Below are positions 1 to 64,000 of a DNA stretch of 64,000 bases, piece after piece. Under the pieces are notes generated by a model. It searched no databases, was not told where the DNA came from, and saw only the letters and a list, made by a program, of their open reading frames with translations. The stretch covers positions 95,032 through 159,031 of the forward strand of contig MGPQ01000005.1 of NCBI GenBank assembly GCA_001797465.1, read 5' to 3'. A program made the position numbers and the translations under genes. Positions within the stretch are counted from its first letter, which is position 1; every line of letters begins with the position of its first letter. The stretch comes from Deltaproteobacteria bacterium GWB2_55_19 (GTDB taxonomy: Bacteria > Desulfobacterota > GWC2-55-46).

Positions 1-450
1 GTCGATCATCATATAGATGTACCTCGGCATAAAAAGCAGGGTCTTGTCAGGATACGGGAAAATAAGGACCCGCATGACCTTCGGCGGGATGATCACCGGG
101 GTCACAGGGGCTTCCAGAAGGCCGGAAAGCTCCTTTTGCAGGTTGTCTCTGTAAACATCCTTCGCACTCGCAGCCGGGATGTTTTTCCTGGCGCCGGTCT
201 TTTCCACCCCGCTGTCCTTTCCGCCATCCTTTTTCTCATCTCTCTTTTCTTCATTCTTCTCTTTCTTGCTTTTCCCGCCGGCATCGACGTCAACGGTATC
301 TTTTTTCGATTCGTCGTACGCCGCCTTTACCGTGGCGCACTTCCCCTTATCCGGCGACTTGCACTGGAACTCGGTCTTATACGGCATCAGGGTGCCGCAA
401 CCGGACAGAAATACTGACAAAACGAATATCAATCCTGCTTTTCTGAACAT
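1..450 (-). CDS. traV: TraV-like conjugative outer-membrane lipoprotein (first 150 aa; gene continues past the window start)
   Basis: The minus frame is open from the ATG at 450 to base 1, with no TTA/CTA/TCA triplets in that frame. Translation starts MFRKAGLIFVLSVFLSGCGT, a lipoprotein signal with an LSGC lipobox. The visible tail ..RVLIFPYPDKTLLFMPRYIYMMID resembles the conserved TraV C-terminal motif. It follows TraB as in F-type gene order. It is absent from the supplied ORF table because it has no in-window stop. Confidence 0.5.
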   Translation of the reverse strand, partial: MFRKAGLIFVLSVFLSGCGTLMPYKTEFQCKSPDKGKCATVKAAYDESKKDTVDVDAGGKSKKEKNEEKRDEKKDGGKDSGVEKTGARKNIPAASAKDVYRDNLQKELSGLLEAPVTPVIIPPKVMRVLIFPYPDKTLLFMPRYIYMMID

Positions 451-1718
451 TTTTTATCAAGCCCTCCCACGCAGTAGTCTTTGATTTCCAGTTCAACGCC
501 CTGCTCAATCACCACGGTCACCGATTTGGCCGAGCCGACCTCCACTATCGGGAAGGTCTGTTTGGCCATCTCGAGATAAAATTTCTGGAGTTCGCCGAAC
601 CCCTTGGAAAGTCCGCCCCCTACCCCGGCCTGCATTATCTGGTTCGAATCGATAGTTTGAGTCGTGCCGAGGCTGGAGATAGAATTCGTTGTGGAGGCCG
701 CCTTGAAGGCATCGCCCACGCCCCCGAAGAACCCGGCCAGCACGGACCTTCCGAGCAGAGCCCCCATCTTTGTCACAACGTCACCGGCAAGGCCGATTTT
801 GCCGTCAGAGTCCACTACAAACCCCTTGATCGGGGCATCTATCACGGACTCGCCGTTCTTGCTTATGCAGCTTAAGTTGACGAGCCTTGCGTGCGCCCTC
901 TCGTCAGAGAGGTCCCCGTAGGCCGAGGCCATGATAAAGCACCCTTTGAGATCGGTCTTTATCTCGTTCGGCAGTACCGCTATGTCCTTTACCCTCAAAA
1001 GCAGTGGTTTTTCATAGGTCTTCGCCGACTGCATCGTAGCGGCGCTGAACCCGGTCAACAAAGAAGCCTCCATGAAGGATGGCGGCAGATAGACCGTCCG
1101 TTTCGCTAATTTTTTCAGCTGATCCTTCTGTACAGCAGCCCCGTCCTTTCCATCTTTTTTGGTCCCGACCGTAGTTTCTATCCCGCCGACCGGCTGTGGC
1201 TTCTCTTCGCGAGGCGCGGACTGCCCCCAGGACCCTCCAACCGGCGGAGATAAAAGAGGCGGATACCTGGACGGCTGCCCACCGGGGAGCTGCTGCCCTT
1301 GAGGTTGCTGTACCTGATACTGTTGCCCGGCTCCGGATGCGGGATAAGGTTCGTTACGGACTATCTTTTCAGTATTGCCTTGTCCGGATGACTGCTCCTT
1401 CCATTGCTGGAATTTAACCCTCTCGTCCTCATCGACTTTCTTTTTAAGCTCTTCCACCGTAGCCCTAACCGCGTTCAGCTCCGCATCCTTCTTCTCAAGC
1501 TCCAGCTTGATATTGTCGCTGTAAGCCCTTTCCAGCAGTCCGGGATCAAGACTTATCTTTTTCTTCTGCTCAACCCCCGTCTTCATCGGGATACCGCCAT
1601 CCCTGAATTTATAGCCCATGAAAAGAAGACCGCCGCCAAGGATGATGATAATAGCGATCACAAAGAGCTTTTTCTGCTTAGGCGTAAGCTCGTTGAAAAA
1701 CTTTTTTATGGATCCCAT
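429..1718 (-). CDS. traB: TraB/VirB10-like T4SS inner-membrane protein
   Basis: A 429-aa protein with an N-terminal TM segment, a coiled-coil and a Pro/Gln-rich linker, then a C-terminal beta-rich domain. It sits between TraK-like and TraV-like genes, as in the F-type tra order. Confidence 0.55.
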   Translation of the reverse strand: MGSIKKFFNELTPKQKKLFVIAIIIILGGGLLFMGYKFRDGGIPMKTGVEQKKKISLDPGLLERAYSDNIKLELEKKDAELNAVRATVEELKKKVDEDERVKFQQWKEQSSGQGNTEKIVRNEPYPASGAGQQYQVQQPQGQQLPGGQPSRYPPLLSPPVGGSWGQSAPREEKPQPVGGIETTVGTKKDGKDGAAVQKDQLKKLAKRTVYLPPSFMEASLLTGFSAATMQSAKTYEKPLLLRVKDIAVLPNEIKTDLKGCFIMASAYGDLSDERAHARLVNLSCISKNGESVIDAPIKGFVVDSDGKIGLAGDVVTKMGALLGRSVLAGFFGGVGDAFKAASTTNSISSLGTTQTIDSNQIMQAGVGGGLSKGFGELQKFYLEMAKQTFPIVEVGSAKSVTVVIEQGVELEIKDYCVGGLDKKCSEKQD

Positions 1719-1731
1719 CCGGAAGTCCTCC

Positions 1732-2499
1732 TTACCGCAGACCCGGGGCCTGGTCGATCACGAAAAGACGGTATTCAAAGTCACGTTTCATGACGGTCGA
1801 ATCCAGGGCGATGGCAGCCGGTCTCTCGGCCAGAAGCATGAAATCGACCTCGCGGACCTCGATATCATCGCCCGGAACCACCCTGTATTCCTTCAAAACA
1901 AACCCTTCGGTCCTTACAACCCTCCTCAGACGCAATTCCATCGAAGAGAACCGTATTTCAGGGATGGAAGCATCGCCCTGCACCTCCTCAATGGAAAAGG
2001 TATCCGTCGAAAGCTCGTCCATATAGGCCATCTTGAGGAACTTCAATACCTTTTCCTCGTAAACAAGCCCCTTGAACACGGCGGCGTTCCCCTTGACCCT
2101 GGTGTTCTTCCGGTCGGCCAGTCTGACCGTAACGGACGGCGTTTTCACAGGAGCCGCTATAAGGCTGTAGACCGATTCCTCGCAGCTTATATACATCTCC
2201 GACGGCGCTTCGTCATAGACCAGCTTGTCTTCCTTCTGGAACACTTGGAACTTGACATAGACGTCGCTTCCGGAGGCCTTCACGATAAGCCCCTTCTCCT
2301 TCGAATAGACGACATCCTTTATCTCCCCTCCTTCGCAAACGACCCTATTGACATCGGTCGCGCTAAGCTCGACGCGGACCAGCGAATCCGGCGGTATCGT
2401 CAAAGACCCGTAAGCGCTCGGCGGGAAGAGCGGCGACATGGCCGCAAGCAGGTAAAAAAAACTCTTTTTCAAGGCCAATCCCTTCCTATTTTTCGACAT
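1732..2499 (-). CDS. traK: TraK-like (VirB9-like) T4SS protein with signal peptide
   Basis: A 255-aa protein with signal peptide MSPLFPPSAYG. Its size and position (after TraE, before TraB) match F TraK. Confidence 0.5.
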   Translation of the reverse strand: MSKNRKGLALKKSFFYLLAAMSPLFPPSAYGSLTIPPDSLVRVELSATDVNRVVCEGGEIKDVVYSKEKGLIVKASGSDVYVKFQVFQKEDKLVYDEAPSEMYISCEESVYSLIAAPVKTPSVTVRLADRKNTRVKGNAAVFKGLVYEEKVLKFLKMAYMDELSTDTFSIEEVQGDASIPEIRFSSMELRLRRVVRTEGFVLKEYRVVPGDDIEVREVDFMLLAERPAAIALDSTVMKRDFEYRLFVIDQAPGLR

Positions 2500-3055
2500 C
2501 CTTTACCTCCGTTATGTAAAACCTGCCGTTCTCGAAAATGACCGTCATAAAGAACGAACTCGTCTTCTCATCCAGCTTCTGCCCCTTGCTGTAGAGGCTC
2601 CTTACTCCCTTGGCCTCTATTTCAAGGATATTACGCGCCTTATTCAAATACTCGATCCCGCTTAAGGTGAAGACGCTGATGACATTCGATATCTCGACCT
2701 TGCTCGCGAGATCATAAAGGGCTGTTTTGCCTTCGTCGTATGAGGCAGGATGATACAGGGACAGAAGCTCCGCGTACTGATTACGCACGGTGGCAGGGCT
2801 GTAGGTCAGATAGAGACCCATCGCATACCTCGTCATCATCTTCAGGTAAGCATCATCACCTCCTCCGGTCCAAACGGAGACTTTCTCATCGAGACCTCCA
2901 GGCGGTATCACCACTATGCGTTGCTCGTTGAGGAATTTGTACGTATAATAGCTATTGACCACCACGGCCAGCGCTATGACGATGACCGCGAACCTGTACA
3001 TCTGGTTCTTAAGCTGGAGATTAGAGGTTTTCTGAACGAAAAGGTCTAACTTCAT
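2486..3055 (-). CDS. traE: TraE-like (VirB8-like) T4SS protein
   Basis: At 189 aa it matches F TraE (188 aa). It has a single N-terminal TM and a LNEQRIVV motif resembling LQNEQRTAV of F TraE. It directly follows the TraL-like gene. Confidence 0.5.
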   Translation of the reverse strand: MKLDLFVQKTSNLQLKNQMYRFAVIVIALAVVVNSYYTYKFLNEQRIVVIPPGGLDEKVSVWTGGGDDAYLKMMTRYAMGLYLTYSPATVRNQYAELLSLYHPASYDEGKTALYDLASKVEISNVISVFTLSGIEYLNKARNILEIEAKGVRSLYSKGQKLDEKTSSFFMTVIFENGRFYITEVKDVEK

Positions 3056-3079
3056 GGATTTCCGGTTCCTCCATCCTTC

Positions 3080-3343
3080 TTATTCGATAAAGTCCTTCAT
3101 AAAAAACTCGGGGTAACCCTTCAACGTCTTGATGCCGGAAAAATAAGAAAGATGCTTGAAAAACCCCCGGCTATGCTTTTTTTTGAATTTTGAATAGATA
3201 TACGGGAGCACAAAACCTATTATGATGAAATAATAACCCCCGAATATCAGCCACAGGCCAAGGCCAAACATGACTATCAGGAATTCATCGCTCTCCCACC
3301 ACAATACCTGGAGCGGTTTATGTAAATAACGAGGTATTTTCAT
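3080..3343 (-). CDS. traL: TraL-like (VirB3-like) small T4SS membrane protein
   Basis: An 87-aa protein. The segment PRYLHKPLQVLWWESDEFLIVMFGLGLWLIFG matches the TraL-family signature (W.P.E.. followed by a TM helix). Confidence 0.55.
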   Translation of the reverse strand: MKIPRYLHKPLQVLWWESDEFLIVMFGLGLWLIFGGYYFIIIGFVLPYIYSKFKKKHSRGFFKHLSYFSGIKTLKGYPEFFMKDFIE

Positions 3344-3435
3344 TCGTTTAAATTTAAAAAATGATTCAATAAAAGCATTATAAAAGTGGGGCGGTTTTTG
3401 GCCGGAACCGCCCCAAAACCGGGGAATGACCCGCG

Positions 3436-3759
3436 TTAGACCAGCATACCGAGTGTCTGGGTGATGGCGGTCGCCTTGAGTATTACGACCCCACCCAGGA
3501 CCGCCGGAATGCCAAGGGGATAATCCCCCTGGGCTGTCACAACGCCGCCGTACGCCACAGCTGCCGCTCCGCCAACGAAGCCTATCGGACCGTTCATGAT
3601 GCTGTCAAAAGCAGTGTAGACGTCAAAAGCGAAGCTGCCGGCCACTGGTGTCGTTATGGCCGACGCGTCATTCGCGAGCATCACGACAAGGCCGAATACC
3701 ATAAAGCCTACGGCCAGCTTCGTGAAGCTCTTTGTGTCCTTGAAGAGTTTCTTAAACAT
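3436..3759 (-). CDS. pilin-like small hydrophobic protein (TraA/TrbC-like propilin candidate)
   Basis: A 107-aa protein with a leader and two hydrophobic, Gly/Ala-rich helices. It sits immediately upstream of the TraL-like gene, as traA does in F. Confidence 0.4.
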   Translation of the reverse strand: MFKKLFKDTKSFTKLAVGFMVFGLVVMLANDASAITTPVAGSFAFDVYTAFDSIMNGPIGFVGGAAAVAYGGVVTAQGDYPLGIPAVLGGVVILKATAITQTLGMLV

Positions 3760-3766
3760 TAAAAAA

Positions 3767-4417
3767 TCACCTCCTTTCCTTGTTTAGTATTACCTCCACT
3801 CTGCGATTTCTCCCGTTCTCCCTATCAGAGTCCGCATAACAGCACTTGCCTTTCCCGGTTACGTTCATCCGGGCTGCATCCAGACCCAACTTAAGGAAAG
3901 CCTGATATACGGACTGGGCTCTACGCAGAGCGAGCCGGTAATTGTAATCCTCGTCACCGATGGAACAGGTATAGCCTGTAATGTCATACCTTGCGTCAGG
4001 GACGATTACATTCTTGAGTTTTTCAAGCTCCGATTTCTTTAAAAAAGCGCTGTCAAAGTCGAAAAAGACCGTCTCTTGTCCTACCTTGACAGGTTCCGGC
4101 TTTTTATCGACCTGCCCATCCTTTTCCTTCCCGTCCTTCTGCTCGACGGATGCGTCATCAAAAACCGGAACACGGACCTTGATTATGTTCTCCGCATAAT
4201 CCGTCGGCACGACCGTAAGCTTCTTCAACGGACTGCAACCATCGCAGACCACATGTGCCGGTTTGGACTCCCATACCGCAACTGGGCTGTCAAAAGATAA
4301 AACCGCCTGCCTGAGTTCGACAGCGCCAGCCTCGGCCCCAGCCATCGCATAAACGGCGAGGATTCCCAGAATCAAATAATGCCCGCCTGTAGACCTGCCG
4401 AGTTTTATTCCGTTCAT
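3767..4417 (-). CDS. OmpA-family peptidoglycan-binding protein
   Basis: The C-terminal region FDFDSAFL...YNYRLALRRAQSV...RRVEV matches the OmpA-like domain. An N-terminal signal peptide is present. Confidence 0.6.
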   Translation of the reverse strand: MNGIKLGRSTGGHYLILGILAVYAMAGAEAGAVELRQAVLSFDSPVAVWESKPAHVVCDGCSPLKKLTVVPTDYAENIIKVRVPVFDDASVEQKDGKEKDGQVDKKPEPVKVGQETVFFDFDSAFLKKSELEKLKNVIVPDARYDITGYTCSIGDEDYNYRLALRRAQSVYQAFLKLGLDAARMNVTGKGKCCYADSDRENGRNRRVEVILNKERR

Positions 4418-4563
4418 CCAACAAACTCCTTACGGTAATTCACAACAATTTTTATTGACTTGCCTGGGCCGCCAGGCAAGTAGGAATTCTTGCCACACCT
4501 GTGTATTACCGATCCGTCAGTATATTTTATGGTCCTCAAAGCCTGCACCAGTAACAGAAATGA

Positions 4564-5115
4564 TTATGGCCGCCCATCCCTGCCGCTACCGTCTTTACTA
4601 TTCATTGCATCTATTACCTTTTTCACATAACTACGCGTCCTTGCACCGTCGGCCCGTCCGGTGTTGTAGCATCCGACGGCCTCCCAAGCATAACCGTACC
4701 TTGAGAAGCACCGGCTCAGTATCCAGGCGCCGACCGTCACGTTGTAGCAAGGGTCGTGAATATAGGCCCACCGCTCCCCGAGTTCCCTCGCCCACCTTGA
4801 ATTGACCTGCATAAGCCCGTAGTCCATGGTACCGTTCTTATTGCGGTTAACGGCGGCAGGGTTATGATTCGATTCGACCCGCGCGATGGACCTCAATAAA
4901 TCAGCCGGGATGTTGTAGTAAAGTCCAGCCTGGTCGAAGCAGAATGCAGACGAGACGCCTGGCAACATGGACGCGGAAAGGAAAAATGCCGCGAAAAAAA
5001 CCTTTTTCAAATAAGCCTCCAGCTTTTTCGAGGAATCACCGGACTTGCTGCAACTATCCCGTCCGCCAGAACGAGTTAGTCGCAGGATAATTAATACCGC
5101 GGTCCGCCATCTCAC
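4564..5115 (-). CDS. lytic transglycosylase (SLT domain; F orf169/P19-like)
   Basis: The motif ARVESNHNPAAVNRNKNGTMDYGLMQVNSRW (E-S ... GLMQ) is the SLT signature. There is a signal peptide. The position before the pilin gene matches F-like plasmids. Confidence 0.7.
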   Translation of the reverse strand: MRWRTAVLIILRLTRSGGRDSCSKSGDSSKKLEAYLKKVFFAAFFLSASMLPGVSSAFCFDQAGLYYNIPADLLRSIARVESNHNPAAVNRNKNGTMDYGLMQVNSRWARELGERWAYIHDPCYNVTVGAWILSRCFSRYGYAWEAVGCYNTGRADGARTRSYVKKVIDAMNSKDGSGRDGRP

Positions 5116-5879
5116 TTAAGCAGTGCGTCTATTTTTCCCTTGAATACGCTATAAGGCACAGCACCCTGTATGACCTCGCCGGACACCTTGCCGGACGCAT
5201 CCAGTTTGCCAAGAATAAACGTAGGAGTCCCATTGACCCCGAGCTCTCTGCCGTCATTGATGTCCTTAGTAACGGCATCCTCGTATTTTTTTCCCTCCAT
5301 GCACTTGTTGAAGGACGTGGCATTAAGCCCGGTCTTTTTGACAAGCCCGTCCACATCCCCGATGGTCTGCTGGTTCAAGAACAGGGCCTCGTGCATCTCC
5401 CAGTACTTGCCCTGCTCCCCCGCACAACCCGCAGCCAGGGACGCCTTCATGGCGTTCTGGTGAAAAGGTAGAGGGAAATCCCTGTACACGAACCTGAGCC
5501 TACCGGTATCTATGTACTCCTTCTTGAGCTGCTTGAAGGTGTCAATATGAAAACGGGCGCAAAACGAGCACTCGTAATCCGAGAACTCGACAAGCACAAG
5601 TTCACCTTTACCCATAGAAGGACTGTCTTTTATGGAAACAGTGCCCTGCTGCGGCGCCTCCGCCCTCTGGGGAGGGACCGCCTGCGCTTGGGCTTCTCCC
5701 CGGTCATTCCTTACGATAGCCGGCAGGATCGAGATCAGCACGCGCTTTATCTCATCCATGTCCTTCTTAAGGATATCGATCTCCGTCTTCATCGCCTCGA
5801 TATCCCCGCCTGCCGCATGTACCCTCAAAGGTGCGAACAGGGAAAGTGCAAGGACCAACGCCAACATGACTTTTTTCAT
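5112..5879 (-). CDS. DsbA-like thiol:disulfide oxidoreductase
   Basis: A signal peptide and a thioredoxin-fold CxxC motif (SDYECSFCARFH) are present. Confidence 0.6.
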   Translation of the reverse strand: MKKVMLALVLALSLFAPLRVHAAGGDIEAMKTEIDILKKDMDEIKRVLISILPAIVRNDRGEAQAQAVPPQRAEAPQQGTVSIKDSPSMGKGELVLVEFSDYECSFCARFHIDTFKQLKKEYIDTGRLRFVYRDFPLPFHQNAMKASLAAGCAGEQGKYWEMHEALFLNQQTIGDVDGLVKKTGLNATSFNKCMEGKKYEDAVTKDINDGRELGVNGTPTFILGKLDASGKVSGEVIQGAVPYSVFKGKIDALLK

Positions 5880-5900
5880 CTTTGTCTCCTCCGTTTGTTG

Positions 5901-6650
5901 TTATGACAGCTTTTTGACTTCCCCCTGCATCCTCAGGGAAACCTCTTCTATGGTATTACCGCAAAATCTGCAAATTCTGGCCTTCCTCTTTATTCGCTCG
6001 GCGCAGAGAGGACAGTCCCTCATGATCGTGTCATCCAAGGAAGGGTCGGCCTGCAGGAGATCCCTCTTCCTGTTGCCCTCCACAAATTCCTTCTGAGCCT
6101 TGACTATGGCATCCTTGAGCTCTTTAGGCTGCATCACGAAGGTTATGGTGGTATCCCCGTCCTTAGCTGCGGTCTGTATCTCCACATTCCCGTAACCGAG
6201 CAAGAGGCCCGCAAACGGTTGTTTGTATGAAACGTTATTGATTCTGTCGAGAGGACTGTCCTTGGTGCTCCTGGTAAAAATACCCCACTCGTCCACCACC
6301 CTCGTATTGGTGACAGCCCAGATATCGACCTCCCTTTCAAAATATTCGTAAAAGAAATAACCTATGGCTATTAAAGTCCCTGCCAGGCCCACGTCCTTGA
6401 AACTCGCCAGAGCCGGGTACTTGAAGGCGGCGATAATCACCCCTATGAAAATGAAAATTAGAAAAAACGGCTTGGTAAGCGTTATCCAGTGCTTTTTCAC
6501 CAGGAGTATCACTTTTTCATCCTTGCCGAGCTGAGTGCGCATCTTCATCACCTCCGTAAGCTTTATATGTGTCCATGGACTCAAAACATATGTCTTATCC
6601 GTATAAAATGGTATCCTGCACCTGTAAGGACGGTTCAGAAACACTTTCAT
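5901..6650 (-). CDS. bPH_2 (YdbS/YdbT-like) membrane protein with C-terminal zinc ribbon
   Basis: Two TM helices are followed by a PH-like region, and the C-terminus carries CPLC...CRFC. Confidence 0.35.
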   Translation of the reverse strand: MKVFLNRPYRCRIPFYTDKTYVLSPWTHIKLTEVMKMRTQLGKDEKVILLVKKHWITLTKPFFLIFIFIGVIIAAFKYPALASFKDVGLAGTLIAIGYFFYEYFEREVDIWAVTNTRVVDEWGIFTRSTKDSPLDRINNVSYKQPFAGLLLGYGNVEIQTAAKDGDTTITFVMQPKELKDAIVKAQKEFVEGNRKRDLLQADPSLDDTIMRDCPLCAERIKRKARICRFCGNTIEEVSLRMQGEVKKLS

Positions 6651-6733
6651 ATTTACTTATTACTTTTTCTCAAAGAAAAAATTGCTTCGGGCTTATAGAA
6701 ATGACCTGGTTAATTTCCAAAAGCAGCAAGGTC

Positions 6734-6760
6734 TTGACAACCAGTTGAAGTTGTTATAAT
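6734..6760 (+). promoter_or_regulatory. sigma70-type promoter (TTGACA / 15-nt spacer / TATAAT) upstream of the riboswitch
   Basis: Both hexamers are exact matches to consensus. The spacer is slightly short at 15 nt. Confidence 0.4.
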
Positions 6761-6767
6761 CTCGTTT

Positions 6768-7035
6768 TAAATTATGGGTGGCCCGAGAGGGCCTTAAAAG
6801 GGAAGTACGGTGTAAAACCGTCGCGGACCCGCCGCTGTAACCGGGGATGAAAGCCGCAAAATGCCACTGTCTGTAAGGACGGGAAGGCGCGGCAAGTAGG
6901 ATGAACCGGGAGCCAGAAGACCTACCCTAATGTCATAATTTGTCTGCCTTCGTGGTTGGAGGCTAGGCTTATTTTCGAGGATGAAAAACGGCATCCCCGG
7001 ACCTATTGTCATGAGGTCCGGGGATTTTTTTATTT
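6768..7035 (+). promoter_or_regulatory. cobalamin (B12) riboswitch with intrinsic terminator expression platform
   Basis: Conserved cobalamin-riboswitch blocks are present: AAAAGGGAAGTACGGTG, CGGACCCGCCGCTGTAACCGG, the GCCACTG..GGGAAGG core, and a B12-box-like AGCCAGAAGACCTACC. The hairpin CCCCGGACC..GGTCCGGGG (6995-7023) is followed by a T-run. Confidence 0.8.
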
Positions 7036-7173
7036 CGAAGACTGAAAGGAGGTACGATCGAAACATTCAAAAAGAAATACGATGGGTATTCAGGATCTAT
7101 TGCGTGGCCGCTATACTGGGATGTTACATGTGAGCAATGTTAAATACGCTTAAAAAAGAAAGGAGGTAGTAAC

Positions 7174-7830
7174 ATGCATATCGAACCTGGATTTGTCTCA
7201 GCGGCAAAGGTGATGGGCGCGAACGCGGCAGTTGTTGGTCTTTTGATTTTCTATCTGAAGAGGTTGATCAGGCATCCGCTGGACATCTTCAAGGTCTTAT
7301 TGGCGGCTGTTTTCTTTTCGGTTTTCATGCAGAGCTTCCACATGAGCGTCGGACCGTCGGAACTGCACTTTATCGGAGCCATGTCGATATATCTGACCCT
7401 CGGTTTCATTCCGACGATGTTTGGGTTTGCCGTTGGTCTCCTATTGCAGGGACTCCTGTTTGAGCCGATGGACCTGCCACATCTCGCGGTGAATTCCTTG
7501 TCGCTAATAGTGCCGCTCATTACCGTTCACTATGTCGCAGGCAGAAAGCTTTTCGTCAAAGGCCTCAGGCAAAGGGTGTCATGGTCAACCATCTTGAAGC
7601 TTGACGGCATCTATTATGTGGGGGTCACATCAATGGTCGGTTTCTGGCTGCTCATCGGGGAAGTTGAGACGCCTTTTTCAGCCTGGATGGCCTTTGCAAG
7701 CTCGTATCTGGCGGTTGTGGCGGTAGAACCCTTTATCACTCTTTTGACTGTTAAAACACTAAAGAGATATGAGAACTCGCCTGCCGTAAAGAGGCTCTTC
7801 GTTGTTGATAAATTAAGTCTTGAGGCATAA
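7174..7830 (+). CDS. CbiM/NikM-like ECF-type S-component membrane protein (cobalt or corrinoid uptake candidate)
   Basis: A 218-aa multi-TM protein with the N-terminus MHIEPGF (Met-His start as in CbiM/NikM). It lies directly downstream of the B12 riboswitch. Confidence 0.5.
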   Translation: MHIEPGFVSAAKVMGANAAVVGLLIFYLKRLIRHPLDIFKVLLAAVFFSVFMQSFHMSVGPSELHFIGAMSIYLTLGFIPTMFGFAVGLLLQGLLFEPMDLPHLAVNSLSLIVPLITVHYVAGRKLFVKGLRQRVSWSTILKLDGIYYVGVTSMVGFWLLIGEVETPFSAWMAFASSYLAVVAVEPFITLLTVKTLKRYENSPAVKRLFVVDKLSLEA

Positions 7831-7854
7831 AGAGTTTCAGTGGGTCTTTATTGT

Positions 7855-7895
7855 GCGGTCCCACAGTAAATAAAGGGGTTACGAGGCTTCTCGTA
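7855..7895. terminator. bidirectional intrinsic terminator
   Basis: The hairpin AAAGGGGTTACGAGGCTTCTCGTAGCCCCTTTTC has an A-run before and a T-run after. It lies between convergent genes. Confidence 0.5.
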
Positions 7896-7962
7896 GCCCC
7901 TTTTCAATGGAAAACATCTTCGTTGAGAGGCTCTGGAAGACCCCATCGTAAATACCTCGCGT

Positions 7963-9411
7963 TCACATGTATTTCACTTCCCTGATGGTCGACAGATACC
8001 CTGTCTTACGCGCCTCGAGTTCCTGAAGGTTGAAATGCTCTCCCTTCATAGGGGTAAGGACGAACCTCTTTTTGCCCGCCGCCGCGACTATCTCAAATTT
8101 CCTCGCATAGTAGTTCTGTTGCAGTATGTCCGGGATATACCCCGTCTGCCGGAGTATCCCGGTCATACGGCGGAGCGCGACCTCCTTCTCGGATTCGTAT
8201 ATGACGACGAGATCGAGGGCCTTGGCCTCCCTGCACAACAGCTTCGCCTGTTCGTAAAGGAACCCTGGATTGCAGTAGACGAGCCCGCCGAAGGAGAACG
8301 ACTGCCATCTACCGTCCCTCAGGACGTTTATATTAGGCTCTAGGAGCTTCACAAGCCTTACGGGGTCCAGCCACTTTTCCATAGGCATGACGGACAACGC
8401 TCCGGCGAATTTCAAAAGCTCGAATTCACGGGCGCTCCTGTCGGCCTCCTTGAGCAGCACGGTAAACGGGTTAGTGCTTGGTATATGATGGTCCTTTACC
8501 GCCTTTATCACGTCATCAAACCACGATATCTGCGCATCCCCTGCGAGTTCCTTGAGCCTGGAGGCGCTTACGAAAGGGTGTTCATGGGTGTTATAGGCGC
8601 CGGAAGCCCAATACTCGGGTATCTTTCCCAGATCGTGCGCCAGCGCGGCGATCACGGCCCTGGGAATGTGGTTCTCGAAATCCGCATAAGTCTTCTCCAG
8701 AAGGCCGAATATCCGGTTCACAACTCCCGCAGTATGCTCCTTAAGAGAGACCCGGGAAAGGTTGTCCCTGACGCTATAGAGCTCCACGGCTTCCGAATCG
8801 TTCAATTTCGTCACCAACGAGGAGCAATGGCCGAAACGGTCAATCTCATGGATAAGCGCCTTTAAAAGGCCATCCGCCTTCTGAGCGGCGAATAAGCCCT
8901 CATAGGGTTTGAGCCTTTCGATAAGCCCAATGAGGGCCCCCTCCGAGAGCGGAGGAGCCTTGATAGCAACCGAGGAAGGAACCGCAGGAACAGGGGTTGA
9001 GGCTGGAGGTGAAACCATGACTTGAGCCGGTGTAGAGGCCTGTGCCTGAGAAGCCTTTTCCGTCGTCCCCTTTGCAGAAGAATTTTCACCAGCTTTCTTT
9101 TCCTCAACGGACCCGGTATCGCATTTATTCTTATAAAGCGACTCTACGCCCTCCGGGATATCGTTTATGGCTGTAACTTCATCGTTATATTTAAGCCACA
9201 CGCTGGCAAGCTCCGGAAGAGAAACATCTATCACGGGCTTTGGATTTTCACGGGCAGAGGAGAAGAAAGAAACAATGGCGAGGACGATAAGTAATATGCC
9301 TGCGGCGATCAAGAGTATCGGCACGGTTTCCATAGCGATCATTTGTAAACTACCATCCTTTAAAATTCGTATTTTTTGAAGAAGCGTTAGAATTATCGAC
9401 ATGCACAGCAC
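7963..9411 (-). CDS. membrane-anchored HD-domain phosphohydrolase
   Basis: An N-terminal TM is followed by a Ser/Thr/Pro-rich linker, then an HD motif (ALAHDLGKIPE ... HEHPF). Confidence 0.45.
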   Translation of the reverse strand: MLCMSIILTLLQKIRILKDGSLQMIAMETVPILLIAAGILLIVLAIVSFFSSARENPKPVIDVSLPELASVWLKYNDEVTAINDIPEGVESLYKNKCDTGSVEEKKAGENSSAKGTTEKASQAQASTPAQVMVSPPASTPVPAVPSSVAIKAPPLSEGALIGLIERLKPYEGLFAAQKADGLLKALIHEIDRFGHCSSLVTKLNDSEAVELYSVRDNLSRVSLKEHTAGVVNRIFGLLEKTYADFENHIPRAVIAALAHDLGKIPEYWASGAYNTHEHPFVSASRLKELAGDAQISWFDDVIKAVKDHHIPSTNPFTVLLKEADRSAREFELLKFAGALSVMPMEKWLDPVRLVKLLEPNINVLRDGRWQSFSFGGLVYCNPGFLYEQAKLLCREAKALDLVVIYESEKEVALRRMTGILRQTGYIPDILQQNYYARKFEIVAAAGKKRFVLTPMKGEHFNLQELEARKTGYLSTIREVKYM

Positions 9412-9439
9412 AAAATAGATTTTGGAGGATCTTTTTCAA

Positions 9440-10153
9440 TCACTGCCATATCTTCTTGTACTTGTCTATCCTATTGGTCTTTATCTTTCCCATGACGACG
9501 GAAAGAGCCAGTATGAGTATCGAAAAAAGACTTACAATCGTCAGGAAATAAACACTCGGGATGAGCTGCTCGATGAACTTGGTCATCCACAGATAAGTCT
9601 TGTAGCCGGGACGTAGAAACTCAGGGAGCTTCCAGATCATGCGCAGGATGTGGTCAGGCGTTAGAAAATTAAAGTACAGGATGTGAACTACAATAAACAT
9701 AACGATGGTTGAGAGAACTATAACGGAAGCCATTCCGAAGGTAACGGCATAAATCGCCTTTCGGGTAATGTTTTTACAGTATGTTTTCCTCAGAATTGCA
9801 AAAACTAACAACGAAGTGACGAGACTCGACGAGACGGTAAATAGTAGGATAAATACTCTTTCGAAAGTCGAAGGCGAATATGAGCCGAAAACCGGGATAA
9901 TCCCATCATGCGCGGCGAACATAAACAGAGAGAGAATAAAGGTCGCAACGGAGCTGAAGGCGGAAACCCTGCCCCCTTCGATCCAATATGTACGCATCTT
10001 TTCAGTCGTAAGAACCTCTTCAGGTATGGACGAGCCTTCCTTTTCAGCGACCGAATACTGTTCTATATCGCTCAGAACCTGCAGAAGTCCTTTGGGTAAA
10101 TTCTTGGAATTCGTCGTTGTTGTAACAATTGCCCCATCCTTATCCCTTGCCAT
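9440..10153 (-). CDS. polytopic membrane protein, unknown function
   Basis: A 237-aa protein with 4-5 predicted TM helices. Confidence 0.35.
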   Translation of the reverse strand: MARDKDGAIVTTTTNSKNLPKGLLQVLSDIEQYSVAEKEGSSIPEEVLTTEKMRTYWIEGGRVSAFSSVATFILSLFMFAAHDGIIPVFGSYSPSTFERVFILLFTVSSSLVTSLLVFAILRKTYCKNITRKAIYAVTFGMASVIVLSTIVMFIVVHILYFNFLTPDHILRMIWKLPEFLRPGYKTYLWMTKFIEQLIPSVYFLTIVSLFSILILALSVVMGKIKTNRIDKYKKIWQ

Positions 10154-10236
10154 ATTTAACCTCCTACTGTATAAATATGCCGTTCCTCGTAAAAAAATCC
10201 CTTGAGCCGAAAAAAGCTTAAAAATACTTACGGTCT

Positions 10237-11112
10237 TCAGGACCGGCAGATGCCTGACCTGTGGCTCGGCCAGTCGAAAACAAATATCCTGCTGTTACAG
10301 ATCCTGTCCTGAAACCTGTCCATGCATTGATTGCCGATAAGCTTCGTAAGAGTGACGTAATCCCTGTTGCTCGTCCCTATAAGAGGCTTTTTCCTCTCAT
10401 ATCTCCCGTCGATGACATCATAGAGGATGTTCTGCTCGGCTGAACTTCCAAACTGACCGCCCAATTCGTCTATCACGAGGAGATCGACGTCTATCATCTT
10501 CTTTATTACCTCTGATGCCCTTTCTTTTGTACCGTCCTGCCAGGATTCCTTAACTCGCCGGAATAATTCCGCTGCTTTGACATACTTTGCGGAATAACCA
10601 CGGACCGCCAGAGACTGCACCGCAGCGCATGCCAGATGCGTCTTACCGGTCCCTGGACTGCCAAGGAATAAAAGCCATGTGCCGAGCTTTCTTATGGTCT
10701 CGAAATTTTCAGTATAGGTCCTGGCTACATCAGCCACTTCAGATTGTTTTGCACTCTCAACTCTGTAATCGTCAAACGTCTTACCCAAAAACAACTCGTT
10801 AACGCCGGTCTGTCTGATCCTGACATCCGTAATCGTCGACATGCCTGCATACTTGAATCTGGTATCCGTCACCGCCGGAGACGAACGTGAATTATCGGGC
10901 TGATTTAACGCCCCGCCGCAGCCGCACGGTGTAGGAACCCATCCAGGTCCCGACAATCCTGTATGCTTGAAAAGAAACGATAGACTCTCGCCTATCCAGA
11001 TATATTGAAGATCGGAGCCGCAATAGGGACACGTAGATACCGGCTTGGACGGTCTTTTCTCCGAATATGAATGCTCCATTAAGTCGCTGATTTTACAAAT
11101 ATTGCTCTGCAT
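10237..11112 (-). CDS. DnaC/IstB-like AAA+ helicase loader with N-terminal zinc finger
   Basis: Walker A LLFLGSPGTGKTHLACA and Walker B LLVIDELG are present. An N-terminal C..C zinc ribbon is also present. Confidence 0.7.
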   Translation of the reverse strand: MQSNICKISDLMEHSYSEKRPSKPVSTCPYCGSDLQYIWIGESLSFLFKHTGLSGPGWVPTPCGCGGALNQPDNSRSSPAVTDTRFKYAGMSTITDVRIRQTGVNELFLGKTFDDYRVESAKQSEVADVARTYTENFETIRKLGTWLLFLGSPGTGKTHLACAAVQSLAVRGYSAKYVKAAELFRRVKESWQDGTKERASEVIKKMIDVDLLVIDELGGQFGSSAEQNILYDVIDGRYERKKPLIGTSNRDYVTLTKLIGNQCMDRFQDRICNSRIFVFDWPSHRSGICRS

Positions 11113-11115
11113 GTT

Positions 11116-12261
11116 TTAATTCACCTCCAGAAACGGCAGTTTATTCCTTTCGAGTATGTGGTCGGGAACGCCGAAGTTCTTAGCGGCCAGCTTTACAACC
11201 TGGCTGTTTTTCCGCCAGAAGGCTTCTATGTCAGCAAACTTACTCCTGAATTTCGCAAGGCTTTTTACTTCATCGCCGAAAATCCAGTCAACATTCCTGC
11301 CTGCCGGAGAGGTATCCCTGTAGTAAAGATACAGTCTGCGTATATAATCCTCCGGATCCTGTAAATCGCGCCTGCCGCCTAGGCTCTTTAGGAGTTCGCT
11401 GAATATTTTAGCTATCCTGCCGCCTCCGTTCCCGTTAAGTTTCTCGGGTGGAGAGTTTTCCCAAAGCCCGTGATACCAGTCGATAAGACGCCTGATCGCC
11501 GGATCTGCCTGCTTCTCTTTCGCCTTTGCCTTCAACTTCGCATTCGTTTTTGCTTCACCGCTGTTTTTATCGAGCGCGAATGTATTTAAGTCTTTAGTAT
11601 TTATACTTGTCTTTGTATTTAATAATTTCGTGGCACCTCCAGCATGCCGGGATTCAGCAATATGACGCTTTTCAACTGGAATCGCCTCAGGCTGCCCGCT
11701 CTTCACAATCTTGTCAGCCTGTTTTCCACCTTCTTGTTTGTCGGTTTTCAGCAAGCTGGTGTTTTTCATGATGAATTGTCCCAGTTTGTTAGTTTCTAGG
11801 GTACTTGTCTGCTGGTTTTTGGCATTATGTTGATCTTCAAGAAGGATTCCCTCGGGCTGTTTAACTCCAACAATCTTGTCCGCTGATCTCCTCACACTTG
11901 TTTGCTGGTTATCAGCATTATGTTGATTTGAAAAGAAAATCCCGCTGAAGAACGCGTTTATCCTGTCCATGTTGAGCCTGTAGTAAAGCTTGCGTGGGCA
12001 ACCTGCGTATTTTTCTTCCAAGAACCCGAGATCCTTGAGCAACCTTCTCGAGGACTCCTGTTCGCACCTTGACAACCCTGTTTCCTCGCTCATCTCACGT
12101 TGTGTCTTATTAAGCCATCCGTCCGGAGTCTGCTCCTCCCCCTTCCAGTAAAGCATCTGACACAAAAAAATCGTGGCCGTAACGCTGCCCGTTAAAGGAA
12201 CCAGCCCCGGATAATAGGCGATAGGTTTCCCGATTCTCTGCAAATAGTCGGTCAGATGCAT
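11116..12261 (-). CDS. replication initiator (phage O / DnaD-like winged-helix N-domain); start taken at the ATG at 12261 with GAGGAG RBS
   Basis: The segment LTGSVTATIFLCQMLYWKG..GWLNKTQREMSEETGLSRCEQESSRRLLKDLGFL has the pattern of Phage_rep_O-type initiators. The longer 457-aa ORF in the table would overlap the upstream small gene by 200 nt. Confidence 0.4.
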   Translation of the reverse strand: MHLTDYLQRIGKPIAYYPGLVPLTGSVTATIFLCQMLYWKGEEQTPDGWLNKTQREMSEETGLSRCEQESSRRLLKDLGFLEEKYAGCPRKLYYRLNMDRINAFFSGIFFSNQHNADNQQTSVRRSADKIVGVKQPEGILLEDQHNAKNQQTSTLETNKLGQFIMKNTSLLKTDKQEGGKQADKIVKSGQPEAIPVEKRHIAESRHAGGATKLLNTKTSINTKDLNTFALDKNSGEAKTNAKLKAKAKEKQADPAIRRLIDWYHGLWENSPPEKLNGNGGGRIAKIFSELLKSLGGRRDLQDPEDYIRRLYLYYRDTSPAGRNVDWIFGDEVKSLAKFRSKFADIEAFWRKNSQVVKLAAKNFGVPDHILERNKLPFLEVN

Positions 12262-12287
12262 CTCTTTACTCCTCAAAGATTCGGAAG

Positions 12288-12521
12288 TCACTTCAACAAG
12301 GTTCCGCAATAAGTAAATAACAACGTCAAGATAAGCAGGATGATCGTCAGGCCGAACCTTCGAACAACAAGGGCATACATACTCATCACCAGAAGCGCCG
12401 AAGCAAAAATATGTGCCGTAAAGCCATAGAACAGGGTTGATATCAGATAGAACCACCATTCTCTGTAAGCTTCCGGCGTCACACCCCAATTTGTAGGATT
12501 AAAGTACTCAAAAGAAGACAT
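12288..12521 (-). CDS. small two-TM membrane protein
   Basis: A 77-aa hydrophobic protein. Coding status is uncertain. Confidence 0.3.
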   Translation of the reverse strand: MSSFEYFNPTNWGVTPEAYREWWFYLISTLFYGFTAHIFASALLVMSMYALVVRRFGLTIILLILTLLFTYCGTLLK

Positions 12522-12533
12522 TCATTATCCTCT

Positions 12534-13943
12534 TTAAATGCCGCTTATTTTCGGGAATTGCACCCGTATATACGGGTCATGAACCATGGCCGTCTCCCCT
12601 TTGAACATTATCCCCTCCTTCCGCATGTAGAACCATCGTGGGGCAAGAGCCACAACCCGTTCTTTCAGCACAAGCCTTTCTTCAACTTCCCTTAAAGACA
12701 CCCCCGTCTTCTCCCCCGAAAGATTCAGGATTGGCTGCTGCATCTTCTTGAGTGGCGTCGATTCCTCTACGAATTTCGAGGTCTTTTCATGGTTGACCCG
12801 CATGAAAACCCACGTATTGATGTTATCCAGGATGGACTGAGCCGCTTCCAAGCCTATCTCTTCCTCTATCTGCGCGATACTCTGGGTGAAGAAATGAAGC
12901 CACACCCCGGCGCCTCCGCCCTTGTTGAAAAGCTCCTGTATCCCCTTGTAAAGCACGTTATGCCCCTCGTCCACATAGACGCACAGAGGCGGATTGAGCG
13001 TCCTGCCGGAAGCGAAAAACCGTCCTACCGTTGACTGGATCATCGAAAGAAGCACCCTCCCGATTATGTGAGCGGTCCGGCGCGACAGAAGGCTTCCTGT
13101 ATTGCATACGAGTATCACCCCCCTGTTCCCTTCCTCGAACCTCTTTACAAATTCATTGGTGTAGGCCTTGCCTATGATGCGTCCTGTGGTGGATGACGTG
13201 AGAGCCGTAAGGGTGGTCCTCAACGACGAAGACACTTTTGCGAAAAAATCGGTCGGAGAAGCTATGATCTGTGCTATATCGGCGCATACCTCCTGGGCGA
13301 CCGTAGCCACGGCATGGTCAGTATGGTCCTTCAACATCGAGATGGTCTCCCTGAACTGCTCAAGGCTCTCGCGGCTGGACCTCTGTTTAATGTCGTAAAA
13401 ACTGAGCCTCGGCTTTTCGCCCTTGGCCTTCGCCAGCGCAATAAGCCCCTCAACGATTACGGTGCTTATCTCGCTAGCTACGTTAATGAAGTATTCCTCC
13501 TTGGCCCGGATGCCGGAAACCACGTGGTCCACAAGTTCATCAGGCATGTAAAAGTGCGCGAGCGGGTCTATCCGCAGGGAGTAATCGGGATATATAGGAG
13601 TGACAAGCATAAGGTCATTTAAACGGCCGGATTCGACTGCGGACTGAACAACCATGGAAAATAGGTCCTGGTCGCCTTTCGGGTCTATGACTATTACGTT
13701 TCTCCCCCCCTTGATATCCTGCGTAATAAGGTGAGTTAAAAGTCTGGTCTTCCCTATCCTCGTGGTGCCGAAACAACCGAAATGACCGGCCCTTTCACGT
13801 GCACTGAGATAAAGAGGATGAGGTTTTATCTCCGAACGCAGACTTTTAACGAGAGACACACCCCTGCCAAGACATATACGACCGCCATCATTGGTTGTAC
13901 TGCCCTTCCTGTTGATATTGAACAACGTATCGATATCTGACAT
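12534..13943 (-). CDS. AAA-like (HerA/TraG/VirB4-like DUF87) P-loop ATPase
   Basis: A Walker A motif (FGTTRIGKTRL) and a VIVIDPKGD motif typical of HerA/VirB4/T4CP ATPases are present. The start ATG overlaps the upstream stop as TGATG, suggesting translational coupling. Confidence 0.5.
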   Translation of the reverse strand: MSDIDTLFNINRKGSTTNDGGRICLGRGVSLVKSLRSEIKPHPLYLSARERAGHFGCFGTTRIGKTRLLTHLITQDIKGGRNVIVIDPKGDQDLFSMVVQSAVESGRLNDLMLVTPIYPDYSLRIDPLAHFYMPDELVDHVVSGIRAKEEYFINVASEISTVIVEGLIALAKAKGEKPRLSFYDIKQRSSRESLEQFRETISMLKDHTDHAVATVAQEVCADIAQIIASPTDFFAKVSSSLRTTLTALTSSTTGRIIGKAYTNEFVKRFEEGNRGVILVCNTGSLLSRRTAHIIGRVLLSMIQSTVGRFFASGRTLNPPLCVYVDEGHNVLYKGIQELFNKGGGAGVWLHFFTQSIAQIEEEIGLEAAQSILDNINTWVFMRVNHEKTSKFVEESTPLKKMQQPILNLSGEKTGVSLREVEERLVLKERVVALAPRWFYMRKEGIMFKGETAMVHDPYIRVQFPKISGI

Positions 13944-14353
13944 CAGAACCTGGCCTCCGTTTTTTTGACTTCCGAGGGCGGACATTCAGCTCTCAATATG
14001 GCCCCCCAGACGCTGACCTCTACATTGTATTTCTCACCGGACATACCCTTGACAATCCCCGAGAACCCCTCGTAACGGCCACCGACTATCCTTACCGGAG
14101 TCCCCGGAGGGTAAATCTCCTTTTTTATGAGCTCGGAGATCCGGCCGGCATCCTTGAGAAACGTTGTGTAGCTCCCTTTGAAATACTCGATCCGCGCTGC
14201 GGTTACGAACTCCTCCGGCAGAAATCGTGAAGGGTCCACGTTCACAAACAGATAATCGGGCAGCTTGGTCTCATAGACCTTTAGCTCCTCGACCTTCTTA
14301 AGGATGTTGAGTATCAGTTTTATCTTCTTCGGTGCCGCGTGAATCAGATACAT
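13943..14353 (-). CDS. NusG-family (KOW-domain) specialised transcription elongation/antitermination factor candidate
   Basis: The C-terminal GTPVRIVGGRYEGFSGIVKGMSGEKYNVEVSVWGAILRAECPPSEVKK aligns with the NusG KOW motif (G..VR...G.F..F.G.V......K..V.VS..G....VE). An NGN-like N-terminal segment is present. Confidence 0.5.
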   Translation of the reverse strand: MYLIHAAPKKIKLILNILKKVEELKVYETKLPDYLFVNVDPSRFLPEEFVTAARIEYFKGSYTTFLKDAGRISELIKKEIYPPGTPVRIVGGRYEGFSGIVKGMSGEKYNVEVSVWGAILRAECPPSEVKKTEARF

Positions 14354-14969
14354 GTTTTCCGTTCCTTGAAAATTTATTCAACAGGAAATCCAGCCTCCTG
14401 TTGAGGTATTCGAACCTCGCAGGGCGCATGCCCTCGAAGGTCTTTACTCCCAACTTTCCCTTATAAGACGTTTCTTTGGAAAGAATCGCCTCCGCCTCTT
14501 CACCAGTCAGTTCCGCAAGCCTCTTGAGCTTCTCCTCGACGGCGTTCCTTAAAGAGTCGTATTCCTCTCCCATGCCGAGTGAAAGCCCGGACCTTCCCAC
14601 CAGGTCGTATATCCTCATGGCTATGAATTTGTCGGACTTCATATGTATGGTAAATGAGATGCTTGTTTTGCGTGAAATAATAGACCTCATGATGCCTCTG
14701 AACACTACTCCTTCCAGATTGAAGACCAGCATCGTCCTGTCCGTGCCGACTTCGATTTTCTTTAGAAAATCCGAGATTTCCTTGCGCGGAGTGGGATTCT
14801 TGAGCGATAAGGACAAACATCCGTTCCCTGAATGCGTGTAACTGACAAAATTGACCGGAAAATTCGTATACATCTTGGTCTCCATCGCTGGCTCCTGATA
14901 CTTGTATATTACCGACCGAGACATCTTCGGCAAGGGAGGAAAATAATGATTTCCAACAAAAAAAGGCAT
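14298..14969 (-). CDS. hypothetical protein
   Basis: A 223-aa ORF in the co-oriented block with no recognisable motif. Confidence 0.35.
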   Translation of the reverse strand: MPFFVGNHYFPPLPKMSRSVIYKYQEPAMETKMYTNFPVNFVSYTHSGNGCLSLSLKNPTPRKEISDFLKKIEVGTDRTMLVFNLEGVVFRGIMRSIISRKTSISFTIHMKSDKFIAMRIYDLVGRSGLSLGMGEEYDSLRNAVEEKLKRLAELTGEEAEAILSKETSYKGKLGVKTFEGMRPARFEYLNRRLDFLLNKFSRNGKHVSDSRGTEEDKTDTQHP

Positions 14970-15006
14970 ACCCGAGGGTATGCCTTTTAAGGTTAGTTTC
15001 CCTTAT

Positions 15007-15438
15007 TTAAAAAGGAACGTTCAAATCCGAGATATCAGGCGGAACATCATCCGCCAGAGGAGAAGCCTTAGATGCACCCTGGGATGACGTACCATTGGAG
15101 ACCTTAGACACATCATCCTTCTTACCCAGTATCTGAACCGTGTTCGCCAATATCTCGGTCGTAGTACGCTTGTTTCCTTCCTTATCCTCCCAGCTACGAG
15201 TCTGAAGCTTGCCCTCCAGGTAAACCTGCCGGCCCTTGGAGAGATACTCCCCGCAAATCTCCGCGAGCTTTCCGAAGGCTATGACCCTGTGCCATTCGGT
15301 CTTCGTCTCCTTCTGGCCGTCCTTGTTGCGAGTCTCACTGGTAGCCAGGCTAAAATTCGCCACCGCGGTGCCTGACGGCGTATAACGCATCTCGACATCT
15401 TTCCCCAGAAACCCTAAAAGAATTACCTTATTTACCAT
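15007..15438 (-). CDS. ssb: single-stranded DNA-binding protein
   Basis: It has an OB-fold SSB pattern and an acidic C-terminal tail [14 protein letters not shown] (the SSB D-I/L-P-F tail). Confidence 0.8.
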
Positions 15439-15453
15439 TTTAAATTACCCCCT

Positions 15454-15825
15454 TTAATTGTTATCCACAACGGGATCTATCTGATATCCGTATGCCCAAT
15501 GACCGTTATCAAGAGAAACGACTCCATGGGCTTTGATATCTCTCCAGGGCGCCTCGGAAACCTGCTGTCCGTATTTGCCGATACAACGTGTCTCCATACC
15601 GGTAACGACTGCAAGCTTCTCCTGAGCCTCTCCCCAACATCCCTTCCAGCGGACCGTATCGCCTATCTTGAGCGGTCTATCCATAGGTTCCCTCGTCTTC
15701 ATGGCCGTCGGGGCATCCATCAAAGTTGGCGCAGTAAGGAAGACGGAATACGCCGCCATCCTCAAAACTGAACTCGTTGAAAGATAGGCCCGGACACCCA
15801 TAGCATGGGTAGGGCTTGACTCCAA
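15454..15825 (-). CDS. hypothetical protein
   Basis: A 123-aa ORF that starts after the NrdJ stop. The alternative overlapping ORF 15677..16018 runs into nrdJ and is rejected. Confidence 0.3.
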   Translation of the reverse strand: MESSPTHAMGVRAYLSTSSVLRMAAYSVFLTAPTLMDAPTAMKTREPMDRPLKIGDTVRWKGCWGEAQEKLAVVTGMETRCIGKYGQQVSEAPWRDIKAHGVVSLDNGHWAYGYQIDPVVDNN

Positions 15826-15869
15826 CCTTTACAGGCATATTATTTTGAGTCAGCATGAAAGTCCCTCCC

Positions 15870-17915
15870 TTAACACTTAGAAAAACCGCACGAGTAACAC
15901 TTCGTGCAGCCTTCCTCCATAACCAGCTCCCCTCCGCAATCCGGACAGGACAGGGACTTGAACCTGACCTCTCTGCCAAGGCTTTCCAGCGCCTTCTGCA
16001 GCCCCTTGTTGACGGCAAGGAGCGGAGAAGTTATATCCCCGTACTGCAGATAGCTCTTGTAAAGCTGCTCCAGCACCTCATCATACGGCACGCCATGCCT
16101 TAGAGACTGCGAGATAAGCCGCGCTATGCACTCGACCCACGGTCTCGAAGCGCCCTGTGGAGGAACAGTTACAAACACCTCCTTAGGCTCTCCATCCAGA
16201 TGACTTACGTGGATGTAATACCTGCCCTCCTTAGTATCAACCTTGACGCGTTTTTCATCGATGATATCCGGAAGTACGCCGTCTCCATGAGCAGGGCTCT
16301 CCGAGGCGGCCTTCCTGATGACCTGTTTTACGCGGCTTCCGTCCCTATAGACAGTTATCCCCTTGCAACCGAGAGAGTACGCCGAAAGGAATGCCTCTTC
16401 GACATCTTCTTTCGATGCCTCAATCGGCATGTTTACAGTCTTGGATACCGCGTTGTCCGTATTCTTCTGAAAGGCCGCCTGATGTTTTATGTGCCATCCA
16501 ACAGCCACCTGTGAAGCCGTAACGAACCATTCAGGAAGAAATGGCAGGTCTTTCACCTCGGCGAAAAGCGGATGTTCCCAGGTGAACGTTTCGTCCACCT
16601 GCTCGCTTTCGCCCCTCCAGGCGAAGACCGGCTCTATACCCGAGGAACAACCAGCTATGATGGATATCGAACCCGTAGGAGCTATAGTTGTAAGGGTCGC
16701 GTTCCGGACCTTTATCCCCCTTCTTTCCCAAGTGCTCCCTTTGTAGTTGGGGAAGTTCCCCCTGGAATTAGCGAGGTCCGAGCTGGCTGAAACGGCCTTT
16801 TCATGAATGAAACTCATGACCTTTTCCGCGAGTTTGACCGCCTCCATTGAGTTGTATCTGATCCTTAGCTCCAGAAGCATGTCCGCCCACCCCATGACTC
16901 CGATGCCGATCTTGCGATTCAATTTGGTAATCTTCTCTATCTGAGGGATCGGATAGCGGTTCATGTCGATGACGTTATCGAGGAAGTGGACCGCCTTCTT
17001 CACCGTATCCCCAAGTCTGGACCAGTCGACCGCTCCGTCTTTTGTCATCAATGAGAGGTTGATGGAGCCTAAGTTGCACGACTCGTACGGCAGGAGCGGC
17101 TGCTCCCCGCAGGGATTCGTTGCCTCTATCTTTCCGGTGTGCGGGGTGGGGTTGTGCTCATTGATCCTATCAATAAAGACTACCCCTGGCTCCCCGTTCT
17201 TCCATGCCTGCTCCACCACCCTCTCGAAGACATCCTTCGCCCTGATCTCTCCTACTGCCTTTCCGGTCCGCGGATTTACCAGCTGATATGTTGAATCATT
17301 TTTCAAGGCTTCCATGAAGCCGTCCGTCACGGCTACCGACAGATTGAAGTTGGAGATAGCTCCTTCCATGTCCTTGCAGGAGACGAACTCCATTATGTCC
17401 GGATGGTCTACACGGAGGATGCCCATGTTCGCACCCCTTCTCGTTCCACCCTGCTTGACCTGCTCAGTGGAGGCGTCATAGACCTTCATAAATGAAATCG
17501 GTCCGGACGCGACCCCCATCGTGCTTTTTACGATGTCCCCCGCAGGCCTGAGCCTTGAGAACGAAAACCCCGTGCCTCCTCCGCTCTGATGGACGAATGC
17601 CGCGTTTTTGAGGGTCTCATAGATGCCCATAAGATCGTCCTCAACCGGCAGGACGAAACAGGCAGAAAGCTGCTGAAGCTCCCTCCCGGCATTCATGAGC
17701 GTCGGGGAATTGGGCAGGAACTCAAGACTCGACATCATTTCGTAGAACTCACGAGCCGTTGCATCGCAGTCGGTCCCGGGGTCATAACACTTATCGCCCA
17801 GTGCTACGTTTATGGCTACGCGCCTGAACATCTCCTCCGGTGTCTCCACGACATTGCCGCCAGCGTCTTTTTTTAGATAACGCTTCTCTAAAACCTTAAG
17901 CGCATTACCGTTCAT
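15870..17915 (-). CDS. nrdJ: class II adenosylcobalamin-dependent ribonucleotide reductase
   Basis: A 681-aa protein. The N-terminus NALKVLEKRYL and the catalytic core are NrdJ-like. A C-terminal zinc ribbon CPDCGG..CTKCYSCG is present. Confidence 0.85.
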   Translation of the reverse strand: MNGNALKVLEKRYLKKDAGGNVVETPEEMFRRVAINVALGDKCYDPGTDCDATAREFYEMMSSLEFLPNSPTLMNAGRELQQLSACFVLPVEDDLMGIYETLKNAAFVHQSGGGTGFSFSRLRPAGDIVKSTMGVASGPISFMKVYDASTEQVKQGGTRRGANMGILRVDHPDIMEFVSCKDMEGAISNFNLSVAVTDGFMEALKNDSTYQLVNPRTGKAVGEIRAKDVFERVVEQAWKNGEPGVVFIDRINEHNPTPHTGKIEATNPCGEQPLLPYESCNLGSINLSLMTKDGAVDWSRLGDTVKKAVHFLDNVIDMNRYPIPQIEKITKLNRKIGIGVMGWADMLLELRIRYNSMEAVKLAEKVMSFIHEKAVSASSDLANSRGNFPNYKGSTWERRGIKVRNATLTTIAPTGSISIIAGCSSGIEPVFAWRGESEQVDETFTWEHPLFAEVKDLPFLPEWFVTASQVAVGWHIKHQAAFQKNTDNAVSKTVNMPIEASKEDVEEAFLSAYSLGCKGITVYRDGSRVKQVIRKAASESPAHGDGVLPDIIDEKRVKVDTKEGRYYIHVSHLDGEPKEVFVTVPPQGASRPWVECIARLISQSLRHGVPYDEVLEQLYKSYLQYGDITSPLLAVNKGLQKALESLGREVRFKSLSCPDCGGELVMEEGCTKCYSCGFSKC

Positions 17916-17927
17916 TTATCTCACCTC

Positions 17928-18179
17928 CTAAATGCCAACCGTATCAAGGGCCCTTACTATGATCTCAGCCCTTTCCGTATCCTCCATGCCCATGAGAGCG
18001 TTGCGGATCTGGTCTGCCAGGAACATCCTCACCGAAAGCGGTATCTTTTTACTCTCGGCACTTACGAGAGCCAGAAAAGCCGCCTCCTTGCGACTAGCCA
18101 GATGCAGCATCTTTTCAAAGTCAGACTTCTCCTCTTGCTCTTTAAAATCGTACTTCTCCGTTACGGCTGCGTTTTCCAT
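17928..18179 (-). CDS. hypothetical protein
   Basis: An 83-aa acidic ORF immediately upstream of nrdJ. Confidence 0.3.
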   Translation of the reverse strand: MENAAVTEKYDFKEQEEKSDFEKMLHLASRKEAAFLALVSAESKKIPLSVRMFLADQIRNALMGMEDTERAEIIVRALDTVGI

Positions 18180-18424
18180 CTCAAACCCCCTTCCATTCTT
18201 TTTATGTTTCAGATTACGCGGTATGTGTAGGAGCCTACCTGCACGGCAAAATAAGGCGCGGCAAACAGGTTCCTGAACACTTCCTGGGGGTTAAGAAAAT
18301 TCCCCCTTACCGTATCTATTAACTCTTTCATGCTTATTTCCTCTTTTCCTCCGATAACATCCTCCTTGACTATCCTCATGTCCTCTCTCCTTTCTGTTGA
18401 AAATCCGATAACTTTTGTAATCCC

Positions 18425-19033
18425 TTATGCCTCCTGTACTCTCCCAACCACCGTAAAACAGCCGGGTTCTAGAGATTTCCTGTTAAGCCTAAAACGCCCG
18501 TAGGATGTCTCAAACCCTCCGTTTTCGGTAGGGTGAGCGATCTTGAAACGCAGAGGCCTCGAGACCGTAACCGCAAGATGCCGCGTAACGGATCCGTTCG
18601 TAAAACGAATAGGCTCGGCGAACTCAAGAACATCCCCGACATGCAGCTTCGGTGCGTTCTTTTTCATCTCAAGCATTTCCCGGCATTGATCTCTCCACTT
18701 ATTCGCCAACCCGTTAGAAGTCGGTGTCAGGAGATTCAAAATGCGTTCAGGGCAGTCGTAATTAAACGGCCCCATGTTCTCGTCCATGTCCTTGAACCCG
18801 AAGTTGTAGTAATCCTTCGAGTAGCCAAGGAGACATACGCAAGCCACGACCTCTCTATTCGAGGAGATGATTTCATACGCAAGGTACGCCGTTTTCAACC
18901 TTACGACGGCGCAATCGAGCACTTTTCTTAAAATCACACTCCCGTCCTCTCTTTTTTCCTCGTCGTTCCACCGGCTGGAAAAGAAATCAAAAATGCTTTC
19001 TCCCTGTTCCTTGTGGGTCCACGTCCACCCCAT
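18425..19033 (-). CDS. hypothetical protein
   Basis: A 202-aa ORF. It is the first gene after intergenic element copy 1. Confidence 0.4.
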   Translation of the reverse strand: MGWTWTHKEQGESIFDFFSSRWNDEEKREDGSVILRKVLDCAVVRLKTAYLAYEIISSNREVVACVCLLGYSKDYYNFGFKDMDENMGPFNYDCPERILNLLTPTSNGLANKWRDQCREMLEMKKNAPKLHVGDVLEFAEPIRFTNGSVTRHLAVTVSRPLRFKIAHPTENGGFETSYGRFRLNRKSLEPGCFTVVGRVQEA

Positions 19034-19222
19034 ACGAAACTCTCCTTTTGTTTTTTGATAGAGATGCCTATGTCGCCTCTTCCCTTACTCCGAAAAGAGG
19101 CACATACTTTTGAGCCTTCATGGCCTCCCTGTACATCTCCTCTTCCATCTCCAAACGCACATCTTCGACCTCGATCTTCCCTGTCTCCATTTACTCCGCC
19201 TCCTTTTTTGTTTTTTCCGAAA

Positions 19223-19327
19223 TAAAAAAAAGCCTTTTAAAGGGATGCCGCCAGAAAAAGGCTGTTCCCTGTAAAAAGCTTTATGTTCGTTGGCCTACTG
19301 AAAAAACTATCTACATGTATATTACTT
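19223..19327 (-). repeat. conserved intergenic element, copy 1 (degenerate hairpin + 45-nt core)
   Basis: The core GCTTTATGTTCGTTGGCCTACTGAAAAAACTATCTACATGTATATTAC is shared with 8 other copies. Confidence 0.7.
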
Positions 19328-19340
19328 TTGACAGCCTGCC

Positions 19341-19369
19341 TTGAATTTCGGATTGAAAGGTAATATCAT
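19341..19369 (+). promoter_or_regulatory. candidate sigma70 promoter (TTGAAT-17-TATCAT) for the plus-strand ORF
   Basis: The hexamers have 17-nt spacing. An AAGAGG RBS follows before the ATG at 19393. Confidence 0.3.
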
Positions 19370-19392
19370 TGCATTAAGCTTAAGAGGACCGT

Positions 19393-19653
19393 ATGGCTAC
19401 CGAATATAAGACCCCTTTCATGAGCCAGACCGAGATAGAAGGCGATAAGATGCTACGGGACATCGTATGTGCCCTCAATCTCCCGTCCGACCAGGTAAGA
19501 GTCACCAGTTATGACCACTGCAAGACCCTCGAAGAGCTTGAATTTGAAATCTATTCGAATCTTCTTAAAGACGGGACTCCAAAAGAAATCGCTAAAGAGT
19601 TAGCCATGACAAAAGCCAAAGACCTGTGGGACGATTCAGAAGCGCTGAAATAA
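19393..19653 (+). CDS. small hypothetical protein (opposite strand to the block)
   Basis: An 86-aa ORF with an RBS. It is one of only two plus-strand genes inside the 38-kb block, and it abuts intergenic element copy 1. Confidence 0.35.
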   Translation: MATEYKTPFMSQTEIEGDKMLRDIVCALNLPSDQVRVTSYDHCKTLEELEFEIYSNLLKDGTPKEIAKELAMTKAKDLWDDSEALK

Positions 19654-19655
19654 AA

Positions 19656-19690
19656 AAAGGGGATGCTAAAGCATCCCCAAAGTCCTTTTG
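19656..19690 (-). terminator. intrinsic terminator (minus strand)
   Basis: On the minus strand the hairpin GGGGATGCTTTAGCATCCCC is followed by TTTTTTTA. It overlaps the stop codon of 19666..19992. Confidence 0.5.
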
Positions 19691-19992
19691 AGATCAAAGA
19701 TCATGTCCTCAATCTCCCATGTGAACCCCATCGCCGGATCGGACACAATATATCCACCCCACACCCTTTTCTCTACGCGATAGCCGTTATTTACAATTTC
19801 AGCTATCTTGCCATCATCTAACTGACCGGATACTAAAGCTACACGACCCTTTTTTTCCACATCCATCTCTTTCTTTTCCATATCCCTTTTCTTCGTTTTT
19901 CCCACACCTGTCCTGTCAAGGGCGGGGTGTTTGTTGCCTGCTACTTTCATAACAGGCCGGTCGCTACCACACACCCCTGACAGGACGCTCAC
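19666..19992 (-). CDS. hypothetical protein
   Basis: A 108-aa ORF downstream of intergenic element copy 2. Confidence 0.35.
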   Translation of the reverse strand: MSVLSGVCGSDRPVMKVAGNKHPALDRTGVGKTKKRDMEKKEMDVEKKGRVALVSGQLDDGKIAEIVNNGYRVEKRVWGGYIVSDPAMGFTWEIEDMIFDLKRTLGML

Positions 19993-20011
19993 AGGGGACC
20001 GCTTTTTATAT

Positions 20012-20170
20012 AAAAAAGCCCTCTTAAAAGAGGGTGTTGCCTTTAAAAAAAACTCTTTACCGACCGGGCCAGCCGATCCTTTGTAAAGAGTCCTTGAAAA
20101 GACAATACCGCTCGTAAAAGAGGGCTATGTTCGTGTGCCTACTGAAAAAACTATCTACTTACATATTACC
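20012..20170 (-). repeat. conserved intergenic element, copy 2 (core at 20121-20170; leader hairpin/terminator at 20015-20035)
   Basis: The core is GGCTATGTTCGTGTGCCTACTGAAAAAACTATCTACTTACATATTACC. The hairpin CCCTC-TTAAAA-GAGGG has a U-run on the minus strand. Confidence 0.6.
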
Positions 20171-20318
20171 TCCGGAACCGGTTCTTAAAACGGCAGCTGG
20201 TCAATAACACATCTTCTTGAGACTCAGTCTTTCCTGCAGGCGCAATTAGCATGTCCGGCCATCCTTAACAGCTTCAGGTTCACTCATCTCTTCATCTCAT
20301 GCTTATGTTTATCCCGGC

Positions 20319-22529
20319 TTAGAACAGTGCAAACTGTGCCGTTTTGCCGGCCAGGGCCTTCTCAAGGTCGCCATGAGACACCTCCATAACGGACTGCTTC
20401 CTGCCTTTCCTGTCCGAGAGAAAAGTCACCTTAACGACCACGTTCTCGCTTACGCTGGTCTTTACAGCCGACCCATTCATCCCGATTATTTTGTCGCTTT
20501 TTTCGGTAAAGACCGTCTCTCCGCCGTTCATGGACAACTGAGCCTCTATCTCCTTTTTTCTGAAAGCCGCCCATGCGGCCTCAGCCCCCGAGTAGCTGCC
20601 CCCTTCCGCAAGAGCCTTGCCCATCTCTTCTACGATGGACTCCCCGGACGAGGTATACTCGGCAAGACCTTCCGGCAGGTCCCCTTCGACCATCAGGGCC
20701 GTCTCGAGCTTCTTCGCCACCAGGGTAAGCGCGGTCTCCTGCATGGTCTTCCCGTAGCAAAAGAAAAACACCCTTACCGGACGCGTCTGCCCTATCCTCC
20801 AGGACCTCCTTGCGGCCTGCCTGAGCGTAAAGACGTTATAGCCGACCTGATAAAAGACCACCGTTGGGAATTCATAAAGGTCGAGCCCCGTCTTCACAAG
20901 CTCGGGATTAACGAGAAGCATGTCGGAATCTCTTGTGTTTTTGGCTATCCACGCCTCTCTTTTCTTAGGCTCGACTGAAGCGTCAAGGCTCTTTACCCTG
21001 AATCCTGCCTCCTCTAGTATCTTTTGCAGCCTGGGCCTTATATCTCTCGTACCGGTGAAGGTTATATAGCAGAGAACTTTCCTGCTTTCCGACTTCTCCC
21101 TTCTGACGAGATTAACAAGCTCGATTTCTTTAGGCAACAATTCTACTGGAGCAAGAGCCAGTCTCGGGGCGGTAAGCGTGTCGGCTACCAGGCCGGTCTT
21201 ATCCTTTATTTCGATGCACTCAGGGTAAAGAGCGCAAGAATCGGGATACGAAAGAAGCGCCTGAAGCATAGCCGAGAGGGACCTCGTGCCGTATGCTTTG
21301 ATGGCTCCTTTTAAACTATTTTCCAGTTTTTTGTAATGAGTTCCCTGCTCACCTTCATGAAGAGGAACAGTCACCACGTTTTCCTCGTACGGAGGCAGGC
21401 CCTCTATCACGTCGGAAAGCCTTACGAAACAGGACTTGTCGAGAAGATACTCTCCTATCACGACAGGAGAAACGCCCGGCCTTTTCCTCGTCATCTGGCT
21501 CTTCCTGCGTCCACGGCCGTAATAGTTGTCTTCATCGTCGAGTTTTACGACCCTCTCCAGCGTCCCGTAGGTCTCAAGCCACTTCGTTACCTCGTTGTGG
21601 CTGAACCCTGCCCTCTTTACCTCTTCAGGCTCAAGCCGGAAAAGCAGATGAAACAGATCGTCAGCGTACCCTCCGTTCAGGGTCCCGGTAAGGCAAAGAG
21701 ACTTCCTCGCCGCGGAGAGCAAGGCGCCCATGGCCAGACCCTGCAAGGAACTTCCGGCCTTGTAATCGTGGACCTCATCCAAAATTACAAGATCGAAGAA
21801 CCCTTTAAGGTATCTCTTGATGAACTCGGCCGGTGCGAACCTTTTGAGTTTGTTGTCAGCCTGCCATAGAGGACTCTTGCAAACTGAACACTTATATTTT
21901 TTCTTTTCAAGCTGGTCCACGGTCAGGTAGTAATCCTCATTCATGGCCCTGGTCCCGCACACTGAACAGTACGGATCCCCTCTTTTAAGCATGACGGCCG
22001 CCCTCCAACCGTAACCGAGCTTTGCCCGTTCCCTGGAGATCACATATATCTCGTGAACCGATGGACGGCCTTTTGTCCTTCTGAACATCTCAAGAACGCT
22101 GATGGCGTTTTTTACGGCCAAATCACAGACCTGAACGCCGGGGATGACCAGTTTTGTCTCCCTTATCCACTTTTCCACCAGGTGAGTCGGGCATACGACC
22201 AGCGTCCTTAAAGGTTTCGCAGAGACCGCAGCGGCAGAGAGGGCTATCATGGTCTTGCCCGTCCCCATCTCCCCGCAGACGAAAAGCCTCTCCCGGCCCT
22301 TCATGTAAAGACCTACGGCTATTCCCTTGATTATCTCTTCCTGGACCGGAAAGGGCCGTCTTAAAAGGCCCTTTATCCTGCCGCCGTACTCCTCTGCCAT
22401 GGCTGTTGAAGCGGCCGACAGCGGGTCGTAAACGACGGATAGATGATTCGTCGTCTTTTCGCTTAACCGTGAGCCGAATTTCATCAGAAACTCCTTAAGC
22501 TCCATTCCTTTTTCATTATCTGTCTGCAT
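20319..22529 (-). CDS. SNF2-family DEAD/DEAH-box helicase with inserted zinc finger
   Basis: It carries the Walker A GEMGTGKT and a DExH box LVILDEVHDY. The helicase-C region has RRSWRIGQTRPV (the SNF2 motif). A CxxC...CxxC insertion is present. Confidence 0.8.
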   Translation of the reverse strand: MQTDNEKGMELKEFLMKFGSRLSEKTTNHLSVVYDPLSAASTAMAEEYGGRIKGLLRRPFPVQEEIIKGIAVGLYMKGRERLFVCGEMGTGKTMIALSAAAVSAKPLRTLVVCPTHLVEKWIRETKLVIPGVQVCDLAVKNAISVLEMFRRTKGRPSVHEIYVISRERAKLGYGWRAAVMLKRGDPYCSVCGTRAMNEDYYLTVDQLEKKKYKCSVCKSPLWQADNKLKRFAPAEFIKRYLKGFFDLVILDEVHDYKAGSSLQGLAMGALLSAARKSLCLTGTLNGGYADDLFHLLFRLEPEEVKRAGFSHNEVTKWLETYGTLERVVKLDDEDNYYGRGRRKSQMTRKRPGVSPVVIGEYLLDKSCFVRLSDVIEGLPPYEENVVTVPLHEGEQGTHYKKLENSLKGAIKAYGTRSLSAMLQALLSYPDSCALYPECIEIKDKTGLVADTLTAPRLALAPVELLPKEIELVNLVRREKSESRKVLCYITFTGTRDIRPRLQKILEEAGFRVKSLDASVEPKKREAWIAKNTRDSDMLLVNPELVKTGLDLYEFPTVVFYQVGYNVFTLRQAARRSWRIGQTRPVRVFFFCYGKTMQETALTLVAKKLETALMVEGDLPEGLAEYTSSGESIVEEMGKALAEGGSYSGAEAAWAAFRKKEIEAQLSMNGGETVFTEKSDKIIGMNGSAVKTSVSENVVVKVTFLSDRKGRKQSVMEVSHGDLEKALAGKTAQFALF

Positions 22530-22587
22530 TTCCTCCTCCTTTCATAGGGCTTGTAAACCTGAATTTCATAATCTCCTCTCCTTTTCT

Positions 22588-22671
22588 GAAATAAAAAAAG
22601 CCACAGGAAAAGATTCCCGTGGCTTTATGTTCGTGAGACCTACTGAAATAACTACATGTCTGTATATTACC
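22588..22671 (-). repeat. conserved intergenic element, copy 3
   Basis: It has the hairpin GCCACAGGAAAAGATTCCCGTGGC plus the core. A partial second hairpin copy (22686-22707) lies just upstream on the minus strand. Confidence 0.75.
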
Positions 22672-22725
22672 TCTGAAATAAAAAAGGCCACAGGAACCAC
22701 CATGGCCTCGATGTTTTTAAAACTC

Positions 22726-23007
22726 CTACTCAGGATGCTTAAGCGTCCCCATGGGATACCAGCGTGAATCACCATAATCCACCAAAGATCTGATAGGCAC
22801 CCCGTTTACGCTCACGTCATCCATGTAGGAAGAGGCGAAGCTTCTCCATACATTCTTCATACGGCCCTTGCGACCGTTACCGTTGAAGACTATGACCATT
22901 TCTACGAAAGGATTAAAGGACACCAGTATGCCCTTTCCGTATTTCTTATGTTGTACCGTAATGCCTTTTTTCATGTTCTCCTCTCCTAAAACCCGTCCCC
23001 CCAGCAC
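22726..23007 (-). CDS. hypothetical protein
   Basis: A 93-aa ORF whose start is uncertain. Confidence 0.3.
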   Translation of the reverse strand: MLGGRVLGEENMKKGITVQHKKYGKGILVSFNPFVEMVIVFNGNGRKGRMKNVWRSFASSYMDDVSVNGVPIRSLVDYGDSRWYPMGTLKHPE

Positions 23008-23587
23008 CCCTTTTACCTCCTTTCATAATATTATCTTCTCCGGCTTTCTCTCCGCCGGAGATCTTCAGCATGAGATCGCATAGGCGGTCATCCTCAACTG
23101 ATACTTCATATCCGCGGATGCCTCCCCAGCTCCCGAAGACAATGGCATCCTCGTCCTTGATAAGCCTTTCCCTCAACATCGGAAGATACTCCCTTTCATA
23201 AGGCACCTTCTTTTTCTCCAGCCATCTTACGAAGGCTGCCTCTTCCGCCGCGCCAAATGGTCCGAAACCAACCTGTTTCTCCTCCGTTTTTTCGCCAAAC
23301 CAGACGACCCCGTTGTCAAGGTCTTCATCGGACCATATCAGCATATGTTGTCTGCCCCTCCCTATGGATCTGCCTCTACCGCGTAAAGCCGATGGTCTGT
23401 CAAGTTCATACGCATCAGGCAGCACTTTAACCGGCTTATTCTCAGCCAGAGACGAAAAAACCGCTTTCGTCTGTTGTGGAGACCCGTAGATGGAGATCAA
23501 TATCAAGGATTTATTCCCTCCGGAATCCCGGTAAAGACCGAAATCAGACCTAACCGTGACACCATCGACCTTGAGTGTTTTTATCAT
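22946..23587 (-). CDS. hypothetical protein
   Basis: A 213-aa ORF. Confidence 0.35.
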   Translation of the reverse strand: MIKTLKVDGVTVRSDFGLYRDSGGNKSLILISIYGSPQQTKAVFSSLAENKPVKVLPDAYELDRPSALRGRGRSIGRGRQHMLIWSDEDLDNGVVWFGEKTEEKQVGFGPFGAAEEAAFVRWLEKKKVPYEREYLPMLRERLIKDEDAIVFGSWGGIRGYEVSVEDDRLCDLMLKISGGEKAGEDNIMKGGKRGAGGTGFRRGEHEKRHYGTT

Positions 23588-23596
23588 GGCGCCTCC

Positions 23597-24601
23597 TCAG
23601 TTAATGTCGTACCAGCGCCCGGCGTCAGGATCTATCACCCTTATGCCGACACGGTATGTACTGGTCGTGATCTCCCTGTCATCCTCAACCCGTATGCTTT
23701 CCTGCCTTTCGGAATAGCCCTTCATGAGGATAAACCCTCCGTCGGGCTTGAGAACCCTGCCGTTCAAGAACCCTGCTGTTATGAGGGAGACCAGATGCCC
23801 TTTCCTTAAAGGAAACATGGGACTCAGAGTCTTTGAAACCCGCCTATCCTTGAAAAAGGCCTTGATCCTGCCCTTTACCTCTTCGCGCAGGCCTTTTATC
23901 TCTTCATCTGTGATAATGACATCCCCTTCAAAGAGCGAAGGACCGTCAGTTACCGGCACACGATAGCAAGGCATTTCTTGAACCTCGTCCATATAAGGAT
24001 ACGGAGGCGCCGGAATAGGGTCGCCGGAGTCGGAACGAGTGGCCTTCTTACTACCGAAAAGAACCACCTGCTTGAATACAGAAAATTCGTCCTGGACTAT
24101 CCTGAAAACGGTACAGTCCTTGAAATAGGACGCGATCCAGATTCGGTGCTTCTCGTTCTCCAGGATGTGTTCCGGCACTATAAAGACGAGAATCCCGTCC
24201 CGGCAGAGCCACTTTACGCTGTGCTTGAGAAATAGCATCTCTTCCCTTTCGCCGTTACCTGCCGAGTCATAGGGCGGATTCAGCCACAAAAGGCCGAAGG
24301 CCCCCTCAGGCTCTATCTTCACGTTGAAAATGGAGCCTTGGACAGTCTCGCTTAAATCCTGGGAAGCCTGGGCCGCTCTTTCAACGTCCAGTTCCACACC
24401 CCATGACTTATTTCCTCTTCCCATATGAAGGAAAACCTCTAAAAGCGCCCTCCCTTCTCCGCAACACGGATCCAGCAGATGTATGCGCTTTTTACCGTAG
24501 TTATCCTTCCCATAAAGACATCCCTTGATCGCCTCAAGCGTCTTCTCAGGGGTAGGATAAAACCCCATTTTCTGCTGCGACGCCAACCTCGCCATGTTCA
24601 C
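23597..24601 (-). CDS. N6-adenine DNA methyltransferase (NPPY motif)
   Basis: The catalytic motif WLNPPYDSAGNG and the SAM-binding region LDPCCGEGRAL are present. Confidence 0.7.
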   Translation of the reverse strand: MNMARLASQQKMGFYPTPEKTLEAIKGCLYGKDNYGKKRIHLLDPCCGEGRALLEVFLHMGRGNKSWGVELDVERAAQASQDLSETVQGSIFNVKIEPEGAFGLLWLNPPYDSAGNGEREEMLFLKHSVKWLCRDGILVFIVPEHILENEKHRIWIASYFKDCTVFRIVQDEFSVFKQVVLFGSKKATRSDSGDPIPAPPYPYMDEVQEMPCYRVPVTDGPSLFEGDVIITDEEIKGLREEVKGRIKAFFKDRRVSKTLSPMFPLRKGHLVSLITAGFLNGRVLKPDGGFILMKGYSERQESIRVEDDREITTSTYRVGIRVIDPDAGRWYDIN

Positions 24602-24681
24602 CTCCTTCTTTGAAAAAAAAGAGGGGATAAATATTTATCCCCTCAGCTCTTTACCTTGCCGATCGTTTACCGGTCCGGCAG

Positions 24682-25779
24682 TCAGTTTTTATATTGCTCG
24701 TTCAATGCCGGCTGGGTCATTCGTGAAAGATATGTCTTTAAAGGGTCTTTTCCGTTAAATTCCGGAAAAATGCCCCTGACACGATTCCTCTCAAGAATCC
24801 CCTTGATTATCCTTCCTGCCTCTCTCCCGGGTCCGTCATTGTCCACAGCGACGAACGCCTCTTCAGGCTTCATGCATTTCAAAAGCCTTTCGATTTCAGC
24901 CGCCTGCCCGACACCATTTAAGGCCACCAGTGTAGCATCCTGCAGATCGAACAGATTCTCGCCTGCAAGGGCGTCAAGCACCGATTCCGTAATCAGTAGC
25001 CGTTTTGGGTTTCTCTTGAAGACCCAAAGGGACTTTATCCCGTAACACTTCCTTTTCTTCCTGAAATCGGCTGACATCTCCATGGAAGCCGGGAAATATT
25101 CGCGAAGCTCAAGTCCCCTCAGGTCCGAAGGATACGGCACCGGAATCGTTATATACTTCGTGGAATGCTTGAAATCCACAAAGAGTCTGGCTTCGATCTC
25201 CGGATAATAAGCCAGGCCGCGGTCCGTAAAGTAACTTTTGACCGTGGACCCGGAATCCGGCAGCCTCGCGTGCACCTCGCGCGCATAAAGCGCCTTCTCA
25301 AGCTTTCCGGCAGAAGATTCCTCCTTCCTGTTGTTAGATGGCTCCATGCGTTTTTTCTGCGTTATGCCTCCCCTGTCGTACCAGCCATTAAAACGGGAAA
25401 GTCTGGCAACGGAATCGCTGAACGAATATCCTAGCCTGCGGAGAAGCGCAATGGCATCCCCTCCCGTCCTCAATGCCGACCTGTGATCGAACCAAAGCCA
25501 TACGCCATCCCGGTATGAAACATGGAGCGATGGCGTTTTTTCCTCGCCAAAAGGGCTCAGATAAAACCTGCCGTTTCCGTCAAACGTAACAGGCGTCAGC
25601 CCTAATTCCATCTCAAGAAATGACGGAAGGTCAACGGTCCTGGCAAGATCCAAAGCATTCTCATCTATCATCAAACACCTCCCTTCCGCTTTGCCATGAT
25701 GTCCTCGAATGAAATCGCAGAGGCTCATCAGGCCACTCCTTCTTACAAAAGAAGAAAACCCTAAGTCCTCCACTGTCAA
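24682..25779 (-). CDS. Toprim-domain primase-like protein (DUF3991/TraC-like)
   Basis: The C-terminal Toprim motifs ITESVLDAL and VAVDNDGPGREAG (DxD) are present. Confidence 0.5.
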   Translation of the reverse strand: MTVEDLGFSSFVRRSGLMSLCDFIRGHHGKAEGRCLMIDENALDLARTVDLPSFLEMELGLTPVTFDGNGRFYLSPFGEEKTPSLHVSYRDGVWLWFDHRSALRTGGDAIALLRRLGYSFSDSVARLSRFNGWYDRGGITQKKRMEPSNNRKEESSAGKLEKALYAREVHARLPDSGSTVKSYFTDRGLAYYPEIEARLFVDFKHSTKYITIPVPYPSDLRGLELREYFPASMEMSADFRKKRKCYGIKSLWVFKRNPKRLLITESVLDALAGENLFDLQDATLVALNGVGQAAEIERLLKCMKPEEAFVAVDNDGPGREAGRIIKGILERNRVRGIFPEFNGKDPLKTYLSRMTQPALNEQYKN

Positions 25780-25798
25780 AGGTGTAAAAAGTTCATTT

Positions 25799-27139
25799 TT
25801 AATACCTGTTTAGCATCTGCTCGGTCAGCTTATTGAGAGCCTGCCTGGCCTGTTCATTCGTAAGGGCGTAGAACGAATCCGCGCCGCAAAGTTTGTGGAG
25901 CCTTTCTTTTATCTCAGTTTTTGACTTGCAAACCCCGGCAAGCGACTTCCACAGAAGCTCGGCCGTGGAGGACAGCTTTTTCTCCACATCCTTCTCTTCC
26001 GGAACCGTATCGGGTACCGAAGCAGTCCCAAAAGTCTCGGTTGGCTCGACCTTCCCGGTTCCATTGCCGTTCAAATCGGCATTATTCTTTTCGTGATTTG
26101 CCGGCTTTTCCCTCTCAAAGTTTGGCACCTCTTCGACCGGTTCCCTTTTTTCAGAGACAAATGATGCATTGGACGGGGCCAGCATATTAGCGGCGGCAAA
26201 CCCGGCTGATAAGAGATTGCCGGATTCATACCTTGCAGCAAGCGCCGTCATGTCCACGTCGGCCTCCAGCTTTATAAGCCACTGAGAGGTCTTTACAGAC
26301 TTGCCGGTTTTAGGATCTATCCTCGAAACCTCCTCATTCACCTTTCGGATGCGAAAGATCGACTTGCCTCCGAACGTGCCTGAAAGCCTGCCTCCTGTTA
26401 TCCTGGATACCAATTCAAGCGAGCTCTTTATGTCCACAAGGGAGTACCAGGATGATGTCGGTAACATCCACAGTCCCGCACCGGAAATACCCGGTATGTA
26501 GAACTGTACGGCGCCCCTGAACGCGCATTCGCCTGATTGGTACTCGACACAGGTCGCTGGGTCACACGGTCTTTCATCCCATGCCCTGCCGCCGAATACC
26601 TTTATGCCAGGCTTGAGGTCGAGTGGATAAGTACAGATACTTTCGGCATCCAGTCCATCTCCGTTTTTCTCCTTCACAAGCTTGAAGTCGCTTTTGTATT
26701 TAAGCCCTGCGGAGCCGTAGCATATTAATGAATGAGGGACGATGTTCCACCACTCGTTCATAGGAAACACGACTGGAAAGGACCTGAGTTTTCCGTCCCC
26801 GTCCGCATAGAGCTGCGTCAGCTTATGCGCATTTTCCGGGTTTACGCAATCACCGGGGAATACCGAAAAATAATCAACATTTTTAGGTATAAGTTTCGCC
26901 CTACCACCTCCATCCGTGCCTAACTTGGCTTCTATCTCATCCCATGTCTTTCCTTGAGCCGCCAACGTTTTATAAAGCTCGACGTCGGAAGCCGAACAGC
27001 TGCTCTTGGGAACCATGATCCCGGGCCGGATTACGCCGGATTTAGGGAACTTGAACTTGGGTCCCAAAAGCGTCATTATCTCGGTAATTGTAGCCGGATC
27101 GTCTCGCTCGACTTTACTTGATGCGGAATCAGTATCCAT
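25799..27139 (-). CDS. hypothetical protein (446 aa)
   Basis: A large ORF directly after intergenic element copy 4 with no confident motif. Confidence 0.4.
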   Translation of the reverse strand: MDTDSASSKVERDDPATITEIMTLLGPKFKFPKSGVIRPGIMVPKSSCSASDVELYKTLAAQGKTWDEIEAKLGTDGGGRAKLIPKNVDYFSVFPGDCVNPENAHKLTQLYADGDGKLRSFPVVFPMNEWWNIVPHSLICYGSAGLKYKSDFKLVKEKNGDGLDAESICTYPLDLKPGIKVFGGRAWDERPCDPATCVEYQSGECAFRGAVQFYIPGISGAGLWMLPTSSWYSLVDIKSSLELVSRITGGRLSGTFGGKSIFRIRKVNEEVSRIDPKTGKSVKTSQWLIKLEADVDMTALAARYESGNLLSAGFAAANMLAPSNASFVSEKREPVEEVPNFEREKPANHEKNNADLNGNGTGKVEPTETFGTASVPDTVPEEKDVEKKLSSTAELLWKSLAGVCKSKTEIKERLHKLCGADSFYALTNEQARQALNKLTEQMLNRY

Positions 27140-27202
27140 TTTCTACCTCCTTTTTTTATGCGTCCGACTTTTGACATATAGTCCTTTACCATCCTTTTTT
27201 TT

Positions 27203-27285
27203 GAATAAAAAAAAGCCACAGGAAAAGCATTCCTATGGCTTTTGTTCGTTGATCTACTGAAAAAACTACATGTCTATATATTACC
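27203..27285 (-). repeat. conserved intergenic element, copy 4
   Basis: It has the hairpin AGCCACAGGAAAAGCATTCCTATGGCT plus the core TTTGTTCGTTGATCTACTGAAAAAACTACATGTCTATATATTACC. Confidence 0.75.
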
Positions 27286-27624
27286 GTGGTTTCGCCAAAT
27301 GGCAAAAGGACATGGAAGGAGCACGGAGCTAACCATTACCTCGACTGCGAGATGCTGAACGCCGGAGCCGCCTATATGCTACAGGTTCACAGGCTGAGGC
27401 CCAAGGGAGTCCCCCGACCAAGCGGCTATCGGACGGAGGGTTATAAACAAGGGGACAGAAATTTAGGGAGGAGGTTTGCCTTGGGAAAACTACTCTATCG
27501 CGTTGACGAGGTTGCGAAAATAATCGCCAGCAGCAGAAGCGGAATCTACGAACTTCTTAAGCGGGGCGAGCTTATCGCCCATAATCCCAGGCTCGGACGC
27601 AAGGGAATTAAGGATAACCGCTGA
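27286..27624 (+). CDS. excisionase/AlpA/MerR-type helix-turn-helix DNA-binding protein (start uncertain, possibly TTG near 27479 after GGGAGGAGG)
   Basis: The C-terminal LYRVDEVAKIIASSRSGIYELLKRGELIAHNPRLGRKGI matches the HTH_17/excisionase family. It lies on the opposite strand from the block and abuts intergenic element copy 4. Confidence 0.45.
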   Translation: MVSPNGKRTWKEHGANHYLDCEMLNAGAAYMLQVHRLRPKGVPRPSGYRTEGYKQGDRNLGRRFALGKLLYRVDEVAKIIASSRSGIYELLKRGELIAHNPRLGRKGIKDNR

Positions 27625-27698
27625 ATCAATCAACGCTTTTTTGGCGAAACACTTGATACCGACTACTGATGAGTTCAAGACCTGATAATAACGCAAAG

Positions 27699-28058
27699 CT
27701 ACCCAACAATGGGTGCTCTGATCAACGGTTCTAATATCACACTGTTTCCAATAACAATTATTTGAGTCTTGAAGATAAGAATACCTTTACTCACTCTCCC
27801 CTTATGTACAAAAGAATCGGTTCTGTATTCTATAAAATGGTCGAGCCCTGTATTTTTACTGTGACCTGTCGAGGGATAGGAGAGTCTGATATGGTTGTCT
27901 GTAACATCTTCAACGAACCAAAGCTCGGGCAAATCGACATTAGCAGGAATTTCTATTCTAGGTGCTGGGTGAATTCTTACCCAACCCCTTAATGTTTTAA
28001 GTTTCTTTTTGTTCATATGTCTTCCAGATAACGCCTCGCGTGAGCTAATTAGGGGCAC
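27699..28058 (-). CDS. hypothetical protein (start probably the ATG at 28016)
   Basis: An ORF in an AT-richer segment. Coding status is uncertain. Confidence 0.25.
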   Translation of the reverse strand: MPLISSREALSGRHMNKKKLKTLRGWVRIHPAPRIEIPANVDLPELWFVEDVTDNHIRLSYPSTGHSKNTGLDHFIEYRTDSFVHKGRVSKGILIFKTQIIVIGNSVILEPLIRAPIVG

Positions 28059-28102
28059 CCCAGCGTCCCCCGAGGCCAGTTCGACGCGGATGTTAGGCTA
28101 AT

Positions 28103-28591
28103 TTATGTTAGTGTCTGGCACAAAACGTTAAAAGCGTTCTTGAAGTCCTGAAAATAGGGTTCAATGACGAAAAAGTATTGTTTGCCATCAAATCCAATTC
28201 CAGTTGCCGCCTGCGAATGTGACCGCACCGCGATAATACAGTCCTGTTTCACATAGTACTCATGTGCCAAACCGCAACGGAAGATCTTGTAGGCGTTATG
28301 CTGGGACAGGAACTGTTGGTATGACGGCCCGAGATCTTTAAAGAAATCGTCGAAGTTTTTTTTCGAATTCTGATCGGAAAAGTCATTGTTCTTCAGTCTG
28401 CCAGCAAATTCGGTATACGAAAGTAGCGCCAAGGCAGCCATAAAGTTTGCTCCACCCGGATGAACCTTGGCTCGGCGCAGACAGAACCGTCCGAGAAAAT
28501 GCTCAGAAGCGTCTGCAAGCGCTATTTCGCGTTCTATATCGGCAAAGATGAAATTTTTGGCCTGAAAAAGTTTCTGCTTGTCCATTCCCAT
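28103..28591 (-). CDS. HEPN-like domain protein (abortive-infection-type candidate)
   Basis: R-x4-H motif (RCGLAHE) in a helical 162-aa protein. Confidence 0.35.
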   Translation of the reverse strand: MGMDKQKLFQAKNFIFADIEREIALADASEHFLGRFCLRRAKVHPGGANFMAALALLSYTEFAGRLKNNDFSDQNSKKNFDDFFKDLGPSYQQFLSQHNAYKIFRCGLAHEYYVKQDCIIAVRSHSQAATGIGFDGKQYFFVIEPYFQDFKNAFNVLCQTLT

Positions 28592-28628
28592 ATCAACGTT
28601 ATACTTTAGCCAGGACTCCTCAAGAAAC

Positions 28629-29708
28629 TCATTGGAAGTCGCCTACAATAGTTGTGCACCTACAACCAATATCGCATGTGCATTTTGCGTAAGGAAGCTC
28701 AGGCACACTCTCCACTTTGTACTTCTTTCCACCGATCTTTTGACATTCTGCGCAAGTATTCCCGTCATCGACGCTGCTCACTTCGACTGTCTTAACCCGA
28801 GCTTCCTTGTAACCCGCCATATTGCGGAGGTGGGCGGCATAAAAGACAAACATTCGGCAAGCAGCATCGCTGTCCAGGCGGCTGCCTGTTTCAAAATCAT
28901 CCGGCAGCCAACGTCCTGCGATGTTTATACCCCACAACTGCATCATCGCGGCGGATAGACGCAATTTGTCGAGTCGATCTTCCTCTATATCCTTCAAGAT
29001 TTCTGGCGTCCTTTCAAAAATTATCTTTAACGACTCGACACCTGGTTCAACATCGTAGTCTTTCCAGTCGATTCCGAGGCCACGCGGAAATATTTGATAA
29101 GTTTCATACTGAGCAACGATACGAACGGCTTTCGAGAACTCTTTCCTCACTAGAAGGTCAACAACGTCACGCTCTGCAGCGTCTCTCTTTGCTTTTTCGC
29201 CTTCGAGATAATGCTCTGCGAGCCGCATCCCCTCTTTTGTGCATCGGTATATATCAAGGCCCTTCGTTGCGTCACGCATTGATTGCTCGTCGTTCTCAAT
29301 GAGGCGCTGGATAAGTTCTTCCTTGCGGCCGGAAATCTTTAAACCCCTCTCCTTTAGCATCGGTTTAAGATCGGAGACCTTGAATTTATAGTCCACGAGT
29401 TCTTGCAATCCCGCCGGTTCCAGCACCCCTTCTTTAAGAAATTGCTCAATGACTTTAAGAGGTTTTTCCTTGAGTACTGTTTCCCAATATTCGGCACCAC
29501 GGTATCTATCGGTGGAATCACCGCTTCGGAATTTGCTCAATAGAAGCAAATGTGCTGGCGAGTTTCTCCAATCCTTCTTACGCAACCAACCAAACATGCC
29601 CCTTCCTCTCTTGTGTGCCCTAACGTTTTGGTGAGCGGCGCGGCAATTAGAGGCGTCCGCTGTCTGCCAAGAAGTTGTTGCCCGTGCTTCTGCCGCTCTG
29701 GGCTGCAT
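28629..29708 (-). CDS. SAP-domain protein with C-terminal Cys cluster
   Basis: A SAP motif LKPMLKERGLKISGRKEELIQRLI is present. The C-terminus has CAECQ...CTCDIGCRC. Confidence 0.45.
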   Translation of the reverse strand: MQPRAAEARATTSWQTADASNCRAAHQNVRAHKRGRGMFGWLRKKDWRNSPAHLLLLSKFRSGDSTDRYRGAEYWETVLKEKPLKVIEQFLKEGVLEPAGLQELVDYKFKVSDLKPMLKERGLKISGRKEELIQRLIENDEQSMRDATKGLDIYRCTKEGMRLAEHYLEGEKAKRDAAERDVVDLLVRKEFSKAVRIVAQYETYQIFPRGLGIDWKDYDVEPGVESLKIIFERTPEILKDIEEDRLDKLRLSAAMMQLWGINIAGRWLPDDFETGSRLDSDAACRMFVFYAAHLRNMAGYKEARVKTVEVSSVDDGNTCAECQKIGGKKYKVESVPELPYAKCTCDIGCRCTTIVGDFQ

Positions 29709-30031
29709 TATGCCGTAACTGCTTTAGAACGGCGTGATTTTTCCGGTTCAATACTGATTTTCAAACCAACAACATGAAGTAGATTGAAAACGCTTTTAAG
29801 TTCCGGATTGCCTTTCTTAGAAAGCATACGATAAAGGCTTTCTCGATTTATATGCGCTTTTTTTGCGATCGTAGACATTCCGCCGTGAGCCTGAGCCACG
29901 TTTCGCATTGCCAAGAGAAACACCTCTTTATCTCCGTCCTCGATAGCCGCATTAAGATATGCGGCTGCCTCGCGAGGATCTTTTAACGCCTCAATCAGGT
30001 CTTCCTGATAACTCGTGATTTTTTTTGTCAT
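29708..30031 (-). CDS. addiction-module antidote protein (HigA-like, TIGR02684-type HTH)
   Basis: EALKDPREAAAYLNAAIEDGD...MSTIAKKAHINRESLYRMLSKKGNPELKSVFNLL is the typical antidote pattern. It overlaps the toxin stop by 4 nt. Confidence 0.75.
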   Translation of the reverse strand: MTKKITSYQEDLIEALKDPREAAAYLNAAIEDGDKEVFLLAMRNVAQAHGGMSTIAKKAHINRESLYRMLSKKGNPELKSVFNLLHVVGLKISIEPEKSRRSKAVTA

Positions 30032-30360
30032 TGTTCCCTCTCTTTATGGTCTTCCCAGTAAGCTTTTGCCTGTAAGATATCTTTTTTCTGCGTTGATTTG
30101 TCACCGCCGAGCAGCAACAATACCACTGTCTTTCCGTTCAGCGCGTAGTAAACCCTGTACCCTGGGCCGTAATCAATCTTTAATTCATATACCCCTTCAC
30201 CGACATTGCGATTCTTGCCTAAATTACCGAGTCTGACTCTATCCAATCTTATGCGAATTTTTGCCCTTGTAATGCCGTCTAACCCGTCCACCCATTCCTT
30301 GAACGGCTTCTTGTTGGTTGCTGTCAGGTAATACTCGATAGTGTACGGATACGTTTCCAT
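30028..30360 (-). CDS. addiction-module killer protein (RelE/HigB superfamily, Gp49-like TIGR02683 type)
   Basis: FKEWVDGLDGITRAKIRIRLDRVRLGNLGKNRNVGEGVYELKIDYGPGYRVYY..LLLLGGDKSTQKKDI matches the killer-protein family. Confidence 0.75.
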   Translation of the reverse strand: METYPYTIEYYLTATNKKPFKEWVDGLDGITRAKIRIRLDRVRLGNLGKNRNVGEGVYELKIDYGPGYRVYYALNGKTVVLLLLGGDKSTQKKDILQAKAYWEDHKEREQ

Positions 30361-30365
30361 TAGTT

Positions 30366-30387
30366 TTATTGTAGCTTATAAGCTACG
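30366..30387. promoter_or_regulatory. perfect 16-bp palindrome GTAGCTTATAAGCTAC immediately upstream of the toxin-antitoxin operon (candidate operator)
   Basis: The inverted repeat TTGTAGCTTATAAGCTACGCAA lies 6 bp upstream of the toxin start. Confidence 0.45.
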
Positions 30388-30477
30388 CAAAATCAAGTCT
30401 TTTTATATCCTTTTTTATCCATTTAAAAACCCTTATTAGGCACTCTCAAGGAGATGAATCCTGAAATGAAAAATACG

Positions 30478-30515
30478 AAAAAAAGCCCGAAGGAAACCCT
30501 CGGGCTGATTCATCT
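30478..30515 (-). terminator. intrinsic terminator after dnaN-like gene
   Basis: On the minus strand the hairpin GCCCGAGGGTTTCCTTCGGGC is followed by TTTTTTTCGTATTTTTC. Confidence 0.5.
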
Positions 30516-30585
30516 TTTGCTTCAGTATCAGAAAACTACCACACAGAACCGCAAATCAAATCCCAGGACGCCTGATTTGTGTTTA

Positions 30586-31674
30586 TCAGTTCATTACGGG
30601 CATTATTAGGTTGAAATACCCAGTCGTATCCGCCGGCTTAACGACTATCGCACTGGCCTCGTCCTTAAATTCCAGCCTGACCTTCTCTCCTTCTACAGCC
30701 CTTACCGCTTCGGTCAAGTAGGAAGAGTTGACCTTTATCTTCAGGCTCTCTCCGCTATACTCGGCCTCGGATTCCTCTGTCTCATCGCCTATATTCGAGA
30801 GCGAGGATATGGTCAGGCCCTGCGGATTCATATCGAGTGTCACCATGGAATTCCTGTTCTCGAGTATGATCATCGCGCGTCGCAGCATGGCCATTAATGC
30901 CTCTCTCGACATGACAAGAACCCTGTTGTTTACGCTCTCTCCCGGAACAGCCTTCTTGTAATCCACGAAATCAGCGTGTATCAAGGAGACAACTACCTTG
31001 ATGTTACCGTCTCTCAGAACGAAATAGGTCTTATCCGCCCCGATCATAACGGTTCCTTCCGCCTTTTTAAGAAGGCGCTGGACTTCACGGACACCTGCTT
31101 TCGATATAAAAAGACTGTCTTTCAGCTCTATTGGACCCTCAATACATGCCAGCCTGTAACCATCGGTGGCGACAGCCCTTGCAGCAGTTGTCCCGTCTTT
31201 CTCAAGAAAGAGCCCGTTGATAAAAATCCTGTCATTTGCTATGGGAACCGCGAATACGGTCTTCTCTATCATCCCCCTGAAAGTCTTGCCATCCACCGGA
31301 TACATAGCGCTTTCGTCGATGGAAGGAAAGGAAGGATAATTGTCAGGAACAGGAACCTTTCCGTTGAAAGAGACTCTGGTCTTCTCCGACTTAGCCGTTA
31401 ACTTCGCTTCCTTGGCTGAAAGGGCCACGGAGTCACCCGAAAAAGTCTTCAAAACCTCGTAAAATTTATTGGCATTGACCAGAAATGCACCATCCTTGGC
31501 TATATCTGCCACATCTGTCATAGCAGACAGATAAACACCATCCTTCACGATCTGCACCTTCGCGGTCAGATGGCCAGACGAAGCCTCTAACAACAACTCA
31601 TCGGTATCCCCGACCGTTGATGCCACGATGTCGAGAACGCGCTGTAGTTCCTTTTTGACAACCATTATTTTCAT
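30586..31674 (-). CDS. dnaN: DNA polymerase III beta sliding-clamp homologue (divergent)
   Basis: A 362-aa protein with three-domain clamp architecture. It carries ATDGYRLA and the C-terminal YFNLIMPVMN motif. Confidence 0.7.
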   Translation of the reverse strand: MKIMVVKKELQRVLDIVASTVGDTDELLLEASSGHLTAKVQIVKDGVYLSAMTDVADIAKDGAFLVNANKFYEVLKTFSGDSVALSAKEAKLTAKSEKTRVSFNGKVPVPDNYPSFPSIDESAMYPVDGKTFRGMIEKTVFAVPIANDRIFINGLFLEKDGTTAARAVATDGYRLACIEGPIELKDSLFISKAGVREVQRLLKKAEGTVMIGADKTYFVLRDGNIKVVVSLIHADFVDYKKAVPGESVNNRVLVMSREALMAMLRRAMIILENRNSMVTLDMNPQGLTISSLSNIGDETEESEAEYSGESLKIKVNSSYLTEAVRAVEGEKVRLEFKDEASAIVVKPADTTGYFNLIMPVMN

Positions 31675-31708
31675 CTACTTCCTCCTTTTCTCTAAAAAAC
31701 GCCTGACT

Positions 31709-33292
31709 TCAGGCGATATTTAAGGTTTTGACACCTTTCTTCGTCTTCAGAGTCATGATTCTTTCACTGATATCGATGGAGACAACCTCATGTGGAGAAA
31801 CACCCGCAATTGACAATCCATCCAGCAGGTCGTATATCCTGTACGTCCCGGTGATAGCCATAACGTCCTTCCGTATATCTTCATCGAAGTCATATTTCTG
31901 ACTGTCCCACTGGTCCCCGTCCTCGGAATAGACCCGATTGTCAAAGAAGACGTCAGACACCCCGTAAACATCCTCGGGAGTATCCGCGTAGAAGACATAA
32001 CCGTCACAATAATCCTGGGCTACGGCCACTGCCTTTATGCCCATGTCGGAATCTATGTCGGCCTTGAACCATGTAAGCCGGCCGCAATATTTGCTCTCCG
32101 CATCAGGCACGACTCTAACGGCGCGCTTTCTGTTAAGCGACTTCAGCCATTCAGGACGCCTTTCCGGTAGATTTACGGCCGTTACCGCCCCTTCCGGGAG
32201 GCATACGCCTTCTTCGTCGAATTCGTATGCCTCAATGCCTTCCAGAACCAGCTCTTCGTTAACCGGCAGGGGGTCGCCTCTGCCGATTATGCGGATCTCA
32301 TGGTCCCTGCCTGAGCCATAAGAGCCGTCATGGTGAGGCTCGTATACTTCCACGTAGAACCTGTCGAGGTTGTTAAGCTCATCCTGCGTTCCCAACGCCC
32401 CCATGATTTTCATCCTTTTCTCAAGTTCATGAAAAGGGATCTCCTTCTTAAGGTCGTTAATCGCGGACATGGACTCCTTGACGACCGTATCTCTCACGAA
32501 CTGCCAGAATGCCTCAAGCTTCCCGTCGTGTTTAACAGTCCTACGGTAAGGCAGCACAGGAGTCACCGGAGACCCGTTCACCACGTCCATAACCACGGAT
32601 GGACGCCATCTAAGGTTATGATTTATAGGAATGCCGTACCAGACGACGAACATCTCCCTCACCAGCTTTTCAGGGACATCGTAAAAGGAACAGTCCAGCT
32701 TGATGTATACCGGGTTGGACTCATACATCGTCTTTATGCCGTAGTCGCCAAATTGCTCTTCTGCCTTTTTTTCAGGTAAACGGGTCCCGTTGATTATTAT
32801 GTCTAACGGGAACCACTGGAGCAGTTCCTGATCCAGCACCTTATCTTTCACCTCTGACCTGAGGCGCGCCTCTATGACAAAACCATCAAAGCGCATATCC
32901 GGATTTATGCCTTCCAGCACACTCAGCCTGTATTCATGGTCTACAAGATACCTCTTACAATCAACCCTGACCGTGCCGAACCTGCTCGTGAAGACGACTT
33001 CCTCCGAAATGCTGTAGAGAAAGAACAGGCCCCAGCCGGCTGGCTTTTGGTTCTCTTCGACTTCCTCGGGCCAGTTGGAATCAGCCAGCACAAAAAGGGA
33101 CATTGGGTCAACAGCACCGGAACCGTTATCGATAGTTTTAAGCACTCCGTCCTTCAGCGTTATATTCAGCCCGGTTGCCCCTGAACGGACCGCGTTCTGG
33201 GCTATTTCAACCAACACCGACGAAGGGTGGTCGAAGAAGTAAGGCAGAAGATTAAAAAGCCGCTCCTCGTTTATGGTTTTCTGCAGTTGCAT
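31709..33292 (-). CDS. GHKL/HATPase_c (Bergerat-fold) ATPase, MORC/MutL-like N-domain, unknown C-terminal region
   Basis: An N-box VEIAQNAVRSGAT (E-x3-N-A) and a G1 box IDNGSGA (DxGxG) lie near the N-terminus. The protein is 527 aa. Confidence 0.5.
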   Translation of the reverse strand: MQLQKTINEERLFNLLPYFFDHPSSVLVEIAQNAVRSGATGLNITLKDGVLKTIDNGSGAVDPMSLFVLADSNWPEEVEENQKPAGWGLFFLYSISEEVVFTSRFGTVRVDCKRYLVDHEYRLSVLEGINPDMRFDGFVIEARLRSEVKDKVLDQELLQWFPLDIIINGTRLPEKKAEEQFGDYGIKTMYESNPVYIKLDCSFYDVPEKLVREMFVVWYGIPINHNLRWRPSVVMDVVNGSPVTPVLPYRRTVKHDGKLEAFWQFVRDTVVKESMSAINDLKKEIPFHELEKRMKIMGALGTQDELNNLDRFYVEVYEPHHDGSYGSGRDHEIRIIGRGDPLPVNEELVLEGIEAYEFDEEGVCLPEGAVTAVNLPERRPEWLKSLNRKRAVRVVPDAESKYCGRLTWFKADIDSDMGIKAVAVAQDYCDGYVFYADTPEDVYGVSDVFFDNRVYSEDGDQWDSQKYDFDEDIRKDVMAITGTYRIYDLLDGLSIAGVSPHEVVSIDISERIMTLKTKKGVKTLNIA

Positions 33293-33377
33293 TTAACAAC
33301 CCCCTTTTCTTTTACAATTTTTAATGCCGTTAAAATAAAACCTCGCCTTACGTTTTCTCCATAGTCCTCCTTTTTTT

Positions 33378-33458
33378 GAAATAAAAAAAAGCCACAGGAA
33401 AATTCCTATGGCTTTTTATTCGTTCACCTACTGAAAAAACTACATGTCTATATATTAC
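33378..33458 (-). repeat. conserved intergenic element, copy 5
   Basis: It has the hairpin GCCACAGGAAAATTCCTATGGC plus the core. A 4-codon mini-ORF (MEKT) follows the hairpin on the minus strand. Confidence 0.75.
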
Positions 33459-33472
33459 TTCAGACTACAACT

Positions 33473-34588
33473 TCATCTCTCTTCCGGGTAAAGCACCGTA
33501 ACCACCCATCCTCCCGGATGGCGCTCAGGGAAACCCCATATCTCGCCTGTAGGATGGGATACTTTTATGATCCCGGAAATCCCCTCGTCAAACTTCTTTT
33601 TCACTTTGCTCATAATCTCGTCGACATCGGGCAGGGCCGCAACAGTTTGAGTCGCTACGTAAGTCGCTTTCCGCGGTTTGCTCTTTTTGTCTTGATACTC
33701 CGGCGGGACAGGACATCCCACCAGGTTAAGGAACCTTAACATGAACTCTTCGCTCCAATCGCCGCAGTTGCCGCAATACGCCATGCCCGACACCTCATCA
33801 CATGAGGACAGATACTGCCTTGCCTCTTCGACTGTCTGAGGGTCCTTACTATAGCAATTCGCACAGACTGGACAGATCGGATGACCGCAGGAAGGGCATT
33901 CAAGGACTTCGGACCTCAACACAGGGACCTTATATATAGCCCTCCCGCCGTGTATATCGCAATAAAATCCGGTTACTCGGATAAGCTTCCCTACAGCCTC
34001 TCTTTCGAGCTTCTTGATTTCCATGCCCAGCTCAAGACTCTGTTCCTCCCCTTCCTTCATTTTCTCACGGAGCGCCAAGACCCTGTTCGCAACATCAACA
34101 GGGATTTCAGCCTTATCGCTTTCGGTGCCTGGTACATACTTCCCGTTGGCCATGAGGGGATATTTTACAAGCCCCATTTGCAGAGCGACCTCAATGTCGT
34201 CTTTATGGTCAAAATGATCCCAGAGAACCCCGGTCTGTGCGTCAGAACAAGCCCTATCAAACGCCCAGCTCTCAATGTATTCATTTTCCTCAATCCCAGG
34301 ACATTCATTGGAAAACAGCCACTCCTTTATCTCGTTGTCACTCTTGCCGGAAAGCTCCGGGTGACCTTTTACAATGCCGTCAAGGTCGTCTTTATCAAGC
34401 TCGTTCCAAAGACATTCATTGATAAAGGCATCTCTGCATTCTCCGCCCTGACACGCCTCCTTTTCATAAAACTTGACTTGCTCCGCTACTGATTCATCAA
34501 AAGACTTCTGGTCCAGCGAATCCCACAACGTCTTCCCTTCTCTCCCTGTGAGTTCATAGCAATACTTTACGCCTTCCGCCATAGACAC
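33473..34588 (-). CDS. Cys-rich hypothetical protein (multiple CxxC zinc-binding clusters)
   Basis: CPSCGHPICPVCANC...CGNCGDW clusters are present. It has its own intergenic element (copy 6) upstream. Confidence 0.4.
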   Translation of the reverse strand: MSMAEGVKYCYELTGREGKTLWDSLDQKSFDESVAEQVKFYEKEACQGGECRDAFINECLWNELDKDDLDGIVKGHPELSGKSDNEIKEWLFSNECPGIEENEYIESWAFDRACSDAQTGVLWDHFDHKDDIEVALQMGLVKYPLMANGKYVPGTESDKAEIPVDVANRVLALREKMKEGEEQSLELGMEIKKLEREAVGKLIRVTGFYCDIHGGRAIYKVPVLRSEVLECPSCGHPICPVCANCYSKDPQTVEEARQYLSSCDEVSGMAYCGNCGDWSEEFMLRFLNLVGCPVPPEYQDKKSKPRKATYVATQTVAALPDVDEIMSKVKKKFDEGISGIIKVSHPTGEIWGFPERHPGGWVVTVLYPEER

Positions 34589-34597
34589 CTCCGTTTT

Positions 34598-34682
34598 TGA
34601 AATAAAAAAAAGCCACAGGAAAATTCCCGTGGCTTTTATGTTCGTGAGACCTACTGAAAAAACTACATGCCTATATATTACC
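34598..34682 (-). repeat. conserved intergenic element, copy 6
   Basis: It has the hairpin AGCCACAGGAAAATTCCCGTGGCT plus the core. The stop codon of the E1 gene lies inside the core. Confidence 0.75.
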
Positions 34683-35453
34683 TTTGATTCTCTTCCAGGC
34701 TTCGGGGTCGACCGGCAGTGGGTTCACTCTCATCGACTTGAGGTCGATAAAGCACCCGTGATTCTCAAGATGCCCCTGCCTGAAGCCTGTCCAGAGCAAC
34801 TGCACGGCCCAGGATGCGACAATCGTGTTTACCAGCAGGTCCTGATGTTCCAGAGCCACTGCAAGCGAACACGAGGGGCCCTGGGCCTTTTCCTTAACTT
34901 TCGTAAGATCATAAAGTTCGTCTACAGACGGCAAAACTGCTACAGCGTCTCTCCCTGGCGGCTGCGGTATATCCTTGAGAGACCCCAGTATCACCTGGCC
35001 AGTATCCCTTGTATTCCCAGTGTCGAGCCAGTAAAGACAGTGCGAGTCCAAACGGGCTGCCCTCCCGATAACCGTACGAGCCCTGGCCGAATCCACGGCG
35101 GATATCAGGATTGACGGTCGCACAGTATCGTCCGACCTGGAGCCATCGAAGGCGAAGGGACAGGCCTTCCAGGAGAACCCCATGAACTGGTTTATTTTAG
35201 TTACCGAGACCACCGCCTTGTTCCGTCCGACATCGAGCGGGGAGAAGTTCTGCCGCGCGATATTGGCTTCGCTAACATTGTCGTCGTCAAAAACCGACAC
35301 ATTCAGGCCGGGATGCCTTAACTGACATAGGGCGTAATGGAGCCTTGCCAGCCCGGTAAGTATCTGGCTACCGGTGCCGCCGCAACCTACAAGCGCGACA
35401 TAAACAGGTCCATCGGCTGCGGTTATCTCTTTATGCAGATAGTGTTTTTTCAT
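34671..35453 (-). CDS. ThiF/MoeB-family E1-like ubiquitin-activating enzyme homologue
   Basis: The nucleotide-binding Gly loop YVALVGCGGTGSQI is present. The 260-aa size fits a minimal E1. Confidence 0.75.
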   Translation of the reverse strand: MKKHYLHKEITAADGPVYVALVGCGGTGSQILTGLARLHYALCQLRHPGLNVSVFDDDNVSEANIARQNFSPLDVGRNKAVVSVTKINQFMGFSWKACPFAFDGSRSDDTVRPSILISAVDSARARTVIGRAARLDSHCLYWLDTGNTRDTGQVILGSLKDIPQPPGRDAVAVLPSVDELYDLTKVKEKAQGPSCSLAVALEHQDLLVNTIVASWAVQLLWTGFRQGHLENHGCFIDLKSMRVNPLPVDPEAWKRIKGNI

Positions 35454-36045
35454 CTAGAACACCCCTAAAAGTGAAAAAATGGCCTTCTATGCACAACCTT
35501 ACCTTAAGATTCGGTTGCATATTTTTGTCGAAGCTTATGACCCCTGAAAAACGTATCCCTCCCATGTCGTCATGGTCATCGACTCCGCTGAAGGCGGTCA
35601 TATCGAATGGGTGGCTGTGGAGGTCGACGACAAGATGACCTCCGTTAAGCTCCGGATACTCGTAGCTCACCGAGGAAGACGACTCTTTTATTATTGTCGG
35701 TTCCACGAAACGATACCCGTCAAGAGCGCCCCATACTATCCACCCAGCCCACTCAAGCCCCTTTCTAGCTTTATTCCTGGCAACCTCGATACTACGGTCC
35801 AGCAGAGACAGGGGGAGCTGTCCACTCTCAAGACGGTAAATATATTCCGCCTCCCCGTATGGCAGCGACCGTAGTGACTTCCATAAAGGAAGCCTGAAAT
35901 GCCCCCACGGGACCTTTGCCTCGACCCACAGCCCGTCAAAAGCCATCAGATACCTGTATCCCCCTTCAATTGCAGGGAGCTCGGAATACCTCGGCACCAT
36001 GACGACCGGACAGGCTTCCTGTATGATCCTGTCCTTAATATCCAT
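35431..36045 (-). CDS. JAB/MPN (JAMM) metalloprotease, deubiquitinase-like
   Basis: There is an exact JAMM motif H-S-H-x7-S-xx-D in VVDLHSHPFDMTAFSGVDDHDD. Confidence 0.75.
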   Translation of the reverse strand: MDIKDRIIQEACPVVMVPRYSELPAIEGGYRYLMAFDGLWVEAKVPWGHFRLPLWKSLRSLPYGEAEYIYRLESGQLPLSLLDRSIEVARNKARKGLEWAGWIVWGALDGYRFVEPTIIKESSSSVSYEYPELNGGHLVVDLHSHPFDMTAFSGVDDHDDMGGIRFSGVISFDKNMQPNLKVRLCIEGHFFTFRGVLDEKTLSA

Positions 36046-36748
36046 TTGTCACTCTTCTCCTTAAATCAGACAGCAGGTCGGAAACCGTCCTGCAACTACG
36101 GGACGGGACAAGTTGAGAGTCAGGGAACCTGGAAGCCCCTGATTTGACAAGACCGTCCCAGAACTCGGTCAAGGAGCCCGTCTTGACTCTATTTTCCTCC
36201 TGAACCTCTGAAAAACTGCTCTCGAAGAAAGCCTTTTCCCATCCACCGTAATCAAACGATCTTTCCGGGAGGGAGCTGTTGCCGAGGCACACATCAGAAC
36301 CGTGCATGTTCGGAAAAGGCGCGACATAAAGCCTCGTCTTCAGACCAGGCCTCTTGGTGCCCTTGACCGCATGGACCTTGAGATGTCCCCCATGTGTGAC
36401 AAAAACAAGACTCGGCCAAGGCGCATTCCCGCTCTTTGCATCGAGTTTCTCGAAGAAGATGTGCTTTACACTGCCTGGAACCCACCACACGTCGGGCCCC
36501 ATCGCCGAGCCTGAAGACGCAAGGACCCCGGCATCGATAAACCTCAGACTGTCGGATACGAGTCCGGGAAGTAGCTGCCTGCATAAAGCAGTCAGGTCCT
36601 CCAGCGTATACGGAACCCCTTCAAGCAGCATAGATCTGCCGTCCTGTTCCATGACCTTATGCCTTTGAAGATACATACTGTTGCCGTAGTACCCGTTAAA
36701 GGCCGAATACACGAGTATCGCCTCTGACAGCTTGTATTCGGTTAACAT
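36035..36748 (-). CDS. E2-like (UBC-fold) ubiquitin-conjugating enzyme homologue candidate
   Basis: FPNMHGSDVCLG resembles the E2 HPN..G..ICL active-site motif (PN followed 6-7 residues later by the catalytic Cys). It is positioned like BilB/E2 in E2-JAB-E1 operons. Confidence 0.45.
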   Translation of the reverse strand: MLTEYKLSEAILVYSAFNGYYGNSMYLQRHKVMEQDGRSMLLEGVPYTLEDLTALCRQLLPGLVSDSLRFIDAGVLASSGSAMGPDVWWVPGSVKHIFFEKLDAKSGNAPWPSLVFVTHGGHLKVHAVKGTKRPGLKTRLYVAPFPNMHGSDVCLGNSSLPERSFDYGGWEKAFFESSFSEVQEENRVKTGSLTEFWDGLVKSGASRFPDSQLVPSRSCRTVSDLLSDLRRRVTNGY

Positions 36749-36751
36749 AAT

Positions 36752-37933
36752 CTACTCCTTTCCTTTAGTGTTGAAAAAGCCGAACACCCTGCATAGACGC
36801 GCAAGCGTCCGCAATGTGTGCTTCAATTCGGAGACCTGGCGTTCCATTTGAGCTCCGGACTTAAACGGGATTTCCCAGTGACAGACGATATCGGAACCTG
36901 ATCCACTCTGCATAATGTTATCTATCTCTTCGCAGTAGTATTTAGTCACGGCATCTCTGTCATCAAAATCGTATAGGATGGAAAACATAAGCTCAGGCCT
37001 CAAACTCTCGTCTTCACAAACATCATGGATATTCCTGATCGCCGCAACCGGGTCATCTTCAAGAAATTCGATAACGGTTTTGAACCAATCGCAGTACCCC
37101 TTTTCAAAACCGTTTTTCGGTTTGAAGCGAGAGACATCTTTCTTAAAGGTTTTAAGTCTCTTTTTCACTTCCAAGCGTGAAGAGAAAAACCGGACAGCCG
37201 GATATGCCTTGATAGCGGCATAGGATTCCCGGTAGCGCTTGATATCCTCCTCGTCGTAGTTTCCCGGAACTTCCAGCTCAGGCAAAATGCAGTTCTCGTA
37301 AAAATCCTCGGCAGCATCCCTGATATCTCTCCATGTGTAACAAATGGTCCCCAACAGCTTCACCGCCTCGTCAAACATACAGGAAATCAGTTTTCCCCCG
37401 GAATCCAGTTCTCTTTTCTGCGCCAGATATACGAACGACAAAATATCGGAAACGGTGGTCTCAAAGGTCAATCCTAAAGAACCGTCATTACAACCGGTTA
37501 TAGACACCAGCACTCCGTTCCCATATGCCGACGAATACCCGTTAAGCTCGTCTGCAAGACACTTCGTCATATCAAGCACGAGCCTTGTGACACAGGCGCG
37601 ATCCTCCCAGTTCATTGAAATGCCCGGATTGACCTGAAGAATCGTTCTTGCAAGACCCTTGATGAAGAACTTGAGCTCCTTGTCCGAGAAAAACCCGACT
37701 TCAGGCCAGAAAGATGCCGGGGCGTTCAACTCGGGAAGCGCCAGCGCGGTAAAGGGAGGCAAGGTTACCGGCAGATTCACGGGTATAAGGAACTTTCCCC
37801 CGCTGCTCCGGCGCGCCAGCCTTTCAAACCCCTGTTGGACTTTTCTATCCGAAAAACCCGGATATGTTTCCCCTCTGGTCGAAAGAAAGGGGCGCCATCT
37901 GACTCCCCGCTGAAAGGAATTCAGGGTGAGCAT
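36752..37933 (-). CDS. hypothetical protein (393 aa) upstream of the E2/JAB/E1 genes
   Basis: There is no confident motif. GSLGLTFETTVSD is only weakly Pol-beta-NTase-like and lacks the second acidic residue. Confidence 0.35.
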   Translation of the reverse strand: MLTLNSFQRGVRWRPFLSTRGETYPGFSDRKVQQGFERLARRSSGGKFLIPVNLPVTLPPFTALALPELNAPASFWPEVGFFSDKELKFFIKGLARTILQVNPGISMNWEDRACVTRLVLDMTKCLADELNGYSSAYGNGVLVSITGCNDGSLGLTFETTVSDILSFVYLAQKRELDSGGKLISCMFDEAVKLLGTICYTWRDIRDAAEDFYENCILPELEVPGNYDEEDIKRYRESYAAIKAYPAVRFFSSRLEVKKRLKTFKKDVSRFKPKNGFEKGYCDWFKTVIEFLEDDPVAAIRNIHDVCEDESLRPELMFSILYDFDDRDAVTKYYCEEIDNIMQSGSGSDIVCHWEIPFKSGAQMERQVSELKHTLRTLARLCRVFGFFNTKGKE

Positions 37934-37937
37934 ATAT

Positions 37938-38456
37938 TCACCTCTTTGTCATGATCTCAATCAACGTATCCTTTTCCTCAGGGGTAAGGTAGAGATAATC
38001 CGGCATCGACTCCCCTTCCTGTCTGTCGTTAAGCTCAAGAGGAGCTGCAGTAACGACAGTCCCGAAAAAATTGACCAGAACCGTCTTCTCCACCGTCACC
38101 GGGTCCCCCCAGTCATCCCCATGCCTGATATCGTAATAGAACAGACCTGGTTCACGGTCGTTTTCAGGAATCCTGAACTCAGAGACCATAAGGATATTAT
38201 CAGGGTCTAAACGGGGCTTCCTTACCACCAGACATCCCTTGGTCCCTATCGCCTTTCTGAAGGCATAGACAAGCTCCCCGTTCTCGTTGTTCTCGGGCCC
38301 TTCGACGGCGGCCTGGGTGAGCTCGGGGTATACGCTCGAATAAAACGACCTTACTTCCTCAGGCTTCATATTGACATCCGGGTCCTGAAGGACCATCGAA
38401 TTGTATTTGAAAACCCTCTTTACCTCGGTTACTTCCGCCATTGTTTTCTCCTTCAA
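37938..38456 (-). CDS. hypothetical protein with possible N-terminal beta-grasp/Ubl-like region
   Basis: A 172-aa protein. Residues 1-75 end in ..AFRKAIGTKG, followed by a separate C-terminal region. The Ubl-like assignment is speculative. Confidence 0.3.
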   Translation of the reverse strand: MKEKTMAEVTEVKRVFKYNSMVLQDPDVNMKPEEVRSFYSSVYPELTQAAVEGPENNENGELVYAFRKAIGTKGCLVVRKPRLDPDNILMVSEFRIPENDREPGLFYYDIRHGDDWGDPVTVEKTVLVNFFGTVVTAAPLELNDRQEGESMPDYLYLTPEEKDTLIEIMTKR

Positions 38457-38478
38457 AGATTTTTTGTAGACGAACGCA

Positions 38479-38967
38479 TCAACCGAACAGGGTAGGGATC
38501 AGCGACTCCTTCTTATCCGGCGGAGCAGCGGCTTCCATGTTCTTACCTGACTCCATAGAGTCCTCAGATTCCGTACCATCTGTTTTTTTAGGCGATGGCA
38601 CTGTCCTGGCGGCAGACTTCTTTGCAGATTCCAGCTTCTTGTTGCAGGCTTCCTTCGCCTGTTTAAGCGCCTCTTGAGTGCTGTCGTCCAGTCCCTTCAG
38701 GGCCTCCTCGAAACTGCGCCTTCTGGTGCTATCCTGAGAAAGGATCTCCATGAACTTCCCGTCAAGCTCCTCCGTAGTGGCGGTTATGACAAAAGGCGAC
38801 CTTACCTTTTCGATGGCGTCACCGGCGTCCGTTACGTTGTTCAACTTCTTTTCTGGATATCTGGGATGCACCATGACACACAGCCTGCCGTCCTCGGCAA
38901 CCCTTAATGACAGGAGCAGATCCCCTTTTTCTGGTATCAAACTTTTAATCTCAGAAGCTTTCAGCAT
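38479..38967 (-). CDS. hypothetical protein (162 aa, ends in Gly)
   Basis: An N-terminal folded region is followed by a long charged tail ending ..PTLFG. Confidence 0.3.
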   Translation of the reverse strand: MLKASEIKSLIPEKGDLLLSLRVAEDGRLCVMVHPRYPEKKLNNVTDAGDAIEKVRSPFVITATTEELDGKFMEILSQDSTRRRSFEEALKGLDDSTQEALKQAKEACNKKLESAKKSAARTVPSPKKTDGTESEDSMESGKNMEAAAPPDKKESLIPTLFG

Positions 38968-39221
38968 GTCTTTATTCCTCCCTTTCTTTTATTGGTTGTT
39001 TCATTCTCCTCCACTTTTCTACATCTTATGTGTCTCGCCTTGCCGCTGCCCATTAGGACGGCTTTCGAATAGTCGTCCAGCAGACGGCCGCACTTGTAGC
39101 AGGAAGGAACCTCGAATTTCTCGATCCTGAAGCCAGTTTTGCAGACCGGACAAAAAAATTCGTCATCTCCCCTCCTGTAACGTCTAAATCTCTTGCTTCT
39201 GCAAGCAGGACAAAACACCAT
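38961..39221 (-). CDS. zinc-ribbon protein (start taken at the ATG at 39221 after AAGGAGGTGG)
   Basis: The motifs CPACRSK...CPVCK...CYKCG are present. The longer table ORF would start inside the intergenic element hairpin. Confidence 0.4.
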   Translation of the reverse strand: MVFCPACRSKRFRRYRRGDDEFFCPVCKTGFRIEKFEVPSCYKCGRLLDDYSKAVLMGSGKARHIRCRKVEENETTNKRKGGIKTC

Positions 39222-39244
39222 CCACCTCCTTTTTGATTTTCTTC

Positions 39245-39328
39245 GAAATAAAAAAAGCCACAGGAAAAAACTTCCCATGGCTTTATGTTCGTGATACCTA
39301 CTGAAAAAACTACATATCTATATATTAT
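39245..39328 (-). repeat. conserved intergenic element, copy 7
   Basis: It has the hairpin AGCCACAGGAAAAAACTTCCCATGGCT plus the core. Confidence 0.75.
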
Positions 39329-39336
39329 CTCTTTTA

Positions 39337-41526
39337 CTAAAGAAGTATCTTTGAATCAGCGGCGTCCTGCACATCAGGCGACTGGGAGATAAAAAACTCC
39401 ACATCGTACCCGCCAAGTTCAATGACCCGCTTCTTCATGGCGATAAACTCCTTTTTACGCCTAAAATCCAGCGCTCCGTCCTTCTCGTCGGTAAAAAGTG
39501 CCTGATACCTGCGACCGCTTCTCTGCGCGTTGTAAAGTGATATCGCCCTGGTCACGGCCTCTTCAATCCAGACCTTCTCCCCGCCACTCATCGTCTTAAG
39601 GCTCTTGGATTCGTCTCTTTCCGAGTCATAGACGGTTATGTCAAAGGTCTCTTTAGTCCCCTTCCCGTCGGCCTTGACAGCCTGGGTATCTATCTTTACG
39701 CTGAACCTCGTGCCGAAACAGCTCGCAAGGAGATCATTGGCTGATGAACTTATAGCGGGACCGGCATCGTCTATCTCCAAAGCGATGACGCCGTCGTTCC
39801 CGAAGGCCCTCTCCAGCAAGGCCCATTCCGAAACCTCCGCGTTCACGAATGATAAACGGTCATCCAAGGTCTTAATCTCTTTTATAGCCGCTTCTCCATC
39901 GGCCAGCTTTTTCTCGACACCCCCAAGGAGCTTCTTTATGTCATTGAGCTTCTCGATATATTCCTGGCGCTTCGATTTCAAAATGCCAAGTTCCCGTTCC
40001 TTCTCCTTGACCTTTGCAAGTGGATTCTCGCCGGCAAGGAAAGACCCCAATTCGGCCTTCAGGTTCTTAAGCTCGACATCGAGCCCGGGATACATAGATT
40101 CGGCAAACTCCACCTCCGGCAGACTCTTTCCCAGTTCGCCTGCCTTTCTTATCACCGTCTCGACCTCGATAATCTCCTTTGAGAGACTCTGCTTTTTCCT
40201 GACCGCGTCCAGTAACTCAACCTGGGCTTCCTTGAGCTTTAAAAGTTGAGGTTCCAGTTGTCTAATCTCTTTCCGCAGTCCCGCATCCTTACCGGGAGCT
40301 GCGCCGGAGGCCTGCAGTCTGGAGATCATCTCCGGGATAGACTTCTGGGCCTTCACCGCGTTTTTAAGGAGCGGACACCTATTATGATGTTCCGTTCCAC
40401 ACGGAACATCGCCAAGAAGCCCGGCGGTCTCCTTCGCTAGACGGAGGTCCTTTTTCAACACTTCTTCCGAGTGCTTTTGTACCAGAAGAAGCTCATCAAG
40501 GGACTTCCTTAGCAAAAGGAGTTTCCTTTCAGCTTCCCGGCCAGCCTGTTCCCTCTCCCGCAGCCCTGTTAAGGCGGTTTCGAGAGAGGCCATCTCTTTC
40601 TTAAGGAGCTCGGCCTTGCATTGATACCGTTTCAGTTCCGCCGAAGCGTCCTTGACGGTCTGAGCCCTGGACAGAATACCCTTCATCTTGTCTATTTTCC
40701 CTGCAACCTCCCTGATCCTAGCTTCTATGGAGCCGCGTTCTTCAAGTGACCTGGCATAAAGGGCTGCCTGAGCCTCTATATGCCTAAGCTCTACCTGCTT
40801 TCCCTCTATTCCGTCCTCGGCCAACCTTAATTCCTTTTCAAGGTCCATGTTCACAGTTTTAAGCCTCTCGGCTTCGGCATCGGCTTTTTTCGATTCGTCA
40901 ATTACCGCCGTAAGCCTCTCCTTCTCGCGCCTCAGCCATTCAGTATCCTTCAAAAAGCCTTCCTTTCTCTCCTTCGCCTTCTGACCCTTGGCTTTCAGCG
41001 ACTCTATACCGAGCAGTTCGACAAAGATGTCCTTTATCTCTCCTCTGGTGTAATCGCTCAGCCTCGGCGCGTCCTGACAACGGAAGACGCTTGTAAAAAA
41101 GAGCTGCGGAGAGCCCAGCAGGTTCTCTACCGTCTGATCATAAGTATCGGTCTTGCCGTCACTGAGGGCTTTCCATTCGCTCTCCGCCTCTTCATACAGG
41201 TATGCCTCCTGCTTCTTTCTTTCGACGTCAATAAGCAAAAGGCTCCTGTATCTGCGTCCGTTCAGCTCGAAGACGAACTCCTTGGAAGCGTCGCTCCCGT
41301 AACAGTCGTTATAGTAGCTGAATGCCCTGGAAGAATAGCTCCCTGCGCGGTACGGCATAATGCGGTAAGGATGAAGATTATCCAGCACCGTGGTCTTCCC
41401 GGAACCGTTCGGACCTGCTACGGCCACGAGGCCCGTACATGCTGAAAAATTGACCTCCAACTCGTCTTTTCCAGAACCCGACCTCACGCCTTTAAATCCT
41501 TTAAGTTTCAAGTACATGGGCCTCAT
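39337..41526 (-). CDS. sbcC: SbcC/Rad50-like SMC-type ATPase
   Basis: The N-terminal Walker A is GPNGSGKTTVLD. There is a long coiled-coil middle section. The C-terminus has the ABC signature MSGGEK and a Walker B LFTDE. Confidence 0.8.
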   Translation of the reverse strand: MRPMYLKLKGFKGVRSGSGKDELEVNFSACTGLVAVAGPNGSGKTTVLDNLHPYRIMPYRAGSYSSRAFSYYNDCYGSDASKEFVFELNGRRYRSLLLIDVERKKQEAYLYEEAESEWKALSDGKTDTYDQTVENLLGSPQLFFTSVFRCQDAPRLSDYTRGEIKDIFVELLGIESLKAKGQKAKERKEGFLKDTEWLRREKERLTAVIDESKKADAEAERLKTVNMDLEKELRLAEDGIEGKQVELRHIEAQAALYARSLEERGSIEARIREVAGKIDKMKGILSRAQTVKDASAELKRYQCKAELLKKEMASLETALTGLREREQAGREAERKLLLLRKSLDELLLVQKHSEEVLKKDLRLAKETAGLLGDVPCGTEHHNRCPLLKNAVKAQKSIPEMISRLQASGAAPGKDAGLRKEIRQLEPQLLKLKEAQVELLDAVRKKQSLSKEIIEVETVIRKAGELGKSLPEVEFAESMYPGLDVELKNLKAELGSFLAGENPLAKVKEKERELGILKSKRQEYIEKLNDIKKLLGGVEKKLADGEAAIKEIKTLDDRLSFVNAEVSEWALLERAFGNDGVIALEIDDAGPAISSSANDLLASCFGTRFSVKIDTQAVKADGKGTKETFDITVYDSERDESKSLKTMSGGEKVWIEEAVTRAISLYNAQRSGRRYQALFTDEKDGALDFRRKKEFIAMKKRVIELGGYDVEFFISQSPDVQDAADSKILL

Positions 41527-41541
41527 CCCATTACCTCCTTT

Positions 41542-41805
41542 CTACGGATACCAGTCAAAATGACAACCACAGAGATTCCCATTCTCCACCTCCACCATTA
41601 CCTTCCCAGGAAAGCTCAACTCTGCATGGAAATAATGGGAATTAAATCTCCCAGCCCCTGTCTCGTCGTGCCTGGCGCATGGATAGTAGTACCCGATCCT
41701 GCCCCCAAACGCAGGCAGGAATTCCCTGCTTAGCCATTCCCTCAGGCTACCTTCTATTTTTCTCTCTATTATTCTGAATGTCTCAATCATCAAACCTCCT
41801 TGCAA
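41542..41805 (-). CDS. hypothetical protein (87 aa)
   Basis: An ORF with an AAGGAGG RBS. Confidence 0.35.
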   Translation of the reverse strand: MQGGLMIETFRIIERKIEGSLREWLSREFLPAFGGRIGYYYPCARHDETGAGRFNSHYFHAELSFPGKVMVEVENGNLCGCHFDWYP

Positions 41806-41957
41806 CTCAAAAGCCGATCCGGGTGGTTATAACAAAACCCATAAACAGTAAACCTATCAGAATGCACCCGGCTGCAAAAATCTCAAGAGTTAGCAATGCC
41901 AAATTACGACCTCCTTTCTTTATATTTAAGTTATTTGCCGCCTTCTTTTTGTTTTCA

Positions 41958-42041
41958 TGAAATAAAAAAAGCCACAGGAAAAGTTCCCGTGGCTTTATGT
42001 TCGTAAGACCTACTGAAAAAATTACATGTCTATATATTACC
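41958..42041 (-). repeat. conserved intergenic element, copy 8
   Basis: It has the hairpin GCCACAGGAAAAGTTCCCGTGGC plus the core. A possible 31-codon hydrophobic small ORF (TTG start after AAGGAGG) follows on the minus strand at about 41917-41822. Confidence 0.75.
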
Positions 42042-42046
42042 TGCTT

Positions 42047-43222
42047 TTACACCGCCAAGGCTTCGGCCCGCTGTGTCTCTTCGCAAACATCCTCCCCATG
42101 TTCAAGCAGAGCGAGCTTCTTGAAAGCGCCTTCCGGAAGGTCTTCTCCTACCGTCTCGGCCCACTTCCTCAACTTATCGTCGAGGGAGGCAAGCCTTGAG
42201 ATACCCTCGGCCCTAACCCTCTGCCTGGGGACCACCGTCTTTTCTATCTTTATTTCGGCGGCTCCCATGGCTGCAAGCTTTTCCTTCAGGACCTTTTCAT
42301 CCACCATATGCACCTCTTCCTCCGATACCTGATATCTGAGCCGCACGCAAGCCCCTTCAGGGACATGCTCCAGAACATCAGGAGAAGGCGGGGCATCACA
42401 GTCTACCGTCACCATCTCTCTTGCGGGCGTCTTTATGAACCGGGAGGCTACCTTTCTGGCCTCGAAGCTATGTATCCAGAACCCCTTGTCCTCTGCCTCG
42501 CCAAAGTTCAGGCGTGTTATAGAGCCGGAGTAAAAGACCTCCCCCCAATTTTGAGCCTTATGAATATGGCCGAGGCAGACAAGGTCAGCCGCTGCCATCC
42601 GCAGGTCCCCAACACCGAGTTCCACTTCCCTGCCTACCATCTGCTGTCCAGTGGAAAGTATAGCGCCGGTCACGCTCAGATGACCGACAAGCACAGTCGG
42701 GATGTTCATTCTCACCCTTGTGTTGACCTCGCCCCAGCCCCTCAGGACATCGCGCATCAGCTCCACCGTGTTGAACGAAGTCTCGGAAAGGCTCCCTTTG
42801 TAAAAAGCCGCAATGGAAGCCTTGGAAACCGACGGCAGACACGAAAAAAGAGCTCCAGCATCCCCGGGAACAGTGCCGTTATACTTAATGAACCCCCTTG
42901 CAGTCAAAAGAACCTGCTCGGGCGCCTCTGATATATAGACCCTCTCGTTTTCAAAGAACTTGAGGGTCTGTCCGTCATGAGAAGGCGTGCCCTTTACGAT
43001 AAGAACCGGAGCAGTCCTCGAGAGTCGGCGTATATACCGGTCCGCAGTGAGAAAGGCCGGACTGTCATAGGTCTGCCTCTCATCGAATATATCTCCGGCT
43101 ATTACGATCGCATCCGGCCTGACAGACGATTCAGCCCTTTTTGCTGCAAAATCGACGCATTTTTCTATCTCCGCAAGCAGGTCGTTCCTGAAGTGGATAT
43201 CCCCTAAGTGTAAAATCATCAT
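42047..43222 (-). CDS. sbcD: SbcD/Mre11-like metallophosphoesterase nuclease (start at MMILHLGDIHF)
   Basis: The calcineurin-like motifs LHLGDIHF and IAGDIFDE are present. It is paired with sbcC. A GGGAGA RBS lies before the internal ATG at 43222. Confidence 0.8.
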   Translation of the reverse strand: MMILHLGDIHFRNDLLAEIEKCVDFAAKRAESSVRPDAIVIAGDIFDERQTYDSPAFLTADRYIRRLSRTAPVLIVKGTPSHDGQTLKFFENERVYISEAPEQVLLTARGFIKYNGTVPGDAGALFSCLPSVSKASIAAFYKGSLSETSFNTVELMRDVLRGWGEVNTRVRMNIPTVLVGHLSVTGAILSTGQQMVGREVELGVGDLRMAAADLVCLGHIHKAQNWGEVFYSGSITRLNFGEAEDKGFWIHSFEARKVASRFIKTPAREMVTVDCDAPPSPDVLEHVPEGACVRLRYQVSEEEVHMVDEKVLKEKLAAMGAAEIKIEKTVVPRQRVRAEGISRLASLDDKLRKWAETVGEDLPEGAFKKLALLEHGEDVCEETQRAEALAV

Positions 43223-43376
43223 TTCTTTGTCTCCCTCATAAGTTTTTCCCATGCCACCGCAAGCCTCTTGGAATGAACCGATGAGACCCAAAACCATATA
43301 ATACTGCGGTCTGCACCAGGATCTGAGAATCGGGATAGTACGCTCCTGAGTTTTTTTAGCATAACGGCTCCATACG

Positions 43377-44270
43377 TCAGGCCGCCGCGGTTGTCGAGTT
43401 ACTACCGATAGAGACTGAAGGCTCCACTAACCCGATGAGCCTATCGGAAATCTTCCGCATCTTTTCCCCAGCCGAAAGAACCTCCTTCATCTCCCCTCTG
43501 GCCCAACTGGCGATGTATGGGACCGAATAGCCCGAAGAATTGAGGCCGAAATGGGCCGAGACAATATAGGCGGCTCCCTCGGCGATCAGTTCTTCGCGGT
43601 TCCGGTCGATTCCGGCTTTCCCGTTCTCCTCCAAAGACAGATGATGCGCAAGCTCGTGAAGAAGCGTCTTACATCTCTGCTCGGACGTAAGGGCGTCGGA
43701 TAGAACTATCTTCTTTTCTTTCGGCAGATAGTACCCGTTCGAATCTCCGATTATTTCTTCGTAATCAACCGGCACTGGCGAAGCCCCAAGAATCCTCTTG
43801 AAAAGATCCTCGGCATCGCCGATGTCCATGCATGGCCTTCCGATCTCAAGCTCCGGAAGCGGTTTCCCTTCGGTCTGGGAAACGTCAAAGACGTAGACGC
43901 CCTTAAAGCCAGCCAAAGTCTGCATTTCCTTTCCCTGAGCCGATTCAGTCGCTTCAACCGATTCGGCCGTTACATCAGGGCCAGAGTTTTCATCCGACTT
44001 GACAGCCTTCTTTACTTTCTTGAGAAAAGGCGCGAAAATCATAATCCCTTTCTCTCCTTTCCTTACAGTCCTGCCCAACGAGTTCCAGAACCTCATACCG
44101 GCGACCCGTGTGGCATTGGGGCGTTGCGTCCAGATTAGCAGGACATTCCCGAAGCTGTACTTTCTGAACTTTGACGAAAAGCGTAGAAAGTCCGTGAAGC
44201 TTTTGGACTCGATGAGCTTTTTAACCCCTTCCAGGAGTTTTTCCTGATATTCCTTGACCTTAATTACCAT
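43377..44270 (-). CDS. ardC: ArdC-like antirestriction protein (ssDNA-binding N-domain + HExxH metalloprotease C-domain)
   Basis: The ArdC-N pattern YSFGNVLLIWTQ..ATRVAGMRFWNSLGRTVRKGEKGIMIFAP is present. The C-terminus has LLHELAHH. Confidence 0.75.
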   Translation of the reverse strand: MVIKVKEYQEKLLEGVKKLIESKSFTDFLRFSSKFRKYSFGNVLLIWTQRPNATRVAGMRFWNSLGRTVRKGEKGIMIFAPFLKKVKKAVKSDENSGPDVTAESVEATESAQGKEMQTLAGFKGVYVFDVSQTEGKPLPELEIGRPCMDIGDAEDLFKRILGASPVPVDYEEIIGDSNGYYLPKEKKIVLSDALTSEQRCKTLLHELAHHLSLEENGKAGIDRNREELIAEGAAYIVSAHFGLNSSGYSVPYIASWARGEMKEVLSAGEKMRKISDRLIGLVEPSVSIGSNSTTAAA

Positions 44271-44368
44271 CCTCTCCTCCTTTCAAAACAAAGCCCCGGA
44301 AACCATGAGGAACCAAAAGGTTCAAGGGTCTTCCAGGGCTGTAAGTTAAAAATCGGGTGATGCGTCCT

Positions 44369-45016
44369 TTACTCGTCGACCAGATGTATCGGCGCTCCTT
44401 CTGCAAGGGCTTTCTTCACCCTGTCGTCCGCCATTTTGTTTTCAGGCATGACATACTCGAAATGGGCAAAGGGCAGCCAGAGAAAAGTTCCAGCCGAATA
44501 CTTGGGCCGGTAATTGTTCACCATCCGCGGCACGTTATAGGTGGTAGATCCGATTTTTCTAAAGTATTTTTCGTCCTGAAGTTCAGCATCGACAAAGAAG
44601 TAAAGGCTTCGTAAGCAGAACTCCCCACCCTTTTCGTGCGTGGGTATGTCTTTCGGACACCGGTCGACAGACTCCTTTGTTTCATCGACAAGAGCTTTTG
44701 GATGTATGAAAAACATCCTCGACTGAAACGGTGTCACTCCGGACCAGTCGAAATTGACAGGTACCCTTTTAGATACCCCGAGATACCTCGTCTCCTCGAT
44801 GAAATCCGGACAGAAGGGATAGAACTCCTGCCCGACCCAGAATATGAGGTCCTTGACGCCGTTTCTCTCCTGCACCAGAGGGGCCCTGAAAGGGTCGCCG
44901 TTATACGGCAGCGGCGGGTCAATCAGAAAATGCTCGATAGGCTCGCCGTATGGAGAAGTGCCACAACAGGCATATAGACCTCCTTTTACCCTCTTTCCGC
45001 ATCCTCTCGTCGTCAT
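44369..45016 (-). CDS. hypothetical protein (215 aa)
   Basis: An ORF that overlaps the parB-like stop by 4 nt. Confidence 0.35.
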   Translation of the reverse strand: MTTRGCGKRVKGGLYACCGTSPYGEPIEHFLIDPPLPYNGDPFRAPLVQERNGVKDLIFWVGQEFYPFCPDFIEETRYLGVSKRVPVNFDWSGVTPFQSRMFFIHPKALVDETKESVDRCPKDIPTHEKGGEFCLRSLYFFVDAELQDEKYFRKIGSTTYNVPRMVNNYRPKYSAGTFLWLPFAHFEYVMPENKMADDRVKKALAEGAPIHLVDE

Positions 45017-45729
45017 GAATATTGGACCTCCTTTTTCAAAAATCCCCTTATTACGTCCACGGCGTTCTTTACATCTTCCGACAGTGGATGACCGGTTGAC
45101 ATCTTCGCGACCACCAACTCAAAGTCCAAAACCAGCTGATCGCACCCTTCCTCAACCGGAATCAGCGAGAGTAACGATGAAAGATTATGCTTAACCTTCC
45201 TCTGGTGCACATCCTCTTTCGTAATCTCTCCACTTAAGACGAGCTCCTTCTGAGCCTCTTTCGGCAACCGAGAAAGCTCAAAGGCGGTCGATGCGTTGAC
45301 CTCCCCCGATTTGACCTTGTTGAGCGCCTCTTTGCAAAGGTTCAACAGCCTAAAGTGCTTCTTGAGCTGCGTCCTGGAAAGACACAGCCTGTCGGCTATC
45401 TCCTGCTGCGTATAGCCGGACTTGATACAGAGCCTGATCTTATCGACTTCGTAAGCCAGGTTCGGTGACCGTTGAAGGTTCAACATCACCCCGAGAAGAT
45501 CAGAGTCATTCTCCCCTTCCTCCATGATTATCGCCGGGACCGTCTCAAGACCAAGATTCCTTGCGGCCTGGATCCTGCGGCGCCCATCGATAACCTCATA
45601 CCCATGCCCGTTTTTGTTGATCATTATTGGAACCCTGATACCGACTTCCTTGATGCTCTCTACAAACTTCGTTCCGGGCAGACACGTCTCAGTTCTTATG
45701 TCCACTACGTTGACTTCCCTTACCTCCAT
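45013..45729 (-). CDS. ParB/Spo0J-like nuclease-fold DNA-binding protein
   Basis: The ParB N-domain GRRR motif (VIDGRRRIQAA) is present. It is the first gene after the most upstream intergenic element copy. Confidence 0.7.
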   Translation of the reverse strand: MEVREVNVVDIRTETCLPGTKFVESIKEVGIRVPIMINKNGHGYEVIDGRRRIQAARNLGLETVPAIIMEEGENDSDLLGVMLNLQRSPNLAYEVDKIRLCIKSGYTQQEIADRLCLSRTQLKKHFRLLNLCKEALNKVKSGEVNASTAFELSRLPKEAQKELVLSGEITKEDVHQRKVKHNLSSLLSLIPVEEGCDQLVLDFELVVAKMSTGHPLSEDVKNAVDVIRGFLKKEVQYS

Positions 45730-45758
45730 ACTCCTTACACCTCCTTTTTGTGGTTTTT

Positions 45759-45842
45759 AAAATAAAAAAAGCCACAAGAACGAATTCTCGTGGCTTTTGT
45801 TCGTAAAGGCCTACTGAAAAAATTACATACTCATATATTACC
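45759..45842 (-). repeat. conserved intergenic element, copy 9 (most upstream)
   Basis: It has the hairpin GCCACAAGAACGAATTCTCGTGGC plus the core TTTTGTTCGTAAAGGCCTACTGAAAAAATTACATACTCATATATTACC. Confidence 0.7.
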
Positions 45843-46120
45843 CCTCCCACAGGCTTTTACTGCCTGAACAACTCTTAACAGGCTAAGCTGATCATCTACC
45901 TCTTAGGGCGCCTGAGCTGACTCCCTCTATCAACCTATCCTCATCGAAGAACAACATCCTTTTCCGTCTTTAGATGAAGAAATCTTAAACATTACCCCTC
46001 TACTGTCCAGTGCTCTATTTTCAGAAACGACTCATTCGGGATCTTTTTTATTAGATGGGGTTTTCAAAAATCAAGGATGTATGAGAAGCACAGATAGGGG
46101 GGTAGAATGCGATAAGGCAG

Positions 46121-46174
46121 TACGAAGGTTGGATCGGGAATTGTACTAATTTTGTATTAGAATTGGCGGCTGTC
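46121..46174 (+). repeat. direct repeat DR-L (left boundary of the metal-resistance island)
   Basis: GGGAATTGTACTAATTTTGTATTAGAATTGGCGGCTGTC is nearly identical to the copy at 58695-58734. Confidence 0.6.
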
Positions 46175-46184
46175 TTCTAACCGA

Positions 46185-46772
46185 TTATTTACTCAGGTAT
46201 TCTATCAGGCTGTCGAGGTCTTCATTGGAAATCTGCCATCTCGGCATCATGGTGGAAAGCTCGTTTCCCGCCGGGTCAATACCCGCGAGGACACAGCTTT
46301 TAAAGGAGGGTTCTGTAAAAGATGGGTGGGTTCTTCCATTCGCGTGGGTGTGCCCCTTCGGGTCAGTAAGGTAGCCCCATTTCAAAGGCGGCACATCCGT
46401 CATCATCATCATTTGCATGCCCTGGGCATTTGCCCCGTGGCACATCGCACACCCAACGCCCTGCATACCGTGGCTGTTTTTAATAAATTCACCTTTAGAA
46501 TTCACCCCTCTAAAAAATATCCTTTCTCCGTTCGAGGAGAATTCGGTTTTTCTGTCTATTTCTTCCATGTTCCTCATCATATCCCCCATCATGCCACCGC
46601 CTCGCATCATACCGTCCATCATACCCCTGCCTCCCATCATGCCGCTCATGCCGCGCCCCATGCCCATCGGCCCCTGGAATTGAAAGTCCCCGGCAGTATA
46701 ATAAAGAACAAGACCAGTCAGGCCTATTAAAACAAGGATTATGCCTATACAAAGCTGGATAAGCCGGCTCAT
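46185..46772 (-). CDS. Met-rich c-type cytochrome domain protein (metal-binding)
   Basis: An N-terminal TM is followed by MGMGRGMSGMMGGRGMMDGMM Met-rich repeats. A heme CxxCH motif (GCAMCHG) is present. Confidence 0.45.
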   Translation of the reverse strand: MSRLIQLCIGIILVLIGLTGLVLYYTAGDFQFQGPMGMGRGMSGMMGGRGMMDGMMRGGGMMGDMMRNMEEIDRKTEFSSNGERIFFRGVNSKGEFIKNSHGMQGVGCAMCHGANAQGMQMMMMTDVPPLKWGYLTDPKGHTHANGRTHPSFTEPSFKSCVLAGIDPAGNELSTMMPRWQISNEDLDSLIEYLSK

Positions 46773-46784
46773 GCCTCACCTCGC

Positions 46785-47003
46785 CTATTTACCGAGAATG
46801 TCCTTTTTCTTCTCATTGTACTCTTCCCTTGTTATCTCGCCTCTGGCATATCTTTCATTCAGAAGGTCAAGGGCGCTTTTTTCAACCCCCTCGCCTCCGG
46901 CCTTCCTTCCAGCAAGGGCACGGACTATGAGAAAAATCCCCAGGATGATGAGTACCCAGAAGCCAAGCCAGATAATCCAGTGATATCCGTACATGTATGG
47001 CAT
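46785..47003 (-). CDS. SHOCT-domain small membrane protein
   Basis: A TM helix is followed by the C-terminal LLNERYARGEITREEYNEKKKDIL SHOCT pattern. Confidence 0.5.
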   Translation of the reverse strand: MPYMYGYHWIIWLGFWVLIILGIFLIVRALAGRKAGGEGVEKSALDLLNERYARGEITREEYNEKKKDILGK

Positions 47004-47187
47004 ATTTTATCTCTCCATTTTCATCGGATAAAAATTCTCTTAAAAAAACCGATTGAATATACTTCTATTTTGGCGAGCGGTTTCCAAGAAAAGTATAGCA
47101 GAATAAATTTACAAGCGGTCCGTCTACAAAAACCCCGGGGTGATGAAAACATGCCTTAAAACTATTGTATCTTATAAATCGATTACT

Positions 47188-49281
47188 TTATCTTAGCAAT
47201 CTCAAGCCATTTATAATCACAAGAATCCCTCCGACCTCATTTATAAGTATTCCAGGCACAAGCCCTATCCACCCTATAAGGGCCATAGGAACCAGAAAGG
47301 CGATGACGGCAAGAGACAGGAAGATATTCTGTTTAATGTTATTCACCGCCCTCCTGCTCAAACCAAGGACATAGGGAATCTTGGAAAGTTCATCAGACAT
47401 GAGGACTACATCTCCTGTCTCTATCGCTACATCGGTTCCTGCGGCGCCCATTGCGATACCGACATCTGATGCAACCATGGCAGGGGCGTCATTTACTCCG
47501 TCGCCCACCATGCCCACAATCCCGTACTCTTTTTTAAGAGCATTTATGGCATTAACCTTTTCTTCCGGCAGAAGCTCTGCCATATACTTATCGACCCCTG
47601 CTTCTTTCGATATGGCGCTTGCAACCTGTTCATTATCGCCAGTCAACATTATTACGGTCTTGATTCCAAAGTCTTTCAGCTTCTTCAAGGTCTCCTTTGC
47701 CTCAGGCCTGAGTTCGTCTCTGACGGCGATGATCCCCATCAGACACTTATCTCCGATCAAGACTATGACCGTCTTACCCTGCCTCTCAAGATTCCTTATC
47801 TTTTCCTCAGCATCCGGCGTAAGGACTTCAAGCCTTGCACAGAGGTTTAAGCTTCCTATGCAGTAGGTTTCAGCATTTATAATTGCCTTTGCCCCCATAC
47901 CGGGGATCGCTTCGAACCAGTCCAATTCGCTGGCAGAGACGCCTTTCTCTTTTGCCTTTTTCATAATTGCGTCGGCAAGAACATGTTCTGAACGGCTCTC
48001 GATGGAAGATGCGATTCTCAGGACCGATTCGTCAGTCAGTTCCCCAAAAGTTATAACATCAGTTACGAGAGGTCTGCCCAAGGTCAACGAGCCTGTCTTA
48101 TCAAAGGCTATGGCTTTCAGATGAGATGCGGCTTCCAGATGCGTTCCTCCCTTTATCAGAACGCCGTGTCTTGCGGCATTAGCCACAGCCGCCACGACTG
48201 ATACGGGTATTGAAAGGGCTATGCCGCATGAGCAGGATACGACGAGCACAACAAGCCCCCTGTAGAACCATTCGCTGAATCCGCCGAAGAAGACAGTCGG
48301 CATGATTATTACCATAAGAGCGAGGGCAAACATCGAAGGGGTGTAGTATCTCCCGAAAGTCTCCCCGAACCTCTGGTAGCTCGATTTTCTGGTCTCCGCC
48401 TCTTCGACATAGTGGATTATCTTTCCCAGTGTCGTATCCTCAAAAGGTCTTGTCACCAAAACATCAATGGTTCCCCTCTGATTTATGGTTCCGGCGAAGA
48501 CTTCATCACCGGGCCCCTTTGAAACCGGAATGGACTCTCCCGTTATAGAAGCCTGGTCCAACGATGATGTGCCTTTTACGACCCTACCGTCCAGAGGTAA
48601 TTTTTCACCCGGCTTGATGATGATAGTATCCCCGACCTTCACTTCCTCGACTTTAATGACGAGTTCTTCGCCATTCTTCCTTACGAGGGCTTCTTTTGGG
48701 GCGAGTTCCATTAGCGCTCTTACCGCGCCTCTTACCCTGTCGGAGGCATAGGCCTCAAGGACGTCACCAAGTGAATAGATAAGTACAAGGAGAGCCGCTT
48801 CCTCCCAGAGCCCGAGCCCTATTGCGCCAATTGCCCCTGCCACCATCAGAGTCCTTATATTCGGTCTCAGGGTCTTCAGGGCGGCAAGGCCCATCTTCGC
48901 AGGATAATATCCGCCTATAATGGTAGCGATACCATACAGGAAACTTGCGTTCCTGTGCGAGATGCCGAATACATGCTCGGACAAAAAGGCAATCAAGATA
49001 GAAAATCCGCAGGCCGAAAGGGTCAGGATTCTGGGCTCCTTCCACCATACGGAAGCCTTTCTAACCTCTTCCTTCTTTCTGGCCTTCAACCCTGTTCCGG
49101 CTATGGCCTTTATGATATTCTGCTCCGATGTAAGAGCATCATCGTAATCGGCCTTCAGGGTTCTGGCCATAATGTTGATCTCTAAAGAGGATATTCCTTT
49201 AAGCCCTTCCATCGCAGACCTGATGAGCTTGGCCTCATCCTCGCAGTCGAGACCTTCTATATATAAAGTCATCTTAACCAT
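47188..49281 (-). CDS. heavy-metal translocating P1B-type ATPase (atypical metal-binding motifs)
   Basis: The P-type core is present: phosphorylation site FDKTGSLT (variant of DKTGTLT), GDGVNDAPAM, an HMA-like N-domain lacking CxxC, and a TM6 motif SCSC instead of CPC. Confidence 0.8.
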   Translation of the reverse strand: MVKMTLYIEGLDCEDEAKLIRSAMEGLKGISSLEINIMARTLKADYDDALTSEQNIIKAIAGTGLKARKKEEVRKASVWWKEPRILTLSACGFSILIAFLSEHVFGISHRNASFLYGIATIIGGYYPAKMGLAALKTLRPNIRTLMVAGAIGAIGLGLWEEAALLVLIYSLGDVLEAYASDRVRGAVRALMELAPKEALVRKNGEELVIKVEEVKVGDTIIIKPGEKLPLDGRVVKGTSSLDQASITGESIPVSKGPGDEVFAGTINQRGTIDVLVTRPFEDTTLGKIIHYVEEAETRKSSYQRFGETFGRYYTPSMFALALMVIIMPTVFFGGFSEWFYRGLVVLVVSCSCGIALSIPVSVVAAVANAARHGVLIKGGTHLEAASHLKAIAFDKTGSLTLGRPLVTDVITFGELTDESVLRIASSIESRSEHVLADAIMKKAKEKGVSASELDWFEAIPGMGAKAIINAETYCIGSLNLCARLEVLTPDAEEKIRNLERQGKTVIVLIGDKCLMGIIAVRDELRPEAKETLKKLKDFGIKTVIMLTGDNEQVASAISKEAGVDKYMAELLPEEKVNAINALKKEYGIVGMVGDGVNDAPAMVASDVGIAMGAAGTDVAIETGDVVLMSDELSKIPYVLGLSRRAVNNIKQNIFLSLAVIAFLVPMALIGWIGLVPGILINEVGGILVIINGLRLLR

Positions 49282-49515
49282 TTTACCCTCTTACCTAAAT
49301 TAATACCTTTTACAAAGATACGAATCCAATCCTGCCCGTCCTAAAAAAGACTTGACGGATGATATTGAATTTGATATTCAATATCATCATATATAAAACT
49401 TAACCTAAATAGATTCACCTTTTAAAAAAAATTATCTATAACGTCTCAATTTAAGTAAAGTTACGCACAGTCCATCCGATGATATTCTGTCTGAATACGG
49501 GAAAGGAGGCTGACC

Positions 49516-50322
49516 ATGTCACGTTTCAAGTATGTTCTATTTTCTGTCTTGATGTCTACGTTGCTTGTGTTCAATGCCGCTCAAGGGGCAAACAAAATCC
49601 AGGATAACTCGTTTCTGTTAGAAGAAGCCTACAATCAGGAAGACGGGGTTATCCAGCATATTTTTGCCTATCAGTATTTGAAAAATGCCAAGACATGGGG
49701 TTTGACATTCACACAGGAATGGCCGGTGCCCACCCAGACGCACCAGCTTTCCTACACGATCCCGTTCAACAGGGTCGATGACCCGGCATGGAAATCAGGG
49801 CTTGGCGACATAGCCTTGAACTACCGCTACCAGCTGGTATTCAAGGACAACCTGGCGATAGCACCGCGCATCTCGCTGATACTGCCTACAGGCGATTACA
49901 AAAAAGGACTCGGCACAGGCGCGGTGGGCTACCAGGCGAACCTGCCTGTGAGCGTCGATATTTCGGATAAATGGGTCATGCACTGGAATCTCGGAGCGAC
50001 TTATACTCCGGACAGCAAGGAACCCGGCGGGGCAAAGTCCGATACGGTAGGGACAAACTTCGGGGCAAGCGCCATCTACAGCATCACACAGAAATTCAAT
50101 TTCATGCTCGAGGCCGTATGGAATTCAACAGAAGCGGTCCAGGCTGACGCCTCCAAGGTCCGTGAAGACAGCTTCTTCATAAATCCAGGGTTCCGCGGCG
50201 CCATTGACTTCGCCTCAGGGCTGCAGGTCGTGCCTGGCATCTCATTCCCTTACGGCATAGGCCCTTCAAAAGGAGAATACGGCGCCCTCCTCTACCTTTC
50301 TTTCGAGCACCCTCTTTTCTAA
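49516..50322 (+). CDS. outer-membrane beta-barrel protein (MetA-pathway/transporter-like family)
   Basis: It has a signal peptide, alternating beta-strand pattern, and a C-terminal ..SFEHPLF ending in Phe. Confidence 0.4.
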   Translation: MSRFKYVLFSVLMSTLLVFNAAQGANKIQDNSFLLEEAYNQEDGVIQHIFAYQYLKNAKTWGLTFTQEWPVPTQTHQLSYTIPFNRVDDPAWKSGLGDIALNYRYQLVFKDNLAIAPRISLILPTGDYKKGLGTGAVGYQANLPVSVDISDKWVMHWNLGATYTPDSKEPGGAKSDTVGTNFGASAIYSITQKFNFMLEAVWNSTEAVQADASKVREDSFFINPGFRGAIDFASGLQVVPGISFPYGIGPSKGEYGALLYLSFEHPLF

Positions 50323-50376
50323 ACAGGCTCTGTTCTCAGCCCCCGTGCAAGGAGGGCTGAGAACAGCTGTTTGCTT
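50322..50376. terminator. bidirectional terminator hairpin between convergent genes
   Basis: A 13-bp stem CTGTTCTCAGCCC/GGGCTGAGAACAG is present. Confidence 0.45.
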
Positions 50377-50925
50377 CTACTCGCTTAAATGATTGCCCAC
50401 CTCAAAATTAGCGTCGAAGCCTATCACACCCTCCCTAAAACCCTTGGGACGGGCAAACTTACGAGGACCGTAAACCGGGTCGAATATGACCGTGTATACA
50501 CTGCCTCCGGCAAGCTCCCTCTTTGTAAACGCATGGCCGTCTTCCGATGCCAGAGCTATCTTATAGCTTCCGGGTTTGAGCCTGAAACGCTTGGCGAGCG
50601 CGTAGTGCGTCCCTTCTCCCCTCTCCTCAACGATATTAGACTCCGTTTCCTTAACGCCTTTTACCGTTTCTTTTACTTCCCTTCCGTCTACTTTCACGGT
50701 AAAAGTATACGGCTCTTCGGTCAGCCTCTTCTTTACATGCGCAATGACGACGAGATCGGTTTCTTCCTGAGACGGCGAGGTTATGTCTAAAGCCACGTCC
50801 TTAACCTCTACAGGGGCTAAAGCCTCCTCCGGGACATGCTTGTAGCACCCGGTAAAAACTGCGGCAACGGCCAACATGCCTAAAATTGACATTATCCTTT
50901 TCATTTTATAGAGCCTCCTCTCCAT
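50377..50925 (-). CDS. lipoprotein, unknown function
   Basis: The lipobox is FTGC. Confidence 0.4.
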   Translation of the reverse strand: MERRLYKMKRIMSILGMLAVAAVFTGCYKHVPEEALAPVEVKDVALDITSPSQEETDLVVIAHVKKRLTEEPYTFTVKVDGREVKETVKGVKETESNIVEERGEGTHYALAKRFRLKPGSYKIALASEDGHAFTKRELAGGSVYTVIFDPVYGPRKFARPKGFREGVIGFDANFEVGNHLSE

Positions 50926-51250
50926 GTTGAAATGTTTTTATTCTTACCGCCTTTTCTATATCGTAGACAAAGACCTTGCCGTCCCCGGGGTTTCCGGTGT
51001 GCGCGGCCTTCGCTATAGTCTCGACGACCAGGTCAACCATCTCGTCGTTGATCATTATCTCTATCCTCACCTTCGGGATATAATCGATAAGGTCCTCGAC
51101 GACCCGATGGGGGCCTTCTTTCCCCTTTTCCTTCCCGAACCCCCTGCAGTCAGATACCGTCATGCCTGGAAAACCCGGAATCTCCTGCAAAGCCCTGGTC
51201 ACGGAGGACAGCTTGAACTGCTGTATTATCGCCTTGACTTCCTTCATCAC
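50906..51250 (-). CDS. P-II (GlnB-like) family protein
   Basis: A 114-aa protein. MKEVKAIIQ...FPGMTVSDCRGFGKEKG shows a P-II fold pattern. Confidence 0.55.
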   Translation of the reverse strand: MMKEVKAIIQQFKLSSVTRALQEIPGFPGMTVSDCRGFGKEKGKEGPHRVVEDLIDYIPKVRIEIMINDEMVDLVVETIAKAAHTGNPGDGKVFVYDIEKAVRIKTFQHGEEAL

Positions 51251-51288
51251 ACTCCTCCTTGTTCAATAAATTGTTGAGCTAACAGCAG

Positions 51289-52347
51289 TCAGTGTTCATG
51301 TCTGTGGCACTCATCAGGCCAATGAACATGAATATGACTTACTTCATCATGGACATGTTCATGGGCATGCGGCTCATTAATGACTTTAAAATGTTCATGC
51401 AGATGATGCATGTCATCATGAACATGCAAATGATTATGTATTACCGGTTCATGATCGTGCAGATGAAAGTGTCCGCCGCGATTTATCAGCAGCCATAAGC
51501 CGCCTGCCATGAACGCCGTTGCAGGTAATATCACCCATCCAATCCGTTCCCCGAGTATGATGACCGATGCTATCACCCCGATATAAGGTGCAAAGCTGAA
51601 GAATACCCCTGTTCTGAAGGAACCCAGTCCTTTAAGAGCCTTGATGAAGAATACCATGCTGATGCCGTAGCTAAACGCGCCCAGCAACAGGGCAAATACG
51701 AGAGTAACGCCCAGCGGTATCTCCACTCCAAGTATCAGGGCTGCCGAAATGGAAAATGTCCCCGCGACCAAGCCTTTGATCCGGGCTATTTGCACTGGGT
51801 CTTTATCCGCAATTTTACCGGTCAGATTATTGTCCATCCCCCAGCACGCCATTGCTAGGGCGATTAATGACGGGCCAGCGATATTGAACTCCCCCAGGTC
51901 AGGCTGCCATGTTAAAAACATGCCCGCCAATGTCATACACGCCAAAGCGGACCACAAGCGCCTTCCCGCAGACTCCTTGAAAAGAAAAACGGCGATGACG
52001 GCTGTCGCGATCCCTTCCAGATTAAGCAGTAATGACGCGGCCATGCCTGAAACGAAGGTCAAACCCTTTATCAGGCTTATTGGCGCTATTATCCCGCCAG
52101 TAAGTATTGAACCGGCAAGCCATGGCAGGTCTTTTTTTCCCAGCGGCTCCGCAATTTTTTCAGGTTCAATCCTTTTCCCAGCGGAATACAGAGAAAGACC
52201 TATAAACGCACCCAGATAGAGGACTCCCGCCAAGACCAGCGGCGGCATTCCCCCGACAAGCAGCTTGGCAAGAGGCGGGCTGATGCCGAATAAGAAGGCG
52301 GATATCGCTATGTATAACAACGGTGTTTTCAGCGCAAGACCTTTCAT
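51289..52347 (-). CDS. DMT/EamA-like transporter with His-rich C-terminal tail
   Basis: It has about 10 TM helices. The C-terminal tail is HDHEPVIHNHLHVHDDMHHLHEHF...HAHEHVHDEVSHIHVH. Confidence 0.5.
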   Translation of the reverse strand: MKGLALKTPLLYIAISAFLFGISPPLAKLLVGGMPPLVLAGVLYLGAFIGLSLYSAGKRIEPEKIAEPLGKKDLPWLAGSILTGGIIAPISLIKGLTFVSGMAASLLLNLEGIATAVIAVFLFKESAGRRLWSALACMTLAGMFLTWQPDLGEFNIAGPSLIALAMACWGMDNNLTGKIADKDPVQIARIKGLVAGTFSISAALILGVEIPLGVTLVFALLLGAFSYGISMVFFIKALKGLGSFRTGVFFSFAPYIGVIASVIILGERIGWVILPATAFMAGGLWLLINRGGHFHLHDHEPVIHNHLHVHDDMHHLHEHFKVINEPHAHEHVHDEVSHIHVHWPDECHRHEH

Positions 52348-52419
52348 AACGGCAATTCCCTGTCTATTATTTCAAAGCCCTGTGAATAGCCTTGTACTTA
52401 TCCGAAACATGTGGCAGCC

Positions 52420-55400
52420 CTAAAACTCCACCTTCTTCTCCTCAAACCACCTGTAAAGCGTCGGGAGCACCAGGAGCGTCAATATGGTCGATGTAATAAG
52501 CCCGCCCACGACCACAGTCGCGAGCGGCTTTTGTATCTCCGAGCCGGGGCCTGTGGCGAAGAGCATGGGAATTAGGCCGAGGATGGCCACGAGCGCGGTC
52601 ATAAGGACAGGCCTGAGCCTCCTTTCGCACCCTGTTGAAATGGCCTCTTCAAGGCCGAGACCTTCCTCACGAAGCTTGTTTATGTAAGATACGAGCACTA
52701 CGCCGTTCAAGACAGCCACACCGAAAAGCGCGATAAATCCGACCGAAGCCGGCACGCTCAGGTACTGGCCAGAAATCAGGAGCCCGAAAATCCCGCCTAT
52801 GAGCGCGAAGGGGAGGTTCATGATTATAAGGGCCGCGTACTTCAGCGAATTGAAGGCGGAGAAAAGCAGGAAAAATATGAGCGCTATCGTCAGAGGCACG
52901 ATTATTGAAAGCCTCTTCATGGCTCTCTGCTGGTTCTCAAAGGCCCCGCCCCATGCGATGTAGTACCCGGATGGCAGTTTCACTTCTCTGGCGATCACTT
53001 CCTCCGCCTCTTTTACGAAACCTCCTATATCCCTGCCCTCAACGTTTGACTCAATGACGATCCTCCTTTTGGAGTTCTCCCTGCTTATCTGAACGGGACC
53101 CTCTGACATATATACCCGCGCGAGCATCGAGAGCGGGATGTTGGCGCCGTTTGAGGCATTCACAAAGATATTTCCAATCGCCTCAACGGAGTTCCTTTTT
53201 CCCTCCGGGAAACGGAGGAGGACGGAGAACCTTTTGTCTCCCTCAAAGACGTCCGTTGCCACCTTACCCCCGATCGCCGTCTCTATGATCTCCTGGATAT
53301 CGGCTATGTTGATGCCGTATCGGGCGATCTTGCGCCTGTCTATGTCGACCGTTATATAAGGCTGGCCTGCCGTCTGCTCCACCCTCAGATCGGTTACGCC
53401 TTTTACCGAAGACATTGCCTTTGCGATGCTATCCGCCTTTTCATTCAGGACGTCCATATCGTCGCCGAACAACTTCACGGCAACCTGTGATTTCACGCCT
53501 GAGATGAGCTCATCGACCTTAAGCGCGATCGGCTGGGTAATGTTAAGGCCAATTCCGGGTATCTTTTCGAGCTCTTCCCTTATCTTTTCTACAAGTTCTT
53601 CTCTTGTCGAAGCACTCGTCCATTCATCTCTCGGCTTGAGGATTATTATGGGGTCGCTTATATTGGGGCCCATCGGATCGGTGGCTATCTCCGCCGCTCC
53701 TATCTTTGAGACGACCGTCACTACCTCAGGAAACTTCAAAAGGGCCTGCTGGACCTTGTTTTCTATCTCGACCGATTCGGGAAGCGAGATGCTCGGGAGC
53801 CTTATGACCTGAGTGGTTAAGGAGCCTTCATCGAGTGTCGGCATAAACTCGGTGCCGAGAAGAGGGAAAATAGCAAGGCTCGCGATGAGCATCGCTACCG
53901 CGCCAGCCAGCACGACAAACTTTTTTCTCAATGCCCAGCCTAGAACCGGCATATAGAACCTTTTAATCCATCTTACGATAAAGACATCTTCCTCCTGCCC
54001 GCCTTTTAAAAACAGCGAGGCAAGCACCGGGGAAAGGGTCAATGAGAGAATCAGCGAGACAAAAAGAGCTATGCTTATGGTATATGCCATCGGGCTGAAC
54101 ATCTTTCCTTCCATGCCCTCAAGGGTAAAGAGCGGCAGGAAGACGATAATGATTATTACTATGCCGAAGGTTATCGGCCTTCCCACCTCTTTTGCAGATT
54201 CAAGGATCTTATGGAGGCGCCCTTCTTTATGGTGCTCTTTTTCAGAAAGGTGCCTGAAGATATTCTCGATCATTACGACCGAACCATCCACCATCATGCC
54301 TATGGCTATGGCCAACCCCCCGAGGGACATGAGGTTTGCGGACATGCCCATCCACTGCATGGCTATAAATGTAGTGAGAGCGGCTACAGGCAGCGTTGCC
54401 GCCACTATCAGGGCGCTTCTTATATTGCCCAGGAAGAGGAAGAGGATGACAACCACAAGGATCCCGCCCTCTTCGAGAGCCTTTGTAATAGTGCCGATGC
54501 AGGCGTTTACAAGTTCGGTCCTGTCATAAAAGGGCTTTATCTTTACTCCGTCAGGCAGGATGTTGCCGGCGTTGATCTCCTCGACCTTTTTCTTTACCCC
54601 CGCAACGACCTCCTTGCCGCTTCCGCCCTTTATCATCATCACTATACCGGCGACGGCCTCGCCCTTCCCGTCCTTCACGATCGCGCCGTGCCTTGTCTCA
54701 GGGCCGAAAGTTATGCTTGCGACGTCTTTAACATAAACGGGCGTCCCGCCATACGACTTGATAACGATGTCTTCTATGTCCTTTAACGACTGGACCAGGC
54801 CGACGCCCCTTATGATATAACGCTCGGAGGCGTGTTCGAGTATGTCGCCGCCCGCGTTTGAGTTGTTTTCCGCGACCGCTTCGAACACCTCATTGAGCGT
54901 AAGGTTGAATTTGCGCAGTCTGTCCGGCTCGATCAGCACCTGGTACTGTTTGACATGGCCGCCGAAGGCGTTTACGTCCGTGACCCCTGAGACTGTCTTT
55001 AGTATAGGCCGTACGATCCAGTCCTGGATCGTCCTTAACTCCATCAGCCCGGCGATATCGTTTTTCGAGCCCTCAGGCCTCTCAAGGGTATACTGGTATA
55101 TCTCGCCGAGTCCTGTTGAAACTGGACCCATTACGGGTTCTACCCCTGCCGGCAGCTTTTCCTTGGCTTCAATAAGCCGTTCCAATATCAACTGCCTGGC
55201 GAAATAGATGTCAACATCGTCCTCAAAGACGACCGTCACCATCGACAGGCCGAACTTGGAAAGAGACCTCAACTCCTCCATCTTCGGGAGCCCCGTCATC
55301 TGCACCTCTACCGGATAGGTGATGAGCTTTTCCACCTCAACAGGGGAGCGCCCCGGGGCCTCCGTTATTATCTGGACCTGAACGTTCGTGACGTCCGGAA

Positions 55401-55515
55401 AGGCATCTATCGGAAGCTTATTAAAAGCATAGACCCCGGCGCCGACCAGCAGAAAAACCCCGATTATAACTAAAAGCCTCTGCTTTAAAGCAAAGGCAAT
55501 AAGCCTCTCTATCAT
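52420..55515 (-). CDS. CusA/CzcA-family heavy-metal efflux RND transporter
   Basis: A 1031-aa protein with 12 TM helices and large periplasmic loops, typical of the HME-RND family. Confidence 0.9.
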   Translation of the reverse strand: MIERLIAFALKQRLLVIIGVFLLVGAGVYAFNKLPIDAFPDVTNVQVQIITEAPGRSPVEVEKLITYPVEVQMTGLPKMEELRSLSKFGLSMVTVVFEDDVDIYFARQLILERLIEAKEKLPAGVEPVMGPVSTGLGEIYQYTLERPEGSKNDIAGLMELRTIQDWIVRPILKTVSGVTDVNAFGGHVKQYQVLIEPDRLRKFNLTLNEVFEAVAENNSNAGGDILEHASERYIIRGVGLVQSLKDIEDIVIKSYGGTPVYVKDVASITFGPETRHGAIVKDGKGEAVAGIVMMIKGGSGKEVVAGVKKKVEEINAGNILPDGVKIKPFYDRTELVNACIGTITKALEEGGILVVVILFLFLGNIRSALIVAATLPVAALTTFIAMQWMGMSANLMSLGGLAIAIGMMVDGSVVMIENIFRHLSEKEHHKEGRLHKILESAKEVGRPITFGIVIIIIVFLPLFTLEGMEGKMFSPMAYTISIALFVSLILSLTLSPVLASLFLKGGQEEDVFIVRWIKRFYMPVLGWALRKKFVVLAGAVAMLIASLAIFPLLGTEFMPTLDEGSLTTQVIRLPSISLPESVEIENKVQQALLKFPEVVTVVSKIGAAEIATDPMGPNISDPIIILKPRDEWTSASTREELVEKIREELEKIPGIGLNITQPIALKVDELISGVKSQVAVKLFGDDMDVLNEKADSIAKAMSSVKGVTDLRVEQTAGQPYITVDIDRRKIARYGINIADIQEIIETAIGGKVATDVFEGDKRFSVLLRFPEGKRNSVEAIGNIFVNASNGANIPLSMLARVYMSEGPVQISRENSKRRIVIESNVEGRDIGGFVKEAEEVIAREVKLPSGYYIAWGGAFENQQRAMKRLSIIVPLTIALIFFLLFSAFNSLKYAALIIMNLPFALIGGIFGLLISGQYLSVPASVGFIALFGVAVLNGVVLVSYINKLREEGLGLEEAISTGCERRLRPVLMTALVAILGLIPMLFATGPGSEIQKPLATVVVGGLITSTILTLLVLPTLYRWFEEKKVEF

Positions 55516-55567
55516 TAAACTGCTCCTCCGATTTCAATTACGGATTTCGGGCATACCCCTGCGCCCG

Positions 55568-56782
55568 TCAATGCCCGTGACCTTCCATCTCTCCCTTTTG
55601 CCCTTCGGATTTCAAGGTGAAAGCGCCTTTCACGACTACCCTCTCACCTTCATTGAGGCCTGAAAGTATCCTGTGGAAGCCATTGAACCTGGGGCCCACC
55701 TCCACAACACGCTTTTCAAACTCGTGCTCATCGATTGCCACGAATACGATAGATTTATCGCCATCGCGCTGCAGAGCGCTTTCAGGCACCGCGAGCGCCT
55801 TTTCCTTTTCAGAGGTCGATATCCTGACGGTCGCGAACATCTCTGGCTTAAGCGCGCCTTTTGCGTTATCGACCTCAGCCCTGACCTTTACGCCCCTTGT
55901 CTCAGGGTCGATCACCTCGGATATGTAGCTGAGCTTTCCCTTGAAAACTTTTTCAGGGTAGGCTGATGCAACTATCGCAACGGACTGTCCCTTTTTTACC
56001 TTGGGGACATCGGCCTCAGGAACGTCTGCGATGACCCAGAGATTAGAGAGGTTCGCCACCGTAAAAAGAGGCTTTATTGGCTCCACTACCTCGCCGAGCG
56101 TAAGATGCCTTTCTATGACCGCGCCTGAGATCGGCGAATATATGGCGACCCTCGAATTGATGGTATGTTCCTTGCCTATCGCTGACAATTCCTTTTCAGT
56201 CATCCCAAGCAGATGAAGCTTGTCTTCCGCCGCCTTCAATTCCGTTTTCGCCGAAAGGTACTCACCCTCGCGCCTCTGGAATTCACCTGTTGATATGACC
56301 TTGCCCTCAAGGACTATCTTTGCCCGCTCGAATGACTTCTCCGCTATCTCGTAGGCCGTTTTTGCCTTGAGGTACTGGCTCTGCGCCTCTCCAAGCTCGG
56401 GACTGTCGATTATCGCGAGCGGCTGTCCCTTTTTCACATAGTCACCGGCATTCGCGAACACCTCGACCGCCCTCCCAGGTATCCTCGGGCCGACATGGGC
56501 AAGCGCTGTCTCATTCACGGATACCTTTCCGGTAAAGGAATACTCCACACTGACGGGCCTCAAGGAGAGTGCCTCGGTTTTTATGCCAGCGCTCTCAACA
56601 GCTTCGGGGCTCAGGGCTATGACACCTGGACGCTCGCCTTCATGCTTGCCAGCTTCCTCGGCATGGCTATCCCCTTGCCCGGCTTCCTTTTTCGGTTCCT
56701 CTGATTTTCCGCATCCTAAAAAGAAAACCAAAGCGAACAGGACAAATAAAGTTTTCCTGAAAACCATTAAAATCTCCTCCAT
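55568..56782 (-). CDS. efflux RND periplasmic adaptor (CusB/CzcB-like), lipoprotein
   Basis: It has the lipobox FLGCG and membrane-fusion-protein beta-barrel/lipoyl pattern. His/Met-rich ends are present. The start is possibly at M6. Confidence 0.85.
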   Translation of the reverse strand: MEEILMVFRKTLFVLFALVFFLGCGKSEEPKKEAGQGDSHAEEAGKHEGERPGVIALSPEAVESAGIKTEALSLRPVSVEYSFTGKVSVNETALAHVGPRIPGRAVEVFANAGDYVKKGQPLAIIDSPELGEAQSQYLKAKTAYEIAEKSFERAKIVLEGKVISTGEFQRREGEYLSAKTELKAAEDKLHLLGMTEKELSAIGKEHTINSRVAIYSPISGAVIERHLTLGEVVEPIKPLFTVANLSNLWVIADVPEADVPKVKKGQSVAIVASAYPEKVFKGKLSYISEVIDPETRGVKVRAEVDNAKGALKPEMFATVRISTSEKEKALAVPESALQRDGDKSIVFVAIDEHEFEKRVVEVGPRFNGFHRILSGLNEGERVVVKGAFTLKSEGQKGEMEGHGH

Positions 56783-56796
56783 ACTTTCATTTCGTT

Positions 56797-58041
56797 TTAT
56801 TGCGGCAGGCCGCCTGCCACCCTCTCAAGCGCCGCCAGGGACGATTCAAGCTCGAACAGCGATTGGTAATATTCGACAAAGGTCGACTGATATACTCTCT
56901 GGGTATCAAGGTACTCGAGAAGCCCGGACTCACCGTGCCTGTATGAGAACTCCGCTATCCTTAGCGCCTCCTGAGCCTCGTTCAGGAGCCCCTTGTCAAA
57001 GACCTCTATCTGCTCAATGGCAGTCGTATAGTTCTGGTATTCTTCGGTTATGGACTTTGCCAGTTCCACCTTTGTCCTGTAGACTTCAGCTTCTGCCCTT
57101 GTTTTCCCGGCGGAAGCCGCCGCTATCTCCCCTTTCCTCTGGTACCAGAAAGGGATGGGTACGGACAGGCCGACCCCGTATGAGTCCTTGTCAAACTCTT
57201 TGCTGAAAAAGCCTCTCAGAGTCACATCAGGGAAGACTGATGCTCGCTCCGTTTCGAGCGAATAGCCCTTTGCCTCGGCGTCCTTTTTCGCCTTCAAGAC
57301 AAGCGGGTGCTTCTCCAGAGCGACCGACAAAAGCGCCTGAAGCTCGTACTTCTTTTCAGGCGACCTGAACACCCCCTCCACATCAAAATCGCCTTTAATG
57401 GCATTGCCTAAAAGCCCGTTCAAAACCGCCTTTGAAACGGCGATTGCGTTACCAGCCCTCTTCAATTCCTTGTCCGCCCTGAGCGCCTCAACCTTTGCCT
57501 TTATCAACTCGAACTCAGGCGCCTCCCCTGCCTTTACCTTGAGTTCTACGGTCTTGAGGAGTTCACCGGTTATCCTTGAATTCTCCCCGGCTGTCTCCAG
57601 AATCTTTTTGTCCGCCAAAAGCCTGAAAAAAGCCCTTTTGACCTCAGCGCGTATCTGGAGGCGGAAATCGTCCAGTTCATTTTCAGTGGCTTCAACGGAG
57701 GCCTTCGCGGCCTGTTTTCTGAAATGCCTCTTGGAAGGCCACTCAATCGCCTGGCCGATGCCAAGGGAGTACTCGCCTTTCGATTCCCCTGTCTCGATGG
57801 ATTTGCCTCTGCCCACCTCGAATTCGACTTCAGGGTTGGGATAGGCACCAGCCGAGACGGCCTCTCCCCTGCTCGCCTCGATGTTGGCCCTGAAGACCGC
57901 GGCTGCCGGGTTCGCTTCAGTTGCCATGGAAAGCAGGGCGTCCAGAGTAAAGACTTTCTTTTCCTCAGCGGTCACAAACCCGGGAATTAGAAAAATCATG
58001 AAAAAAAAGACAACAGAAACGGATGGTCTAAATCCTTTCAA
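56797..58041 (-). CDS. TolC-family outer-membrane efflux protein (CusC/CzcC-like)
   Basis: A 414-aa protein with a signal peptide and two OEP repeats. Confidence 0.8.
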   Translation of the reverse strand: MKGFRPSVSVVFFFMIFLIPGFVTAEEKKVFTLDALLSMATEANPAAAVFRANIEASRGEAVSAGAYPNPEVEFEVGRGKSIETGESKGEYSLGIGQAIEWPSKRHFRKQAAKASVEATENELDDFRLQIRAEVKRAFFRLLADKKILETAGENSRITGELLKTVELKVKAGEAPEFELIKAKVEALRADKELKRAGNAIAVSKAVLNGLLGNAIKGDFDVEGVFRSPEKKYELQALLSVALEKHPLVLKAKKDAEAKGYSLETERASVFPDVTLRGFFSKEFDKDSYGVGLSVPIPFWYQRKGEIAAASAGKTRAEAEVYRTKVELAKSITEEYQNYTTAIEQIEVFDKGLLNEAQEALRIAEFSYRHGESGLLEYLDTQRVYQSTFVEYYQSLFELESSLAALERVAGGLPQ

Positions 58042-58174
58042 CGGACAAGCCTCCCTGCGTTTTTTAGATACAGAATTTTCGCCGTAAAAAGATTACGGAA
58101 ATACAACAGGAGATAGAGCATACGGCTTGGCCTTCAGGCCAGGCCTGGCTTATCGCTGTGTATCAGAGTGGGTT

Positions 58175-58537
58175 TTAGATAAGGACTTTGGGTGGCTGAA
58201 AGATGTCTGCAGATATTTTCTTGAGAGATAAATCGGCGGCGGCAAATAAGGATAAGGAGATTGTTTGAACAGAGCTTACTTCAGTGGATGGGGTGTTCGT
58301 GAAGCTCAGGTGGCAGGGGCAATGGCACTCGTCGAGAATGCCTGAAGGGGAATAAGAGCGCTTTCCATCATCAAGGTCAGCAGCTACAAACTGTACACTG
58401 CCCTGTATTCCAGGGACGCTCCGAGGCAAATCTTCTCCAACACAAGCAAGGTCAGTCACCTGCAATGTGAAGACGATCAGGAGGAGAAAACCTATGAATT
58501 TACCGATACGGGTCATTTTTAGAACTGTCCTATACAT
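58175..58537 (-). CDS. small secreted/membrane protein with CHCPCH motif (possible metal-binding accessory)
   Basis: A 120-aa protein with an N-terminal TM. It lies upstream of the RND operon. Confidence 0.3.
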   Translation of the reverse strand: MYRTVLKMTRIGKFIGFLLLIVFTLQVTDLACVGEDLPRSVPGIQGSVQFVAADLDDGKRSYSPSGILDECHCPCHLSFTNTPSTEVSSVQTISLSLFAAADLSLKKISADIFQPPKVLI

Positions 58538-58682
58538 TCCAATATACCTTTTTCTCAGGAGCCGTCAACAAAATTCTTGAATAACCTGTTATTGACAAGA
58601 GCGGCGTTTTATCTGTGAGGACTTGACAAAATTATTGAAAACATGTGATAAATTACAAATGTACTTAAAAAAGCAGTGAGGG

Positions 58683-58734
58683 AAGTAATTGAAGAATGAG
58701 GTTTGGGAAATTGTACTAATTTTGTATTCGAATT
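58683..58734 (+). repeat. direct repeat DR-R (right boundary of the metal-resistance island)
   Basis: GGGAAATTGTACTAATTTTGTATTCGAATTGGCGGCAGTC matches the copy at 46136-46174 at 37 of 39 positions. Confidence 0.6.
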
Positions 58735-58868
58735 GGCGGCAGTCCTAAGACTCCAGAGACTCTAAAGACTACAAAGAATGCCACCAAACCCCCTATTATA
58801 TAAGGCAAAACGGGAAATCAAGCCGAATATCAGGGAGTTGCGTTTTTGGGCTTAATTGCCCTCAAAAT

Positions 58869-58915
<47 letters not shown>

Positions 58916-59091
58916 ATTTTTTCTCTTTAAAGTTAACGAGTTATTCTCAACCCATTTCTTCCCGCGCGGGATTTTTTATGCCGTGCACTTTCCCTGTCAG
59001 GCAACTTGCTCTCACCTATTGCTATTGAGCAGCCTAATTCGAAGCCTTTCTATGTCGTTCTCGAACACAATATTTTTCCTCTCGAAAACTA

Positions 59092-59532
59092 TTAGACCAT
59101 CTTCGCCAAAAACAATACACAAACGCCGAGAACCAGATTAAGCCTTACCAGAGCAAGCGAAAGCTTCTGAAGGGATGCTTTCTTTGCCGGCACTGACTTT
59201 GCTATCTTCGGGGCCAGAAGAAGGCCTCTGTAAAAATGGATAGCTATCATAGTTACGGCCAGCGCCGACTTAAAATAAAATGGCGCACTCATATAAGAGC
59301 CTTTGTGCAGGAACGATAAAAAGACCCCAGTTATGACGAGAAGCAAAATACTGTAATTCGCGAAAGGCGTAAATCTTTTTGAGATCACACCCATGATTTT
59401 ACCTGCTTCTGTTCCCATGACCTCTTTTGAAGCCGGGATAGCTACAAACAGGATAAATATTATCCCGCCTATCCAGAGAACTGCCGAAACAAGATGCAGA
59501 AAAACGATGGAATTCAAAGCAAAATCAAACAT
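59092..59532 (-). CDS. CopD-family-like membrane protein
   Basis: It has 4 TM helices. HLVSAVLWIGG resembles the CopD H..A..W.GG motif. Confidence 0.4.
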   Translation of the reverse strand: MFDFALNSIVFLHLVSAVLWIGGIIFILFVAIPASKEVMGTEAGKIMGVISKRFTPFANYSILLLVITGVFLSFLHKGSYMSAPFYFKSALAVTMIAIHFYRGLLLAPKIAKSVPAKKASLQKLSLALVRLNLVLGVCVLFLAKMV

Positions 59533-59633
59533 AACTCCCTCCTGTTTTTTTTTGGCCGCCCCTGGTGGAAGCAGCCGTCAATTAATTTAAGTATATAAGC
59601 ATACTCTTATATTCAAGGCCCAAAAAAAGACCG

Positions 59634-59933
59634 CTACTTCTTCCCGGCGGCATTCCCGCTTTGACAGCCGCAGGAACATAATCTGTTCAGGCGCTGCCTG
59701 CACATCTCCAGGGCCTCCCTGTCGAGCGAATAATAGACCCAGTAGCCCCTGCGCTCATCGTTTACGAGGCCGGAAGACTTAAGCACCCTGAGGTGCTGCG
59801 AAGCGGCGGACTGAGATATGCCGATGGCCTCGGCAATGGCATTAACGCTCATAGGCTCCTTTTTGAGGAGCTCGATGATGTCGACCCTTCTGTCTACCGA
59901 CAGTATCTTGAATAAGTAGGCTGCGTTTTTCAT
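59634..59933 (-). CDS. ArsR/SmtB-family metalloregulator
   Basis: The HTH IAEAIGISQSAASQHLRVLKSSGLV and C-terminal Cys pairs are present. Confidence 0.7.
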   Translation of the reverse strand: MKNAAYLFKILSVDRRVDIIELLKKEPMSVNAIAEAIGISQSAASQHLRVLKSSGLVNDERRGYWVYYSLDREALEMCRQRLNRLCSCGCQSGNAAGKK

Positions 59934-60111
59934 AAGTATTTAAGCAGCTACTAATATACTCCGACCAGTCCTGCTTGTCAATCGCTGTCTTGACATTTCC
60001 ATGTGAATACATTATTTTATTAATTAAGCAATTCCTTAAATAAGGCATCGGCTTTAGAATCTGTAAAACAATAAGCGCATCATAACGGCTCAACACAATT
60101 AATCAGGACGC

Positions 60112-60444
60112 GTGAGCATGATATCCAAAGAGATCTACGAGATACACGCAAGCATCTGCCAGTGCCTGGCGAACCCAAAGCGCCTCGAGATCATAAATAC
60201 CCTGAGGGAAGACGAGCTGTCGGCAACCGAGATCGCCGAAAAACTTGGCATCTCCAACGCTAACGCATCCCAGCACCTCGCCATAATGCGCAACAAAGGG
60301 ATACTCAAAAGCAGGCGCGAAGGGGTCAGCATCCACTATTCCCTTGCCAACCCCAAGGTCATCACGGCGTGCGACATAATGAGGGAGGTGCTTTTCGAAT
60401 ACCTCAACGAAAAGCAGTCGCTTACAAAAAAGGTGAAGATCTGA
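60112..60444 (+). CDS. ArsR/SmtB-family transcriptional regulator
   Basis: The HTH SATEIAEKLGISNANASQHLAIMRNKGIL is present. Confidence 0.7.
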   Translation: MSMISKEIYEIHASICQCLANPKRLEIINTLREDELSATEIAEKLGISNANASQHLAIMRNKGILKSRREGVSIHYSLANPKVITACDIMREVLFEYLNEKQSLTKKVKI

Positions 60445-61205
60445 TGGCTTTCGGGTCTCGCGCTTTTTCAAGGGAGTTTTTCGACATGTACCATGCCGCG
60501 GTCTTCGAGGCCCTCGGCGAAAACGCAGCCAAATACAATGCCAGGATTGGGGCCATACTCGCCAACGCGTGGCATAAGAGGGTTGAATCGTCAGCAGACC
60601 CGGCGGGATCTAAAAAAGCCAAAGAGTCATACACGGGCGGGCCTTTCAGTTTTTCCGATATCGTGAGGTTCGAATTTACAGATGAAGGCACAGTATACCT
60701 GTACGCCAAAAACTGCGTCAGCTGCATCGATAGCGAACAGCTTTTAATGAAGGAGGTTTTTATGTCTCATGATTTTTCAAAGGAGTTCTTCGCAGCCTAC
60801 CATGCCGCGGTCATTGAGGCCCTCGGCGATGACGCGGCCAGATATAACGCCAAGATAGGGATTATACTTGCCAATGCCTGGCAAAAGAAACTCAGTGAGC
60901 TGCCAGCGGACCCGGCAGAGTTCAAAAAAGCCATTGAAGCCTACATGAGCGGGCCATTCAGGTTCTCCGACATAGCTAAATTTGAATTCAATAATGACGG
61001 CACGGCCTGCCTGTATGTCAAGGGCTGCGACATCTGCAACGGCAATGAACTTTTGCGCAGCAGCGGCAAGAAGGGCTCCTGCCCGATAAGCCAGATGGTC
61101 AAATCCGCAATGGGCAAGGCCTTGAAAACCGGGGTGGAACTTACGGGCAGCGAAAAGCCCGGCCCGGTAGGCGAGTGTTACTTGAAGTACAAGATATCCA
61201 TGTAA
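60444..61205 (+). CDS. protein with two tandem homologous ~125-aa domains each carrying a Cys pair (V4R-like ligand-binding candidate)
   Basis: There is an internal repeat FFDMYHAAVFEALGENAAKYNARIGAILANAW / FFAAYHAAVIEALGDDAARYNAKIGIILANAW. The ATG overlaps the ArsR stop (TGATG). Confidence 0.4.
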   Translation: MAFGSRAFSREFFDMYHAAVFEALGENAAKYNARIGAILANAWHKRVESSADPAGSKKAKESYTGGPFSFSDIVRFEFTDEGTVYLYAKNCVSCIDSEQLLMKEVFMSHDFSKEFFAAYHAAVIEALGDDAARYNAKIGIILANAWQKKLSELPADPAEFKKAIEAYMSGPFRFSDIAKFEFNNDGTACLYVKGCDICNGNELLRSSGKKGSCPISQMVKSAMGKALKTGVELTGSEKPGPVGECYLKYKISM

Positions 61206-61264
61206 GCCTTCCGTAACGCGCTTGATTTAACCTGACCTGAAAGTGAACCGCCTCAGGAGGAGCT

Positions 61265-62518
61265 ATGGCGAATATCGTAATAATAGGCGCATCCACCGGC
61301 GGGCTTCCAGCGGCCTACGAGATGAAGGCCGCTCTCGGCGCTGGCCACAGTGTGACCGTAATCTCGAATACGGATATCTTTCACTTCGTCCCGTCAAACC
61401 CGTGGGTCGCCGTGGGCTGGAGAACGAGGAAGGACATAAGCTTTCCCCTCAGAGAGCCGCTTGAGAAAAAAGGGATTAAACTCATATCCGATGGCGCTGT
61501 TGCCATAGACCCGGTCAAAAAGGACATAAAAACCTCATCCGGCACCGTTGTACCTTACGATTACCTCATTATCGCTACAGGCCCTAAGCTCGCGTTCGAC
61601 GATGTCCCAGGCCTTGGGCCTGAGGGCCACACCATATCTATCTGCACAGTCGACCATGCCGAAAAGGCGTTCGAGCGATATAAAAGGTTTCTCGAAAACC
61701 CGGGCCCGGTTATCATCGGAGCGGCCCAGGGTGCTTCATGTTTCGGCCCGGCGTACGAGTTCGCCTTTATACTCGACGCCGACCTGCGCAAGAGAAAGAT
61801 TCGCAGGAAGGTCCCCATTACCTTCATCACACCGGAACCATACATAGGCCACATGGGGCTTTCCGGCGTCGGAGATTCGAAGGGCCTTCTTGAGCACGAG
61901 CTGAGGGAAAGGCACATAAGCTGGCATACGAATACGAAGATAAAGCATGTCGAAAACGGAAAAATGGCAGTCGAGGCGCTGAACGAAGGCGAACGGGAGC
62001 TTCCTTTCAGTTACTCGATGATAATCCCGTCCTTCAAGGGAGTGGACGCCGTAGCCGCCGTCGAGGGCCTCTGCAACCCCAAAGGCTTTGTTATTGTCGA
62101 TAAATTCCAGCGGTCTCCAAGGTACCCGGACATCTACGCCGTCGGCGTCTGCATAGCGATAGCTCCCCCGGAGGTGACCCAGGTCCCGACGGGCGTACCC
62201 AAAACCGGCTTCATGATAGAAAGCATGGTTACAGCCGTGATCCGGAACATAAAGGCCTCAATCGAGGGCGGACAGGCATCGGCTGTCGCGACATGGAACG
62301 CCATATGCCTCGCGGATATGGGTGACACAGGTGTGGCGTTCGTGGCTATCCCTCAAATGCCGCCAAGGGATGTGACCTGGGCGAAAAAAGGGCGCTGGGT
62401 GCATCTCGCGAAAGTGGGGTTTGAAAAATATTTTCTCAGGAAAATGAAAAAGGGCATAAGCGAGCCTTTTTATGAAAACACTGTCCTCAGTGCCCTGAAG
62501 ATAAAGAAACTCGAATAA
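61265..62518 (+). CDS. FAD-dependent pyridine nucleotide-disulfide oxidoreductase, sulfide:quinone oxidoreductase-like
   Basis: An N-terminal Rossmann motif IVIIGASTGG is present. The length and motif pattern are SQR/NDH-2-like. Confidence 0.6.
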   Translation: MANIVIIGASTGGLPAAYEMKAALGAGHSVTVISNTDIFHFVPSNPWVAVGWRTRKDISFPLREPLEKKGIKLISDGAVAIDPVKKDIKTSSGTVVPYDYLIIATGPKLAFDDVPGLGPEGHTISICTVDHAEKAFERYKRFLENPGPVIIGAAQGASCFGPAYEFAFILDADLRKRKIRRKVPITFITPEPYIGHMGLSGVGDSKGLLEHELRERHISWHTNTKIKHVENGKMAVEALNEGERELPFSYSMIIPSFKGVDAVAAVEGLCNPKGFVIVDKFQRSPRYPDIYAVGVCIAIAPPEVTQVPTGVPKTGFMIESMVTAVIRNIKASIEGGQASAVATWNAICLADMGDTGVAFVAIPQMPPRDVTWAKKGRWVHLAKVGFEKYFLRKMKKGISEPFYENTVLSALKIKKLE

Positions 62519-62521
62519 AGC

Positions 62522-63211
62522 ATGGCAGCATGGGACCCGAAAAAATACGAGGCCTGGTATGAGACCCCGCTCGGGAAGCCCTCCGACAGGCTCGAGCAGG
62601 ACCTTGTCCTTTCTATGGCAGGCGTCAAGGAAGGTGAACAAGTCCTGGACGCTGGCTGCGGCACGGGGAGATATTCCATCGCGCTCGCGAAAGAAGGGGC
62701 CAAGGTAACCGGGCTGGACGCATCACTCGGGATGCTTGAATGGGCAAGGGACAAGGCCGGAAGATCAGGCCTGAAAATAGATTTCATCCAAGCGGATGCA
62801 CTGAAAATCCCGTTCCCGGACGGGCAATTTGACCTCGTGCTTTCTGTCTGCATGCTCTGCTTCATAAGAGACTGGCGGTCCGCGCTCCTTGAGATGAAGA
62901 GGGTCTTGAGGCCGGGCGGCAGGGTTGTCATAGCCCTCCTTAACAGCCGCTCCTCCTGGGCTCTCTTGAGAAGGGCCAAGGGGCTGTTCAGGAAGTCTGT
63001 TTACAACAGCGCGGAATTCTTATCCCCGGCCGCCATAGAGGCTGAACTCAAAAGGGCGGGGTTCAAGGAGATAGAGACGAGGACCTGCCTCTTTTTTCTG
63101 CCCTTAAACTCAAAAACATATCTCTCCTTCTCAGGGGTTCAGGAACGGCTCGGGAGAAGGTTGTTCCCAAAGGCCGGAGCGTTTATTGTTACGGTCGCAA
63201 CAAAGCCGTAA
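62522..63211 (+). CDS. class I SAM-dependent methyltransferase
   Basis: Motif I VLDAGCGTGRYS and motif post-I KVTGLDAS are present. Confidence 0.7.
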   Translation: MAAWDPKKYEAWYETPLGKPSDRLEQDLVLSMAGVKEGEQVLDAGCGTGRYSIALAKEGAKVTGLDASLGMLEWARDKAGRSGLKIDFIQADALKIPFPDGQFDLVLSVCMLCFIRDWRSALLEMKRVLRPGGRVVIALLNSRSSWALLRRAKGLFRKSVYNSAEFLSPAAIEAELKRAGFKEIETRTCLFFLPLNSKTYLSFSGVQERLGRRLFPKAGAFIVTVATKP

Positions 63212-63248
63212 GCCTGAATCAAATAAAATCCATTTATCGAGAGCCGTC

Positions 63249-64000
63249 ATGAAAAAATTTTCCCTCGTAGAATTTTCAGTAAACCACCCGAAGCTCGTCG
63301 TCGTCATAGCGGTGCTGATCACGCTCGGCTTCCTCACGCAATTCCCCAAGATAAAAACTGACACGAACCCCAAAAACATGCTCCCGCCGACCTCTGACGT
63401 AAGGGTCTGGAACGATTCGGTCGATGAGACCTTCGGCCTCTATGAGGATACAATAGCGGTTGGCATAACGAGCGATGAAGGGGTCTTGAACGAGCGCACG
63501 CTCGGCAAGGTCTTGAGGATAACCAACGAGGTCCTCCTCATAGAGGGCGTGGCGGCGAGGGACTTGAACGGGCTGCCGACCATTACGAACGTCACAGCCG
63601 AGGCCGGGACATTAAAGGTCGCCCCTCTCATGGCCGAGCTCCCGAAGAGCGTGGCGGAAATGGAGCGCCTCAAAAAGGACCTTACGGAAAACCCGCTCTT
63701 CACTGGAAGGGTGATATCAGCTGACGGAAAGACGACCGCGATATACATCCCGCTTGAGGAAGGCGCGAACGGCAAGGCCATCGCCGACAGGATAAAAGAG
63801 GTCGTCAAGAAAGAGGGCGGCCCGGAAAGATACTATGTAGCAGGAGACCCGGTTGCGAGAGACACCTTCGGCGCTGAGATGTTCAAGCTCATGGCGATAT
63901 TCGCCCCGATCGCAGGCGCGGTAATGCTCCTTATCAGGTATCTCATGTTCAAGGACCTGTTCCTCTCGGTCACCTTGATGATGGACGCCATGATGAGCAT
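63249..64000 (+). CDS. MMPL/RND-superfamily exporter, N-terminal part (continues beyond window end)
   Basis: The frame is open from the ATG at 63249 to the window end (251 codons). An N-terminal TM is followed by a periplasmic domain, then TM segments begin (MFKLMAIFAPIAGAVMLL). It is not in the ORF table because there is no in-window stop. Confidence 0.55.
   Translation, partial: MKKFSLVEFSVNHPKLVVVIAVLITLGFLTQFPKIKTDTNPKNMLPPTSDVRVWNDSVDETFGLYEDTIAVGITSDEGVLNERTLGKVLRITNEVLLIEGVAARDLNGLPTITNVTAEAGTLKVAPLMAELPKSVAEMERLKKDLTENPLFTGRVISADGKTTAIYIPLEEGANGKAIADRIKEVVKKEGGPERYYVAGDPVARDTFGAEMFKLMAIFAPIAGAVMLLIRYLMFKDLFLSVTLMMDAMMS

Follow-up and report, generated by a model that had tools for sequence, protein, structure and literature searches.

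A divergent DnaN-like sliding clamp beside an unnamed GHKL ATPase gene in a conjugative element of a Desulfobacterota bacterium

The question raised by this locus of Deltaproteobacteria bacterium GWB2_55_19 is why a gene for a beta sliding clamp stands directly behind the gene of a GHKL ATPase, and whether the two proteins work together. The locus is part of a window of 64,000 nucleotides, i.e. the whole stretch of DNA analysed. An earlier note on this DNA had described the two genes as a co-transcribed pair and had suggested a clamp-dependent DNA-processing or defence module. The coordinates and motifs given there were confirmed, as was the pair with its terminator; both open reading frames lie on the minus strand. 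The following features are referred to below:

30484..30506, minus strand: strong intrinsic terminator, 10-bp stem (7 GC pairs) followed by T7, 80 nt past the dnaN stop
30586..31674, minus strand: beta sliding clamp (DnaN), 362 aa, three clamp domains
31700..31715, minus strand: weak terminator-like hairpin, CGCCTGAAGTCAGGCG followed by T6, 6-bp stem, overlapping the ATPase stop codon
31709..33292, minus strand: GHKL ATPase open reading frame, 527 aa
31712..32446, minus strand: C-terminal region of the ATPase (residues 283-527), beta-rich and helical, confidently modelled
32447..32842, minus strand: transducer-like second domain of the ATPase (residues ~151-282), with the TPVLPYR motif
32843..33292, minus strand: Bergerat-fold GHKL ATP-binding domain (residues ~1-150), with E29, N33, D55xGxG59, A85GWG88 and G106
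33366..33464, minus strand: copy 5 of a ~100-nt repeat, between the upstream gene (371 aa) and the ATPase gene

The GHKL ATPase and its relatives

The N box (E29-IAQ-N33-A) and the G1 box (D55-N-G-S-G59) of the ATPase are, together with the G2-like A85-G86-W87-G88 and G106, invariant across 43 homologues down to 32% identity, and E29 and N33 match the corresponding N-box residues of MutL in the alignment. The AF2 model (pLDDT 87.8) has the alpha/beta sandwich of the Bergerat fold, with low pLDDT in the ATP-lid region (residues ~60-90). The likewise invariant P-A85-G86-W87-G88 comes after this lid-like segment at a plausible spacing, although the motif is atypical for a G2 box. In the second domain the TPVLPYR motif (P245, L247, P248, R250) is invariant and K258 nearly so among the homologues, and R250 and K258 may be regarded as candidate gamma-phosphate sensor residues. 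An INEERLFxLLPYFF box near the N-terminus occurs family-wide, with or without dnaN, and probably belongs to the GHKL N-terminal strap.

Among solved proteins the N-terminal domain of MutL appears to be the nearest relative at the sequence level (profile comparison, E = 1.2e-4, with similarity to the MutL motifs I-II). Alignments with MORC3, ParE and MutL (~200-237 residues) span the first and second domains and reach up to ~350 residues when TRAP1 is included, while the best overall structural match was obtained with Hsp90-type proteins at a TM score of only ~0.4. The Bergerat fold, the N box and the G1 box are shared with the N-terminal domain of MutL, the MORC module and the N and M domains of Hsp90/TRAP1; the atypical G2-like motif and the second, transducer-like domain are candidate common features, and ATP-driven N-terminal dimerisation of a constitutive dimer is probably the common principle. 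However, no model of the MutL, MORC or Hsp90 families in Pfam, NCBIfam or PADLOC matches the protein, which found no match in PHROGs or elsewhere in these libraries either. An invariant Arg (R36) follows the N box where E. coli MutL has an Asp in the aligned stretch, the gene lies in conjugative elements, and nuclease, Toprim, CW or client-binding features are absent.

The C-terminal 245 aa match none of the C-terminal domains of MutL, MORC and Hsp90, and comparison of this part alone found no counterpart among solved structures. The earlier description of the protein as a GHKL ATPase without a C-terminal domain of kinase, MutL or gyrase type was therefore correct and can be extended to the Hsp90 C-terminal domain; the profile libraries searched with the ATPase matched no well-known family in this region. 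Regarding sensor histidine kinases, no DHp/HisKA domain with a phospho-accepting His precedes the ATP-binding domain. Pfam detected neither Toprim nor DNA_gyraseB nor HSP90 in the ATPase, and no conserved A-subunit-like gene is located nearby. Likeness to the dimerisation/endonuclease domain of MutL is lacking, as is its nuclease motif. Judging by its modelled fold, the 527-aa protein would act as a GHL-type 'molecular clamp' that dimerises and is operated by ATP, of the kind formed by the N-terminal parts of Hsp90, MORC, MutL and GyrB, and its lineage-specific C-terminal domain would presumably serve constitutive dimerisation or the binding of DNA or a partner. Gyrase, MutL, MORC and Hsp90, all of the GHL type, are clamps gated by ATP and have important functions on DNA or client proteins.

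A homologous GHKL plus transducer module is found in the 'ATP-binding protein' WP_010890904.1 of pNL1 (hhalign probability 99.2%, residues 21-270), which shares the PAGxG, FPL..NG and (L)P.R motifs. Its gene is situated between ParB and ArdC in the ParB-ArdC neighbourhood of a conjugative plasmid, and pNL1-like N-terminal matches occur in 80 plasmid records, including sphingomonad, Methylomonas, Deinococcus and Paraburkholderia plasmids. However, the identity amounts to only ~23-25%, the homology stops at about residue 270 with C-terminal halves that cannot be aligned, the pNL1 protein scores barely high enough for the Pfam HATPase_c cut-off, which the window ATPase misses, and no dnaN is adjacent in pNL1.

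The divergent clamp and its transcription unit

The clamp scores 183.6 bits against TIGR00663 (cut-off 137.65), exceeds the Pfam cut-offs of PF00712, PF02767 and PF02768, and matches PDB clamps with E down to 6e-32 as well as phrog_947 (PHROG 'DNA polymerase processivity factor') with E = 4e-48. The motifs of the cleft region, ATDGYRLA and the C-terminal GYFNLIMPVMN, are kept and align at the sequence level with clamp structures. In its three domains, its length, the cleft-region motifs and a score that passes the equivalog cut-off this protein agrees with chromosomal DnaN, but its identity to the non-identical relatives found does not exceed 31%, and its gene lies on a conjugative T4SS element outside the dnaA-dnaN-recF-gyrB context. 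On these grounds the view that it is not a housekeeping dnaN can be maintained. Among the clamp relatives with checked context the two nearest are chromosomal dnaN genes, as is one further down the list, and the nearest ones show the housekeeping gene context. The most likely reading, held with about even confidence as part of the explanation given below, is that the clamp was captured long ago from a chromosome and is now a rare accessory gene. Extra clamps on mobile elements are indeed uncommon, since only 92 of 72,556 plasmid records (~0.1%) carry a clamp, several of them on Mb-sized replicons. The clamps of Aeromonas pS121-1b and of phages (phrog_947) are only ~25% identical to the one described here and were therefore probably acquired independently.

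The chromosomal dnaN-(recF)-gyrB order also places a GHKL gene after dnaN, and one clade of the ATPase family (UP clade) has the order dnaN-ATPase. Both would be in line with a plain housekeeping locus, in which a chromosomal dnaN stands beside a degenerate gyrB-like gene. However, the probability of this explanation is close to negligible: dnaA, recF and gyrB are missing, the locus lies within a T4SS element, the ATPase has no Toprim or GyrB domains, the order here is ATPase-dnaN, and the ATPase family is far wider than its association with dnaN. Furthermore, the dnaN-bearing clades are nested in the tree within dnaN-less ones, and for this reason an origin of the ATPase gene as a gyrB remnant taken up along with dnaN was rejected.

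The gap between the ATPase gene and dnaN comprises 34 nt (31675..31708) and contains an AAGGAGG ribosome-binding site. The terminator at 30484..30506 is predicted to close the ATPase-dnaN unit. The weak hairpin at 31715..31700, which is only roughly conserved among close relatives, could reduce read-through from the ATPase gene into dnaN, as a partial terminator or attenuator. The proposed co-transcription is likely, but because of this hairpin it is possibly attenuated. Upstream lies one of 9 copies of the ~100-nt repeat, which precedes most operons; the copies share the minus strand, and 0.07 would be expected by chance. In the repeat a conserved box (…GTAATATATAGACATGTAGTTTTTTCAGTAGG…) precedes a terminator-like GC hairpin with T-run (33417..33386), and the repeat is found at the equivalent position in L021 and L022. 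Neither repeat copy 5 nor the region ahead of dnaN showed a sigma-70-like promoter, and the repeat, said in the earlier note to drive the pair, is therefore only a putative promoter element.

Adjacency of the two genes across lineages

The ATPase is a backbone gene of an element family with ~33 lineages. None of its 85 homologue clusters carries a functional name or a Pfam domain ('hypothetical protein' at most); the full-length family comprises ~60 clusters, and an exhaustive search returned 2,407 representatives (at least 2,400 clusters sharing the N-terminal module, a wider superfamily to which the pNL1 protein belongs). The gene belongs to the backbone of conjugative elements in Desulfobacterota and Nitrospirota and, more distantly, in sphingomonad and other plasmids. 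Its recurring neighbours are PRTRC genes, which occur within 10 kb of about half of the ATPase loci, a DUF6094 methyltransferase, SNF2, ParB, a RadC-like protein and a primase. In literature searches neither the ATPase family nor a GHKL-clamp pair was found described.

An adjacent dnaN exists in only 2 of the ~33 ATPase lineages, once downstream and once upstream. In both cases it lies on the same strand as the ATPase gene and 8-122 nt away, the clades are not sisters, and the chromosomal dnaN genes nearest to one clamp group differ from those nearest to the other. By these comparisons the adjacency arose twice independently. It is kept by every member of each clade, in the window clade even while the cargo just past dnaN varies among 91-97%-identical relatives. 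Such a double adjacency in both orders is more than insertion at random would lead one to expect, provided that the two sites are not both hot spots, and is some evidence for a functional link. The order is ATPase-dnaN-variable cargo-Gp3-primase in the window clade and dnaN-ATPase-F55-DnaG in the UP clade. In a third lineage (L003) dnaN adjoins a Gp3-like gene in the order UvrD-Gp3-dnaN, 8.8 kb from the ATPase gene. In all three dnaN-bearing lineages dnaN is 1-3 conserved backbone genes away from a Gp3-like gene or primase. By this distribution the pair is not a conserved module, because most lineages have no adjacent dnaN, L003 carries it apart, and the sister clade of the window has the same backbone with toxin-antitoxin cargo at the dnaN position. 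Other plasmid dnaN loci were likewise without a GHKL neighbour: the Sphingomonas plasmid dnaN lies in a chromosome-like dnaN-recF-gyrB context without such an ATPase, none was found at the Rhodanobacter locus, and the 553-aa neighbour of the Sphingosinicella plasmid dnaN is not a GHKL protein.

These observations bear on a direct coupling of the two proteins, in which the GHKL ATPase would be a clamp-dependent DNA-processing factor with MutL-like logic that docks on a clamp loaded at primer termini of element DNA; the host clamp would serve most of the family, and two lineages would have gained a dedicated, co-expressed one. The two independent captures on the same strand and at short distance, their retention in all members of each clade despite cargo change, the lack of a promoter-like site between ATPase and dnaN and the preserved cleft-region motifs of the clamp all argue for such a coupling. 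It is also consistent with MutL being the closest relative of the ATPase by sequence, as MutL is an established clamp client (PMC4678855). However, the proposed search for a clamp-binding motif in the ATPase revealed no canonical one: QL[SD]LF-type and Q..[LIVM].[FLP] or QxxLxP-type motifs are absent, the only QxxLxxF-like strings sit in structured regions, and the model has no disordered linker or tail able to bear such a motif. Moreover, the C-terminal domain is unlike that of MutL and has no nuclease motif, 31 of the ~33 lineages have no adjacent dnaN, the dnaN of L003 stands beside the Gp3-like gene, and both insertion sites are variable regions. Direct coupling is thus regarded as a tentative alternative, possible but on the doubtful side.

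Element context and a proposed role

The element is of the conjugative T4SS type, with TrbI, TraK and a coupling protein, and it encodes replication-type functions such as a primase, RNR, SNF2, ParB and a DnaC/IstB-like protein. ATPase and dnaN adjoin a PRTRC ubiquitin-like cassette, whose genes match PRTRC A, B, C, E and ThiF above the NCBIfam cut-offs, and ArdC and SbcCD-like genes are near. The ATPase itself has no NCBIfam match, and the clamp matches only models of the DNA polymerase III subunit beta and no PRTRC model. The clamp locus lies between the GHKL gene and a HigB/HigA-like toxin-antitoxin pair, which adjoins dnaN. The suggested defence module was not borne out, since no PADLOC defence model matched and the neighbours are backbone genes; with ArdC, ParB, a RadC-like protein, a methyltransferase and a primase, the neighbourhood is an establishment/DNA-processing region and not a defence island.

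In such a region the clamp might nevertheless serve as an anti-defence, immunity or decoy factor, with an ATPase unrelated to that role. Being divergent, the clamp might escape toxins aimed at clamps or interference by the host, or it might titrate clamp-binding proteins of the host during establishment. Its extreme divergence (≤31% identity to anything else), the many genes of establishment or anti-restriction type in the region (ArdC, ParB, methyltransferase) and the cargo hot spot next to the toxin-antitoxin pair would fit, and elsewhere a second, resistant dnaN copy occurs, as in self-resistance to griselimycin. However, we consider this role unlikely: PADLOC gave no match, the three clamp domains and the cleft motifs are intact as in a working clamp, and in three lineages dnaN is only a few genes from a Gp3-like gene or primase.

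Another idea connects the clamp functionally to the PRTRC cassette, as target or platform of the ubiquitin-like protein (cf. PCNA ubiquitylation) and with the ATPase as accessory. In the window dnaN sits two genes after the PRTRC ThiF gene, in L003 4.6 kb after ThiF, and on the Aeromonas salmonicida MOBH plasmid pS121-1b it is embedded in the cassette between PRTRC ParB and ThiF; the clamp genes of the window and of pS121-1b both stand beside a PRTRC cassette, but their position differs. Among Aeromonas plasmids 14 records carry a dnaN homologue and 13 the PRTRC ThiF. The best plasmid match to PRTRC ThiF was Pelobacter pPRO1, whose gene context was uninformative. The presence of PRTRC genes near about half of the ATPase loci points in the same direction. 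Nevertheless, the tie is highly improbable, because the UP clade has dnaN and ATPase without PRTRC within 10 kb, dnaN is absent from most of the PRTRC plasmids, which number 355 records against 92 with dnaN, mostly from other taxa, the Aeromonas locus contains no GHKL homologue, and no biochemical description of PRTRC was found in the literature. It might also be imagined that clamp, GHKL ATPase and PRTRC cassette form one establishment machine, in which the clamp, loaded onto incoming or replicating element DNA, would be the platform and possibly the ubiquitin-like target for the ATPase; this joint arrangement, argued by analogy, is very unlikely. In a milder version, conjugative elements would possess in this ATPase a new GHL enzyme that depends on a clamp.

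The explanation that we prefer, with about even confidence, takes ATPase and clamp as separate parts of the DNA-processing/establishment toolkit of a T4SS element, which share one transcription unit but form no obligate pair. As backbone gene product of PRTRC-type elements, the ATPase would probably act on the element's own DNA during transfer, replication or establishment. The clamp gene would have entered the cargo hot spot that separates the ATPase gene from the Gp3-like/primase module. Among the open reading frames of the window scanned against Pfam, none was recognised as a DNA polymerase or clamp loader, and the partners of the clamp are therefore assumed to be host proteins. The clamp would most likely provide the element's own processivity platform for host Pol III and the host clamp loader, working on element DNA primed by the element primase, and the DnaC-like loader, RNR and helicases would belong to this toolkit as well.

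The ATPase stands for a large GHKL family that is unnamed in curated libraries and has a confidently predicted but structurally unmatched tail domain. In view of the important functions of the known GHL ATPases, this conjugation-associated GHL branch is a worthwhile target. That clamp genes repeatedly lie close to the PRTRC ubiquitin-like cassette, itself uncharacterised, offers a testable lead. Finally, clamps have been captured repeatedly near the ATPase gene and near the primase, which suggests that some elements bring along a processivity factor of their own.

Layout and transcription signals of the gene pair

The two genes were found on the minus strand exactly where the earlier note had placed them, together with the terminator it had described behind the clamp gene.

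31709..33292, minus strand: GHKL ATPase gene (527 aa)
30586..31674, minus strand: dnaN, beta sliding clamp gene (362 aa)
33366..33464, upstream of the ATPase gene: copy 5 of 9 of an ~100-nt repeat, all nine on the coding strand
31715..31700, minus strand: weak hairpin with T6, overlapping the ATPase stop codon
30506..30484, minus strand: strong terminator after dnaN

The intergenic gap of 34 nt contains an AAGGAGG ribosome-binding site. As no promoter-like site was found ahead of dnaN, the genes are likely co-transcribed, but transcription may be attenuated between them at the weak hairpin overlapping the ATPase stop codon; close relatives retain only a rough conservation of this hairpin. Repeat copy 5, proposed to drive the pair, does lie upstream of the ATPase gene; a sigma-70-type promoter was not detected inside the repeat. 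The nine intergenic copies (boxes at 19294, 20138, 22639, 27253, 33427, 34650, 39297, 42009 and 45810, window minus strand; extents for example 22578-22676 and 34589-34687) each have a conserved box (GTAATATATAGACATGTAGTTTTTTCAGTAGG), followed by a GC hairpin with a T-run and, in the copies read, the ribosome-binding site of the next gene. They precede several backbone genes or operons, have no Rfam match and recur at matching positions in close relatives. The repeat could represent a terminator module, or else a promoter combined with a leader terminator (attenuator/antitermination).

The ATPase family

The N box (E29-IAQ-N33-A) and the G1 box (D55-NGSG59) reported before are present in the ATPase, while searches with Pfam, NCBIfam, PADLOC and PHROG models gave no match. 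Its 85 homologue clusters are annotated as 'hypothetical protein' at most and lack any Pfam domain. In an alignment of 43 of these clusters, with identities down to 32%, E29, Q32, N33, R36, D55, G57, G59, A85-G86-W87-G88, G106 and the TPVLPYR motif (P245, L247, P248, R250) are invariant. Among PDB sequences, the family profile picked out the N-terminal domain of MutL, the similarity covering motifs I-II (E = 1.2e-4). AF2 modelled the protein confidently (pLDDT 87.8, pTM 0.77) except at the extreme N-terminus and in a lid-like stretch (60-90), and the model was compared with solved structures.

Structure comparison of the ATPase model (structure: score; aligned residues)
TRAP1/Hsp90: 16.0; 352
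MORC3: 13.9; 230
ParE: 13.7; 237
MutL: 11.6; 199
Topo VI-B: 11.6; 247
Histidine kinases: 6-7; about 80-117

We class the protein as a new branch, so far unnamed, within the GHKL/GHL superfamily, distinguished by a novel C-terminal domain. Many homologues end in L-x-L-A-A (alignment A1), similar to an LAA degron of the ssrA/ClpX type. The C-terminus of the window protein reads TLNIA, and in one relative (locus L001) a ClpX-like gene lies 2 kb downstream.

An exhaustive profile search with the family returned 2,407 representatives (50% clusters, E ≤ 1e-3), about 60 of them full-length, while most others listed match the first ~280 residues only. Distant annotated relatives are located on large plasmids, among them an 'ATP-binding protein' of pNL1 flanked by ParB and ArdC; its homology to the ATPase spans residues 21-270 (hhalign probability 99.2%), and it barely attains the HATPase_c cut-off, whereas the ATPase has no Pfam match at all. 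Common neighbours in metagenomic loci are a DUF6094 methyltransferase, a 177-213-aa protein, a RadC-like JAB protein, SNF2 and ParB, a set which we regard as characteristic of the regions that serve establishment or anti-restriction in conjugative elements. A paper on leading regions (PMC11541004) makes no mention of GHKL proteins or clamps.

In other clades, the gene found most often downstream encodes the ~140-aa RadC-like JAB protein (HNHPSGD motif); it directly follows the ATPase homologue in loci L005, L013, L015-L017, L031 and L037-L040, often with SNF2 and ParB genes after it, and is absent from the window. A 371-aa Cys-rich protein without family match is encoded between PRTRC ThiF and the ATPase (33473-34588, minus strand), a position conserved in the window clade and its sister clade; the latter has an additional 150-aa gene overlapping the ATPase start codon (L020, 9552-10004).

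The clamp and its conjugative element

The clamp exceeds the cut-offs of all three DnaN Pfam domains and of TIGR00663 (183.6 bits, cut-off 137.65), contains the motifs ATDGYRLA and GYFNLIMPVMN as noticed earlier, and aligns with clamp structures, cleft-region motifs included (E as low as 6e-32). Copies in relatives of the same element are 88-91% identical, and apart from these the best match in 5.8 billion proteins reaches only 31%. Chromosomal dnaN genes with a dnaA-dnaN-recF/gyrB context account for the two nearest of these matches that were checked for context, as well as for a third one further down. Given this divergence and the chromosomal context of the relatives checked, the clamp is an old, fast-evolving, element-borne extra copy; a housekeeping dnaN is excluded, as the earlier note had proposed. 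Its view that such extra clamps are uncommon agrees with clamp genes in 92 of 72,556 plasmid records (PRTRC ThiF in 355).

The window belongs to a conjugative element with transfer genes (TrbI, TraK, coupling protein), metal-resistance cargo (Cus-type efflux, P-type ATPase) and DNA-processing genes (RNR, SNF2 helicase, DUF6094 methyltransferase, primase, ParB, Gp3-like, ArdC and Mre11-like proteins), besides SMC/Rad50-type SbcC-like and DnaC/IstB-like ATPases. Directly upstream of the pair is a PRTRC ubiquitin-like cassette with its full set of genes (E, C, B/E2, A/JAB, ThiF/E1). Relatives were located on Mb-sized chromosomal contigs from Syntrophorhabdus, Nitrospirota and 'delta proteobacterial' genomes, hence the family behaves as integrative conjugative elements.

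Several further features were observed. Amid the conjugation genes, and oriented opposite to them, a cobalamin riboswitch (121.7 bits, 6758-6943, plus strand) precedes a CbiM-like cobalt transporter gene (7174-7830, plus strand). The DnaC/IstB-like AAA+ protein (10237-11112, minus strand) and the preceding 457-aa protein without Pfam match (11116-12489, minus strand) could be a replication initiator or helicase-loader pair of the element, or an IS21-like remnant. Beyond the dnaN terminator, the variable cargo spot contains the following genes.

29708-30360, minus strand: toxin-antitoxin pair (110-aa toxin, phrog_3445; 107-aa repressor/antitoxin, phrog_4268)
28629-29708, minus strand: 359-aa protein with an unusual combination of a SAP DNA-binding domain and similarity, weak and below threshold, to a phage Mu F-like C-terminal region

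The metal-resistance block of P-type ATPase, EamA and RND efflux trio is flanked by a direct repeat of 39 nt (92% identical; 46136-46174 and 58706-58744), which may delimit a cargo module that was inserted here.

Association of ATPase and clamp

Loci with ATPase homologues (18 genome, 78 metagenome) were searched with clamp and ATPase HMMs, and adjacent dnaN was confined to two tight, non-sister clades. In the window clade (window, L021-L023) dnaN lies 33-36 nt downstream of the ATPase, in the other (11 loci) 8-122 nt upstream on the same strand, in the order methyltransferase, F54, dnaN, ATPase, F55, DnaG-type primase (F54 and F55 are gene labels). The two clamp groups are not mutual closest relatives and each groups with different chromosomal clamps, therefore they are independent captures. 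Clustering at 70% identity gave about 33 informative lineages, two with adjacent dnaN and one more (L003) with dnaN 8.8 kb from the ATPase, directly after UvrD and a Gp3-like gene. The observation of the earlier note was correct, but its interpretation as a clamp-dependent or defence module stands only in part.

The window's sister clade, at 52-54% identity, has an identical backbone in the order PRTRC, 371-aa, 150-aa, ATPase, variable cargo, Gp3, primase, DUF6094, with PIN/MazE or other cargo at the dnaN site of the window. Since the genes directly past dnaN vary among 91-97%-identical relatives, dnaN borders a cargo hot spot that separates the ATPase from the Gp3/primase module. What all three dnaN-bearing lineages share is that dnaN lies near a primase or Gp3-like gene, at most one to three conserved backbone genes away; dnaN adjoins the ATPase in two of them.

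That the ATPase depends directly on the clamp stays a live rival because of the two independent adjacencies, though less probable than the reading given below. Clamp-binding motifs usually sit in disordered tails or linkers; the search for one in the ATPase, as suggested earlier, found no canonical motif, and its model has neither a disordered tail nor a disordered linker. Moreover, the other plasmid-borne dnaN genes examined have no GHKL neighbour. An anti-defence or decoy role of the clamp is less likely, and so is a PRTRC-linked role, although the latter is favoured by the Aeromonas salmonicida MOBH plasmid pS121-1b (L108, NZ_MF495478.1, 5856-13275), whose PRTRC cassette holds dnaN between 'PRTRC system ParB' and 'PRTRC system ThiF' and has no GHKL gene in its vicinity. 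In view of this locus and of 14 Aeromonas plasmid records with a dnaN homologue and 13 with PRTRC ThiF, clamp and PRTRC seem to be associated repeatedly.

The best-supported reading, to which we give about an even chance, is that ATPase and clamp are co-expressed but separable parts of one DNA-processing and establishment toolkit, in which the ATPase is predicted to act as a backbone ATP-gated GHL clamp and the sliding clamp would be a rare accessory serving the element's own DNA synthesis. The novelty lies in an unnamed GHKL/GHL branch with a novel C-terminal domain and a divergent mobile-element clamp, both of known kinds.

Follow-up and report, generated by a model that had tools for sequence, protein, structure and literature searches.

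Seven tightly packed genes on the minus strand, at positions 34671-39221 of the window (the whole stretch of 64,000 nucleotides analysed), are flanked on both sides by strong terminators. Their products are a zinc-ribbon protein, PRTRC_E, a ubiquitin-like protein (Ubl) and a helical protein of 393 amino acids, followed by an E2-like protein, a peptidase of the JAB family and an E1 of the ThiF type. A profile search showed that five genes of the unit exceed the NCBIfam curated cut-offs for the PRTRC system, and on these matches we assign the cassette to that system (NCBIfam TIGR03734-TIGR03742), known from Iyer et al. 2006 as operon type 6d. Ubiquitin-like conjugation cassettes of the PRTRC kind are typically found on plasmids and on integrative conjugative elements. 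The present member is unusual in that its Ubl is fused to an extra domain, which probably must first be cut off.

Type 6d was predicted in 2006 by Iyer, Burroughs and Aravind, who described a Ubl whose C-terminal Gly is conserved, a helical protein, an E2-like protein lacking the classical His, a JAB that carries a JAB-N domain, and an E1 (PMC1779556). In the unit, Pfam matches were obtained to Prok_Ub, Prok-E2_D, DUF2016 together with Prok-JAB, ThiF and PRTRC_E; the NCBIfam and Pfam scores of the cassette proteins indicate that the matches are not due to chance (Table 1). The initial annotation had described an operon with E2-like, JAB and E1 genes in this order, with their motifs, as a ubiquitin-like cassette on a mobile element. 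All of its ORFs and motifs were found again, and the profile matches, together with conjugative-element neighbours, support that description. Its comparison with Bil and 6E is replaced by the five PRTRC matches, the type 6d gene order and the lack of matches to the BilA, BilB and BilC models. Within the literature that could be searched, no experimental work on PRTRC or 6d was found, and no sequence relative of solved structure was found for any component of the cassette.

Table 1. Features of the PRTRC cassette and its borders, in order of transcription (positions in the window; all on the minus strand).
Feature	Position	Strand	Evidence or content
Intergenic element copy, upstream of unit	39236..39334	-	Box (TAATATATAG..TAGTTTTTTCAGTAGG..ACGAACA), then hairpin 39284-39254 (coding strand) with T run
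Zinc-ribbon protein, 86 aa, first gene of unit	38961..39221	-	CPAC..CPVC..CYKC; weak Pfam zinc-ribbon matches
PRTRC system protein E, 162 aa	38479..38967	-	TIGR03741, 46.2 bits (cut-off 37.95)
Ubl domain (Prok_Ub / PRTRC_C), residues 1-69 of 167-aa protein	38235..38441	-	PF14454, E = 1e-23
C-terminal extension, linker + LPD28, residues 70-167 + stop codon	37938..38234	-	PF18843, E = 1.8e-17
393-aa protein, mostly alpha-helical, PRTRC_F position	36752..37933	-	Place and weak profile similarity
PRTRC_B, E2-like (Prok-E2_D), 237 aa	36035..36748	-	153.5 bits (cut-off 131.45); Prok-E2_D E = 1e-32
PRTRC_A, JAB/JAMM metallopeptidase, 204 aa	35431..36045	-	132.6 bits (cut-off 101.8); DUF2016 + Prok-JAB
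PRTRC ThiF-family E1, 260 aa	34671..35453	-	TIGR03736, 255.7 bits (cut-off 144.75)
Intergenic element copy, end of unit	34589..34687	-	Terminator hairpin 34637-34608 (coding strand)

Neighbouring genes of the unit overlap or are separated by gaps of at most 37 nt and intrinsic terminators stand at both ends, hence it is plausible that the seven genes form a single transcription unit. Both terminators have stems of 13-14 bp followed by T runs and sit within copies of a nine-copy intergenic element. The upstream copy terminates the unit of the preceding SbcC-like gene, and the E1 stop codon falls within the box of the downstream copy. The element is nearly identical in the related contig L030, with a single difference in about 125 aligned bases.

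The true start of the zinc-ribbon gene is the ATG at 39221, preceded by a ribosome binding site (GGAGGTGG), and the gene shares 7 nt with the start of PRTRC_E. It is kept in the relatives L001, L004 and L030 and is the sole lineage-specific member among the four upstream genes. Most of the four that had been called uncharacterised belong to known families, as PRTRC_E, PRTRC_C and a putative divergent PRTRC_F. In PRTRC_E the N-terminal domain is conserved; an acidic linker of low complexity follows, and the C-terminal tip (..SLIPTLFG) is hydrophobic. An E-family ORF clustered in each of the 24 related loci that the comparison retained, and wherever its coordinates were read it lay immediately upstream of the gene for the Ubl. 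The 393-aa protein gave no direct family match in NCBIfam or Pfam profile searches, and one of nine relatives matched TIGR03742 (E = 0.027). Alignment to the deltaproteobacterial clade of F-position proteins gave an hhalign probability of 77% (E = 2e-5), and TIGR03742 matches Burkholderia-type F-position proteins with 126 bits. Position and weak profile similarity suggest that the 393-aa protein is a divergent PRTRC_F.

The Ubl fusion was listed as an ORF of 172 aa (37938-38456); comparison with relatives indicates that it likely starts at the ATG at 38441, giving 167 aa. Its Ubl matches the PRTRC_C profile TIGR03738 with 83.9 bits (cut-off 45.95) and ends with G66-T67-K68-G69 in the 167-aa numbering. 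The suggestion that the ~70 N-terminal residues up to GTKG are a Ubl is therefore borne out by the Prok_Ub match, and the C-terminal extension that the JAB could trim turns out to be a linker followed by LPD28 (PF18843). This extension, presumed to be the part set free by JAB cleavage after G69, is conserved in seven related clusters, and a stand-alone LPD28 of ~95 aa occurs on Bacillus plasmids.

To place the fusion within its family, we surveyed the best 150 Prok_Ub cluster representatives, over which GTKG is at least 90% conserved. A GTKG-type motif was found in 147 of the 150; the protein ends at the motif in 16 of these and runs on past it in 131, by more than 30 residues in 123. The LPD28 fusion is present in only two of the 150. 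In 86 of the 131 extended representatives, GTKG is followed directly by A, G or S; the Cys found here is unique among them. Two representatives are five-fold tandem ubiquitin repeats with GTKG closing each repeat, and one of these poly-ubiquitin genes has an E2-like gene (E = 1.5e-6) and a PRTRC-type ThiF in its neighbourhood. Together, the 131 extended proteins and the two poly-ubiquitin proteins suggest that processing of a precursor by JAB is a normal step in the wider family. Eukaryotic ubiquitin is made as polyubiquitin repeats or as fusions to ribosomal proteins (UBA52, RPS27A), from which a peptidase exposes the C-terminal glycine. The bacterial proteins share the N-terminal fusion or head-to-tail repeat, but the partner is LPD28 here and variable uncharacterised tails elsewhere, processing is predicted, and the C-terminal motif is GTKG rather than RGG.

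The E2-like protein carries PNMHGSDVCLG (family motif FPNMHGSDVCLG), in which Asn147 is invariant across the family and Cys154 nearly so. The downstream His of the family, 'absolutely conserved' according to Iyer et al. (PMC1779556), is replaced by Glu/Gln in the window's protein (FSEVQE versus FTH elsewhere). The JAB has an N-terminal JAB-N (DUF2016) domain, its sequence HSHPFDMTAFSGVDD fits HxH-x7-S-xx-D, and the metal-binding and catalytic residues E98, H143, H145, S153 and D156 are all there. The E1 carries the loop VGCGGTGSQ (Gly loop G23-G28), R67, D121 and the conserved Cys195; by sequence it is a minimal ThiF-type protein whose nucleotide-binding site is intact. The AF2 models of the Ubl fusion (pLDDT 48) and of the 393-aa protein (helical, low confidence, pLDDT 52) were poor and fold searches uninformative, hence the beta-grasp and UBC folds are assigned here from Pfam and the literature.

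The cassette forms part of a conjugative-element backbone from a deltaproteobacterium-like host. Neighbours on the same strand encode ParB, ArdC-like and SbcCD-like proteins, DnaN, SSB, a primase, a methyltransferase, a toxin-antitoxin pair, a T4CP and TraE/TraK/TrbI-like T4SS proteins. The backbone order, ParB, ArdC, SbcCD, then PRTRC, then proteins of 371 aa and 527 aa, is preserved in L001, L004 and L030. We retrieved 23 genome loci from at least six phyla or classes, and all 19 that were long enough showed the gene order E, C, F-position gene, B, A, ThiF, as does a Manganitrophus plasmid. A PRTRC-type ThiF is encoded on 355 PLSDB plasmids, including pMOL28, 187 of which are typed non-mobilizable. 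The present cassette thus shares with PRTRC/6d its families, their order and a mobile-element location near ParB, as well as an E2 without the classical HPN histidine and a Ubl glycine in GTKG. It differs in the Ubl-LPD28 fusion, the additional loss of the downstream His of the E2 family, an F-position protein too diverged for TIGR03742 and the extra leading zinc-ribbon gene. Instead of the ~555-aa PRTRC ParB there is a short, ordinary one (43 bits versus the PRTRC-type cut-off of 278.6), and PRTRC_D was not found.

For the Ubl-LPD28 fusion we infer cleavage, targets and role as follows. The Ubl would be synthesised as a precursor with the LPD28 extension, and the JAB would cut after G-T-K-G69, releasing the Ubl (~7.7 kDa), now with a glycine at its C-terminus, and an LPD28 fragment of ~11 kDa. 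G69 would then be adenylated by the E1, with a thioester on Cys195 probable, and the Ubl would be handed on to Cys154 of the E2 and joined to lysines of target proteins, from which the JAB would probably also remove it. Bil Ubls are likewise matured by their own JAB after a conserved Gly (PMC10557695). A conjugation cassette of this kind, with a JAB-matured precursor and E1-E2 transfer serving the mobile element, is the reading we moderately favour from the sequence data.

The same parts could belong to an anti-phage defence like Bil, in which the Ubl is conjugated to a phage structural protein and the cassette is cargo of the mobile element. The Ubl, E2, JAB deubiquitinase and E1 stand in the same relative order as in BilABCD of types I and II (type II Bil being 6C; PMC10557695), and the conserved Ubl Gly is likewise followed by residues for the JAB to remove. 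The other Iyer types examined so far function in phage defence or in the stress response (6B being type II CBASS, 6C Bil and 6E Bub), NCBIfam holds an 'anti-phage 6A-MBL system' entry, and defence systems are frequent on mobile elements. However, we rejected Bil itself: PADLOC models for BilA, BilB and BilC were unmatched, no PADLOC defence model matched E2, JAB, Ubl, E or F, and BilD reached only 17 bits over the generic ThiF core. BilD, of at least ~450 residues, is a eukaryote-like multidomain E1 that includes an inactive adenylation domain and a Cys domain, whereas the E1 here is a minimal ThiF of 260 aa; E and F are additional proteins of PRTRC. Bil systems occupy defence islands; the present cassette lies within conserved backbone synteny, as one of several same-strand units separated by the shared intergenic element, and NCBIfam defines PRTRC by linkage to ParB on mobile elements. 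6E, now named Bub, uses oxyester chemistry with an E1 and E2 lacking catalytic cysteines and a DUF6527 protease (PMC11601596). Bub also combines a bacterial Ubl, E1, E2 and peptidase, and in Bub as in PRTRC some Ubls have several beta-grasp domains, but the Bub peptidase is a DUF6527 serine protease, an E1-fused JAB or both. Here the JAB is a separate gene, the conserved E1 and E2 cysteines are kept and DUF6527 is absent, and 6E/Bub was rejected. Altogether we consider an anti-phage cargo unlikely.

Similarly doubtful is an addiction or regulatory module, in which the opposing activities of E1/E2 and JAB would add a modification to a protein of the host or the element and take it off again, making loss of the element harmful or regulating element functions such as partition or replication. 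Iyer et al. 2006 speculated on such a function for types 6a-6e (PMC1779556), PRTRC is linked to ParB across the family (L010, L017), and the 187 non-mobilizable carriers among 355 fit a maintenance role better than a transfer role; yet no toxin-like component is recognisable in the cassette and the element already carries separate toxin-antitoxin pairs. It is quite improbable that the Ubl stays unconjugated, with Prok_Ub as an N-terminal carrier or chaperone of variable C-terminal cargo (LPD28 here) that the JAB merely frees, and E1/E2 acting elsewhere or on a non-protein acceptor. The variable extensions of most representatives, the missing E2 His and the stand-alone LPD28 would suit such a carrier, but the near-invariant C-terminal GTKG and the conserved residues of the E1 (nucleotide site and Cys) and of the E2 (Cys and Asn) are understandable only with activation and transfer of the Gly carboxylate, and 16 representatives are bare Ubls with GTKG at the very end. 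A sulfur-carrier pathway of the ThiS/MoaD and ThiF/MoeB type, for cofactor or thio-compound synthesis, is effectively excluded: the E1 is a member of the ThiF superfamily and matches ThiF models weakly, but with the ThiF and MoeB equivalog models it scores 24-29 bits, where the cut-offs are 150-275, and neither ThiG, ThiH, MoaE, CysM or a rhodanese nor any other biosynthetic partner is encoded in or near the unit. The E2-like protein, the JAB and a Ubl with GTKG plus a 98-residue extension also argue against such a pathway, which the initial annotation had named as an outcome that would refute its reading.

The biological role is the least certain part of the explanation, and a defence or anti-defence role is possible. 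Rather than acting in host metabolism, the PRTRC conjugation cassette most likely benefits the mobile element that carries it, by helping it to become established in a new host, to be maintained or to counter defences.

The cassette consists of seven minus-strand genes, each overlapping its neighbour or lying at most 37 nt from it, and is flanked on both sides by copies of an intergenic element of ~100 nt, each of which ends in a strong intrinsic terminator. Family membership was judged by the curated NCBIfam cut-offs, and five of the seven genes score above them: the E1 against TIGR03736 (PRTRC ThiF; 255.7 bits, cut-off 144.75), the JAB against TIGR03735 (PRTRC_A; 132.6 bits, cut-off 101.8), the E2-like protein against TIGR03737 (PRTRC_B; 153.5 bits, cut-off 131.45), the Ubl against TIGR03738, typed in NCBIfam as a 'domain' model (PRTRC_C; 83.9 bits, cut-off 45.95), and the 162-aa protein, whose gene lies directly upstream of the Ubl, against TIGR03741 (PRTRC_E; 46.2 bits, cut-off 37.95). 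Pfam agrees with NCBIfam, assigning ThiF to the E1, an N-terminal JAB-N/DUF2016 domain (PF09436) and Prok-JAB (PF14464) to the JAB, Prok-E2_D (PF14460, E = 1e-32) to the E2-like protein, Prok_Ub and LPD28 to the Ubl protein, and PRTRC_E to the 162-aa protein. The cassette matches point by point the published description of operon type 6d, which includes an E1 and a JAB carrying an additional domain at its N-terminus (Iyer, Burroughs and Aravind 2006, PMC1779556). Because of these matches and the fit to type 6d, the label 'Bil/6E-like' given by the initial annotation is wrong in detail and the family is PRTRC; its broader reading stands, namely a cassette for ubiquitin-like conjugation whose Ubl is fused and could be trimmed, and every cassette motif it quoted was found. 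The cassette is thus a further member of a family already known but, as far as could be found, experimentally uncharacterised.

Coordinates of the cassette, the intergenic element and neighbouring features (ranges are positions in the window)
Feature	Position	Strand	Remarks
Zinc-ribbon protein	38961-39221	-	86 aa; ATG at 39221 behind GGAGG ribosome-binding site; 86 aa also called in relative
162-aa protein, PRTRC_E	38479-38967	-	
Ubl fusion	37938-38441	-	167 aa; start is the ATG used by all relatives
393-aa protein, F position	36752-37933	-	
E2-like protein	36035-36748	-	237 aa
JAB	35431-36045	-	204 aa
ThiF-type E1	34671-35453	-	260 aa; single ThiF domain
Flanking terminators	39284-39254; 34637-34608	coding strand	
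Intergenic element, five copies	~45749-45847; 41948-42046; 39236-39334; 34589-34687; 33366-33464	-	
Intergenic element, four further copies	~27197-27284; 22578-22676; 20117-20169; 19273-19325	-	
371-aa protein; 527-aa protein	33473-34588; 31709-33292	-	directly downstream of cassette
SbcD-like nuclease; SbcC/Rad50-like ATPase	42047-43297; 39337-41526	-	just upstream of PRTRC unit
ParB	45013-45729		
DnaN	30586-31674		
SSB	15007-15438		
SAP-domain protein	28629-29708	-	359 aa
Cobalamin riboswitch RF00174	6758-6943	+	121.7 bits
CbiM-family cobalt transporter gene	7174-7830	+	
39-nt direct repeats	46136-46174; 58706-58744		92% identical, 12.6 kb apart
134-nt direct repeat	60446-60579; 60755-60888		77% identical, copies 309 nt apart

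Conserved residues were called from alignments of 16-19 family members, taking those with at least 90% conservation that the window also has. In the E1 these are G23, G25, G26, G28, D56, R67, K79, D121 and Cys195, the last of which is likely the crossover-loop cysteine, since it is positioned downstream of the Mg-binding Asp. The JAB carries the full JAMM set (E98, H143, H145, S153 and D156), as well as R31 in the JAB-N domain. In the E2-like protein Cys154 is nearly invariant and N147 invariant across 17-18 family members; both fall within FPNMHGSDVCLG, which resembles the UBC HPN...C motif with Phe replacing His. The E2 His downstream of the Cys was described as absolutely conserved (Iyer et al. 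2006, PMC1779556). It is missing in the window, whose FSEVQE corresponds to F(T/S)H in Burkholderia-type, Manganitrophaceae and other members; the position is Glu or Gln in the window E2 and its 90-96% relatives, and in two 70% relatives (L001 and L004) the His sits two positions later. The sequence shows the whole set of four enzymatic and substrate components to be encoded, conserved residues included.

Compared with the PRTRC norm the cassette is variant in its Ub-LPD28 fusion, its E2 lacking the family His, a diverged F protein and an added zinc ribbon. The PRTRC-type ParB (TIGR03734, ~555 aa) was not recovered, the window ParB scoring only 43 bits against a cut-off of 278.6, and none of 20 neighbouring proteins scanned against NCBIfam matched PRTRC_D (TIGR03739).

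Residues 1-69 of the Ubl protein are a Prok_Ub domain ending in G-T-K-G, a motif at least 90% conserved across 150 representatives. The final glycine is internal in the window protein, followed by 98 residues that comprise a short linker and an LPD28 domain (Pfam E = 1.8e-17). The initial annotation had proposed a fused Ubl that the JAB could trim; the fusion is borne out by the Prok_Ub and LPD28 assignments. Seven related protein clusters retain the Ub-LPD28 fusion, and the junction reads GTKGG in 5 of 6 full-length fusion clusters and GTKGC in the window and its 95% relative. The definition of LPD28 comes from polyvalent proteins of phages and conjugative elements, in which a zincin-like peptidase domain is associated with it (PMC5512222); on Bacillus plasmids we found it as a free-standing protein of ~95 aa. 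A codon comparison with the 96%-identical relative offered too few differences to judge selection on the Ubl extension.

An exhaustive phmmer search for relatives of the Ub domain gave 835 among 1.84 billion cluster representatives, and extensions were counted in the best 150 of these, 147 of which carry the motif. GTKG is the exact C-terminus in 16 of the 147; 1-5 residues follow it in 5, 6-30 in 3, 31-80 in 91 and more than 80 in 32, counts in which variable proteins are over-represented because they are taken over 50%-identity clusters of the nearest 150 matches. Most representatives (P0023-P0170; loci L005-L020) thus carry a variable extension of 30-220 residues after a near-invariant GTKG. 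The residue after GTKG is usually small (A/G/S in 86/131), Pfam domains are mostly absent from the extensions (LPD28 in 2/150), and a similar short tail (LPPSEALGMI, PPWQELEPV, PSxALPLLP) closes at least ~40 of the 126 longer extensions. Two representatives contain five head-to-tail Ub repeats, each closing with GTKG. Even allowing for the sampling, a C-terminally blocked Ubl is common in the Prok_Ub family, so that maturation by a peptidase, which has been shown for Bil Ubls (PMC10557695), is the natural reading.

One of the five-fold tandem Prok_Ub 'polyubiquitin' genes lies at 8001-8876 of a 229-kb metagenomic contig (L029; neighbours to 15726), and another is P0026 in L028. After the poly-Ub gene, L029 carries an E2-like gene (E = 1.5e-6) and a PRTRC-type ThiF, and genes for HNH and LAGLIDADG homing endonucleases lie between them. 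The surroundings, an array of many small unannotated genes, look like those of a very large phage or plasmid.

The 393-aa protein between the Ubl and the E2 gave no match to TIGR03742 (PRTRC_F) and no direct family match. The same slot holds an ORF of 292-396 aa in 18 of 20 related loci examined; Burkholderia-type occupants match TIGR03742 strongly (126 bits), one deltaproteobacterial occupant matches it weakly (E = 0.0024), and 1 of 9 close relatives of the window protein is marginal (E = 0.027). Profile-profile comparison (hhalign) of the window clade with the deltaproteobacterial F-position clade gave 77% probability (E = 2e-5, 163 columns), and position and helical content fit PRTRC_F. We therefore place the protein as a putative PRTRC_F by its slot, its relatives' TIGR03742 matches and the profile-profile comparison.

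Word-indexed homologue searches yielded 6-8 close relatives for each of the Ubl fusion, the 393-aa protein and the E2, not enough depth for good structure prediction. The AF2 model of the 393-aa protein was of low confidence (pLDDT 52); that of the Ub-LPD28 protein had a mean pLDDT of 48, with residues 20-69 at 64-75 in the order strand, helix, strand, strand, and a Foldseek search with this low-confidence model returned nothing at E <= 0.001. No relative of any component was found among PDB sequences, either by single-sequence search (all components) or by profile search (E2 and Ubl domain). The UBC fold of the E2 and the beta-grasp fold of the Ubl are accordingly assigned from Pfam and Iyer et al. 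2006.

PRTRC_E proteins of the window and of related loci (L001-L026) have a long acidic low-complexity linker, and their C-termini often form a short hydrophobic or aromatic tip (..LIPTLFG, ..AFDLFG, ..MIDLF, ..TLSLFS, ..GVDMY, ..GLDVW), which we take to resemble the C-terminal tip of SSB and the QL(S/D)LF clamp-binding motif. The element encodes its own DnaN and SSB.

For Bil, whose type II corresponds to 6C (PMC10557695), the PADLOC BilA, BilB and BilC models gave no match to the Ubl, E2 and JAB, respectively, and the one hit, BilD against the E1 (17.1 bits, E = 4e-4), is confined to the generic ThiF core; moreover, the Bil E1 is multidomain and eukaryote-like and includes a Cys domain as well as an inactive adenylation domain (PMC10557695), whereas the cassette E1 has 260 aa and one ThiF domain. 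Bil membership is therefore rejected. The 6E operons, now named Bub, are defined by an E1 and E2 without catalytic cysteines and a DUF6527 protease (PMC11601596). By that definition the cassette, which keeps E2 Cys154 and E1 Cys195, does not belong to them, and a Pfam scan found DUF6527 in none of its genes.

A sulfur-carrier pathway of the ThiS/MoaD kind, raised by the initial annotation as a competing explanation for the E1/JAB pair, is likewise rejected: the ThiF models give 24-29 bits, far under their cut-offs (150-275), the neighbourhood of the cassette has no ThiG, MoaE or CysM gene, and the Ubl ends in GTKG plus an extension, not in GG.

A pattern search derived from a 21-sequence Ub-domain alignment retrieved 23 loci, from deltaproteobacterial MAGs, Syntrophorhabdus, Nitrospirota, Manganitrophaceae, Burkholderia, Undibacterium, Hyphomicrobiales, Spartobacteria and Ignavibacteria. 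In each locus of sufficient length the genes run E, C, F-position gene, B, A, ThiF, and an E-family ORF was present in 24/24 related loci compared. By tblastn on PLSDB, a PRTRC-type ThiF occurs on 355 plasmids, 138 of them from Pseudomonas; they include pMOL28 (Cupriavidus metallidurans), pPRO1 (Pelobacter propionicus) and megaplasmids of Pseudomonas, Burkholderia and Cupriavidus. The same gene layout, again behind ParB, is seen in a Manganitrophus plasmid. Closest of all is a metagenomic contig (L030, GCA_040960315.1), whose cassette genes are 89-99% identical in nucleotide sequence; for L001 and L004 the protein identity is 50-70%. All three share with the window the synteny ParB, 215-aa protein, ArdC-like, SbcD-like, SbcC-like, zinc ribbon, PRTRC, 371-aa and 527-aa proteins. 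Megablast of positions 33000-40000 against PLSDB plasmids gave no match.

The 371-aa and 527-aa proteins are unannotated and recur beside PRTRC in distant taxa: the pair was found in L001, L004, L030, a Nitrospirota locus (L009, with DnaN) and a Manganitrophaceae locus (L017). The 371-aa protein has many Cys pairs. The 527-aa protein has an N-terminal ExxxNA...DNGSG pattern resembling that of a GHKL ATPase; its sole PDB match, MutL, is non-significant (E = 0.84). Both proteins may belong functionally with the cassette.

The gene content of the window is that of a conjugative-element backbone, and nearly all the genes named below are on one strand. Transfer genes, of both T4SS and T4CP kind, comprise TraE-, TraK- and TrbI-like genes, a coupling protein (T4CP), a lytic transglycosylase and a DsbA/thioredoxin-family protein; replication and establishment genes comprise SSB, ribonucleotide reductase, an SNF2 helicase, a DUF6094 methyltransferase, primase-like and Gp3-like genes, a toxin-antitoxin pair and DnaN. 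Further along lie the PRTRC unit, the SbcCD-like genes, an ArdC-like protein and ParB, then metal-resistance cargo. The gene set is similar to the establishment/anti-defence regions described for plasmids, in which ubiquitin-like genes are unmentioned (PMC11541004). An oriT and a relaxase could not be located with confidence in the window; no integrase domain was found in the window proteins scanned and no tRNA gene in the window, so that the element may be either a plasmid or an ICE.

Nine copies of an intergenic element (roughly 90-100 nt) separate successive same-strand gene groups. Read along the coding strand, the element consists of a conserved box (GGTAATATATAGACATGTAGTTTTTTCAGTAGG..ACGAACATAAA) that begins at or within the upstream gene's stop codon, a hairpin, and then the next gene's ribosome-binding site. 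The hairpin (13-14 bp, GC-rich, followed by a T run) is a strong terminator whose arms vary between copies while the stem is kept. The opposite strand carries weak promoter-like hexamers (CTGAAA..TATATT). The copy compared in L030 is nearly identical, and Rfam holds no family for the element. A role as an Frpo-like single-strand promoter was considered but is not supported: DNA folding gave the short terminator hairpin alone and no long promoter-mimicking stem.

Other features of the element were noted. The SbcD-like and SbcC-like genes, with an 87-aa ORF and a single copy of the repeat element between them, are conserved as a pair in relatives, and the SbcC/Rad50-like ATPase weakly matches the Lamassu LmuB model (E = 8e-11). 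The 359-aa protein combines a SAP domain with a weak match to the Mu F-like/SPP1 gp7 domain, which is typical of phage proteins co-packaged or transferred with DNA and of polyvalent proteins of conjugative elements. A cobalamin riboswitch upstream of the CbiM-family gene is inserted, together with that gene, among the minus-strand transfer genes. The metal-resistance cargo (cytochrome c, P-type ATPase, and RND efflux pump with fusion and outer-membrane proteins) lies between the 39-nt direct repeats, which could be module boundaries or shared operator sites; the 134-nt repeat lies in the cargo region.

For the PRTRC cassette we propose that the JAB would cut the Ubl precursor after G69, releasing the Ubl and an LPD28 fragment. 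The E1 would then adenylate G69, probably with a thioester on Cys195, and the Ubl would pass to E2 Cys154 and on to target lysines, an attachment that the JAB could also reverse. E, F and the zinc ribbon might be adaptors, an E3-like factor or substrates. A role serving the element (establishment, maintenance or anti-defence) is weakly favoured over a Bil-like host defence. As a tentative and rather unlikely generalisation, PRTRC Ubls may be precursors throughout, a Ub joined to a variable module or to more Ub, from which the JAB frees an activatable Ubl and an effector, with the cassette serving the element's entry or persistence. Such a scheme, if true, would give bacterial mobile elements a counterpart to the polyubiquitin and Ub-fusion genes of eukaryotes, and the cassette might, for example, tag host defence or replication proteins as the element enters or persists.

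Five E1/E2/JAB operon types were predicted in 2006. Experimental work or a curated anti-phage model now exists for four of them: 6B (type II CBASS), 6C (Bil), 6E (Bub) and 6A, the last through the NCBIfam anti-phage 6A-MBL system. Type 6d (PRTRC) appears to be the sole type left without biochemical, structural or genetic study; a full-text literature search on PRTRC and its Pfam/TIGR accessions returned genome-annotation mentions only, one preprint misreading the acronym. The family is already annotated automatically, and a standard pipeline would name most of the locus correctly. Unlike the other operon types, PRTRC sits in the mobile-element backbone beside partition and establishment genes. 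The window cassette is compact, seems complete and has a naturally occurring Ub-LPD28 fusion, and the family-wide extended and poly-Ub precursors give weight to the question of JAB cleavage after GTKG. The PRTRC targets, once known, could reveal how ubiquitin-like chemistry is applied to host cells by plasmids and ICEs.

Follow-up and report, generated by a model that had tools for sequence, protein, structure and literature searches.

Displaced tDNA fragments mark the ends of islands, and attachment sites (attP) centred on the anticodon constitute a major class (PMC4383910). Accretion, CIMEs and gene capture have likewise been described (PMC5704250). The 64,000-nt stretch of DNA from an aquifer deltaproteobacterium analysed here (the window) represents a structure of a known type, tRNA-integrated modules arrayed in tandem with captured cargo. 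Features of a tRNA-integrated ICE are present, namely a conjugation module and, at one end, a displaced tRNA 3' fragment in tRNA orientation; so are those of an accretion array, in which adjacent modules end in one shared att-site sequence, directly oriented, and some modules have neither integrase nor transfer genes. The cargo is a copper/silver-type efflux and P1B-ATPase cluster (block M) flanked by two repeat copies, R1 and R2 (Table 1). In the reading favoured here, to which we assign a probability of about 0.55, block M is cargo of an F-type ICE integrated at tRNA-Leu and lies between a relic, R1, and R2, the outer block of a working attachment-site tail. This would place the cluster inside a transferable conjugative element; comparison of relatives shows that the resistance block comes and goes as one unit.

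The element occupies window positions 1 to ~58.9 kb and continues more than 10 kb to the left of the window, where F-type transfer genes are still found. Its backbone encodes TraL, TraE, TraK, TraB/TrbI, TraV, TraC, TraN and a TraG/TrwB-type coupling protein, accompanied by SSB, ribonucleotide reductase, an SNF2 helicase, primase, a Gp3-like factor, a beta clamp, a PRTRC cassette, an SMC-like ATPase, ArdC and ParB. The scanned window ORFs of this element, which runs at least 10 kb, and probably a good deal further, beyond the left edge, contain no match to PF00589 or another recombinase, and neither the window nor the 10 kb further left contains a tRNA gene; integration at tRNA-Leu is inferred from a single junction. 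The ParB-like gene served as the anchor for collecting comparative loci, which are given L numbers below. Between R1 and the ParB promoter, part of a conserved promoter-hairpin cassette belonging to parB, sits the remnant of an HTH_3 gene that is intact in the relative L126; the truncation shows that this end of the element has been shaped by deletions. In the more distant ParB relatives P0007 and P0010, the contigs end at a dispersed promoter repeat ~90 bp upstream of parB.

Table 1. Features of the window around the repeat-flanked metal-resistance block, with window coordinates.
Feature	Position	Strand	Evidence or remark
Conjugative element backbone	1..45729	-	domain scans
ParB-like gene, first backbone gene left of R1	45013..45729	-	domain scan
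Promoter-hairpin cassette of parB	45755-45843		conserved
HTH_3 regulator gene, pseudogenised 3' remnant	45895..46048	-	tblastn
R1, first ~40 nt of att-arm tail, alone	46136..46174	+	repeat search, core count, local alignment
Cargo block M, metal resistance	46185..58537	-	gene calls, domain scan; missing in L013/L014
Cytochrome c	46185-46772	-	block M gene
SHOCT	46785-47003	-	block M gene
P1B ATPase	47188-49281	-	block M gene
Outer-membrane barrel	49516-50322	+	block M gene
orf182	50377-50925	-	block M gene
P-II	50906-51250	-	block M gene
EamA	51289-52347	-	block M gene
CusA	52420-55515	-	block M gene
CusB	55568-56782	-	block M gene
CusC	56797-58041	-	block M gene
orf120	58175-58537	-	block M gene
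Region upstream of orf120	58538..58705	-	best promoter-like site 58568->58541
R2, outer block of intact att-arm tail	58706..58744	+	repeat search, core count, nhmmer
Tandem 9-bp AGACTC-type repeats, three to four	58743-58777	+	TRF
Remaining attR arm	58745..58860	+	TRF, motif map, alignment
Near-palindrome AAGCCGAATATCAGGGAG	58820-58837	+	within attR arm
Hairpin GGGCTTAATTGCCC	58848-58861	+	within attR arm
Displaced tRNA-Leu(CAA) 3' half	58861..58915	+	sequence unique in window, Rfam T arm, comparison
Next module B, start	58916..64000		domain scan, relatives' contigs

The direct repeat is real and far above chance expectation: R1 and R2 share 36 of 39 nt (92%; repeat search of the window), with mismatches at 46138, 46159 and 46171 and a longest perfect run of 20 nt, and the window contains exactly two instances of a 32-nt core, AATTGTACTAATTTTGTATTMGAATTGGCGGC, whereas none of 100 shuffles contained two. 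Local alignment lengthens the match to ~45 columns with a 2-nt gap (46136-46181 against 58706-58749). Over 80 nt to the left, the flanks align no better than shuffled sequence (z about -0.4), so the repeat is ~40 bp long; the ~50 bp of the original prediction, together with the additional similarity it saw about 15 nt upstream, falls away, as does a weaker similarity over ~60 nt left of the repeat that the shuffle test rejected. The second copy, predicted at 58695-58734, lies ~10 nt further right. Likewise, the internal palindrome that had been proposed, CTAAT-TTTGT-ATTAG, is perfect in R1 only and is broken in R2, which has ATTCG. Small dyads surround a 5-7-nt spacer (TACTAAT-TTTGT-ATTAGAA), and the AT-rich block contains two phased TTGTAY half-sites 11 bp apart. 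The R1 junction recurs in L001-L010 and L042-L051 and the R2 junction in L020-L025; recurrence of both junctions in many independent assemblies means that the structure is not an assembly artefact.

The two copies do enclose exactly the metal genes, as predicted: gene and domain surveys delimit a 12.5-kb gene block between them. No recombinase domain was found in a scan of all block genes, again in agreement with the prediction, and the intergenic gaps are too short to hide such a gene. Block M genes contain no transposase domain, and the repeat search found no inverted repeats at the block ends. A look-up with the SHOCT gene for other contexts of the block returned only the same ParB-linked arrangement. 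In a sister copy of M that has no R (the L034 type, 95.7% nucleotide identity), homology to the window ends at 58609.

R1 and R2 differ in what adjoins them. R2 opens a conserved tail of ~210 bp comprising R, three 9-bp AGACTC repeats, a palindrome and a displaced tRNA-Leu(CAA) 3' half, with a further conserved block within the arm; R1 starts 10 nt past the cytochrome c stop codon and has neither the remaining arm nor the tRNA half. A tail profile (nhmmer) matches R2 over its full length (58705-58901) and R1 only at profile positions 3-44. R1 is a solitary relic and R2 is part of a working arm. The tRNA-Leu half, 116 nt right of R2, extends from the anticodon loop CTCAAAA (anticodon 58863-58865) to A73-CCA through the long variable arm, the T arm and the acceptor 3' strand; this half is the att core and closes the conjugative element on the right, which fixes that end to the nucleotide. 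ARAGORN finds no complete tRNA or tmRNA in the window or in ~30 loci, and, when given an artificial 5' half, reports tRNA-Leu(caa) (a consistency check only); Rfam gives only T-arm-sized matches, including one of the tmRNA model to the T arm of this half (E = 4.3e-4). Homologous halves with compensatory changes are found in L013, L018 and L019, and T-stem and variable-arm changes between the window and L013/L018 are compensatory.

The tail is mosaic. The 95 nt after R2 (58745-58839) are 93.7-95.8% identical to the L013/L014 arm and 80-88% to other tails; in the following 77 nt, mostly tRNA half, L013 groups with L018 (96%) and apart from the window (84%). A break at the anticodon loop is what element DNA in the arm and host DNA in the half would produce, and the alignments fit this. 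Complete R, arm and tRNA-Leu half occur behind four left neighbours, the ParB flank, orf120, the orf413 gene and an MmeI-type RM gene, whose left flanks are statistically unrelated to one another. The tail belongs to the module on its left: L018 and the window strain can be aligned without interruption over orf413, R and the arm (82% identity) but differ in their right neighbours. R is the distal edge of the conjugative element's att arm and no free-standing att core. It may be a protein-binding arm site; the AGACTC repeats look like arm-type integrase sites.

An empty site with a single repeat copy, the check that the original prediction proposed, was found among related elements on two independent contigs, L013 and L014 (ParB 89% identical), both short k-mer assemblies: the metal cluster is missing, and ParB is followed first by the shared ~400-bp flank and then by a single R with its arm and tRNA half. 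The single R joins the ParB-side flank of R1 directly to the right flank of R2, so the metal cluster is an indel whose limits coincide with the repeats, which derive from an attachment site. This sustains the part of the original prediction that saw attL/attR-like sequences bounding an inserted segment; the part that made them the att core of an autonomous island does not stand, the core being the tRNA-Leu half. R1 and the single R of L013 have a distinctive allele, GGCTGTC, in common. Cargo at this position varies among relatives, which have M, nothing, or an HTH gene with toxin-antitoxin genes. In the L011-type relative, the metal block adjoins ParB with neither R1 nor the ~290-bp flank, and the history is therefore more than one simple event; its cargo is 80-82% and its backbone 68-77% identical in nucleotides to the window, divergences similar enough to fit an old association. 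Scans of viral contigs with the repeat core, the arm motif and ParB gave chance matches or nothing.

To the right of the tRNA-Leu half, module B encodes, within the window, a CopD-like protein, ArsR, a second ArsR-type regulator, orf239/278, an SQR-like oxidoreductase and a methyltransferase and, beyond it, MMPL, a TP_0789-like protein and orf413. The genes of module B, like those of block M, have no recombinase or transfer domains. Module B is closed by a third R, arm and truncated tRNA-Leu half, 9,040 bp right of R2 and outside the window (about window-equivalent 67.75 kb), followed by a diverged homologous tail (nhmmer E about 5e-6) that ends in a tRNA-Ala(GGC) half, a better reading of this second end than the tmRNA also considered and rejected. 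A 17-nt core, GTACTAATTTTGTATTA, is kept in both otherwise diverged tail types. Beyond the tRNA-Ala half the strains differ, and some have an integrase fragment, which as a query retrieved only short partial integrases. In L013, the tRNA-Leu half is followed by a module ending in a tRNA-Ala-type tail, an arrangement that plain accretion at one tRNA gene does not explain without further deletions.

These observations can be assembled into a history. The window would hold the right-hand ~59 kb of a large F-type ICE sitting at the tRNA-Leu(CAA) gene of a Rifle-groundwater deltaproteobacterium; its attR tail would consist of the outer R, the AGACTC repeats, the palindrome and hairpin, and the host tRNA-Leu 3' half, with integrase crossover presumably in the anticodon loop of that half. 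R2 directly adjoins the remaining arm and the tail is thus intact, so that block M would move with the ICE and not as an autonomous island. Block M may have been captured at the decay-prone right end during tandem accretion and fusion of tRNA-Leu modules sharing the tail, and R1 x R2 recombination would subsequently have produced the cargo-free relative; cargo-present and cargo-free states would be one recombination event between two R copies apart. The exchange could have been RecA-type, on then-identical repeats, or aided by an R-binding protein. Loss in L013 is, we infer, favoured over independent gain at odds of about three to two. Among the observations that sit uneasily with this reading, block M is the only block flanked by R alone, the 20-nt perfect run that R1 and R2 share today makes a poor RecA substrate, and in several contexts the homology breaks coincide closely with where R begins on its left side, which a dedicated crossover site would fit too.

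The same breakpoints could be read, as the original prediction mainly did, as those of a separate island, mobilisable in cis or trans, with R1 and R2 as its attL and attR and a recombinase encoded elsewhere, e.g., by the ICE; its own R copy would let M enter the ICE att arm and restore that arm, as tRNA islands do with their targets. The indel lies precisely between the repeats and a single-copy empty site exists, tail homology sets in abruptly where R starts, whichever of four unrelated neighbours precedes it, and also, in two genomes, at the R-like core of the tRNA-Ala-type tail, R has its small dyads, and the 17-nt core is preserved across both tail types; R1 resembles the R of L013 and the arm right of R2 resembles the L013 arm, as if exchange had occurred at the right edge of R. 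Yet neither block M nor the scanned window ORFs encode a recombinase, M is the sole block seen with R-only flanks while tRNA halves delimit the neighbouring module, R is elsewhere always physically joined to the arm, its right boundary is set only by the truncation point of R1, and in L126 the junction falls within the tail and not at R. A circular junction of M was absent from the few repeat matches, all chromosomal-type, in scans of incomplete collections, which is weak evidence against the island. We consider such an island unlikely. Somewhat less probable still is a history without any recombination at R, in which accretion alone was followed by an illegitimate deletion. Of two tandem tRNA-Leu elements, the left one would have been an ICE free of cargo, and the right one would have carried the metal genes and an R-arm tail of its own; the deletion would have taken the ICE arm from 39 nt into its tail onward, the tRNA half and the left portion of the second element, leaving R1 as the stump of the first tail, and the cargo-free relative would never have fused. 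The locus is indeed a tandem array of tail-sharing modules without integrases, the right end has other deletion scars (the HTH gene, the Leu half beside the Ala-type tail, the truncated tails of L126 and L016), and accretion followed by decay is a documented route to composite elements (PMC5704250). However, the arm at R2 has several derived positions in common with the cargo-free L013/L014 arm, and therefore looks like the ICE's own and not foreign; one endpoint of the deletion would have had to fall 10 nt from the cytochrome c stop codon, an entire second element would have had to disappear leaving no trace, and the distant L011-type ICE likewise has a metal block beside ParB.

The second possibility in the original prediction, a duplicated regulator-binding region, is very improbable; the repeat would then be an operator or promoter element answering to a metal-responsive regulator or another one. 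Copy 2 would serve the cus operon and copy 1 the parB operon, and on the minus strand R2 does lie 170 bp before orf120 and R1 407 bp before parB; the TTGTAY half-sites are phased, and genes for ArsR-type regulators are close by. Against this, homologous orf113-cusCBA operons (95.7%, 80% and 78% nucleotide identity; L029, L030-L033, L034-L041) do without the repeat, their homology stopping 97-190 bp short of it, while a plus-strand gene ends upstream of both the third copy and the L018 copy; in L018/L019 the repeat is downstream of a gene. The repeat is invariably accompanied by the att arm and tRNA half, the search over it found no promoter, terminator or sigma-54 consensus, and both orf120 (best site in Table 1) and parB (promoter-hairpin cassette) have candidate promoters of their own. 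A bolder proposal, which we regard as improbable, makes R a dedicated secondary recombination site in the att arms of tRNA-targeting conjugative elements of one family, at which multi-kilobase cargo blocks with their own R are inserted or removed and the arm is regenerated. If true, this would be a cassette-exchange system for ICE cargo, with a logic like that of tRNA-targeting islands that restore their target gene, and would account for R being the best-conserved block between the tRNA-Leu-type and tRNA-Ala-type tails; only if the repeat is such an active exchange site would the locus gain greater weight.

Other site-specific or transposing systems match the locus poorly. A Xer/dif site is rejected, the best ungapped match of R to E. 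coli dif, 13/28, being equal to the shuffled mean of 13.1; an integron cassette array is rejected because there is no integrase, the near-identical 40-mers have only 5-bp dyads, and the blocks span 9-12.6 kb and several operons. A transposon is rejected for want of a transposase domain and terminal inverted repeats in combination with a 39-nt duplication; usual target-site duplications are far shorter. In lambda-type attP the core lies between long arms with arm-type Int and Xis/IHF sites. The tail described here is alike in its ~155-bp arm with three AGACTC direct repeats, its AT-rich distal block with phased half-sites, and a crossover in a 7-nt loop between stem sequences; it differs in that its sequence motifs are unrelated and the role of the distal block is putative. 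As in the variable-region hotspots of SXT/R391, cargo occupies a fixed place between conserved backbone and element end and relatives carry different or no cargo there, whereas the SXT hotspots are intergenic, inside the backbone, and have no ~40-bp direct repeats of att-arm sequence.

Block M is an ordinary cargo insertion and not a new kind of island, a clean, unsurprising case of cargo capture in a tRNA-associated accretion array, and the ~210-bp signature of repeat, AGACTC repeats and tRNA half delimits the modules of such arrays in uncultured Deltaproteobacteria. The closest counterparts lie among tRNA-associated elements. Islander class A tRNA islands (Williams 2002; PMC4383910) have the same end-marking tRNA 3' fragment, starting in the anticodon loop and in tRNA orientation, adjoined by element arm DNA, and they form tandem arrays at one tDNA; here, by contrast, the repeats are distinct from the tDNA fragment and form a ~40-bp block that occupies the distal end of the arm, 116-155 nt away from the crossover, and the right end alone is read, the intact tRNA/integrase end being outside the window. 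In the ICESt1/ICESt3-CIME system of Streptococcus thermophilus (Pavlovic 2004; Bellanger 2011; reviewed in PMC5704250), full att cores bound each module, whereas here an arm stump bounds M on one side and any mobilisation is putative; as in the present array, modules without integration or transfer genes keep their att sequences and stand in tandem beside a functional-looking ICE, and the composites capture neighbouring genes.

The metal-resistance genes lie between two direct repeat copies, as the original prediction had it, although copy 2 sits about 10 nt to the right of where it was first placed and the repeat is ~40 bp long. Its 32-nt core (one base ambiguous) is present precisely twice in the 64 kb, a count reached in 0 of 100 shuffles, and a gapped alignment lengthens the match by ~6 nt rightward. 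The extra similarity suspected further left is unreal: the flanks score no higher than the mean for shuffled sequence. Both junctions are seen again in more than 20 assemblies, which rejects an assembly artefact as the source of the repeats.

The enclosed metal block encodes cytochrome c, a SHOCT protein, a P1B ATPase, an outer-membrane barrel, orf182, P-II, an EamA transporter, CusA, CusB, CusC and orf120, nearly all on the minus strand (the barrel is on the plus strand) and separated by intergenic gaps of at most ~230 bp. A domain search found no recombinase domain in any gene between copies 1 and 2, in line with the earlier claim. The orf120 product (homologues P0016-P0026) is a small secreted protein with a CHCPCH motif and no Pfam family; its gene is conserved immediately ahead of cusC in every relative, among them a closed 2.99-Mb genome in which the operon is chromosomal (L032/L033).

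Coordinates of the features discussed (window positions unless a comparative locus is named)
Feature	Position	Strand	Remark
Repeat copy 1	46136-46174		GGGAATTGTACTAATTTTGTATTAGAATTGGCGGCTGTC
Repeat copy 2	58706-58744		direct orientation relative to copy 1; three mismatches
Arm nt 1-95	58745-58839		beside copy 2
tRNA-Leu(CAA) 3' half	58861-58915		class II; starts 116 nt right of copy 2
Copy 3, arm and truncated Leu half, then Ala-type tail	L021 15228-15693 (window-equivalent about 67.75-68.2 kb); L023-L025 15708-16208		
orf120	58175-58537	-	
Pseudogenised HTH_3 regulator, 3' end	45895-46048	-	stop codons, internal deletion
PRTRC-type cassette	34671-39278	-	complete
Promoter-hairpin cassette, full copies	45755-45843, 41941-42041, 39215-39327, 34593-34682, 33373-33458, 27198-27285, 22583-22674	-	
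Promoter-hairpin cassette, partial copies	20137-20170, 19278-19325	-	
Cobalamin riboswitch	6758-6943	+	121.7 bits
CbiM cobalt-uptake gene	7174-7830	+	
Ubiquitin-like module	L013 274-3760		after tRNA-Leu half
Possible tail remnant	L037 868-915	-	GTTGTACTTGAGACTCCAGTTCGATTTCAACCTCTGGCACCA

Left of copy 1, the window is occupied by a conjugative-element backbone: ParB-like, ArdC-like and SMC-like proteins, a PRTRC ubiquitin-like cassette, a beta clamp, a Gp3-like factor, primase, SNF2 helicase, ribonucleotide reductase, SSB, a TraG/TrwB coupling protein, an IstB-like ATPase and TraE/TraK/TraB, with TraV, TraC and TraN further left, beyond the window. The PRTRC-type cassette (ThiF-like E1, JAB, E2-like, prokaryotic ubiquitin-LPD28, PRTRC_E) adjoins the SMC-like ATPase, metallophosphatase, ArdC and ParB genes. 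A cobalamin riboswitch followed by CbiM lies between transfer and replication-type genes, an unusual cargo position. At least seven operons of the element are preceded by a conserved ~90-110-nt cassette, in which GGTAATATATAGACATGTAGTTTTTTCAGTAGG is followed by a strong hairpin and U-tract (AAAGCCACGGGAA..TTCCTGTGGCTTTTTTT) and then an RBS. The arrangement resembles a promoter and leader terminator common to these operons, suggesting antitermination-type control across the whole element. The same cassette breaks assemblies of relatives (L124, L125).

The site lacking the metal block, whose existence in a relative the original prediction had proposed to check, is found in two independent contigs (L013 and L014), each with a ParB homologue at 89% identity and one repeat copy. 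In both, ~400 bp upstream of parB leads through the single repeat into what stands right of copy 2 in the window, tRNA-Leu half included, which makes the metal block an insertion or deletion exactly between the repeats. These contigs are short-k-mer assemblies from different runs (samples SRR22387868 and SRR22388208), ~9% divergent from the window throughout. All contigs with an identical ParB carry the block. A more distant element (L011; ParB 66% identical) also has it beside parB, with cargo at 80-82% and backbone at 68-77% nucleotide identity to the window, a similarity more in keeping with a long-standing association and a loss on the L013 branch, although L011 has no copy 1.

What follows copy 2 identifies the repeat. 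The same sequence stands after the repeat at copy 2, at copy 3, at the single copies of L013/L014 and in two further loci, L018 and L016: three to four 9-bp AGACTC-type repeats, a conserved block, a near-palindrome, a hairpin and a tRNA-Leu half, the last truncated at copy 3 and absent in L016. A profile of this ~200-nt tail matches at full length at all these sites; at copy 1 the match is limited to positions 3-44. The tRNA half reads from the anticodon loop (CTCAAAA) through a long variable arm and the T arm (GTGGG-TTCGATT-CCCAC) to the acceptor strand with A73 and CCA. No complete tRNA is called by ARAGORN in any part of the window; once an artificial 5' half is added, the program calls Leu(caa), which serves as a consistency check only. 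Tyrosine-integrase islands are classically marked at their far end by a tDNA fragment that begins in the anticodon loop (PMC4383910). Nucleotides 1-95 of the arm are 93.7-95.8% identical to those of the cargo-free L013/L014, versus 80-88% to other tails; in the remaining 77 nt, mostly tRNA half, L013 and L018 share 96% and the window and L013 84%, the T stem and variable arm showing compensatory changes. Such a mosaic break near the anticodon loop is the picture expected of an attR, in which an element arm is joined to a host tRNA half. The repeat accordingly belongs to the element, 116-155 nt inward of its right end, and is not the crossover core.

Pattern scans of genome and metagenome collections for the repeat recovered few loci. 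Deltaproteobacteria bacterium GWA2_55_10 (MGPL01000020.1) matches the window at 99.9% identity, and a 168.7-kb JGI contig (3300025013 Ga0209317_1000049) matches it at 100% over 20.7 kb. GWA2_55_10 carries copy 3 in direct orientation, 9,040 bp to the right of copy 2 and beyond the window, preceded by CopD-like, ArsR, SQR-like, methyltransferase, MMPL, TP_0789-like and orf413 genes. The left neighbours of the repeat are unrelated in four contexts (ParB flank, orf120, orf413, an MmeI-type RM gene), and L018 aligns contiguously with the window strain over orf413, repeat and arm but differs rightward; the tail therefore ends the module on its left. After the truncated Leu half of copy 3 come a 17-nt repeat core and a diverged homologous tail (E about 5e-6) that terminates in a tRNA-Ala(GGC) 3' half. 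Beyond its CCA the co-occurring strains differ, some having a directly adjoining tyrosine-integrase fragment and others unrelated genes. In L013 the same Ala-type tail closes a ubiquitin-like module (HTH, Multi_ubiq, ThiF/DUF6791 E1-like protein, BubE), which looks like a ubiquitin-like defence system. With shared tails closing successive modules, the locus is an accretion-type array in which tRNA-targeted modules stand in tandem.

Deletions and captures have made the right end of the element a plasticity hotspot, as its variant arrangements indicate. L011 lacks copy 1 and the adjoining ~290 bp; in the window, the DNA adjoining copy 1 holds the 3' end of a pseudogenised HTH_3 regulator, whose gene is intact upstream of parB in L126, a relative (ParB 98%) with HTH, an MNT/HepT toxin-antitoxin pair and a truncated Ala-type tail. 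In L034-L041 the metal block is 95.7% identical to the window's, and homology ends 97 bp before copy 2, giving way to IS and toxin-antitoxin remnants. Near this repeat-less copy, L037 has short pieces resembling the repeat, the AGACTC motif, the T loop and the Leu acceptor end, possibly what is left of a tail after heavy deletion.

Copy 1 has the same distinctive GGCTGTC allele as the single copy of L013, and the arm right of copy 2 is L013-like; this puts the exchange point at, or just past, the repeat's right edge. The data agree with three histories: recombination at the repeat that inserted or removed a block with a repeat copy of its own; accretion of two tail-sharing elements, after which a deletion left a 39-nt stump; and combinations of both. 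The reading to which we commit is that the metal block is captured ICE cargo between a relic and a working copy of the outer arm block, and that recombination between these copies produced the cargo-free state. It is unlikely that a dedicated recombinase acts on the repeat, neither an enzyme nor a circle having been found in support of one, and we consider it improbable that the repeat is an active cargo-exchange site, which, if true, would raise the significance of the locus.

Other identities for the repeat were considered and discarded. The regulator-binding region offered as an alternative in the original prediction, like any operator or promoter, is rejected: homologous operons lack the repeat, other copies lie 3' of genes, and no promoter or terminator consensus overlaps it. 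A dif/Xer site matches at the shuffled mean, the defining features of an integron or transposon are absent, and no Rfam family matches beyond the T arm, as an RNA gene would require. From the insertion originally proposed, an indel between att-derived repeats survives; the repeats, however, are the distal edge of an attR arm that belongs to an ICE in a tRNA-Leu/tRNA-Ala accretion array, and the metal block is probably ICE cargo and not an autonomous island. Accretion arrays whose decayed members lack integrases have already been described (PMC5704250), and the locus is a further example of this well-known type of structure.
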